Below are positions 1 to 24,000 of a DNA stretch of 24,000 bases, one piece after another. How positions within the stretch are numbered: position 1 is the first letter of the stretch; the number at the start of each line of letters is the position of its first letter. Under the pieces are notes generated by a model. That model was not told the origin of the DNA. It was given only the letters and a program-made list of their open reading frames with translations, and did no database searches. Position numbers and translations under genes: made by a program. The stretch covers positions 9,350 to 33,349 of the forward strand of contig JBPCJO010000075.1 in assembly GCA_051005235.1 (NCBI GenBank), read 5' to 3'. This DNA comes from Candidatus Saccharimonadales bacterium (GTDB lineage Bacteria > Patescibacteriota > Saccharimonadia > Saccharimonadales > 2-12-FULL-41-12).

Positions 1-804
1 AAAGGCACCACCGGCTGCCTTGGTCACCGGATCTTCGGAGACTTCAGCCGCGAGTGCCGTAAAGTCTTTGCCATTCTTGAGCTGTGCTAAAGCAGTGTCG
101 GCCCGGGTTTGCGTATCGGTATCGAGGGCAGCCACTACCTTTTGGGCGAGTAACTGCGTTTTAAGACTACGCTTGAAGTCGTTCTCGGACCAGTTCCAAA
201 AATCTTTGAGGACGCTTTGGAACTCTTTATCGTTCGAACCGAGCCGGTTTTGGTTACGGACAATAGTGATCTGGTCTTCAACTTCTTGGTCAGAGACAGT
301 GATTCCCCTGGTTTTAGCCAACTCTTTTACATAGGCGTCATTAATCACCTTGCCGAGCGCCCGTTTTTGGAACTCCGATAGCTGCTGGCGGCCGGCATCA
401 CTGTTAAAATCGAGGTTTTGCTGGGTGCGATAGTAATGGGTGTAGTGGTTAACCTCGAATAAATAGTTTTCGTAGGCTACAAAATCTGAGCCAATGCGGG
501 CCGCCGGAAAAGGGATAACTTGGGTAACCCTATATAAGAACGTCGAACTCGACTTGAACTTATAGAGTGCCAACGTACAGTAAGTAAAAAAGGCTACTAT
601 CGCCAGCAGAAAGAGCGTAATCGAGATAATAACCAGTTTGTGCTTAGACTGTTGCAGCGGATAGATGTACTTTCGCGCCCGAGACAACACTTGTTCACGG
701 TGTTCGGCGACCGTATCGTTGGTAATGCGATTGTCGAGCGGAGGAGTATTCCTCCGCGACGGTCGGCGGGCTTTGGCTTTAATTTTGGAGGCTAATTTTT
801 TCAT
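1..804 (-). CDS. Membrane-anchored peptidyl-prolyl isomerase (SurA_N-like region plus start of a parvulin/PpiC domain; PrsA/PpiD-like). The 3' end runs off the window.
   Basis: It is absent from the ORF track because no stop lies inside the window. I translated the minus strand from the ATG (complement of 802-804) to position 1: 268 codons with no stop. The product starts MKKLASKIKAKARRPSRRNTPPLDNRI. It has one TM helix (LVIISITLFLLAIVAFFTYCTLALY). A helical chaperone-like region follows (INDAYVKELAKTRGITVSDQEVEDQITIV). At the window edge it reads LKNGKDFTALAAEVSEDPVTKAAGGAF, the typical start of a parvulin domain. Confidence 0.75.
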   Translation of the reverse strand, partial: MKKLASKIKAKARRPSRRNTPPLDNRITNDTVAEHREQVLSRARKYIYPLQQSKHKLVIISITLFLLAIVAFFTYCTLALYKFKSSSTFLYRVTQVIPFPAARIGSDFVAYENYLFEVNHYTHYYRTQQNLDFNSDAGRQQLSEFQKRALGKVINDAYVKELAKTRGITVSDQEVEDQITIVRNQNRLGSNDKEFQSVLKDFWNWSENDFKRSLKTQLLAQKVVAALDTDTQTRADTALAQLKNGKDFTALAAEVSEDPVTKAAGGAF

Positions 805-823
805 TATGTATAAATCTGTGCTC

Positions 824-1363
824 TTATGCTTCGGCTTCGTCTTGGACCATTGGCGGCGTCCCGGAGAGCACTCCCTTTTCGCGTAAAATAGTTAATAGTT
901 TCTTCTGGATCTTAGCTGGATGGTGAACATCGTGAATTGTCAGGTCACCAACGAAAGTTTGCATCATTATCGTACCATATCCGAGCAGAGTTTCTTGCAG
1001 GCCACCGACCTCGTAGTTCACCATTTGTATCTGTGGCAAACCAATATCAACCACACTGCGCTTCCAGAGGCCTTTTTGGGTGATTTGGATAAGCCGTTGG
1101 TCGGTGACGATAAAAACGCTGTAATGCCAGCTAATCCAGGTCGGCATAAAGACAATAATACTCAATATAAACCCGACTGCTAGACCGCCAAACAGATACA
1201 CATACTCAGGCTTAATAAGTGAAGGGAGCGTACCGAGTAAAATCGCGACCATGGCAATTACTAAACCTTTGCGCATCACCACCGGATGTTTACGAAAGAC
1301 AAACAAGACATCTTCGTCGTCTAACTGGTCGTCAAAATATTTATGTGGATTTTGAGCTGTCAT
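824..1363 (-). CDS. Bacterial PH-domain (bPH_2, YdbS/YdbT-like) membrane protein
   Basis: 179-aa ORF with an ATG start. It has the pattern FRKHPVV, then two TM helices, then YSVFIVTDQRLIQITQKGLWKRSVVDIGLPQIQMVNYEVGGLQETLLGYGTIMMQT. That pattern is the usual bPH_2 architecture. Confidence 0.62.
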   Translation of the reverse strand: MTAQNPHKYFDDQLDDEDVLFVFRKHPVVMRKGLVIAMVAILLGTLPSLIKPEYVYLFGGLAVGFILSIIVFMPTWISWHYSVFIVTDQRLIQITQKGLWKRSVVDIGLPQIQMVNYEVGGLQETLLGYGTIMMQTFVGDLTIHDVHHPAKIQKKLLTILREKGVLSGTPPMVQDEAEA

Positions 1364-1374
1364 AATTTCTATCC

Positions 1375-1380
1375 ATTATA
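1375..1380 (-). promoter_or_regulatory. Candidate -10 box (TATAAT on the minus strand) for the PH-domain gene; it implies a very short or leaderless 5' end
   Basis: Plus-strand ATTATA at 1375-1380 is a perfect TATAAT on the minus strand. It ends 11 nt before the ATG at 1363. There is no convincing -35 and no Shine-Dalgarno in between. Confidence 0.35.
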
Positions 1381-1381
1381 C

Positions 1382-1396
1382 CTTAATGTCGTATGT
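1382..1396. repeat. 15-bp direct repeat CTTAATGTCGTATGT, copy 1 (copy 2 is at 1472-1486)
   Basis: An exact 15/15 match was read directly in the sequence. The copies are 90 bp apart in the 368-bp AT-rich divergent intergenic region. Copy 1 abuts the candidate -10 box. Confidence 0.9.
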
Positions 1397-1471
1397 TTAT
1401 GCTTAATTTAAGAAGTTATAATTAAATTAATTATGCTTAAATTGTACATCATCATATTTTGTAAACTGCTA

Positions 1472-1486
1472 CTTAATGTCGTATGT
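1472..1486. repeat. 15-bp direct repeat CTTAATGTCGTATGT, copy 2
   Basis: Exact match to 1382-1396. Confidence 0.9.
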
Positions 1487-1731
1487 CATGATTACAACAT
1501 TTATTGGCAGGTGTGTAAAAAATCTAACAGTATGCCTTGCGGACAAGCGATTATGATGCTGACATCACTTTGGTTTATAAACAAATCATGTTTAGTGTGT
1601 TTTTTGTAAATTATCAGCAGACTTGAGGGCAGTAAGTCGATTTTTGGGGAGGAAGTTACTAGAGTAGTTCATCCGTAAAAATTGGGTTTCGACCCAGGAG
1701 TATTAATAATAATAGAAAGGGTTAATTCCTT

Positions 1732-2313
1732 ATGAAGAAATTACTACAAGCATCAGCGACAGCAGTAGCTGGCGTAGCATTAAGCGTCGGCATGGTGTCG
1801 GCACACAGCTCAATCGGCACTACAGGGCCAGACTCTGACAACACAGTTAGAACATCTGTTGTAGAGCACGTAGACGTCGATAACGACAACAACGTTAACG
1901 CATCTGCAAACAACAATCAGCACGCTGAATCAGGTGACGCCAAAAGCAACCACAACACTGAAGCCGGCGGCGCTGAAAGCGGTGACGCAAGAAACGACAG
2001 CAACATGTCTGCTTCATTAGACATCAGCAACTCATCTTCAAACGCTGTATCTAGCGGCATCGGCGGCGCGGGCTCAATGGGTGGCGGTTCAATCGACAAG
2101 ACCGGTCCAGACTCTAACAACCGTATCGAAAGCACCTACCGTAGCAACGTTGAAGTCAGCAACAACAACAACTTGAGTGTAACGAGCAACAACAACCAAA
2201 CTGCTCGTAGCGGCGATGCAACAGTTAGTGGCAACACCGAAGGCGGCACAGCCCGTACTGGTGACGCTTCAAACTCAAGCAGCACCAGCTTCAGCCTTTC
2301 AGTAAAGAACTAG
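1732..2313 (+). CDS. Short secreted Asn/Ser/Gly-rich repeat protein (two TGPDSxN...SGDA...NTEgGxAxxGDA modules); function unknown
   Basis: 193-aa ORF with GAAAGG 11 nt upstream of the ATG. The signal peptide is MKKLLQASATAVAGVALSVGMVSAHS. Two internal modules begin TTGPDSDN and KTGPDSNN. They contain AESGDAKSNHNTEAGGAESGDA and ARSGDATVSGNTEGGTARTGDA. The same modules occur in the next gene. Confidence 0.8.
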   Translation: MKKLLQASATAVAGVALSVGMVSAHSSIGTTGPDSDNTVRTSVVEHVDVDNDNNVNASANNNQHAESGDAKSNHNTEAGGAESGDARNDSNMSASLDISNSSSNAVSSGIGGAGSMGGGSIDKTGPDSNNRIESTYRSNVEVSNNNNLSVTSNNNQTARSGDATVSGNTEGGTARTGDASNSSSTSFSLSVKN

Positions 2314-2368
2314 TACCCCTAGTTACTACTGTTAAGCTAGTCCACTGTACATAGTGGTACCGGGGTTA

Positions 2369-2394
2369 GGGGAGGCAGCAAAGGCTGCTTCCCC
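2369..2394 (+). terminator. Strong hairpin between the two repeat-protein genes (possible attenuating terminator)
   Basis: GGGGAGGCAGC-AAAG-GCTGCTTCCCC forms an 11-bp stem with one G.U and a 4-nt loop, 56 nt after the stop. The downstream U-tract is weak (GCTCCACTTT), so efficiency is uncertain. Confidence 0.4.
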
Positions 2395-2465
2395 GCTCCA
2401 CTTTAATCCTTATTCTTACGTTCTTAAGCCAATCATTAAGCACCGGCCGGTAGAAAGCAAAACTC

Positions 2466-4637
2466 ATGCCACTAAAGACAATTCTTCGTAACTCAGTATG
2501 TTCCATGCTCGTTGTACTCCAGGTGGCCGCCTTCCCTGCCCTGGTTATCGCACAAGAAGTTGATCCAGCATCATCTAACGTTGCACCAGCTGATTCCGGA
2601 TCAGTTCCTACTTCTCCGCCGCCAGCTCCGGCACAGGAGCCAGCACCTGCGCCAACGCCCGCTCCGGCTCCGCAGCCAGCAGCCGCGCCTACAACGGCAG
2701 CAAGCACTACCGGGCCAACTTCGCCGACTGGTGCCGACTCTGATACGTACACTAAAAATGCCGACGGATCTTGGTCAAACAGCCGCTATACCTGGGATCC
2801 AGCGACTGGTCAGACACGGCCAAACACTCCTCCAAGCTACAGCTATAACCCAAACACCAAAATGTGGGACACTACTAAATATGTCTACAGCCCGGAACAA
2901 GGTAAATATATAGCCAACGTCCAGTCAACTGCCAGCAACCCCCTCAGCCTAAACGCAGCGGGTTCATCCCAGCCTAATGGCTTACGCGTCGGTTCTAGCC
3001 CGCTTATTGCCGGTGGCCCGGCCAGTTTTGGCATTAATAATACCGGCCCCGGTTCCAACAATTCAATTAACTCCGGTTCAAATACCAACGGTACCTTTGA
3101 CCTCTTCTTTAACGGATCGATTAGCAACAATATATCCTCGAACGCGACTTCGGGTAACGCGTTAGTTCAAGGCAATACTATAGGCGGCGATGCCCTAAGC
3201 GGTGATGCCAGCGCGATTGCCAACTTGCTTAACATGCTGCAGTCGTCGTGGATTGGCAGCTCCGAAATTGCCAGCTTTATTAGTAATATTGATGGAAACG
3301 TTTACGGCGATTTAGTGATAGACCCGAATAACCTGCCGTACGCGGTTGGCTCCCAAAACAGCGATATAGACGTAAATGTCAGTAACAACGGCGTAATTGA
3401 TAATAACGTGGACTTGGTCGCCCGCTCTGGCAGCGCGACGGTTAACGGCAACACCGAGGCCGGCGACGCAACTTCGGGCAATGCCCAGGCCATAGCCAAT
3501 ATTATCAACCTGATTAACTCTTCTATTAATGCCGGCAGTTCATTCCTTGGTATGATTAACATCAACGGTAACTTTAACGGTGATATCTTGTTGCCTCTCG
3601 GCATGCTAGACGCTTTAATCTCGAATACCGGCTCTAACTCTACCAATACGATTGGCGGCGGCACCGCTACTTCGGACACGGATATTAACAGCACAACTAA
3701 CCGTACTATTAATAACAATGTAAATAGTACCGCCGGCAGCGGCAACGCGCTCATCAGCAGCAACACCGAGGCTGGCAGCGCCACCACCGGCCAGGCTGGC
3801 ACCAGCGTTAACACGCAGAATATTGTCGGCCAGAATATTACCGGCAAGAACGGTATATTGGTCTTCGTAAATGTACTCGGCCAATGGATAGGCATGGTGG
3901 TTGGCCCGGCACAGACGACAGCTACTATAACCAACACTGGTCCGGACTCCAGCAATGTAATTGGCGGCGGCGACAGTAACCGATCACTCTCTGTTAACGC
4001 TACCGAGAATAGCCTGATAAACAACAACATTAACGTTGTTGCCGAAAGCGGCGACGCGACCGTTAGCAAAAACACCTCGGCCGGCGACGCTACTACAGGT
4101 AACGCTCAGACCAGCGTTAATCTGGTAAATATAATTGGCAGCAACATCAATTTCAGCGACTTCTTCGGTGTTCTCTTTATCAATGTCTTTGGCAACTGGT
4201 TCGGTAGCTTCGGCGCCGATACGGCCAACGGTGGTTTTAGCCAAACGCCGGCGCAAGGCCAGGGCGGCATGGGCAGCGGTTCCAATAATAACCAACCTGC
4301 CGCTGCGCCAAATGGCGGGCCAGGCAACGGCTTTGGTGGCCAGGTCTTCGGTTTCGTTGCCCGTAACTTCGGTCAGGGTAGCGGCTCGGTCGCCCAAACT
4401 GCGGCAACTAACGGCCAGCCAGCCGCTCAAAATACAACTGTCTTTGGTGGTAACACAACACCAACCAACTCCGGTGGTGGCGCAGCTTCGGGAACTAGTA
4501 CGGCAAGTGTTAGCAGCCCGCAGATGAACTGGTGGATGATCGCCGGTTTCATCGGTTTCATCACTACTATCCTCGTCTTGGTTAGTGAATACTTCTCTAC
4601 CTTCCGTCGCAGTGCTGCCGAACGCCTAAACGTCTAG
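2466..4637 (+). CDS. Long cell-surface repeat protein: signal peptide, Pro/Ala linker, W/Y-rich segment, four SGxA...NTxAGxAxxGxA modules, Gly/Asn/Gln-rich tail and C-terminal TM anchor
   Basis: 723-aa ORF. N-terminus: MPLKTILRNSVCSMLVVLQVAAFPALVIAQE. Linker: PPPAPAQEPAPAPTPAPAPQPAAAP. The modules are ATSGNALVQGNTIGGDALSGDASAIANLLN, ARSGSATVNGNTEAGDATSGNAQAIANIIN, AGSGNALISSNTEAGSATTGQAGTSVN and AESGDATVSKNTSAGDATTGNAQTSVN. Module starts are NTGPGSNN, NTGSNSTN and NTGPDSSN. The C-terminus is WWMIAGFIGFITTILVLVSEYF followed by RR. There is no LPXTG motif. Confidence 0.85.
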   Translation: MPLKTILRNSVCSMLVVLQVAAFPALVIAQEVDPASSNVAPADSGSVPTSPPPAPAQEPAPAPTPAPAPQPAAAPTTAASTTGPTSPTGADSDTYTKNADGSWSNSRYTWDPATGQTRPNTPPSYSYNPNTKMWDTTKYVYSPEQGKYIANVQSTASNPLSLNAAGSSQPNGLRVGSSPLIAGGPASFGINNTGPGSNNSINSGSNTNGTFDLFFNGSISNNISSNATSGNALVQGNTIGGDALSGDASAIANLLNMLQSSWIGSSEIASFISNIDGNVYGDLVIDPNNLPYAVGSQNSDIDVNVSNNGVIDNNVDLVARSGSATVNGNTEAGDATSGNAQAIANIINLINSSINAGSSFLGMININGNFNGDILLPLGMLDALISNTGSNSTNTIGGGTATSDTDINSTTNRTINNNVNSTAGSGNALISSNTEAGSATTGQAGTSVNTQNIVGQNITGKNGILVFVNVLGQWIGMVVGPAQTTATITNTGPDSSNVIGGGDSNRSLSVNATENSLINNNINVVAESGDATVSKNTSAGDATTGNAQTSVNLVNIIGSNINFSDFFGVLFINVFGNWFGSFGADTANGGFSQTPAQGQGGMGSGSNNNQPAAAPNGGPGNGFGGQVFGFVARNFGQGSGSVAQTAATNGQPAAQNTTVFGGNTTPTNSGGGAASGTSTASVSSPQMNWWMIAGFIGFITTILVLVSEYFSTFRRSAAERLNV

Positions 4638-4684
4638 GTCTAGGGAAACTCTCTCTCGTTTATCGATAATACAAAGGCTACATA

Positions 4685-4760
4685 TGGTGACCCGGGAGGG
4701 AGTCGAACCCCCAACACCCACCTTAGGACGGTGGTGTTCTATCCATTGAACTACCGGGCC
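4685..4760 (-). tRNA. tRNA-Arg (anticodon CCU), CCA end encoded
   Basis: The minus strand reads GGCCCGGTAGTTCAATGGATAGAACACCACCGTCCTAAGGTGGGTGTTGGGGGTTCGACTCCCTCCCGGGTCACCA. The acceptor stem is 7 bp with one G.U. The anticodon stem is CCACC/GGTGG with loop GUCCUAA, giving anticodon CCU. The T-arm is GGGGG-TTCGACT-CCCTC. The terminal CCA is encoded. Folded by hand. Confidence 0.9.
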
Positions 4761-4777
4761 CCGGCCGCGCGTGCGAA

Positions 4778-5287
4778 CTATAGCTGTTTGCGCGGTTGGG
4801 TATACTTTTGATGAACGGTTTGATAATCGTAGATTTCTGATTCGCTAAACCAGTGGGCAATTTCGAGGGCGGCTTCTTCGGGGTCGCCCGAGGCATGGAT
4901 AATGTTGGCGATGCCAAGATCTTCGTTATCGGCGTGTGAAAAGCTGACATGAGCGTAATCGCCGCGGATTGTGCCCGGCAAAGCGCTCTTTGGTTCAGTA
5001 GTGCCAACCATCTTACGCACCAGACCGACTGCTTCGACCCCTTCGAGAACATAGGCGATGACCGGGCCTTCTTGCATCATCTTTAGAGTAACGTCGAAGG
5101 CTTTTTGGCCGCGACGTGAAACCATCTTACCAATTGTTTCGTAGTGATGAAAAAAATGGTCGTAACTTGGCTGCAACATCTTGGTAGCAATGATCTTAAG
5201 GCCAGGACGCTCAAAACGAGTCAAAATCTCGCCGAACAGGCCGCGCTGGACAGTATCGGGTTTTAATATAATCAGTGTTCGTTCCAT
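4778..5287 (-). CDS. ndk: Nucleoside diphosphate kinase
   Basis: 169-aa ORF with AAGGAA upstream of the ATG. It starts with MERTLIILKPD. Other motifs are GPVIAYVLEG, VRKMVGTTEP, PGTIRGDYA and a catalytic-His region NIIHASGDPEEAALEIAHWF. Confidence 0.92.
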   Translation of the reverse strand: MERTLIILKPDTVQRGLFGEILTRFERPGLKIIATKMLQPSYDHFFHHYETIGKMVSRRGQKAFDVTLKMMQEGPVIAYVLEGVEAVGLVRKMVGTTEPKSALPGTIRGDYAHVSFSHADNEDLGIANIIHASGDPEEAALEIAHWFSESEIYDYQTVHQKYTQPRKQL

Positions 5288-5313
5288 TGTTTTCCTTATT
5301 TAACGTTTAGTCT

Positions 5314-5322
5314 ATTTTAACA
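5314..5322 (-). promoter_or_regulatory. Candidate extended -10 promoter (TGTTAAAAT) for ndk
   Basis: The complement of 5314-5322 reads TGT-TAAAAT, about 27 nt upstream of the ndk ATG and ahead of the AAGGAA ribosome-binding site. The -35 is poor. Confidence 0.3.
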
Positions 5323-5402
5323 GCTAAGGTTACCCTTGGATACCTTGGCCGTGGCACGACTTAAAACTGGTTTCTAGTGGGTACTATGCAAAACGCGCAT
5401 TT

Positions 5403-5478
5403 TTGAAAGTATGCATTCAATATGCCTGGTGTTCATACTTTGATTAGTTGAAAGTATGAACTGAATTCATACTTTCAA
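5403..5478. repeat. Four copies of a 13-bp motif (TTGAAAGTATGAA) in alternating orientation, including a perfect 13-5-13 palindrome
   Basis: The copies are 5403-5415 (12/13, forward), 5432-5444 (11/13, reverse), 5448-5460 (forward) and 5466-5478 (its exact reverse complement). The palindrome reads TTGAAAGTATGAA-CTGAA-TTCATACTTTCAA. It lies in the ndk/recombinase divergent region, 100 bp upstream of the recombinase ATG. Confidence 0.85.
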
Positions 5479-5577
5479 AAAGTACGGTAAAGGGGCACCA
5501 CTTATATTACCTAAAACAAAATTCACGAATGTCGTACAATAAGCGTATGGTCTTTCACTATCGAAAGGAGATATGAA

Positions 5578-6501
5578 ATGGGTTCAGTGCGTGTTGACCC
5601 GGCTTTAACTGATTTTTTAGAATATCTTGAGATTGAACAAAACCGATCCCAAAAAACGATTGCGAACTACGACCATTACCTCAGACGATTGGTGGATTAT
5701 GCGGGTGATATTCTGATCAGCGACATAACTCCTGAGTTGGTGCGCAAATGGCGTCTATGGCTCAACAGGCTTGGCACCAACAACAGTGATGAACTGGGTA
5801 AGGCCACCCAAAACTACCACCTAATCGCGCTACGTAGTTTTCTTAAATATTGTGCCAAACGGGATATACCAGCCATGAGTGCTGATAAAATTGAGCTGGC
5901 GCGAACAAAACGTAAGCAAGTCACCTTTTTATCTGATGACGAGATGAAGCGGCTGCTCGAGCAGCCAGATACAAGTGATGAGGCTGGTCTGCGTGATCGT
6001 GCCATTTTAGAGCTGCTGTACTCTAGTGGGCTGCGCGTTTCTGAGCTGGTTGGGCTAAATAAGGATCATATTAACTTAAAGCGGCTCGAGTTTATGGTGC
6101 GCGGCAAAGGCCAAAAAGACCGACCGATTTTTATTAGCCCGGAGGCGGCTGGTTGGGTTATTCGCTATATGGAGGTTCGCCAAGACACCAGCCCTGCCCT
6201 ATTTGCGCGCGTCGGTGGCCAAAAAACCGCCGATACCAGTGGTAATTTTCTTAGATTAACCGCCCGCAGCGTGCAGCGGCTTGTGTCGCGCTACGCGCTG
6301 CTGGCTGGCATTACTAAAAAAGTTAGCCCGCACTCGCTCCGGCACTCGTTCGCCACCGATTTACTGATGAATGGTGCCGACTTACGCAGCGTGCAGGTCA
6401 TGCTCGGCCACAGTAACATCGCGACTACCCAGATTTATACTCATGTGACCGACCCTCACCTTAAGAAGGTGCATGAGGAGTTTCACCGCAAAGCCGGTTA
6501 G
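5578..6501 (+). CDS. Site-specific tyrosine recombinase, XerC/XerD family
   Basis: 307-aa ORF with AAGGAG 7 nt upstream of the ATG. The N-terminal SAM-like domain reads FLEYLEIEQNRSQKTIANYDHYLRRL. The catalytic domain has RDRAILELLYSSGLRVSEL, HSLRHSFATDLL and LGHSNIATTQIYTHV, which supply the R..HxxR..H..Y catalytic residues. Confidence 0.9.
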   Translation: MGSVRVDPALTDFLEYLEIEQNRSQKTIANYDHYLRRLVDYAGDILISDITPELVRKWRLWLNRLGTNNSDELGKATQNYHLIALRSFLKYCAKRDIPAMSADKIELARTKRKQVTFLSDDEMKRLLEQPDTSDEAGLRDRAILELLYSSGLRVSELVGLNKDHINLKRLEFMVRGKGQKDRPIFISPEAAGWVIRYMEVRQDTSPALFARVGGQKTADTSGNFLRLTARSVQRLVSRYALLAGITKKVSPHSLRHSFATDLLMNGADLRSVQVMLGHSNIATTQIYTHVTDPHLKKVHEEFHRKAG

Positions 6502-6513
6502 AGCTATAGCTAT

Positions 6514-7581
6514 CTAGCAGCCGCCTTGACTACTTAACGCCTCGATGGCGCCGGGGCCACCGTACGGACTTTGGTTGGTGTCTAAGCCGCTGCCAGGCCG
6601 GGCTTCGACTGGTGGGTGCAGGCTCAACCGCTTACAAACCTCGCCAGCGCCATCTATAACGTATGAAGGAAGTTCATAGTCATCGAAGTACGAAATACGG
6701 ACCTGAATGCGGCGTAGCACATCGCTTACCTTACCGGTTGAATCGACTTTTATTTGTGCCTGCGTAAACCGTGCGCCGTCGGTACTGGTAATTTTGACGG
6801 CGTTATCTTTAAAGAGTGAGCGAATATGTAAGTATGAGTTAGCCGGCAGATTGGTAATGGTCGCCTTACAGCGAGCCTCTGGCGAACCCGAACACGTAAC
6901 CGGAATTATCTTGCCTTGGTCGGCGGCCCCTTTGTCGTTGGTGTCGTGAGCTTTATACGCAACCGATCCGCCGCCGCTAGACGGTTTAAAAAATACTGTA
7001 AATGAGTTGTTATACAGCGCCTCGCGGCCTATCCCGCCGGTTGTAGTTAAAACGGTGGCTCGCATATAACCTGCATCGCAGCCACTGGCGCTAATAGTTT
7101 CGAGTGTCGGCGTAGCTCCGGGGCAGCTGCCAAACTGACCTTTATACAACTCGGAGGCGTTCCACTCGAGCTTGACGCCGGGCGCAAAGCCGCCAGCTGT
7201 GTTAAGTGGTATAATTTTACCGTTTTGCTTGGTGATCGACGTATATTCCAGGTCAGTCGGCTGGGCGTCGTATAAAACGCACGGTACCGACGTTGCAAGG
7301 TTATCGCCGCCCGAACTAATGTCCATCGGCGTACAGGTGGTAGCTTCTTTAGGAAAAGTAGAGTCTGCCCTAACTTTATTGACCGTCAAGTTAACACCTG
7401 ACTCGGCGGCGTAAAAGGCCTGGGTAGACAATTGCCTATCGAGTGATTGGCGATGTTCACGGCGGGTTATCTCGGAAAAGCCAATCACGATAAGAGTTAC
7501 CATAATCATGATAAAGACAGTTAGCATTACCGATACGATGCCAGATTGATTGTTAGCCAGTGGTGTTTGTTGTTTTTTCAT
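6514..7581 (-). CDS. PilX_N-domain pilus-associated protein (minor pilin/tip-complex candidate)
   Basis: 355-aa ORF, last gene of the pilin block. It has an N-terminal hydrophobic helix (GIVSVMLTVFIMIMVTLIVIGF) followed by LSTQAFYAAESGVN, which matches the PilX_N signature (QAFYAAEAG). It has several Cys residues and no G|FxxxE cleavage motif. Confidence 0.6.
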   Translation of the reverse strand: MKKQQTPLANNQSGIVSVMLTVFIMIMVTLIVIGFSEITRREHRQSLDRQLSTQAFYAAESGVNLTVNKVRADSTFPKEATTCTPMDISSGGDNLATSVPCVLYDAQPTDLEYTSITKQNGKIIPLNTAGGFAPGVKLEWNASELYKGQFGSCPGATPTLETISASGCDAGYMRATVLTTTGGIGREALYNNSFTVFFKPSSGGGSVAYKAHDTNDKGAADQGKIIPVTCSGSPEARCKATITNLPANSYLHIRSLFKDNAVKITSTDGARFTQAQIKVDSTGKVSDVLRRIQVRISYFDDYELPSYVIDGAGEVCKRLSLHPPVEARPGSGLDTNQSPYGGPGAIEALSSQGGC

Positions 7582-7620
7582 TATCGACGCTACTTATGCT
7601 TATTACTTAACATATTATAC

Positions 7621-8274
7621 TTATAATCGGTTCTTTACAAATGTGCTGATCTCGGCGGTAGCGCAAAATTGGCCGCCAAACCGTGACGATATACATACGT
7701 CACCGGGGCTAAGGTCAAAATCACCATACACAACCTTAACCTTTAATTCAGCTGGTTTGGCCGAAGGGTTTGAAGCGTCAACGTTAAATGTAACCAACCG
7801 CATATTGGCGCCTACCAGTTCGCGGCCGATCACAGCGCCTGGACCGACTTCTCGGTTAACATCGGTCTCGGGCGTGTTCATATTGGCAACAGCCGGGCAG
7901 CCAATGTTATCTTTAACACGGTCTACCCATAAGACGTGCCTACTCTGGTTGCCTGCCAGAGGTCCTTTTGGCGTTAATTGCATGTTAAGCACGTAAGAGT
8001 AGCGCACTAAGCCAACACAGACAACTCCGGCACCACTGTTAACTCTTTTATTGCCACCGGTCTGGATATTGCGCGAGATGTCTTCGATAATAGTCCGGCT
8101 GGTATCTTGAGTTTTAGAAACGATGACACCTTTGTAATAGACGCGGCCGATATACAAAACGCCAGAGGTAGCCAGTAACATCATAGAGGTAAAAATCGCG
8201 GTCGCGATTAACAGTTCGGCAATTGTAAAACCTTTTTGTGACTGGCTTATTCGCCTCATCGACGGTCGCGTCAT
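7621..8274 (-). CDS. Prepilin-type minor pilin (class III signal peptide)
   Basis: 217-aa ORF with QKG|FTIAELLIATAIFTSMMLLA (G-1, F+1, E+5). Its ATG overlaps the upstream stop as ATGA at 8271-8276. Confidence 0.78.
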   Translation of the reverse strand: MTRPSMRRISQSQKGFTIAELLIATAIFTSMMLLATSGVLYIGRVYYKGVIVSKTQDTSRTIIEDISRNIQTGGNKRVNSGAGVVCVGLVRYSYVLNMQLTPKGPLAGNQSRHVLWVDRVKDNIGCPAVANMNTPETDVNREVGPGAVIGRELVGANMRLVTFNVDASNPSAKPAELKVKVVYGDFDLSPGDVCISSRFGGQFCATAEISTFVKNRL

Positions 8275-8774
8275 CAGGCTAGCCTGCCTGCAGCCGCAAG
8301 GCCAAACTCGCTGGTTGAGGGCGGCGTTTGAGTAAACTTATTGCAAGCGATGTAATACGTGTTTAACTCCTCGGGGGTACTTTTAATGAGCGAGGTCCAG
8401 TTAACTTTAATTTTGAGCGGTTTATCTTGAGCGCAGGCTTTTGAGTTGGAAGGGTTCGGGTTCTCAATAGATACGTTGTATAAGCCATCTTCTACGCAGC
8501 CACCTGCGACCGCATCAACCTGGTCGGTCGCGGCGGCTTTAAGGCAAAAGGTTCCGGCTGGTAAAATGCCGTCAACCGTATAGCCGCGCAGCAATTCAAG
8601 CTGCGTTTCCATTACTTTGGTTGCACGGGAGCGCTCCTGTGAAGCCTGGTTGGTCGCCTGGTTATGATTAGTTAGCGTAAAGGCAGACAGCAACATAAAG
8701 CCGAGCGCCGCTAAGCAGATTAACACTTCTACGATTGTTTCTCCGCGCTGAGACGTTAAACGCATCATGCGCAA
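8274..8774 (-). CDS. Pilin-like protein with an atypical processing site (RG|ETIVEVLI)
   Basis: 166-aa ORF. It has a basic leader, Gly, E at +5 and a hydrophobic helix (VLICLAALGFMLLSAF), but Glu at +1. It overlaps both neighbours (10 nt upstream, ATGA downstream). Confidence 0.62.
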   Translation of the reverse strand: MRMMRLTSQRGETIVEVLICLAALGFMLLSAFTLTNHNQATNQASQERSRATKVMETQLELLRGYTVDGILPAGTFCLKAAATDQVDAVAGGCVEDGLYNVSIENPNPSNSKACAQDKPLKIKVNWTSLIKSTPEELNTYYIACNKFTQTPPSTSEFGLAAAGRLA

Positions 8775-9547
8775 TCTCCTGGCACAATGTCAGCCTCAGA
8801 TTTTATCTGAATGGCCGTACCTAGCTTGCCGCCAAACATAATAACTGCTTTTCGGCCGCCGCCCTTTTCTTGAACGCAAATTTTTACGCCGTCGGAAGCA
8901 TTATTGATACTGGTATTATTTAAACTGGTAGTAGCGATTTTGACAGATGCTATGCTAGAGGGTAAAGGGATGCCCGGCAAGCTAGCCAATACGGCACTGC
9001 CTGAATTATTAACCACACTGGCTTTGGTGGCAGACAGATGCTTGCCAAAACTTGGTAACACCGCGAATGCAGCGGTATCCCCAGATCCAACCGTAACTTT
9101 TGCAAATTCTAAGTCCGCGTACAGATTTTTCGATTCGGTATAGGTTGGCAGGTCAATCAGTCGCGGCGTGGCCTCGGCAATGTTTTTTACTTCTTTACCA
9201 GAGCCAGTCACTCGGTTGCCGACGATTGTGTAAATGTTGTACTTGTTTTTATCTCCGTCGGCTCCAAACTGAATGACTTTGCCGGCGAATACGCAAGCGG
9301 CACGCGTACCTTGGCCGCCAGAGCCAGTGCAACCAGCTACTGAATCTGTGCTCTCTGGGAAATAGCCGGCGTCGACATCGTTGATAACGTCTTGTATGGC
9401 CGTCTCGACGTCTTTTACGGACTTATTAAACTCCGTTTTTTGCTGCTGCCCACTAATAAGTGTCGAGACCGACACGAGTAATAGAGTGCTTATAGCGAGG
9501 TATATCATCACCTCGATTATGGTGAAGCCAGGTTGCCACCGATTCAT
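8765..9547 (-). CDS. Prepilin-type minor pilin
   Basis: 260-aa ORF with MNRWQPG|FTIIEVMIYLAISTLLLVSV, a canonical prepilin N-terminal cleavage/methylation motif. Confidence 0.78.
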   Translation of the reverse strand: MNRWQPGFTIIEVMIYLAISTLLLVSVSTLISGQQQKTEFNKSVKDVETAIQDVINDVDAGYFPESTDSVAGCTGSGGQGTRAACVFAGKVIQFGADGDKNKYNIYTIVGNRVTGSGKEVKNIAEATPRLIDLPTYTESKNLYADLEFAKVTVGSGDTAAFAVLPSFGKHLSATKASVVNNSGSAVLASLPGIPLPSSIASVKIATTSLNNTSINNASDGVKICVQEKGGGRKAVIMFGGKLGTAIQIKSEADIVPGDCA

Positions 9548-9554
9548 AGCTAAA

Positions 9555-10382
9555 TTATAGCATAAGCACCGTTAAGTACCAGCTAGTAATACTGCTGCCA
9601 AATAGCACAGTGATAATACAACCTGCTATTAAAAACGGTCCAAACGGTATATGGCTGGTACGGTTGGCCTTTTTAGTGGCCAGTAACGGTAATATAAACA
9701 GAGTACCCAGAGATGAAGCCACAAATAGCATCAGAAAAGCGTTGGCCGGATCCGCCGCCAGCGCACCAATTAAGAAGCCGAGTTTAACGTCGCCGCCGCC
9801 AATCCAACGACCGCGCGACATCTGGAACAACAGGTAAAAGATGCCGCCGCCAATAAGCACTCCTGCGCCCGCGCCGAGCAAGGTTATAAAGCTGGCAGTC
9901 TCCAGCCCGCGGGCCAAAACATACACCGCGGCCAGGCCGTAAAGCGGAAATATAAGCCGGTTTGGTAATAACATCCAGCGAATATCATAGACAACCAACG
10001 CTATCAAGCCTATCAGGCAGGCCAGCCAGGCACCAAAAGCCAGTACTTCCCAGCCAGCGATATCGCGCGGCCAGAATATATAACTGATCACAAATAAAGT
10101 GGCCATCAGTGCCTCTACCAACGGATACTGCCAACTGATGGGCTTTTTACAGTATCGACACTTTCCGCCCAAGCCCAGCCAGCTAATTACCGGCACTAGG
10201 TCCATCGGACTAAGCACATGCTTGCAGTGTACGCACATCGAACGCCCATGCGCCAACGACAGCTCCGTTTTAGAGGCAATACGATTGGCTTTTGGCTTTG
10301 ATTGCTCGCGCAAGCGCCACACCAGCGCATTCACGAAGCTTCCGAAGCACAAACCCAGCAATACGAGCGCGATAATAATCAT
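9555..10382 (-). CDS. pilD: Prepilin peptidase / N-methyltransferase (A24 family)
   Basis: 275-aa polytopic ORF. It starts LGLCFGSFVNALVWRL, then has the Cys-pair region CVHCKHVLSPMDLVPVISW..GKCRYCKKPISWQYPLVE. A GGGDVKL aspartyl motif lies later in the protein. Confidence 0.9.
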   Translation of the reverse strand: MIIIALVLLGLCFGSFVNALVWRLREQSKPKANRIASKTELSLAHGRSMCVHCKHVLSPMDLVPVISWLGLGGKCRYCKKPISWQYPLVEALMATLFVISYIFWPRDIAGWEVLAFGAWLACLIGLIALVVYDIRWMLLPNRLIFPLYGLAAVYVLARGLETASFITLLGAGAGVLIGGGIFYLLFQMSRGRWIGGGDVKLGFLIGALAADPANAFLMLFVASSLGTLFILPLLATKKANRTSHIPFGPFLIAGCIITVLFGSSITSWYLTVLML

Positions 10383-10397
10383 TATGCTTAGCTTACC

Positions 10398-10429
10398 ATA
10401 AAAAGAAAAGAACCCCTTGGAAGGGGCTC
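10398..10429 (-). terminator. Intrinsic terminator downstream of the major pilin gene
   Basis: The minus strand reads GAGCCCC-TTCCAA-GGGGTTC followed by TTTTCTTTTTAT. It lies about 35 nt after the pilA stop and 16 nt before the pilD start. Confidence 0.5.
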
Positions 10430-10462
10430 TTTTAATGCCTAAGGCTAGTTTTTAGCTTAGGA

Positions 10463-10903
10463 TTAGCTACCTACGCAACGATCAGTGTCGGCACCGGTAG
10501 TTTCGATTTTATAGGTAATCGTAAATGAGCGAGGCGCACCTGCGACAGCGACTGCACCGGCGGTATCACACTTTTTACCGGTCTCGAGGAACATACTACC
10601 GGTGGTAGCAGAGCCGGCTGTAACCAACTGCTGGTTATTCGCGATGGTGACGTACTTAGTAAGTTCGGCCTCCGTCAAGCTGTTGCACTTAGGTAGCTGG
10701 CCGTTATTATTACCAAGGCACTCATTTACCGCTGATGCTGTGCGTGCCGCGTCAGCAGTACGCTGTGTGTTACGGCTGTTACGTTGCAGTGCGGGAACGG
10801 CCAAAAAGACGATGACCATAATCAAACCGGCGATTGCCAGCACGATCAGGACTTCGATGATTGTAAAGCCTTTTTCATTTTTCTTTAATACTGATGTTTT
10901 CAT
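10463..10903 (-). CDS. pilA: Major type IV pilin
   Basis: 146-aa ORF with KG|FTIIEVLIVLAIAGLIMVIVFLAVPAL. It has two Cys pairs, including a C-terminal pair (KKC...DRC) typical of a D-region disulfide. It has its own candidate promoter and terminator, and an AGGGGG ribosome-binding site. Confidence 0.85.
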   Translation of the reverse strand: MKTSVLKKNEKGFTIIEVLIVLAIAGLIMVIVFLAVPALQRNSRNTQRTADAARTASAVNECLGNNNGQLPKCNSLTEAELTKYVTIANNQQLVTAGSATTGSMFLETGKKCDTAGAVAVAGAPRSFTITYKIETTGADTDRCVGS

Positions 10904-10951
10904 ATCTTCTGTGCCCCCTAGAAAGCGGTTTTATTAATACTTATGGTTATA

Positions 10952-10980
10952 AATATAGTTGAAGACGTTTAGAAGTGCAA
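10952..10980 (-). promoter_or_regulatory. Sigma-70-like promoter for pilA (TTGCAC-17 nt-TATATT)
   Basis: The complement of 10975-10980 is TTGCAC and the complement of 10952-10957 is TATATT, with an exact 17-nt spacer. An A-tract lies upstream. The site is about 45 nt upstream of the pilA ATG. Confidence 0.45.
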
Positions 10981-10999
10981 CTTTTTTGTGAACGACACT

Positions 11000-12220
11000 C
11001 TAGCTGATAACATTTGTGCCCGCTAATCCATAAATTGGCAGTAGTACCGCGGCCACGATAATAAAGGCGACAACACCGAGAATGACCATTAGTAATGGCT
11101 CAATAATGGTACTAATTGTTTTAATCTGATTATCAACTTCTTTTTCGTAGTAATCGGCGGTTTTTTCGAGCATATCCTCGAGGGCGCCAGACTGTTCACC
11201 GATGCGAAGCATATTGGGGACTAATGGCAAAAAGTTCGGGTCACCCTGTAGAGAGTCAGCGATTGATTTACCGCCCTTAATCTTCTCGATGGCACCATGG
11301 ATTGATTTTTCGATATGGACGTTGCTAATAGCCTTACCAACGATCTCGAGCATCTGGATCAGCGGAATGCCGCTAGCTACCAGCGTGGTACCGGTTCGAG
11401 CAAAACGAGCCATGTATAATTTCATAAACAGTGGGCCTAGCGGCCAGGCGCGCATCTTAAGACGGTCGATCAATAATTTTCCAGGACCGGTGCGGGCATA
11501 GCGGCTGGCCGCAATCGTCAAAAATACAATAATACCAATAAAGAAATACCAGTAGTCGGTCGCAAAATGCGATAATGCCAGTAACGCCCTAGTGATAAAC
11601 GGCAAGTTTGCACCTGGTAACTCTTTATAGATTGCTTCAACCTGCGGCAACACTTTGATCAGCATAAAGCCTAGTACGGCGATCATGACAATAATGACGA
11701 TAATCGGGTAAGCCAGAGCACCTTTAACTTTACTCATAATTTCGGCGTCTTTTTCTTGTTGTAAGGCAATCCGGAACAAGGCGGCGTCAAGTGTACCCGA
11801 CACCTCACCAGCGGCGATTAGGCTTATGTACACTTCGCTAAACACTTTTGGATGTTTGGCCAGGGCTACAGAAAAGGCCGAGCCGCCCTCGATATCGGCG
11901 ATAATCTGGCCAATAACCACCCGAAAGGCCTTATTGGTTGTTTGATCGTTGACGTTACGTAAGCTTTGCACTAACGGTAAGCCGGCGTTAATTAGGGTCG
12001 ACATCTGCCGCGAGAAAATAATGCGGTCTTTAACGGAAATGCGATTGGTAAACTTGGAAAATATATTTAACGACTTTGTATCGGCTAAGACAATATCGAG
12101 TGGTGCTAAGCCCTCGCTTTTAATGAGCTTGGCGGCCGAAGCTTCGCTATCGGCCTGCAATGAAGACTTAACTTTTTGGCCACTGGCCGGATCTCTGGCG
12201 ACGTAATTATAGGTTAACAT
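11000..12220 (-). CDS. pilC: Type IV pilus platform protein (GspF/PilC family)
   Basis: 406-aa ORF with two T2SSF repeats (FSRQMSTLINAGLPLVQSL and ARFARTGTTLVASGIPLIQML) and three TM segments. Confidence 0.92.
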   Translation of the reverse strand: MLTYNYVARDPASGQKVKSSLQADSEASAAKLIKSEGLAPLDIVLADTKSLNIFSKFTNRISVKDRIIFSRQMSTLINAGLPLVQSLRNVNDQTTNKAFRVVIGQIIADIEGGSAFSVALAKHPKVFSEVYISLIAAGEVSGTLDAALFRIALQQEKDAEIMSKVKGALAYPIIVIIVMIAVLGFMLIKVLPQVEAIYKELPGANLPFITRALLALSHFATDYWYFFIGIIVFLTIAASRYARTGPGKLLIDRLKMRAWPLGPLFMKLYMARFARTGTTLVASGIPLIQMLEIVGKAISNVHIEKSIHGAIEKIKGGKSIADSLQGDPNFLPLVPNMLRIGEQSGALEDMLEKTADYYEKEVDNQIKTISTIIEPLLMVILGVVAFIIVAAVLLPIYGLAGTNVIS

Positions 12221-12223
12221 GGC

Positions 12224-13294
12224 TTATCCCCTCATCAACCTGTCTAGTTCGGTAATATCGACTGCCACAATCCGGGCTTCGTCGTAGGTGATAGTACCGG
12301 AATGTATAAGGTTAACCAGTGTTTTGTCCATTGATTGCATGCCGAATTCCCCGCCGGTTTGGATGACCGCGTCAAGCTGGTGGCTCTTGCCCTCGCGGAT
12401 AATATTGCGAACGGCCGGCGTGGCAATTAGAACTTCGGCTGAAGCGACCCGCCCGCCGCCAATCGTTGGAACTAGGCGCTGCGAACAAATAGCCATGAGA
12501 ATATTACTAAGCTGAGCCCGAATTTGCGGCTGCTGGTGTGGTGGAAAGACGTCAATCATACGGTCGATACTCTGGGCAGCACTGTTGGTGTGCAGCGTGG
12601 CAAAAACCAGGTGGCCGGTTTCGGCGATGGTAATGGCGGCCGAGATTGTTTCGAGGTCGCGCATTTCGCCCAGCAGCACAACATCTGGATCTTGGCGCAA
12701 GCTGCTACGCAGGGCGGCCGAGAATGAATACGTGTCATAGTGGACTTCGCGCTGTACAATGACCGATTTCAGGCTTTTGTGGGTAAACTCGATTGGGTCT
12801 TCGATAGTTACAATATGAACCGCTTTTTCGGTGTTAATTTTGTGCACTAAGGCTGCTAGCGTGGTAGATTTACCGGAGCCTGTAGGGCCAGTCACCAATA
12901 CAAGGCCACGCGGATAGTCGGCAAACTTACGAACAACCTCTGGCAAGCCCAGCTGCTCGGTTGACATAATTTCGTTTGGTATGAGGCGAAGCGCTGCCGC
13001 TAAGTTACCGCGCTCGTGGAATGCGTTAACCCGGAAGCGGCCTAAGGCACCGAAGGCAAAGCTAAAATCAAATTCTTTATCTTTAAGTAAAATCTGTTTT
13101 TGCTCATCGTCGAGAATCGCGAAGATCAACGACTCGACCATTTCGGCGTCTAGAGTATGGGCACCACTAACCGGAATCAGCGCGCCGTCGATGCGTAGCG
13201 TTGGCTGCAAGCCAACTTGAATATGCAAGTCAGATGCCTTTTTTTTGATTACCTCTTCGAGGAGTTGTTCGATTCGTATGCTTGGTGTTGCCAT
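12224..13294 (-). CDS. pilT: Type IV pilus retraction ATPase PilT
   Basis: 356 aa. Motifs are ASDLHI, Walker A GPTGSGKST, Walker B DVVLLGEMRD, His box GHLVFATLHT, and the PilT-specific AVRNIIREGK motif. Confidence 0.93.
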   Translation of the reverse strand: MATPSIRIEQLLEEVIKKKASDLHIQVGLQPTLRIDGALIPVSGAHTLDAEMVESLIFAILDDEQKQILLKDKEFDFSFAFGALGRFRVNAFHERGNLAAALRLIPNEIMSTEQLGLPEVVRKFADYPRGLVLVTGPTGSGKSTTLAALVHKINTEKAVHIVTIEDPIEFTHKSLKSVIVQREVHYDTYSFSAALRSSLRQDPDVVLLGEMRDLETISAAITIAETGHLVFATLHTNSAAQSIDRMIDVFPPHQQPQIRAQLSNILMAICSQRLVPTIGGGRVASAEVLIATPAVRNIIREGKSHQLDAVIQTGGEFGMQSMDKTLVNLIHSGTITYDEARIVAVDITELDRLMRG

Positions 13295-13314
13295 TTTAGT
13301 TACCTAATTTATTG

Positions 13315-15102
13315 TTATGCGCTGTCGGCTGACGCTACGCGGTTAATTTCGTCTACTGTAGTTAGTCCTGCTAAGGCTTTAAAGTAACCGTCTTGTCGCA
13401 TGGTGATCATGCCTTGTGTTCGGGCTGTCCGCTCAATTTCACTGCTGGTAGCGCGGCTAATTATAAGCTTCTGAATTGCTTCATCGACTTCAAACACTTC
13501 GTAAAGGCCCATACGACCCTTGTAACCACCGGGGGTTTCGCGTCCGTCTTCACCCTTAAATAAAGTATAAGCGTTTTGCTTAGTAAGTGGCAAGGTTTTG
13601 TAGCCAATGTCTTGCGCCCGGGCGGCGACTTCTTCGGCAGTGGCGGGTAGTAGATTACCTATATTATTCAAAATACCTTCGGTTTCGACGACTGATGATG
13701 CATACTCTTGCCGTGTGGTGTCAGCGATTTTGCGCACCAGTCGTTGGCCAATAACTGTTCGAACGGTAGATGCAATCAAAAACGGCTCAATGCCCATATC
13801 TAGCAAGCGGGGCAAAATACCGGCCGCACTGTTGGTGTGCAGCGTACTAAAGACCAGGTGGCCGGTTAGCGCAGCCTGGACGGCTAGCTGGGCCGTCTCT
13901 TTATCGCGGATTTCGCCAACCATGACGACGTCCGGATCTTGTCGTAAAATAGAGCGTAAGCCGGTAGCAAATGTTAAACCTACCTCCGGATTAACCTGAA
14001 TTTGGTTAATGCCGTCCATTTTGTACTCAACCGGGTCTTCTAGGGTGACGATATTTATGGACTCGTCCTTAATTTCTTGAATCAGTGCGTACAGCGAGGT
14101 AGATTTACCAGAGCCAGTTGGTCCCGAGGTTAAGATCATGCCATTGGTTTGCTTGATGCCCTTGCGGATCGTCCGCAAAGCCCGGCCGTGATAACCCATT
14201 TCTTCGAGTAGCAAGCTGGTGCCGGATTTATCGAGCAGACGAATAACTACTTGCTCACCCCATACAACTGGTGATATGGCAATACGCAGGTCAATCGCTT
14301 TACCAGTGACAGCGACCGTAAATTGGCCGTCCTGAGGTATTCGGTGCTCATCAATTTTTAGGTTACTCAAAATTTTAATACGAGAAATGAGCGGCGGCTC
14401 GGTCGACTTTGGAAGCTTCATAATTTCTTTAAGGACGCCGTCGATGCGGCAACGGATCTTTAGTTCTTTCTCGAGAGGTTCGATGTGTATATCGCTAGCC
14501 CGGTTTTTAGCGGCGTATTCTAAAATTGTTGACAGCGCCCTACTGATCGGCGAATCTTGGACAATTGTTTTAATTTCAGACTTAACCTCGACTGGTTGGT
14601 CAGTTTTTTCGCCCGGGTTAACGCTAATGCCGATGGCGGTGGCTACGTCGGCCTCAACGTCTTCGTCATACTGTGTAAGTACATGTCTAATGCCCTCTTC
14701 ACTGGCGGTATAAACTTTGAGGGTACGGCCAATCCGGTTCGCTAAAAAGTCGACAGCTTGCACATTGTCGGCATCAAGCATAGCCACCACCAGACGACTC
14801 TGGATTTGCCCCAGCGGCACAGCCATATAGCGCTCAGCTACATCTTTTGGCAGCAGGCGCAACACATCGCGCTCAATCCGTGCCTCGAGCAGGTTTACAT
14901 ACGGAACACCGTTAATTTCGGCCAGTAGTTTGGTTAATGTCTCGTTAGAGACGTGGCCATTTTCGAGTAATGTCGAAAAGTACGGAACGGCGGACTTTTC
15001 GGCATCAGCCTTTGCCAAATCCAACGCAGCCAGGCTAATTAAGCCTTGGCTAACAAGCTTTTGTTCAATTTTTTTTTGAACCTCAGGCGATAATATTGCC
15101 AT
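13315..15102 (-). CDS. pilB: Type IV pilus assembly ATPase (GspE/PilB family)
   Basis: 595 aa. It has an N-terminal T2SSE_N domain (LLPKDVAERYMAVPL). Other motifs are Walker A GPTGSGKST, DVVMVGEIRD, GHLVFSTLHT and GYKGRMGLYEV. Confidence 0.92.
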   Translation of the reverse strand: MAILSPEVQKKIEQKLVSQGLISLAALDLAKADAEKSAVPYFSTLLENGHVSNETLTKLLAEINGVPYVNLLEARIERDVLRLLPKDVAERYMAVPLGQIQSRLVVAMLDADNVQAVDFLANRIGRTLKVYTASEEGIRHVLTQYDEDVEADVATAIGISVNPGEKTDQPVEVKSEIKTIVQDSPISRALSTILEYAAKNRASDIHIEPLEKELKIRCRIDGVLKEIMKLPKSTEPPLISRIKILSNLKIDEHRIPQDGQFTVAVTGKAIDLRIAISPVVWGEQVVIRLLDKSGTSLLLEEMGYHGRALRTIRKGIKQTNGMILTSGPTGSGKSTSLYALIQEIKDESINIVTLEDPVEYKMDGINQIQVNPEVGLTFATGLRSILRQDPDVVMVGEIRDKETAQLAVQAALTGHLVFSTLHTNSAAGILPRLLDMGIEPFLIASTVRTVIGQRLVRKIADTTRQEYASSVVETEGILNNIGNLLPATAEEVAARAQDIGYKTLPLTKQNAYTLFKGEDGRETPGGYKGRMGLYEVFEVDEAIQKLIISRATSSEIERTARTQGMITMRQDGYFKALAGLTTVDEINRVASADSA

Positions 15103-15122
15103 AACAGGTAAGCCACTCTACC

Positions 15123-15359
15123 CTAAAAGGGAGAAGTATTACTCTCATCGCCAATTCTTATGAGTTTGGTAGGGTTAATGGCATTTGGGTTAAACACTTC
15201 CTTATCGGGAATCTTGAACTCACTGCTAATAGCCTCGACTTTTTCGGCTGTCTGTTGTTTGCTACCTTTTGAGACAAAGACCGTCTTAGTCATTATTACC
15301 GAGAATACGCCGCCAATAAAAATGACAATTATTATTAAGGCAATATCTTTTTGTTTCAT
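15123..15359 (-). CDS. Small single-pass membrane protein inside the pilus operon (unknown)
   Basis: 78-aa ORF with TM helix IALIIIVIFIGGVFSVIM. Its ATG overlaps the pilO stop as ATGA (15356-15359). It ends 20 nt before pilB. Confidence 0.55.
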   Translation of the reverse strand: MKQKDIALIIIVIFIGGVFSVIMTKTVFVSKGSKQQTAEKVEAISSEFKIPDKEVFNPNAINPTKLIRIGDESNTSPF

Positions 15360-16024
15360 CGAATTTGCTCCGTTTCAACCTTGAAGATCTTACTTGGTTG
15401 ATAAAAAGTTTTGGCGTTAATTGTTAGTTCCGGCTGCTCGCCTTGCTCGACTTTGAATGTCAAACTTTTAACTTGTATCGGGCGGATTGATCGTTCTAAC
15501 AGATTAACAGCCGAGCTGCCAGAAGTACCGGATATACCAATTTTTACAGAAAAAGGTAACTCGACGGGTTGCGGAATAGATATTTGTTGAGACTGCGCGA
15601 CTTCGTCGTCGGTACCAATGATTTCTTTGATCTGAAAACCGTTGTCCTTAAAGATCTTCTCGACGCTGGTGGTTAAGGCCGGAAAGTCATACTTACTTGG
15701 TAGCGCGTCTAACACTATTCGAGCATTATCGCCATCTTTATCACCTGTCCCGGCCGGATTGCCGCCTAAAATGTTAGCTACCGGATCATCGAATTGCTCA
15801 AAAGAAGTGTTGAGCTTTTTGTAGGCTTCGGCATTGGATTTAACTTGCTTAAGTGCAATCTGTTTTTTGCCAATAACCCGTGCCTGGTAGGCCCGTTGGT
15901 CAAGCAGACTTTTGCCGGCTACCATGCAAAAAGCAATTACAAACGCCGCCGCGCCGGAGGCGACCAAAATAGTAAGTTGGGCTTTATCGATTTCGATTCG
16001 TTTGGCTGATAGTTTTCTAGCCAT
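15356..16024 (-). CDS. pilO: PilO-like pilus assembly protein
   Basis: 222-aa bitopic ORF (TM helix LTILVASGAAAFVIAFCMVAG) with a coiled-coil segment and then LDALPSKYDFPAL. It sits directly after pilN. Confidence 0.68.
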   Translation of the reverse strand: MARKLSAKRIEIDKAQLTILVASGAAAFVIAFCMVAGKSLLDQRAYQARVIGKKQIALKQVKSNAEAYKKLNTSFEQFDDPVANILGGNPAGTGDKDGDNARIVLDALPSKYDFPALTTSVEKIFKDNGFQIKEIIGTDDEVAQSQQISIPQPVELPFSVKIGISGTSGSSAVNLLERSIRPIQVKSLTFKVEQGEQPELTINAKTFYQPSKIFKVETEQIR

Positions 16025-16026
16025 GA

Positions 16027-16776
16027 TTAACGTCCCCCGCCTTGGTTAGGTTGTATGTTTTGCTGCGGAGCGAATAAGCTACCAGGAGATTCGGCAATTG
16101 AGCGGGCTGATATTATGTTTGGTATAACTAGTGTAATAGGCGGTTTATCTTCGGGCGCGCCTTTAATGTTAGAGAATATTATCGGGTCGAATGAAGCTAA
16201 TATTTCGTATTCTACCTTAGCCGCATTGGCAGCGACTCCTGACCGCTGTTCGATTACCGAGAACTTTTGTAATACGACATTACTAAACGCTTTACCCTCA
16301 GGCTTATCGGCAGTACTGCGCATGTAATCGGTTAGTTTTAGCGTATCGGCATATTTATTAACGGTACCGAAACTGTCGGAATTACCTTTAACAAGGATGG
16401 TATTCGCTTCGAGGTCCAGCTCGACGTCAGAAATAGTTGCCTGGTCCGGTGTTAGCTGGAATAAGTAGTCGAACAACCGGGAACTGATGGCTTTATTGTC
16501 GTGTAACTCCGGCAGGCTCTTTAGCTGATTTTGGACTGTTAAGATTTTATCAAGTTCGGGCGCGTCTTTTCGAAGTTGTTCGACACCTTTGATGATGTCA
16601 CGGCTCACAGCCTTACTGTGGTTTACCTGGGCAATCCGGACGAACGAAAATAGCGCCGCGAAAAGTAAAATTGAGATCGCCGAAGAAACAATTGATATGG
16701 TGACTACCAGACGCATGCGGCGACGGGCTTTTAAAAACTCAATTTTTACGTCGGGGAGTAAATTAAATTGGATCAT
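16027..16776 (-). CDS. pilN: PilN-like pilus assembly protein
   Basis: 249 aa. The N-terminus MIQFNLLPD carries the INLLP signature, followed by one TM helix. It overlaps the pilM stop as ATGA (16773-16776). Confidence 0.75.
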   Translation of the reverse strand: MIQFNLLPDVKIEFLKARRRMRLVVTISIVSSAISILLFAALFSFVRIAQVNHSKAVSRDIIKGVEQLRKDAPELDKILTVQNQLKSLPELHDNKAISSRLFDYLFQLTPDQATISDVELDLEANTILVKGNSDSFGTVNKYADTLKLTDYMRSTADKPEGKAFSNVVLQKFSVIEQRSGVAANAAKVEYEILASFDPIIFSNIKGAPEDKPPITLVIPNIISARSIAESPGSLFAPQQNIQPNQGGGR

Positions 16777-17813
16777 TCGTTGCGCTCCGCCAAGCCGGTC
16801 GCCACACCAAAGTGATTAGACAAGGCCATCAGCTCGTTTTGACGAGGTAGATCGTACTGGATATTACGCCAGGCATTGCCAATTTCGACATTAATACCAA
16901 ATTTATTGGCAATATACAATGGAAACTCCGGTAGAGACGACGCGCCGCCAGTCATAATAATGCGGTTGAGTTTAACCCCTTCGTAACGGGATTCAAAAAA
17001 CTTGATCGATTTATCGATGTCTGTCATTAACAGATTAACGGTATTCACAATCGCCTGGTAAACCTGGCCTTCTAGCTTTTGTTGACTTAAGCCGAATTTA
17101 AAAACAAATTCCTGGGCCTGCTTTTCGTCTATATTAAGGTTTTGCATGGCAGATCGGATTATCGTCTCTGAGCCTGTCGGAATGGCCCGAGTTAAGTGCG
17201 ATACACCGTTCATGGCAATAACAATGTCGGTGCTTTTGCTGCCAATATCGATAATCATGTTGGGCGACGCGTCGTCAGGGGCGATCATAGAACGCACCAA
17301 TGCAAGGTTGTCTGGCTCAAAGGCAATAACGTTTAAGCCAATCGACTCTATGAGGTCGAGTCGCGGCTCGATAAAATCGTTTGAGACACTAGAAATTAGT
17401 ATTTCTAGCTTATTTGGGCTCTTTGGCGAGTCGCCAATAACTGCCCAGTCAATTTTTGATTCGGCGATCGGCGTTGGGATCAACCCGTCAGCTTGGTACC
17501 GTATGGTTTTGGCCAACTCTTTTAATGGTATCCGTTCGATGTCGACAACGGTGGTAAAAACACGCGAAGACGGGATTCCTACCACTACGTCTTTTGTCGT
17601 TATCTGGGCGCTTGCCAGCATTTCTTTGATGCTTTGCATCAATTTTAGCTGATCTGACTTAGAATCACTGAGGGCAACTTTAGCATCGACTGGTGAAATG
17701 GCATATTTCATCAGTTGCTTTGACTTTGGACTGTTCGTTACCTGGACGGCGCGCACAGCGCTGCTACCTATATCCAGGCTAAAGAATTCCGATACCCCAC
17801 TCAGTAAACTCAT
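16773..17813 (-). CDS. pilM: PilM (actin-like ATPase fold) pilus assembly protein
   Basis: 346 aa. Motifs are SLDIGSSAVRAVQV, IIDIGSKSTDIVI and IIMTGGASSLPEFPLYI, typical of the PilM/FtsA-like fold. Confidence 0.88.
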   Translation of the reverse strand: MSLLSGVSEFFSLDIGSSAVRAVQVTNSPKSKQLMKYAISPVDAKVALSDSKSDQLKLMQSIKEMLASAQITTKDVVVGIPSSRVFTTVVDIERIPLKELAKTIRYQADGLIPTPIAESKIDWAVIGDSPKSPNKLEILISSVSNDFIEPRLDLIESIGLNVIAFEPDNLALVRSMIAPDDASPNMIIDIGSKSTDIVIAMNGVSHLTRAIPTGSETIIRSAMQNLNIDEKQAQEFVFKFGLSQQKLEGQVYQAIVNTVNLLMTDIDKSIKFFESRYEGVKLNRIIMTGGASSLPEFPLYIANKFGINVEIGNAWRNIQYDLPRQNELMALSNHFGVATGLAERNE

Positions 17814-17884
17814 TCTTGTAGTTTATATCCGTTTATTTTTATACATGATTATATCTTCTTGAACTTAGTATAGCATAAGTGTTT

Positions 17885-20800
17885 TTAAAGGATAGGTGGT
17901 AATGTGACAATATACTCGTACTTATTGCCGGTCTGGCTACCTAAGGCCCGGAAGATAGACTGATCACCGTATTGCCCTAGCAGTACCTCAGGTGTTAAGC
18001 GCAAAGCTTCGCCAGCTTTTGTCTCGTTGGTACTGCCGCCGCTAGTATCAAATGTCTCACGCGGGGTGTAAAAGCGATTACTACCGCTACCGGCGTAGGT
18101 TATGTCACGCAGGGTACCTTTAATACGATAGAACTTAAGGTGTTCGGCAACCAACAAGCCGTCAACTTTAAGTTGTTTTTGAGAGCACTTAGCCAGCAAT
18201 ATAGCCTTATCGCCCGGGTTACCAAGATCAAGCGGCCTACCGCTATCGGTACAGGTATGAATCGTGCCGCCCTGGCTAATATACAGCCCGTCCAGCTGCG
18301 CAACGGTATCCGAGATGTAAATATCCCCCTTAACTACCAACGCAAAGGCCGGAATATCGTTGATTGTACCGCCACCGGCTGGTCCGTATTTTATATCCCC
18401 ACTGATTACAACGTCGCCCTCGGCGTAAATAGCGTGCCGTCCGGTAAATGCCGGGTTGCCAGCAAGCGTACCGCCGCCGCCATAGGACTGGTTATTGTTT
18501 TTTGGAGAACTATAACTTAGCCCGCCGCCGCCGGCTTTTGTTTCGCGTTTAATCGTTTCGTCAAAGTATTTTGGCTGGCCACCGGCCCGCAAGGTTCCGG
18601 TTAGCTTTAGGCCGTCGGCCGACTGCGGTTTACTTGCGACCGCAGGATTAGCCCCAGAGAAAGCATTTCTAAAGAAAGCACTGGCAAAGTCGATCGGCGA
18701 GGTACCGCTAATGGCGGCAAACTCTACGCCAGAACCAGCCCCTTGGTCGGGGTTCGCCATAAAGCCCCTAATTGGCCCGTTTGAAATAACATCGCCACCG
18801 TACGCCCGCATAAACGGTGTATCTATAATCTGGCCGCACCGTACATCATACAAAGGATAGGTTGTCGGTTCACTAGTATTCTTAACTGGGCTAAGTACAC
18901 GTTGACCACCAGGATAAGGCAGCCCGTTTGTCCAACCTTCGTTGTAGTCTATGTCGATACGGCCACAGAACTGGTCACCCATGCTCCAGGTGTCGCCCGG
19001 GCGAAACTCATTTGGCTTGGCCGGATTATTGATCCGGTTCCAGATTCTTTGCCAGGTATTGCTGCCATTCAAACCGCCGGCCGCATCTTTACCGGTGTTA
19101 TTAATTACATCAGAATCAAGCGGTGGCCCCTTAAGCGTGACGGCATCTGATGGCGGTGGCTCATGCTTAAAGTAATTAAGCTGATTCTTACCCTTTACCA
19201 ATATTGGGATATTAAAATACTGTATGGTCGGATCCGGCGGATACGCGCCCAGCTTGGACTCTGTTTTGGTATCGTACTCTATACTCAATGGGTCTTCATT
19301 ATTTGGTTTTGGTTCTACTCTGGTTACCAAAGGTTTAATCTTAAACGGCTGGTACACGTCAATGGCAATGGTACAGGGCGCACCTATCGAGAACAGGCCG
19401 TAGTAGTCCGGATACACTGTTACGGTGTGGCGACCGGCGGTAGCGGGTGCGTTAAACGTCATAGTGCCATTAACCGAAGATCCAAGCCCAACCGTCTGCC
19501 CAACCGCAAAGTATGGTGGCGTGCTTGGGAAGGTTCCTGCCGTCGCGCCGGCTGTGGTCAGCGTGAGTGGTGCCCCCGACACATTAGAGTAGAGTGGGTT
19601 TCGGTCCCCCGGACCAGTGTTAGTTAGAGTATAGTTAACGTTAAATTGCTTAGTCGCAACTACCCCTTCGCTTGGTGAGGAGCCCGGAATAGTACCAGCC
19701 GGACTGGCCGTAAACGAGTTAAGGCTGCAAGCACCGTTATAGCACGGCCCAACGTCTCGGTTAACACCGTATGTAAAAGAACCGTCAGAGTAAGGGGGCC
19801 ACCGACCCGACTCACCTATATCTTTAACTCTCAAGCCAGCCCGCCAACCATTATTTGGAGCGCTTTCTGCTGGAAAGTCACCCAAGGTTATAGTGCCAGA
19901 ACCTCTGCCCGAATAGGTAGTTGCTTTGCCCGGATCTTTGTCTTGGTATAGGATTAGTTCGTAATAAAGCCCTTGGCCTTGGTCATCATTGTCCGAGATA
20001 GTAAACGTCACCTGAGAACACGTTAGCGAATTAATAGAAAAGCTCGGTGGACTGTTGATACAATCAAGCGATTGGGTATAACTGGACTCGCTAGTTTGGT
20101 TACTATACGTCCCCGTCTTCGCGTCATAATTTTGGTAGGTTTTAATAAAGAACGTCCGGGTGCCTTTACCAGGTGGGTACTGGCCAAAATAGCTCCCCCC
20201 ATTTATACCAAATATGTAACTGCCGCTCGAGGGAGTACCTCCACTCTGACCAATCCTGTTAGCGTCGGATATACTATCAATAAACACGCTCCAGTAACGG
20301 CCAGGTGTTACATTACCCCAGATTGCATCACAGTTTATATTTATGTTGGCGTTACCGGTTACAGTCGGGGGAGGTGGTGTGTAGTTCTTTTGATACTTAA
20401 TAATAATCCAGTAATCTTGGTTGTTCGCTAAGCCAGGTTTAATATTTGGATAACCAGGATTGAGATATATATCGTTTTCACTGGCATCATACTTATGCTT
20501 TTGATAGAACACACCTATTCTCTTATAGCCAGCCGGTTCATCAGCTATCGAAAATTCTACAGGAGTGTTCCAGCAACTATCATGAAATGTTCTGTCGGTA
20601 TTATTTTCTCCGCTACGACTCCAACTCCCTGCGGTAATATTGCCGCCACTATCGCTCAGCATATAGAAAGATCCTGCCGCGCCGCAAGTAGTAGCAGGAG
20701 TATATACGTCGCCTACGTGAGGCGGGTCATCTCTTGTGTATGACTTATTCGGGTCTCTGTAAGCTTTGACTTTAGCACCGGATATACTTGCGCCATTATC

Positions 20801-21994
20801 GCTGTTGATCGCTTGGAGAGTTACGGTGTAAGAGTGGTCAAGACATGTTTGGTCAGATACAGCTGCTTGCGCTTTTTTAAGGCCGGGAGAAGTTGCATAT
20901 CTAATTACTGTATCAGCAAACTTTGAAGCATTTTTTGAAACGCTCTGTTTATCAATTTTAAGTCTATTATTAGTATAGTCATTTTTGTATTTTGTCAGGA
21001 AGGCATCCCAAGAATCATAAGTTCCATTATTAATGCTATCGACTCGAACAATCATAAATGCTCCAGTTTTTGACACAAAAATACCAGTGTTATCGCCAAC
21101 ATTTTTTAGTTCATTAATCTTATCGGTAGTAGTAAACGGTTCGCCTATATTACCCCTAATCCATCTAGTTTCATCGATGTCATTATATCTAGTAACGCCT
21201 TTCTGATAATCTTTTTGGACATTTACTGCAAGCGTAGCTTGCCCTATATATAAGCCCAAGTCTCGAGCTATCTCTGCATCGGTTGATTTTTCACCAAATA
21301 ATTCTTCGTACCAAATTGTGTCGGCAATCTTTGCTATATCTTCTTTTGAGGCACCTGCGGCGACTAACGGAAGTACTTCTTTCTCAAGTCTTGTCTTTGC
21401 CTTGTCGTACTCAGCTTGCACTTGATCCTGTGGCAAGTTTCTAAAGTACGGCGAGTCTAGAACAATATTTACCTCTAAAAGATTCATTTTTCTTACAAGT
21501 TTGTCTGTTAGTTTTGCCTGCAATGCTCGATTCTCTGCGTAAACAAGATTTATTTTATTATTAGGCGCTCTTAAGTCACTAAAATAAGCTTTTCTTTCGT
21601 CTTCAGTTTCAAATTTTCTATCAGCTGCGAGAGCAATGTCATCGTCAGTAATTGATATACCGTTATTTTGGGCTTCCAGCTTTAATGCGGCGTTCATAAT
21701 TAATGAGTCGATTGCAAATTGCCTATTGTCTTCGCTAAATGAGCTGTCAGGATTTGCGGCAATAAAATCATTTAATAATTTTTCATAGGTGTCTATGTCA
21801 GACTTTGTAATTTTGTTGTCACCAATTTTTATATCAGCCGTATTAGTTTTTATATATGCAAAAATACCACCACAGATGATTAAAGAAATAAAGATAAAGG
21901 CAACTATAGTTGACTTGGATTTTCGTTTGCTTATCCGGGTTCGCAACAAAGATATCTTATTGCTATGTATTTTCGTACTTATTTTTTTTATCAT
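17885..21994 (-). CDS. Giant membrane-anchored surface protein: N-terminal SurA_N/degenerate-parvulin-like module plus about 1000 aa of Ig-like (CARDB/carboxypeptidase-regulatory-like) and beta-rich domains
   Basis: A single uninterrupted 1369-aa ORF with an ATG start. It has a basic N-terminus and a TM anchor (IVAFIFISLIICGGIFAYI). AIDSLIMNAALKLEAQNNGISITDDDI resembles SurA_N. GIFVSKTGAFMIVRV resembles the end of a parvulin domain. YTVTLQAINSDNGASISGAKVKAY and FNVNYTLTNTGPG...GTMTFNAPATAGRHTVTV look like Ig-type folds. It lies 71 bp upstream of pilM on the same strand. Confidence 0.85.
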   Translation of the reverse strand: MIKKISTKIHSNKISLLRTRISKRKSKSTIVAFIFISLIICGGIFAYIKTNTADIKIGDNKITKSDIDTYEKLLNDFIAANPDSSFSEDNRQFAIDSLIMNAALKLEAQNNGISITDDDIALAADRKFETEDERKAYFSDLRAPNNKINLVYAENRALQAKLTDKLVRKMNLLEVNIVLDSPYFRNLPQDQVQAEYDKAKTRLEKEVLPLVAAGASKEDIAKIADTIWYEELFGEKSTDAEIARDLGLYIGQATLAVNVQKDYQKGVTRYNDIDETRWIRGNIGEPFTTTDKINELKNVGDNTGIFVSKTGAFMIVRVDSINNGTYDSWDAFLTKYKNDYTNNRLKIDKQSVSKNASKFADTVIRYATSPGLKKAQAAVSDQTCLDHSYTVTLQAINSDNGASISGAKVKAYRDPNKSYTRDDPPHVGDVYTPATTCGAAGSFYMLSDSGGNITAGSWSRSGENNTDRTFHDSCWNTPVEFSIADEPAGYKRIGVFYQKHKYDASENDIYLNPGYPNIKPGLANNQDYWIIIKYQKNYTPPPPTVTGNANININCDAIWGNVTPGRYWSVFIDSISDANRIGQSGGTPSSGSYIFGINGGSYFGQYPPGKGTRTFFIKTYQNYDAKTGTYSNQTSESSYTQSLDCINSPPSFSINSLTCSQVTFTISDNDDQGQGLYYELILYQDKDPGKATTYSGRGSGTITLGDFPAESAPNNGWRAGLRVKDIGESGRWPPYSDGSFTYGVNRDVGPCYNGACSLNSFTASPAGTIPGSSPSEGVVATKQFNVNYTLTNTGPGDRNPLYSNVSGAPLTLTTAGATAGTFPSTPPYFAVGQTVGLGSSVNGTMTFNAPATAGRHTVTVYPDYYGLFSIGAPCTIAIDVYQPFKIKPLVTRVEPKPNNEDPLSIEYDTKTESKLGAYPPDPTIQYFNIPILVKGKNQLNYFKHEPPPSDAVTLKGPPLDSDVINNTGKDAAGGLNGSNTWQRIWNRINNPAKPNEFRPGDTWSMGDQFCGRIDIDYNEGWTNGLPYPGGQRVLSPVKNTSEPTTYPLYDVRCGQIIDTPFMRAYGGDVISNGPIRGFMANPDQGAGSGVEFAAISGTSPIDFASAFFRNAFSGANPAVASKPQSADGLKLTGTLRAGGQPKYFDETIKRETKAGGGGLSYSSPKNNNQSYGGGGTLAGNPAFTGRHAIYAEGDVVISGDIKYGPAGGGTINDIPAFALVVKGDIYISDTVAQLDGLYISQGGTIHTCTDSGRPLDLGNPGDKAILLAKCSQKQLKVDGLLVAEHLKFYRIKGTLRDITYAGSGSNRFYTPRETFDTSGGSTNETKAGEALRLTPEVLLGQYGDQSIFRALGSQTGNKYEYIVTLPPIL

Positions 21995-22024
21995 TTCAAT
22001 GATAGACCATTTTAAAAATTATGA

Positions 22025-22057
22025 AACTTATGTTTATTGTACAGAACTTATGTTTAT
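22025..22057. repeat. 13-bp direct repeat AACTTATGTTTAT x2 with a 20-bp period
   Basis: Exact copies at 22025-22037 and 22045-22057. They lie in the about 20% G+C divergent region between the giant gene (ATG at 21994) and the 22174 ORF. Confidence 0.85.
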
Positions 22058-22095
22058 AATCCAATTAAAAATAGTTTGACATATTAATCATATGA

Positions 22096-22124
22096 TTGAC
22101 TCAATCTTATTATTTATGTACAAT
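22096..22124 (+). promoter_or_regulatory. Sigma-70-like promoter (TTGACT-17 nt-TACAAT)
   Basis: TTGACT is at 22096-22101 and TACAAT at 22119-22124, with an exact 17-nt spacer. It lies about 50 nt upstream of the ATG at 22174, which has TGAGGT 7 nt upstream. Confidence 0.5.
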
Positions 22125-22173
22125 CTTACATTACAAGATATGCAAATTTATAATTGAAAATGAGGTATTTAGT

Positions 22174-22812
22174 ATGAGTGAACACGAAGTTTTAAATCAG
22201 CCAAGCACAAATCCAGACATTATGGATCAAGCGGCTGACTTTGACAGGTTAAATTCAGTAAGACAATATGGCGCAGTCGCTTTGGCTACGGTCAGTCTAG
22301 CTGCTGCAGGAGTTGTAGCCATGGTCGCTGATAAGTTTGGTGGTGCGCCAGAGACTGCTCAAGCTCATACCCCAAACTTACCTTCTCAAGAACGTTATAT
22401 AGCAACAGGAGCTTCAGATATATGCGCAGTTCGGGGAACCGCTCGCGCAGTTCAAATTAGCACCCCTAGATACCATGGCTCTAATAGATTAAGATACCTT
22501 AATTTTAAAGTTCTTACGGTCAAAAACTGCAGTACGAAAGGTAAGCGTAGCGTAAAATCCGAAATACAGGTTAAGCCTAATCCTGAATCAGAATATGACA
22601 ACAATTCGCATTCCGCGTATTTCATGACTACTAATAGTAAAAAGTCGATCAGTCGTAAATATAATCTTGTTTTCCAAAAATGCGGTCAACGTAATTTTGA
22701 CGATAATACGGTATTGTTAAGAGGTGCAGTCACAAACACTTGGATATCAAAGAATGGCACTAGGACTGTAGGCGCAACGGCATACAGCAAACCCATAAAT
22801 CTTTGCGGTTAG
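22174..22812 (+). CDS. Hypothetical membrane-anchored extracytoplasmic protein with four Cys
   Basis: The ORF track starts at TTG 22096. That codon lies inside the predicted promoter, so I use the in-frame ATG at 22174, which has a ribosome-binding site. The product is MSEHEVLNQPS..., with TM helix YGAVALATVSLAAAGVVAMVA and a ~155-aa domain. I recognise no family. Confidence 0.62.
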   Translation: MSEHEVLNQPSTNPDIMDQAADFDRLNSVRQYGAVALATVSLAAAGVVAMVADKFGGAPETAQAHTPNLPSQERYIATGASDICAVRGTARAVQISTPRYHGSNRLRYLNFKVLTVKNCSTKGKRSVKSEIQVKPNPESEYDNNSHSAYFMTTNSKKSISRKYNLVFQKCGQRNFDDNTVLLRGAVTNTWISKNGTRTVGATAYSKPINLCG

Positions 22813-22837
22813 ACTTTACTTAAATAACCACTCTACC

Positions 22838-23491
22838 CTACCAACTCAACGATATATTCTTCATAGTCTCCACAACCTCGTCGTGTCCTGGCATGGCGTT
22901 GTCTTCGTAGTAGTGTTTGAGCGGAAAATCTGACTGGATGACGTCTAGGCAGTAGAAGTCGCTGGCCATGATGCGGATGCGGTCCATTACGTCGGCGTTG
23001 CACAGCGAAGTAGCGACAACAATGCGTTTGGTTAAAATCGGTTTAAGAAAATCGCTGGCGACGTCGAGCGACAGGCCATTGGCAATACCGTCGGACACCA
23101 CAATAATGACGTGGCGTTTAAGCAACTGCTTATCGATAATGCCGTCTTTGCTAACGATACGATTTAACTTCTGAAAGGTTTCGAGGCGTAGCTGATCAAT
23201 CATTGGACGCGAATCGGTGGTTATTTCTTCCAGGTCGGCCGCCGACAGACTGTGATTATAGGTAAACGTACCGGCCGAGCTCATGGCAGCTAGCGGCTGG
23301 AGCTCTCGTGGTAAGGTTACATCTTCGATAACCAGCAAAAAAAGCGAGGCATGAATTGCCTTGGCAATTTCAGCACCAACTTGCACCCCACCCTCACTCA
23401 GCGCCACAACCGCACAGTTCTGGTTTTTATACTCTGTCATCTGATCTGCAAGTAACTGGCCAGCCTCTGCCCTGTTTTTAAAGTAACGCAT
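22838..23491 (-). CDS. Phosphoribosyltransferase-family protein (COG1926-like) with a degenerate PRPP motif
   Basis: The ORF track gives a TTG start at 23521. The in-frame ATG at 23491 gives MRYFKNRAEAGQLLADQM, the typical N-terminus of this family. The PRPP-loop-like segment is HVIIVVSDGIANGLS. Confidence 0.7.
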   Translation of the reverse strand: MRYFKNRAEAGQLLADQMTEYKNQNCAVVALSEGGVQVGAEIAKAIHASLFLLVIEDVTLPRELQPLAAMSSAGTFTYNHSLSAADLEEITTDSRPMIDQLRLETFQKLNRIVSKDGIIDKQLLKRHVIIVVSDGIANGLSLDVASDFLKPILTKRIVVATSLCNADVMDRIRIMASDFYCLDVIQSDFPLKHYYEDNAMPGHDEVVETMKNISLSW

Positions 23492-23565
23492 AGTACTAAT
23501 TAGTGTATCACTTGGGTACAATTATGGCTTTAGCTTAGATATCTTCAAATAATATGCTAAAGCTG

Positions 23566-24000
23566 CTATTTATTTAACTCGTGCCCGCCAAACTTGTTGC
23601 GCATGGCGGCCAGCAAGCGGGTGGCAAAGTTCACTTCGCCTTTTTGCGAGGCCAGACGGACGTCGAAAGAGGCTTCGATGGCTGGTAGCGGAATGCTCAT
23701 TTCGCGGGCTACCTCAATCGTCCAGCGGGCTTCGCCCGATTCGGCCACAAAACCGTCAACACCTTTGAGGGTTGGATTTTCAGCAATGGCTGCCTGGGTC
23801 AGCTCGTTAAGCCACGACGTAACCACGCTGCCGTGCTGCCAGACTTCGCCGGCGGCCGCTAAGTCTAAGCCGTCAAACGGACCTTCGCTTAGCATGCGGT
23901 AGCCTTCGGCCAGCGACTCCATCATGCCGTATTCAATGGCGTTGTGGACCATTTTGACGTAGTGGCCAGAGCCGGCCGGGCCGAAGTGCTGGTAGGCACC
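23566..24000 (-). CDS. gnd: 6-phosphogluconate dehydrogenase (decarboxylating), short Gnd/YqeC-like form; the 5' end is outside the window
   Basis: The frame stays open to position 24000, reading ...GAYQHFGPAGSGHYVKMVHNAIEYGMMESLAEGY... Further motifs are WQHGSVVTSWL and ESGEARWT, and it ends RNKFGGHELNK. This is the characteristic 6PGDH C-terminal domain. Confidence 0.85.
   Translation of the reverse strand, partial: GAYQHFGPAGSGHYVKMVHNAIEYGMMESLAEGYRMLSEGPFDGLDLAAAGEVWQHGSVVTSWLNELTQAAIAENPTLKGVDGFVAESGEARWTIEVAREMSIPLPAIEASFDVRLASQKGEVNFATRLLAAMRNKFGGHELNK

Follow-up and report, generated by a model that had tools for sequence, protein, structure and literature searches.

Two adjacent plus-strand genes in a 24-kb stretch of DNA (the window) from Candidatus Saccharimonadales, an ultra-small, uncultivated bacterium, encode a short and a long protein that share one repeated module. 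In the reading that we tentatively prefer, the pair are cell-surface components of Saccharibacteria, which belong to the monoderm Patescibacteria, and anchored paralogues tether a secreted one through association of their modules. Judged from sequence, both proteins are exported paralogues, of which the long one is anchored in the membrane. All paralogues carry one lineage-specific module, modelled as an elongated three-stranded antiparallel beta-meander. The long protein would leave the cell by Sec export and then be retained in the membrane by its C-terminal helix; its disordered spacer of ~105 residues would traverse the wall, its four modules would form a stalk, and an aromatic hairpin domain would lie outermost. 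The short protein would be the unanchored two-module paralogue, devoid of the hydrophobic strand that follows each long-protein module. Beta-sheet contacts between its modules and those of anchored partners could hold it at the surface; the partners would be the long protein together with the sortase-anchored protein of one module that many relatives possess. The assembled paralogues may build a coat or short fibrils on the surface, and an intergenic stem-loop might allow the upstream short gene to be made in excess over the long gene. We infer surface exposure, the physical association of the short and long proteins with its stoichiometry, and whatever part they may play in contact with the host.

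The two genes and their products

The features of the locus, with the basis of each in brackets, are as follows.

1732–2313, plus strand: short gene, encoding a 193-aa secreted two-module protein (ORF, alignments A2 and A3)
1813–2034, plus strand: module 1 of the short protein, residues 28–101 (motif positions, alignment A4, couplings)
2092–2310, plus strand: module 2 of the short protein, residues 121–193, C-terminus ...SFSLSVKN (motif, alignments)
2369–2394, plus strand: GC-rich intergenic stem-loop, GGGGAGGCAGC-AAAG-GCTGCTTCCCC (RNA fold, comparison with relatives)
2466–4637, plus strand: long gene, encoding a four-module type-I membrane protein of 723 aa (ORF, alignment A1, AlphaFold model)
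2466–2708, plus strand: signal peptide, residues 1–29 (cleavage between VIA and QE), and Pro/Ala/Thr-rich linker, residues 30–81 (translation)
2709–2933, plus strand: aromatic (W/Y) domain, residues 82–156 (conservation, AlphaFold hairpins)
3033–4148, plus strand: four long-protein modules at 3033–3251, 3312–3527, 3618–3839 and 3927–4148, residues 190–262, 283–354, 385–458 and 488–561 (motif positions, alignment A4, AlphaFold model)
3852–3899, plus strand: hydrophobic strand after module 3, residues ~463–478, ILVFVNVLGQWIGMVV (alignment, AlphaFold strand E457–470)
4158–4214, plus strand: hydrophobic strand after module 4, residues ~565–583, DFFGVLFINVFGNWFGSFG (alignment, AlphaFold strand E560–574)
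4215–4529, plus strand: low-complexity spacer rich in G/N/Q/S/T/A, residues 584–688 (~105 residues; pLDDT 25–30)
4530–4637, plus strand: C-terminal TM helix, ~689–710, basic cytoplasmic tail FRRSAAERLNV and stop codon (AlphaFold helix, conservation)

Both open reading frames reported in the preliminary description were recovered, and their products are true paralogues: BLASTP of the short against the long protein yields several overlapping alignments (best E = 2e-11, 37% identity). The short protein had been portrayed as a signal peptide plus two modules, rich in Asn and Ser, and its translation agrees. The signal peptide comprises residues 1–24 (MKKLL...MVSA), with cleavage read between VSA and HS; Ser accounts for 19% and Asn for 14% of the protein, which has very few hydrophobic residues and is very hydrophilic. 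Its first module begins with TGPDSDN, followed by an Asn-rich strand and then by the strand-turn-strand AESGDA...NTEAGG...ESGDA. The database search returned at least 176 short-family relatives with a length of ~195 aa, and scans of the short protein against Pfam and NCBIfam gave no match. AlphaFold, run on the short protein alone with 118 sequences, produced no confident fold (pLDDT 44), a result compatible with a requirement for a partner.

The long family has more than 1280 database matches. Since the residues upstream of M14 are conserved in homologues, the 723-aa start is preferred over the database gene call, which begins at M14 (710 aa, P0001). From the N- to the C-terminus, the protein consists of a signal peptide, a Pro-rich linker, the aromatic hairpin domain, four modules, a spacer, a TM helix and a basic tail, which is the layout of a monoderm surface protein. 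AlphaFold places a helix at residues 2–22 and gives pLDDT below 50 for residues 24–82, and the linker differs in length between homologues. The aromatic domain is made of four tandem hairpin-like units of the pattern [YW]-x-[YW]-[ND]-P-x-T-G-x-W, with beta hairpins predicted by AlphaFold at residues 108–150. Across 24 homologues it has 17 invariant columns and a mean column identity of 70%, making it the best-conserved part of the long protein apart from the modules. Comparison with known binding domains returned no significant match, the similarity to OCRE and Kelch motifs falling below threshold, and the domain is a candidate ligand- or wall-binding tip.

The module cores of the long protein are modelled at pLDDT 82–91. 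The hydrophobic segments that follow modules 3 and 4 rank among the best-conserved stretches of the family. The motif after module 3 was the search pattern by which the relatives were found; its invariant residues are V466, F467, N469, V470, G472, W474 and G476, and those after module 4 are G568, L570, F571, I572, N573, V574, G576, W578, G580, F582 and G583. The strand after module 3 has no equivalent in the short protein. The spacer, weakly conserved and variable in length among homologues, is probably disordered and wall-spanning. Beyond it, AlphaFold predicts a helix at 689–722 (pLDDT 77–85), just before which N-W-W is conserved (NWW...G...L..ER in homologues). Direct reading of the C-terminus finds no LPXTG, and therefore the long protein of the window should stay membrane-bound; of the 80 long-family members scanned, one has an LPXTG-like tail. 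The parts listed beforehand are thus all present: a Pro/Ala linker, a W/Y segment, hydrophobic segments, a Gly/Asn/Gln tail and a TM anchor without LPXTG. Pfam and NCBIfam scans of the long protein gave no match.

The shared module and its predicted fold

The module spans ~73 residues. A scan with the motif A.[ST]G.A....NT..G.A..G.A reproduced the copy numbers given earlier: the short protein has it at residues 65 and 158, and the long one at 227, 319, 423 and 526. The TGP[DG]SxN start, said to precede most copies, stands before four of the six, namely both short modules (residues 31 and 124) and, in the long protein, modules 1 and 4 (residues 193 and 491). In module 3 of the long protein its place is taken by TGSNSTN (residue 388), and module 2 has no such start. 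Across ~2200 protein clusters the module occurs in 1, 2, 3, 4, 6 or 11 copies. Relatives with an organism name are all Patescibacteria, and the named relatives are all annotated as 'hypothetical'. The earlier failure to assign the repeat to a named family is borne out: the window proteins have no match in Pfam (E<=0.1), NCBIfam or PDB sequences, and Foldseek returned no structural analogue, its top row being the amyloid FapC at an insignificant E = 2.8. The lack of a structural analogue is a point against tethering by anchored paralogues.

Evolutionary couplings and AlphaFold's model of the long protein both point to a long antiparallel strand-turn-strand meander as the fold. Within the module, positions 28–45 couple with 54–71 in an antiparallel ladder (i+j = 97/99) with arms of ~18 residues. 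This ladder persists after subtraction of the conservation background and is present in short-only as well as long-only subsets. Every second residue of the strand-turn-strand unit couples across the arms, including polar pairs such as Q36-N61 and N32-V65, though couplings alone have no power to separate a hydrogen-bonded hairpin from a beta-arch. In the AlphaFold model of the long protein, the strands are 11–21 residues long, antiparallel and hydrogen-bonded within one chain, and the ladder agrees with its strands of 14–21 residues. Beta-solenoids consist of strands of 3–8 residues in stacked rungs, with one rung per repeat. The strand length and the ~18-residue ladder speak against a short-rung beta-solenoid; a beta-solenoid was the structure that had been suggested for checking. 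Strong couplings also link equivalent positions of the two short modules, in register at j-i = 93. These inter-module couplings are confounded by concerted evolution and not usable as evidence of stacking: two modules of the same protein share 54% identity and those of different proteins 43%, with an excess of codon identity.

Pairing, stem-loop and anchored paralogues in relatives

Eighty long-gene loci were scanned, three of which begin at or within ~100 nt of the long gene and hence carry no upstream information. In all the remaining loci (77/77), nearly all titled as Saccharibacteria/Saccharimonadia MAGs, the long gene is immediately preceded by a same-strand short paralogue, as the idea of a conserved short/long pair had anticipated. 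Adjacency and order are unchanged even though the relatives are only 38–64% identical. Short and long modules from the same genome are 32.1% identical and those from different genomes 30.0%; because this excess is marginal, there is no clear signal of co-evolution, which weighs against the tethering of one paralogue by the other.

The strong hairpin noted between the genes is indeed there: the stem has 11 pairs, including one G-U, closed by an AAAG loop, and is present in the MFE fold as well as in the centroid fold. It was not called by the terminator scan because it has no U tract, another point against the preferred reading. Comparable hairpins recur in 30 of 73 related intergenic regions, versus ~0.1% of shuffles and 0/73 coding controls, and the hairpin is weak or absent in over half of the relatives, which likewise weighs against that reading. 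On the short-gene transcript, the stem-loop may act as an attenuating terminator or stabilise the 3' end, and its recurrence would fit higher expression of the upstream gene.

Additionally, ~40% of relatives encode, next to a sortase gene, an LPXTG protein with a single module, which runs from a signal peptide through the module and a P/A/T spacer to LPXTG, a TM helix and a basic tail. The LPXTG signal is found in 20/34 additional paralogues, 0/76 short-family and 1/80 long-family members. The sortase, identified by Pfam PF04203 (NCBIfam sortase matches are weak), is located ~0.6–3 kb, usually ~1 kb, downstream of the long gene in 21 of the 49 loci with enough downstream sequence, and a GT2 glycosyltransferase is nearby in 16/80 loci. 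This paralogue next to a sortase strengthens the reading of the family as putative cell-surface proteins. In the 24-kb window itself, there is no sortase ORF, and the HMM scan finds only the two paralogues and no LPXTG one, which also counts against the preferred reading. With no C-terminal LPXTG in either protein and no sortase gene in the window, the window proteins were rejected as sortase substrates.

A somewhat unlikely alternative is that the two proteins act independently and do not co-assemble. The long protein would then be a membrane-anchored adhesin whose aromatic domain binds host or wall glycan, and the short one a released matrix, decoy or host-directed factor, the genes being adjacent only through duplication and shared regulation. 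Such a role would suit the classic layout, in which a repeat stalk with a tip domain is joined through a spacer to an anchor, the high conservation of the aromatic domain and the near absence of excess same-genome similarity between short and long modules. Moreover, cultivated Saccharibacteria require several adhesins for epibiotic growth (PMC10633639). However, invariant adjacency and order at such low identity is a tighter linkage than expected from duplication alone, the occurrence of one module in three differently anchored versions suggests a common structure, and the aromatic domain lacks a significant match to known binding domains.

It is improbable that the proteins are instead structural components that organise the wall, such as spacers or rulers of a peptidoglycan-polysaccharide layer, binding mainly glycans and not each other. 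The GT2 glycosyltransferase and sortase frequently found nearby in relatives would accord with this, as would hydrophilic surfaces rich in Asn, Ser, Thr and Asp and aromatic repeats that resemble carbohydrate-binding hairpin repeats in pattern only. On the other hand, the Pfam matches include no recognised wall-binding domain, SLH, LysM and CW_binding all being absent, and the window has neither the GT2 glycosyltransferase nor the sortase.

Comparison with known surface systems

Tethering of a secreted subunit by anchored paralogues finds its nearest formal parallels in chaplins and curli. Chaplins assemble into amyloid fibres at the cell surface. As in the chaplins of Streptomyces (short secreted ChpD-H, long sortase-anchored ChpA-C), one small module is shared here by a short secreted and a longer, tethered multi-module protein, and relatives add a member anchored by sortase. 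Gene clustering and a monoderm cell are further points in common. The LPXTG/sortase paralogue therefore brings the short/anchored analogy closer than the preliminary description knew. However, the chaplin domain is hydrophobic and ~40 residues long, whereas the module here has ~73 residues and is very hydrophilic and, in the window proteins, Cys-free; long chaplins are sortase-anchored (LAXTG/LPXTG) and the long protein of the window is anchored by a TM helix. Membership in the chaplin family was rejected, as no Pfam chaplin domain is present in the window proteins (E<=0.1) or in 30 short homologues (E<=1).

With curli CsgA/CsgB (major subunit and nucleator), the pair has in common adjacent paralogues of repeated strand-turn-strand units, in which Ser, Asn, Gln, Gly and Ala are abundant. 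One paralogue is cell-associated and the other released; the strict adjacency is a formal resemblance only. The Curlin repeat has the signature S-x5-Q-x-G-x-G-N-x-A-x3-Q. No match to this repeat was found, and module profile A4, compared with E. coli CsgA by hhalign, gave a probability of 0.1% (E = 0.49), so homology to curli was discarded. Furthermore, the curli strand arms measure ~7–9 residues against ~18 here, where AlphaFold pairs them antiparallel within one chain, and curli depend on CsgG/E/F secretion genes and an outer membrane, whereas csgG, csgE and csgF are missing from the locus and the organism is monoderm. The 'anchor plus subunit' proposal is partly borne out: export, type-I anchoring, paralogy and strict pairing stand. 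Kinship with curli (no detectable homology) or chaplins (no domain) is not supported.

For these proteins to form a functional amyloid, with the short protein stacking its strand-turn-strand modules into cross-beta fibres and the four-module anchored paralogue nucleating them, is very doubtful. The secreted/anchored pairing that mirrors curli and chaplins, including the sortase-anchored member of relatives, points that way, along with a composition rich in Asn, Ser, Gly and Gln, the coupling of alternate residues across the strand arms, polar pairs included, the failure of AlphaFold to fold the short protein as a monomer and FapC as the top, though insignificant, Foldseek row. These are opposed by the negligible hhalign probability, the absence of Curlin and chaplin domains from the Pfam scan of the window proteins, arms modelled as intrachain hydrogen-bonded antiparallel strands, an in-register signal that arises at least partly from concerted evolution and the scarcity of hydrophobic residues in the short protein.

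LPXTG/sortase repeat-stalk proteins (MSCRAMM-type; SasG/Aap rods) share the part order of the long protein: signal peptide, distal domain, tandem beta-rich repeats, low-complexity spacer that spans the wall, C-terminal hydrophobic segment and basic tail. A true LPXTG paralogue with sortase occurs here in relatives, and the long protein of the window is without LPXTG. The searches gave nothing resembling G5, Big, Cna-B or any other known stalk domain, and these systems have no counterpart of the obligatory secreted paralogue. S-layer proteins anchored by SLH require a wall-binding domain, which Pfam and NCBIfam find in neither window protein. The Pam pili of Candidatus Mycosynbacter amalyticus are likewise a surface structure specific to the Candidate Phyla Radiation (CPR, the Patescibacteria) and assembled outside a monoderm cell, with Sec-exported paralogues and C-terminally TM-anchored partners (bioRxiv 10.64898/2026.03.03.709456). 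Their pilins are of 39–55 kDa, with two Ig-like domains, donor-strand exchange and PapD-like chaperones (bioRxiv 10.64898/2026.03.03.709456); compared by description only, the present proteins differ in being tandem-module proteins of 19 and 72 kDa with long hairpins and no chaperone-like gene adjacent to the pair.

A bolder proposal, which we consider unlikely, is that the short, long and, in relatives, LPXTG paralogues constitute a previously unrecognised, Patescibacteria-specific monoderm surface polymer, in which the secreted two-module subunit, without the hydrophobic strand that caps each long-protein module, polymerises on anchored templates. If true, the long beta-meanders of the subunits would associate edge-to-edge or stacked on the anchored template paralogues, and the resulting coat or fibrils could serve envelope integrity or host contact. 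Such a polymer would be a functional parallel to chaplins and curli, although its fold would be unrelated to theirs and it would have no secretion machinery of its own.

That the module is a divergent FecR periplasmic domain acting in trans-envelope signalling is barely credible: five of 30 short homologues match Pfam PF04773 (four re-scanned score 24.2–28.9 bits, cut-off 24), with matches spanning at most profile positions 4–56 of 97 and starting at or just ahead of the TGPDS motif, but the window proteins themselves do not match, PDB chains of FecR or PupR type are not reached by profiles A2 and A4 even at E = 10, the topology is reversed (N-terminal signal peptide, C-terminal anchor) with no cytoplasmic anti-sigma domain, and the organism is monoderm, with no sigma-factor gene, ECF sigma factor or TonB-dependent transducer in the window. 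The neighbours of the pair in the window are genes for a bPH-domain protein, a tRNA-Arg, NDK and a XerC-like recombinase, together with type IV pilus genes.

The short-long pair and its products

The window covers part of a Saccharibacteria (Patescibacteria/CPR) chromosome, and the two ORFs of the preliminary description, hereafter the short and the long gene, are present in it as described. They are accompanied by the following neighbours.

1732-2313, forward strand: short gene, 193 aa
2466-4637, forward strand: long gene, 723 aa
Upstream of the short gene, in divergent orientation: bPH-domain gene
4688-4760, reverse strand: tRNA-Arg(CCT), genuine (59.8 bits), 50 nt downstream of the long gene
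Downstream of the pair: NDK gene and XerC-like recombinase gene
6514-17813, reverse strand: type IV pilus cluster, beside the short-long pair

The best relatives of both proteins are found in MAGs titled Candidatus Saccharimonadia, Saccharimonadales or Saccharibacteria. The tRNA-Ser(GCT) that ARAGORN calls at 2625-2714 on the reverse strand, within the Pro/Ala-linker coding part of the long gene, has no Rfam match and so is probably false; a terminator-like site at 4718-4734 falls within tRNA-Arg and is not a terminator.

The two products are paralogues (best BLASTP E = 2e-11, with alignments in several registers) built on a common repeat unit of about 73 residues, termed here the module. The motif A.[ST]G.A....NT..G.A..G.A marks two modules in the short protein and four in the long protein, and five of these six copies are preceded by a start motif, either TGP[DG]SxN or, in long module 3, TGSNSTN. 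Both proteins are exported. The short protein consists of a typical Sec signal peptide (cleavage site VSA/HS) and two modules, and is rich in Ser (19%) and Asn (14%). In the long protein, the signal peptide (VIA/QE) is followed by a Pro/Ala/Thr linker, a conserved aromatic domain, four modules each trailed by a hydrophobic element, a low-complexity tail of about 105 residues, a C-terminal helix and a basic end. This order of parts is typical of a monoderm surface protein, and the protein has a C-terminal membrane anchor; no LPXTG is present. The aromatic domain (residues 82-156) contains four highly conserved [YW]x[YW][ND]PxTGxW units, and searches with it return nothing significant, the OCRE and Kelch-motif matches being sub-threshold. 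The preliminary description of the pair thus holds up in every particular.

This extends to the hairpin between the genes, which has an 11-bp GC-rich stem at 2369-2394 and is not called by a consensus terminator scan because it has no U tract. GC-rich hairpins of at least 10 bp occur in 30 of 73 related intergenic regions, as compared with about 0.1% of shuffles and none of 73 same-length coding pieces. Since the hairpin sequences vary among loci, it is the structure and not the sequence that recurs.

Pairing and associated genes in relatives

The long family comprises more than 1280 database matches, mostly of 650-750 aa and all unnamed, and the short family at least 176 matches of about 195 aa. 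In a survey of one genome per GTDB species, long-protein relatives were located in at least 200 stretches; 80 loci were fetched, and pairing was tested by HMM searches over all of their ORFs. The short paralogue lies immediately upstream of the long gene on the same strand in 75 loci, while in two others it is truncated by a contig edge (L005) or has a weaker score (L067). The sole loci without a short paralogue (L037, L052 and L061) begin at the long gene or at most about 100 nt from it. The recurrence of such pairs in related genomes, suggested for checking at the outset, is therefore borne out in every informative locus (77/77), with the same order and strand. Two separate short-long pairs occur on contigs of one MAG, CAZDTZ01 (loci L036 and L063), so that either the locus is duplicated or the bin is mixed.

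The gene cluster often comprises four or five genes, taking in a sortase and a glycosyltransferase, and the remaining neighbours of the pair are not conserved across loci. The type IV pilus cluster was considered as a conserved partner and rejected, as pilus genes are close by in just 2 of the 80 loci. In many relatives there is an additional paralogue, about 180-200 aa long. Its signal peptide is followed by a single module, a Pro/Ala/Thr spacer, LP[NEQAKSVD]TG, a hydrophobic stretch and a basic tail, and it is a canonical sortase substrate. It adjoins a sortase gene, identified by Pfam PF04203 in L001 and by weak NCBIfam sortase matches. Among the 49 loci with enough downstream sequence, 21 have a sortase about 0.6-3 kb, usually about 1 kb, downstream of the long gene. 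In the window, both the LPXTG paralogue and the sortase are missing, and the family HMM matches just the two known ORFs. The closest relative (L001/L002) carries GT2, sortase and LPXTG paralogue between xerC and a PilX-like gene (L002 9900-12400). The XerC-like and PilX-like genes of the window abut (6501-6514), so the sortase arm is either missing here or placed elsewhere in the genome.

The LPXTG paralogues of L001, L004, L015, L065 and L069 have several Cys on the flanks of the module, those of L001 and L004 being examples. The short protein of the window has no Cys and the long protein has one, within the signal peptide, which suggests a disulfide stabilisation particular to the wall-anchored form.

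Module fold, evolution and family

The AlphaFold model of the long protein has a mean pLDDT of 52, with module cores at 82-91 that are modelled as strands of 11-21 residues; the short protein reaches a pLDDT of 44 despite 118 sequences. Evolutionary couplings were computed over 1288 distinct modules. The raw mean-field DCA antidiagonal was discarded, as column shuffles give the same pattern (z about 3) from conservation alone, and for this reason the ladder was re-derived with background subtraction and in subfamilies. After subtraction, an antiparallel ladder (pairs 28-69/71, 30-67, 32-65, 34-63, 36-61, 38-59, 43-54 and 45-51/54) ranks first in DCA as well as in mutual information, and it is recovered separately in long-only and short-only modules. 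In the coupling picture, two AxSGDA half-sites stand opposite each other across the NTxGG tip, and the TGPDS start is coupled to this tip in the short family. Taken together, the ladder and the geometry of half-sites and tip point to an elongated strand-turn-strand module, probably a three-stranded meander whose arms are about 18 residues long. The beta-solenoid raised as a possibility in the preliminary description is not upheld in its short-rung form, given the long arms of the ladder and the length of the AlphaFold strands. Foldseek searches against the PDB gave no significant match, with only rows of E>1 for the long model and none for the short model; FapC, the top row of the long model (E = 2.8, probability 0.01), does not count as evidence.

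In full-length couplings of the short family, equivalent positions of modules 1 and 2 (j-i = 93) give by far the strongest signal. In-register stacking was rejected as their reading, since modules within a protein are too alike and share codons in excess. In an alignment of 190 proteins, module 1 and module 2 of a given short protein are 54% identical to each other vs 43% to modules of other species, and identical residues at equivalent positions share codons in 49.6% of cases vs 41.7% in controls. Concerted evolution of the internal repeat, to which these excesses point, explains at least part of the signal, and any repeat-period coupling analysis is confounded by it. The long family keeps the positional orthology of its modules (45% vs 39%), and short and long modules are barely more alike in the same genome (32.1%) than in different genomes (30.0%).

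The repeat had earlier been left without a named family, and the window proteins indeed match nothing in Pfam, NCBIfam or PDB sequences. Pfam scans of divergent and atypical multi-module relatives give no match, and no meaningful relative emerges from the PDB sequences, whether single sequences or the profiles A1 (long family), A2 (short family), A4 (module) and A5 are used as queries. All source names of relatives are 'hypothetical protein', and searches of the Saccharibacteria literature on sortase/LPXTG, S-layers, amyloid, cryo-ET and proteomics gave nothing on this module family. When scored against 1.84 billion representative proteins, the module profile A4 retrieves 2223 at E<=1e-3, and the matched proteins carry 3, 4, 5, 6 or 11 matched stretches. 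A divergent 11-module member (P0294) has relatives in Woykebacteria, Roizmanbacteria, Gottesmanbacteria and Staskawiczbacteria. This divergent branch, found in Microgenomates and Parcubacteria lineages, bears the signature NTGxNxASYNTGxGxVxTGDA in up to 11 copies, and some of its members have a dockerin domain (PF00404). As these relatives lie beyond Saccharibacteria, the module belongs to a Patescibacteria-wide, undescribed superfamily. Additionally, QHN42381.1, a 71.6 kDa hypothetical protein that ranks 29th by abundance in Candidatus Mycosynbacter amalyticus (genome CP045921; Supplementary Table 1, bioRxiv 10.64898/2026.03.03.709456), matches the long protein in size.

Possible surface assembly and further features of the window

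Saccharibacteria, like other Patescibacteria, live attached to host bacteria, and unannotated proteins make up almost the whole of their surfaces. The module is present in about 2200 protein clusters, all of them without name, domain model or structure. Among known systems, chaplins have the closest logic, with a short secreted and a long anchored form of one module; here, sortase involvement is seen in relatives. Curli are similar in their adjacent subunit and nucleator paralogues made of strand-turn-strand repeats, and LPXTG repeat-stalk proteins share the part order seen along the long protein. For each of the three, membership fails on the defining features tested, and curli homology was rejected (hhalign against CsgA, probability 0.1%). 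The Pam pili of CPR, made of Ig-like donor-strand-exchange pilins of 39-55 kDa (bioRxiv 10.64898/2026.03.03.709456), are a different system, judged by their description. What appears to be new here is an undescribed protein family and fold; the anchored-plus-secreted surface arrangement itself is familiar and not surprising.

One module occurs in a secreted form, in a membrane-anchored form and, among relatives, in a form anchored to the wall. The leading reading, with slightly less than an even chance, is that the anchored paralogues and the module-associated short protein co-assemble at the cell surface. Anchored paralogues would present modules there, the unanchored short protein would associate with them through its own modules, and the intergenic stem-loop would yield an excess of short transcript, an effect established for major-subunit genes of several pilus operons. 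Moreover, the short protein is without the hydrophobic strand that follows each long-protein module, so it may have an unsatisfied sheet edge or face, which would fit the failure of AlphaFold on the monomer. If the anchored and short forms do co-assemble, they would define a surface-polymer system new to science in a major lineage that is uncultivated, as well as a tractable target for genetics (feasible in competent Saccharibacteria), cryo-ET and a new domain family entry.

It is rather unlikely, yet the best of the alternatives, that the long protein is an independent adhesin and the short protein a released paralogue. The module and the aromatic tip domain would still be new candidate adhesin parts if there is no co-assembly; the strictly linked pair is a conserved lead in a poorly understood lineage. 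A role as glycan-directed wall organiser is improbable; a GT2 glycosyltransferase is often near the third paralogue and the sortase. Marginally more doubtful still is a true cross-beta amyloid, and the couplings alone cannot distinguish an H-bonded hairpin, which is AlphaFold's prediction, from a side-chain-packed beta-arch. FecR-like signalling is very improbable, and the FecR lead was rejected as partial and at odds with the topology: five short homologues match Pfam FecR (24.2-28.9 bits in the four re-scanned, cut-off 24), but over the first half of the profile alone, the proteins are oriented oppositely to FecR, the window proteins have no Pfam FecR match and the family profiles find no FecR-related PDB chain.

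Some further features of the window were observed. A 1369-aa ORF (17885-21994, reverse strand) heads the type IV pilus cluster and has an N-terminal TM segment; its sole match is SurA_N_3-like at residues 27-121, leaving more than 1200 residues unassigned. The stretch 21001-23000 is low in GC (0.36-0.40 vs about 0.49 elsewhere in the window) and includes an ORF at 22096-22812 without a Pfam match. In the AT-rich divergent region separating the bPH-domain gene from the short gene, a 13-nt repeat lies at 1397 and 1431, and an exact 15-nt direct repeat, CTTAATGTCGTATGT, is found at 1382-1396 and 1472-1486. The copies of the latter are 90 nt apart, with 0.04 matches expected by chance, and they may be a regulator binding site.

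Follow-up and report, generated by a model that had tools for sequence, protein, structure and literature searches.

A 1369-residue protein at the head of a Saccharibacteria type IV pilus operon: a predicted accessory, adhesin-like surface protein with a chaperone-like N-terminal module

We analyzed a 24,000-nt stretch of DNA (the window) from an uncultivated Saccharimonadales bacterium, in which a type IV pilus (T4P) operon is headed by a gene for a 1369-aa protein. Our favored reading, held with a probability of roughly 0.45, is that this protein is an accessory, lineage-variable surface protein of the Saccharibacteria T4P-1 operon, adhesin-like and endowed with a built-in holdase, this function being predicted. 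It would thus be a candidate pilus-linked host-contact factor.

The gene and its operon

The open reading frame (ORF) was confirmed exactly as an earlier note on this DNA had described it. It starts with ATG, ends with a stop codon at 17885-17887, and lies on the same strand as pilM, whose start is at 17813 and whose identity was established by Pfam PilM_2 (E=7.6e-37). The motifs quoted at that time were all found in the protein, namely GAFMIVRV (aa 311-318), AIYAEGDVVISGDIKYG, ALVVKGDIYISD, and LYISQGGTIHTC. A protein of identical sequence is present in the databases under the name 'MAG: SurA N-terminal domain-containing protein [Candidatus Saccharimonadales bacterium]' and this, together with the 6,536 cluster representatives matched by the family profile (see below), showed that the ORF is a genuine gene rather than one arising by chance. 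No terminator-like site was found on the minus strand of the gap to pilM, and the RNA fold of this gap was no better than that of shuffled sequence (z = -0.07), in agreement with the claim that the gene heads the pil operon. An internal promoter may lie within the gap. The operon is of the pilT-containing T4P-1 type of Saccharibacteria.

Table 1. Features of the ORF and of the surrounding pilus operon (window positions)
Feature	Position	Strand	Basis or remark
Upstream intergenic region, AT-rich	21995..22095	-	sigma-70-like sites, all weak (e.g. 22036-22009); probable promoter region of the operon
Whole ORF, 1369 aa + stop	17885..21994	-	heads type IV pilus operon
N-terminal TM helix (aa ~29-47)	21854..21910	-	predicted TM + AF2 model
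SurA_N-like helical chaperone domain (aa ~50-166)	21497..21847	-	Pfam, AF2, Foldseek
Parvulin-topology domain (aa ~168-322)	21029..21493	-	AF2 model; beta-alpha-alpha-alpha-beta-alpha-beta-beta
Closing helices of chaperone module	20891..21010	-	AF2; modeled confidently at aa 329-340, with low confidence at aa 355-368
Conserved junction motif [A/V]375-x-A377 ... C384-x-x-H387	20834..20872	-	alignment of 71 homologues
Variable stalk, about four all-beta Ig/FN3/CARDB-like sandwiches	19406..20830	-	AF2 + Foldseek
Long beta-hairpin (aa ~874-915)	19250..19375	-	AF2 model
Pro/Gly/Asn-rich linker (aa ~923-997)	19004..19228	-	AF2 model; low confidence, pLDDT 31-43
C-module part 1 (C1; aa ~1039-1145)	18560..18880	-	motif PFMRAYGGDV...
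C-module part 2 (C2; aa ~1146-1350)	17945..18559	-	
Flexible C-terminal tail	17888..17944	-	pLDDT <50; ends LPPIL (17888-17902)
Gap to pilM, 71 nt	17814..17884	-	no terminator-like hairpin
Remaining operon downstream	6514..17813	-	
pilM	16773-17813	-	
pilN-like	16027-16776	-	
pilO-like, 222-aa ORF	15356-16024	-	
78-aa ORF	15123-15359	-	
pilB	13315-15102	-	
pilT	12224-13294	-	
pilC	11000-12220	-	
Pilin	10463-10903	-	
pilD	9555-10382	-	
Three N_methyl minor pilins	8765-9547, 8274-8774, 7621-8274	-	
PilX_N protein	6514-7581	-	

Architecture of the protein

The protein begins with a cytoplasmic tail rich in Lys/Arg (aa 1-28), followed by a single predicted TM helix; together they make a PpiD-like N-in anchor. 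Pfam SurA_N_3 matched aa 27-121 (E=1.2e-6, 28.8 bits for a cut-off of 27.2 bits) and was present in 13 of the 16 family members scanned. The AF2 model of the N-module (pLDDT 84.6, pTM 0.79) placed the helices of the SurA_N-like domain at aa 64-166, and its best 12 Foldseek matches in the PDB were all chaperones of the SurA, PrsA, PpiD, PEB4, Cbf2, or LIC12922 kind. Matches included PpiD-YfgM (8zht), SurA (8q0g, 8pz1), PrsA (7l75, 5tvl), YacD (9a7d), PEB4/Cj1289 (3rfw), HP0175 (6bhf, 5ez1), and LIC12922 (3nrk). The SurA_N-type likeness suspected at first reading was thus recovered by both structure and profile searches, and the Pfam match and the model indicate that the N-terminal ~370 aa are a membrane-anchored SurA/PrsA/PpiD-type chaperone module. 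As in PpiD of E. coli and the PrsA/SurA family of parvulin-type extracytoplasmic chaperones, an N-terminal anchor is followed by SurA_N-type helices clamping a parvulin-topology domain. In contrast with these proteins, the module forms only the first ~27% of the protein, gives no Rotamase HMM match, and sits in a pilus operon. It also differs from the genome's own PrsA-like protein, encoded at 1-804, which the earlier note had thought similar: no sequence similarity was detectable between the two, and this ORF gave no match to the N-module HMM.

The strands at the catalytic positions of the parvulin-like domain read LLEVNIVL (beta1) and GAFMIVRV (beta4). The GAF in place of G-x-H had raised the idea of a non-catalytic module, and as a matter of fact, no conserved catalytic His was present at either position in 71 homologues (position 313: F 28, Y 21, L 7, H 6, I 6; beta1 without His). 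Moreover, Pfam Rotamase matched neither the 1369-aa protein nor any of 16 family members. These two observations argue that the parvulin-like part is probably non-catalytic. Alignment of this domain with PpiC/Pin1 by hhalign was not significant. The parvulin domains of PpiD and SurA P1 are catalytically inactive, and the domain studied here appears to share this property.

The junction that follows is nearly invariant (A377 in 69/71, C384 in 71/71, and H387 in 69/71 homologues). It has the look of a signal-peptidase-type AxA site without a preceding hydrophobic core, since the upstream 15-mer had a median hydropathy (KD15) of 0.84 and reached 1.6 in 2/71 homologues; it is possibly a signal-peptide relic or a processing site. 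Beyond it, the AF2 model and Foldseek confirmed the stacked Ig-type domains proposed before, with sandwiches at aa ~389-536, 549-642, 651-726, and 737-863 matching TEP1/complement MG domains, fibronectin FN3, and similar folds. Like the CARDB/DUF11/FN3-type Ig-like stalks of bacterial surface adhesins, the central ~475 aa model as tandem beta-sandwiches, and they match FN3/MG/Ig arrays. Unlike in such stalks, no Pfam domain was above threshold in the stalk of the 1369-aa protein, and the domains were poorly conserved even within the family. Relatives gave weak CARDB/DUF11/DUF7507 matches.

The last ~330 aa form a conserved module that AF2 modeled confidently, with pLDDT 83-91 over aa 1050-1109 of C1 and 85-96 over aa 1170-1299 of C2. 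C2 has short-strand rungs (AIYAEGDVVISGDIKY / AFALVVKGDIYIS / GLYISQGGTIHTC), and its conserved residues are Cys1248, Cys1270, R1290, and E1329. The strand pattern of the model was the sole hint of the beta-helix-like C-terminus described previously, and no fold match was obtained. Neither Pfam, NCBIfam, nor PDB sequences gave any match to the C-module, consistent with the view that this architecture has no described T4P counterpart. By sequence, C1+C2 is a new conserved domain outside known Pfam/NCBIfam/PDB families. The terminal motif LPPx[L/F/Y] was found family-wide, and the tails of 145 C-module proteins included LPPVL (37), LPPRL (23), LPPRF (22), and LPPIL (12).

Family, synteny, and modular variants

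With a threshold of E<=1e-3, an exhaustive HMMER search with the full-length profile retrieved 6,536 cluster representatives, of which 3,365 remained at E<=1e-30. The best 151 relatives comprised 101 proteins with N- and C-modules, 44 with the C-module only, and 6 with the N-module only. The gene lay directly upstream of pilM in 18 of the 19 informative loci (the window, L001, L004, L005, L006, L009-L012, L014-L021, and L023). PilM identities across these loci, in which the gene is kept before pilM on the same strand, were 37-64%. Member P0006 (loci L002 and L003) is away from pil genes. Named homologues were almost all Saccharibacteria/Saccharimonadales, the exceptions being P0006 (labeled Nomurabacteria) and L011 (labeled 'bacterium'). 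As judged from these comparisons, the protein belongs to a large undescribed Saccharibacteria family nearly always encoded just upstream of pilM.

The relatives showed several arrangements. In the closest one (L019), the ectodomain has a gene of its own, whose product bears a signal peptide, and the ORF before it encodes a 347-aa TM protein that is not demonstrably SurA-like. L017 and L018 carry a TM-TPR gene and, after it, a gene for a C-module protein, and the TPR genes of relatives showed a generic TPR signal and a Pfam TPR_21 match. In L021 and L023, pilM is preceded by several copies of a [TPR][~750 aa ending in C1][SP-vWA-C2] cassette; C1 there stands alone at the end of the ~750-aa proteins, and C2 is fused to vWA domains in proteins predicted to be secreted, not anchored. 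In unfused relatives, the ectodomain starts with a cleavable signal peptide ending AxA (e.g. P0109, ...ASA|SC). The number of module-bearing genes before pilM ranged from 0 to 4. The foldase-ectodomain fusion, first taken as the essence of the protein, thus turned out to be optional. The family invariants are the C1+C2 module and the site directly upstream of pilM, and the N-terminal 'payload' is swappable between a chaperone-like module, a plain signal peptide plus another domain, or a vWA domain.

In Southlakia epibionticum, pilM directly follows ychF with nothing between, within an otherwise syntenic T4P locus classified as class I essential (PMC10633639). The only SurA_N protein of this species is the PpiC-domain protein SEML1_0121. 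The best reading is that the 1369-aa protein is a lineage-variable accessory and no core part of the pilus machine.

Predicted role and alternatives

In the favored reading, Sec export would place the PpiD-like module on the external side of the membrane, where it would act as a built-in holdase for its own long beta-rich ectodomain. This holdase-in-cis idea follows from fusion-versus-split logic. A small membrane-anchored neighbor gene (TM-TPR, or the 347-aa ORF of L019) may take the holdase role in unfused relatives, although a split of this very module would have supported the idea more strongly. The Ig-like stalk would carry C1+C2 out through the wall, and C1+C2 with the flexible tail would bind a conserved pilus-system partner, be it the pilus, the minor-pilin complex, or the outward-facing side of the machine; synteny is what suggests this link. 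The variable parts would contact the host bacterium. Because of its uncleaved anchor, the protein cannot ride an extending pilus unless processed.

The protein would functionally resemble, without homology, non-pilin pilus-associated adhesins with a conserved docking end and a variable binding end. Like PilY1/PilC adhesins of diderm T4aP, it is large, predicted to be Sec-exported, encoded in a pilus gene cluster, and conserved in its C-terminal domain but variable in its N-terminal or central region. Some members of its family have vWA domains, and a vWA-like domain is also part of P. aeruginosa PilY1. In contrast to PilY1/PilC, it has neither a beta-propeller nor a PilY1/PilC Pfam match, its gene lies upstream of pilM and not among minor pilins, it is membrane-anchored, and its pilus association is a prediction. 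The modular type IV pilins of monoderm-type T4P, such as Streptococcus sanguinis PilB with its vWA, likewise combine an adhesive module (vWA, Ig-like) with a conserved pilus-system module; however, the 1369-aa protein lacks a class III signal peptide or N_methyl motif and is thus no pilin. It also differs from PilX2 of Nanosynbacter lyticus TM7x, the proposed adhesin of T4P-2 (PMC11623550), which has a beta-propeller.

Among the roles offered in the earlier note, the pilus-linked adhesin is the one retained; a conduit or scaffold and a pilin chaperone are less likely. A dedicated pilin chaperone, in which the anchored module would hold or fold prepilins or minor pilins post-Sec with the rest as an appendage, appears rather unlikely. 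The chaperone fold is supported by Pfam, AF2, and Foldseek, the pilins are encoded in the same operon, and parvulin chaperones without PPIase activity, PpiD and SurA P1 among them, are still able to bind their clients. Yet the C-only relatives keep the pilM position, the closest relative (L019) has no N-module, model Saccharibacteria have functional T4P without such a protein, and ~1000 aa of conserved-end ectodomain would stay unexplained. About as unlikely is an envelope collar, with a C1+C2 oligomer ringing the pilus at the wall or S-layer in place of a secretin and the Ig stalk as a membrane-anchored strut. It would fit the lack of a secretin gene in the window and in CPR generally (PMC6744442), the position next to pilMNO, where diderms have pilP and pilQ, the conservation of both protein ends around a variable middle, and a conserved, flexible C-terminal tail that might mediate subunit contacts. 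However, the essential syntenic T4P-1 locus of S. epibionticum, devoid of a gene at the pilM-upstream site, disfavors any conduit or essential scaffold; 0 to 4 copies and the split into C1 and vWA-C2 proteins would be odd for a stoichiometric ring, and vWA and Ig-chain payloads are typical of adhesins.

Two further possibilities are unlikely, to a similar degree. One is a tip adhesin cut after A377, leaving the chaperone in the membrane while the freed ectodomain docks via C1+C2/LPPxL on a minor-pilin tip, in the manner of PilY1. The nearly invariant junction, the cleavable AxA signal peptides of unfused relatives, the secreted vWA-C2 proteins, and the PilY1 logic of a conserved C-terminal and a variable N-terminal end all agree with it. 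Nevertheless, signal peptidase I would not be expected to cut at a site lacking a hydrophobic core, no cleaving protease was identified, and Pfam scans gave no PilY1 propeller homology. The other is a general, pilus-independent surface adhesin or wall-anchored protein, with C1+C2 as a wall or S-layer anchor and the site upstream of pilM as a permissive insertion hot spot with good expression. The strongly varying locus content and copy number, the location of P0006, and the empty S. epibionticum locus speak for it. Against it stands the adjacency to pilM in 18/19 loci with PilM proteins this divergent, which would be difficult to account for unless co-expression were under selection.

Operon position and surroundings

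The big gene, which encodes a 1369-aa protein, stands at the head of a pilus operon, as the earlier note had claimed, and all particulars of that claim were confirmed by ORF calls and Pfam: its stop codon lies 71 nt upstream of an ORF matching the Pfam family PilM_2 (E=7.6e-37). The claim that no terminator hairpin separates the two genes held as well, since a consensus scan found no terminator-like site on the minus strand of the 71-nt gap and the gap RNA folded no better than its shuffled versions (z = -0.07). On the same strand, pilM is followed by a PilN-like ORF, a 222-aa ORF in the PilO position, a 78-aa ORF, pilB, pilT and pilC, and then by genes for a pilin, PilD, three N_methyl proteins and a PilX_N protein. 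An AT-rich spacer of 100 nt with weak promoter-like sites precedes the big gene; it is shared with a divergent 238-aa ORF without a family match. An identical protein at NCBI is named 'MAG: SurA N-terminal domain-containing protein [Candidatus Saccharimonadales bacterium]', and the Saccharibacteria and CPR pilus literature that we searched contained no description or mention of the gene.

GC content inside the ORF was 36-43% in the region of the N-terminal module (20001-22000), whereas it reached 50-53% in the ectodomain (18001-20000). This gradient fits the composition of K/N/D/E-rich helices versus G/P/S/T-rich beta domains, and possibly reflects a fusion of parts with different histories.

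Coordinates of the features described (window positions, unless a locus of a relative, L002 to L023, is named; residues are those of the 1369-aa protein)
Feature	Position (strand)	Residues (aa)	Remark
Big gene	17885-21994 (-)	1-1369	ATG start
SurA_N_3 match		27-121	28.8 bits, cut-off 27.2
Single hydrophobic helix		~29-47	after K/R-rich tail
Helices after the TM helix		64-166	AF2
Parvulin-like strand/helix order		170-321	AF2
Junction motif	20834-20872 (-)	375-387	[A/V]-x-A ... C-x-x-H
Sandwich domains (about four)		389-536, 549-642, 651-726, 737-863	AF2
Long hairpin		874-915	AF2
Low-confidence linker		923-997	AF2
C1, well modelled		1050-1109	pLDDT 83-91
C2, well modelled		1170-1299	pLDDT 85-96
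Floppy tail		1351-1369	AF2
Divergent 238-aa ORF	22096-22812 (+)		TTG start
78-aa ORF	15123-15359 (-)		single TM
PrsA/PpiC-like ORF	1-804 (-)		cut at window edge; counterpart SEML1_0121
PH-domain ORF	824-1363 (-)		counterpart SEML1_0120
XerC-like ORF	5578-6501 (+)		counterpart SEML1_0117
723-aa ORF	2466-4637 (+)		signal peptide, C-terminal TM helix
tRNA-Ser(GCT)	2625-2714 (-)		predicted
Family member P0006	L002 10001-13798		away from pil genes
Second C-module protein	L009 817-3960		1047-codon frame, stop to stop
Extra N-module ORF	L014 2854-3624		short
Split gene	L016 1087-4637		apparently frameshifted into two ORFs
347-aa ORF and separate ectodomain gene (P0109)	L019 4939-9153		P0109 with its own cleavable signal peptide
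Cassettes	L021 2256-9194; L023 429-8767		one or two, immediately upstream of pilM

Anatomy of the encoded protein

The first ~370 residues form a foldase-like module (N-module) that starts with MIKKISTK...STIVAFIFISLIICGG and carries the one hydrophobic helix of its N-terminus. We infer a PpiD-like topology, with a single N-terminal anchor and the chaperone part outside. SurA_N_3 was the sole Pfam match of the whole protein and was present in 13 of the 16 family members; SurA_N is the only superfamily to which the protein belongs. AF2 modelled aa 1-414 confidently from 71 homologues (pLDDT 84.6, pTM 0.79); the structure contained the TM helix, the following helices and closing helices, and, enclosed by them, a beta-alpha-alpha-alpha-beta-alpha-beta-beta succession, which is the parvulin order. 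When the model was compared with the PDB by Foldseek, ranks 1-12 went to YacD, LIC12922, SurA, a PPIase (8hm4/8hm3), PrsA from two species, PpiD-YfgM, PEB4/Cj1289 and HP0175, and no other match had comparable probability. TM-scores were low (0.13-0.20), as expected, because the domain arrangement differs. The indications of a parvulin-like fold were thus two, the AF2 secondary-structure order and the Foldseek alignment lengths. Together with the profile match, they bore out the SurA/parvulin likeness noticed earlier, and the N-module is predicted to adopt a PpiD/PrsA-like chaperone fold.

No Rotamase profile match was obtained for aa 120-400, even at E<=10, or in any of the 16 members, and hhalign of aa 160-330 against PpiC and Pin1 sequences gave a non-significant probability of 0.4. 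The catalytic motifs were placed relative to parvulins by topology, the alignment not being significant. At position 313, where the earlier note had read GAF in place of G-x-H, the 71 homologues have F28/Y21/L7/H6/I6, and their beta1 strand (LLEVNIVL in the window protein) contains no conserved His. Since the catalytic His positions are not conserved and Rotamase does not match, the module very probably lacks isomerase activity, in keeping with the non-catalytic domain that had been suggested. The protein therefore resembles SurA, PpiD and PrsA in its SurA_N-type helical domain and PpiD-like anchor but, unlike active parvulins, has no profile-recognisable parvulin domain and no catalytic histidines. 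A resemblance to the separate PrsA-like ORF at the window edge had also been claimed. This was not confirmed: BLASTP found no similarity and the N-module HMM did not match that ORF, which rules out the N-module as its recent duplicate.

The junction with the ectodomain is marked by a motif nearly invariant in the 71 fused homologues. No hydrophobic core precedes its [A/V]-x-A part, and the motif may be what is left of a site for signal-peptide cleavage, or may serve for processing. In the 16-sequence family alignment (A6), every sequence has Cys384, Cys437 and Cys474. Beyond the junction, aa 380-1369 were modelled as all-beta by AF2 from 56 sequences (pLDDT 73.3). Fold searches against PDB and BFVD returned hundreds of tandem FN3/Ig/MG array matches, confirming the stacked Ig-type domains proposed before and drowning out the C-terminal pair C1 (aa ~1039-1145) and C2 (aa ~1146-1350), together the C-module.

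The C-module matched nothing in Pfam, NCBIfam or PDB sequences. Neither the N-module nor the ectodomain nor the C-module profile had a significant match among PDB sequences, where a DUF4097 chain came closest at E=0.42, and two sub-threshold NCBIfam hints in family members, a filamentous-haemagglutinin beta-helical repeat (P0148, E=0.047) and CglB (P0216, E=0.017), were given no weight. The module contains a run of short strands of the pattern phi-x-phi-x-x-G-D-phi-x-phi (AIYAEGDVVISGDIKY / AFALVVKGDIYIS / GLYISQGGTIHTC), which would be compatible with a few solenoid rungs. The Gly-rich beta-helix formerly proposed for the C-terminus is suggested only by this strand pattern of the model, and no match of fold was obtained for it. 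As judged from sequence, C1+C2 would be a new conserved extracellular domain. Its HMM recognised the window protein with E=2.2e-71 over aa 1056-1351, ahead of the tail LPPIL. We rejected this tail as a sortase (LPXTG) signal, since the protein stops with these five residues and so has neither a TM stretch nor a basic tail behind them.

A modular family upstream of pilM

A word-index search yielded 7 relatives, which have aa ~25-410 and aa ~1040-1369 in common with the window protein but not the middle. An exhaustive HMMER search with the full-length profile retrieved 3,365 representatives at E<=1e-30, a number that rose to 5,694 at E<=1e-10 and to 6,536 at E<=1e-3. Clustered at 50% identity, the family has at least 6,500 members, and their functional annotation goes no further than the N-terminal SurA_N match. 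Matches with a named organism came nearly all from Saccharibacteria or Saccharimonadales; the exceptions were P0006, labelled Nomurabacteria, and locus L011, labelled only 'bacterium'. Local HMMs sorted the best 151 relatives into 101 with both modules, 44 with the C-module only and 6 with the N-module only, these last mostly fragments. In this set the C-module was always C-terminal, ending in LPPVL, LPPRL, LPPRF, LPPIL or close variants. The family is defined by a C-terminal C1+C2 ending LPPx[L/F/Y] and by a gene directly upstream of pilM, and the window protein has both.

In the window, and likewise at L001, L004-L006, L009-L012, L014-L021 and L023, the gene is followed immediately by pilM on the same strand. 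The PilM proteins of these loci are 37% to 64% identical to that of the window, indicating diverse lineages. The sample is one of 19 informative loci and not a census (the A6 genome scan, with a single peptide pattern, gave 8 loci); L007, L008 and L013 were left out as too short, and the gene in L022 is followed, at the end of the locus, by an unverified partial ORF. Within this sample the homologues were not dispersed over loci unrelated to pil genes, as the proposed link to pilM would have it, and in many environmental lineages the family is firmly tied to the pilus operon. P0006 (L002, L003) was the one informative exception and the only member found away from pil genes. At L002, in a MAG that bears the label Candidatus Nomurabacteria, its neighbours are a NUDIX/ArgRS block on one side and an ABC transporter on the other.

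Relatives differ in how the parts are combined. In P0090 and P0152, which are C-only proteins, a signal peptide and an unrelated N-domain precede the C-module, and their genes lie between ychF plus a small TM-TPR gene on one side and pilM on the other. The TM-TPR gene matched Pfam TPR_21 at 1.3e-8 in L017 and 0.038 in L018, while PDB searches gave generic TPR matches only; the L017 match is a lead towards a possible link with YfgM. Each cassette of L021 and L023 consists of a TM-TPR gene (~180 aa), a gene for a ~750-aa secreted protein ending in C1 (...NDLHN), and one for a signal peptide-vWA-C2 protein ending LPPRF. The two parts of the C-module can therefore occur apart, and a vWA domain of the adhesion type can be joined to C2. 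In L019, the closest relative (pil genes ~75% identical in nucleotides, flanking genes alike), the ectodomain is a separate gene with 53% identity over aa 524-1369. It is preceded, in frame and after a TAA stop, by a 347-aa TM-anchored ORF in which no SurA likeness was found and which is unrelated by HMM to the window N-module. As separate observations, the second C-module protein of L009 lies directly upstream of the N+C gene, and the extra ORF of L014 lies ahead of the main gene.

In the cultivated species Southlakia epibionticum, pilM (SEML1_0104) begins 12 nt after ychF, with no counterpart of the big gene at this place. Otherwise the locus is collinear with the window as far as the genes for XerC, PH-domain and PpiC-domain proteins, which flank it in the same order, so that the big gene alone interrupts the synteny of the region. 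Most genes of the T4P locus SEML1_0104-0116 were class I essential by Tn-seq (PMC10633639). Given this essential locus without the big gene, and the variable content in relatives, the gene is not a core part of the machine. The absence from the one cultivated model locus inspected may be partly behind the lack of mention in papers.

Possible roles and minor observations

The operon position, domain anatomy, family invariants and modularity are matters of observation. On these we would read the protein, with a probability of about 0.45, as a pilus-operon-linked, adhesin-like accessory with a built-in holdase. It would be exported by Sec and kept anchored by its N-terminal helix, and the isomerase-dead PpiD-like module would act as a holdase at the membrane surface, with the protein's own beta-rich ectodomain of ~1000 aa as the most economical client. 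Action in cis is suggested because the partner is fused here, whereas relatives place a different small membrane-anchored gene (TM-TPR, or the 347-aa ORF of L019) before the ectodomain gene. The Ig-like stalk would space out C1+C2, whose conserved end and conserved free C-terminal tail may bind a conserved pilus-system partner, and the variable parts would touch the host. Taken as a whole, the protein plausibly works as PilY1/PilC-type non-pilin adhesins do, and at one end like a chaperone of the PpiD/PrsA type.

Two other adhesin readings are, to us, unlikely and equally so. One is a processed, PilY1-like tip adhesin. No Pfam match to a PilY1/PilC beta-propeller was found in aa 120-1369, and the AF2 model has no propeller-like repeat pattern. 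The other is a general adhesin that is anchored in the wall and mechanistically unconnected with the pilus; P0006 lies away from pil genes, and the other informative members lie next to pilM. Slightly less probable is a chaperone for pilins, for which the N-module would provide the fold, and lower still we place a collar substituting for the secretin. Both are weakened mainly by three observations: the absence of the gene from the S. epibionticum locus, the variable copy number, and the dispensability of the N-module in relatives. No secretin (PilQ/GspD) C-domain or N0/N1 match was found in the protein in Pfam, NCBIfam or PDB sequences, nor any N_methyl match that would indicate a pilin class III signal peptide, whereas five downstream genes gave an N_methyl or a PilX_N match. 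The protein does not qualify as an active parvulin, PilY1, pilin, secretin or sortase substrate. The earlier interpretation of the gene is partly supported, and we rate the gene, on sequence grounds, as a candidate pilus-cluster accessory or adhesin, built on a conserved domain pair without a Pfam, NCBIfam or PDB sequence match.

Saccharibacteria depend on T4P as an essential part of their episymbiotic life (PMC10633639, PMC9894109, PMC11623550). The layout found here, a docking-like conserved end with hypervariable Ig/vWA payloads, variable copy number and dedicated chaperone-like partners, is as expected of a host-range determinant, and the family supplies concrete candidates for the proteins by which uncultivated Patescibacteria adhere to and select their hosts. 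PPIase-dead parvulin chaperones also gain a new context, the pilus operon. More speculatively, C1+C2 with its LPPx[L/F/Y] tail might be a new docking domain for interchangeable payloads (Ig stalks, vWA and others) on the Saccharibacteria T4P or an envelope-spanning base. If so, the cassette array upstream of pilM would be a programmable host-recognition locus, helping to set which bacteria the episymbiont attaches to, and export of the payloads would be served by the PpiD-like or TM-TPR partners as dedicated chaperones.

Two further ORFs of the window deserve mention. The 723-aa ORF has a Pro/Ala-rich region, many N-T-x-A-G-D-A-T-S-G-N-A-Q type repeats and no Pfam or NCBIfam family, and is probably another surface protein; its 5' part overlaps the predicted tRNA gene on the opposite strand, so that either the ORF start or the overlap is doubtful. 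The 78-aa ORF, between the pilO-position gene and pilB, is matched, in all related loci that were inspected, by an ORF of 73-83 aa at the corresponding place. SEML1_0107, its equivalent in S. epibionticum, was scored essential, and the ORF is an unnamed conserved T4P component.
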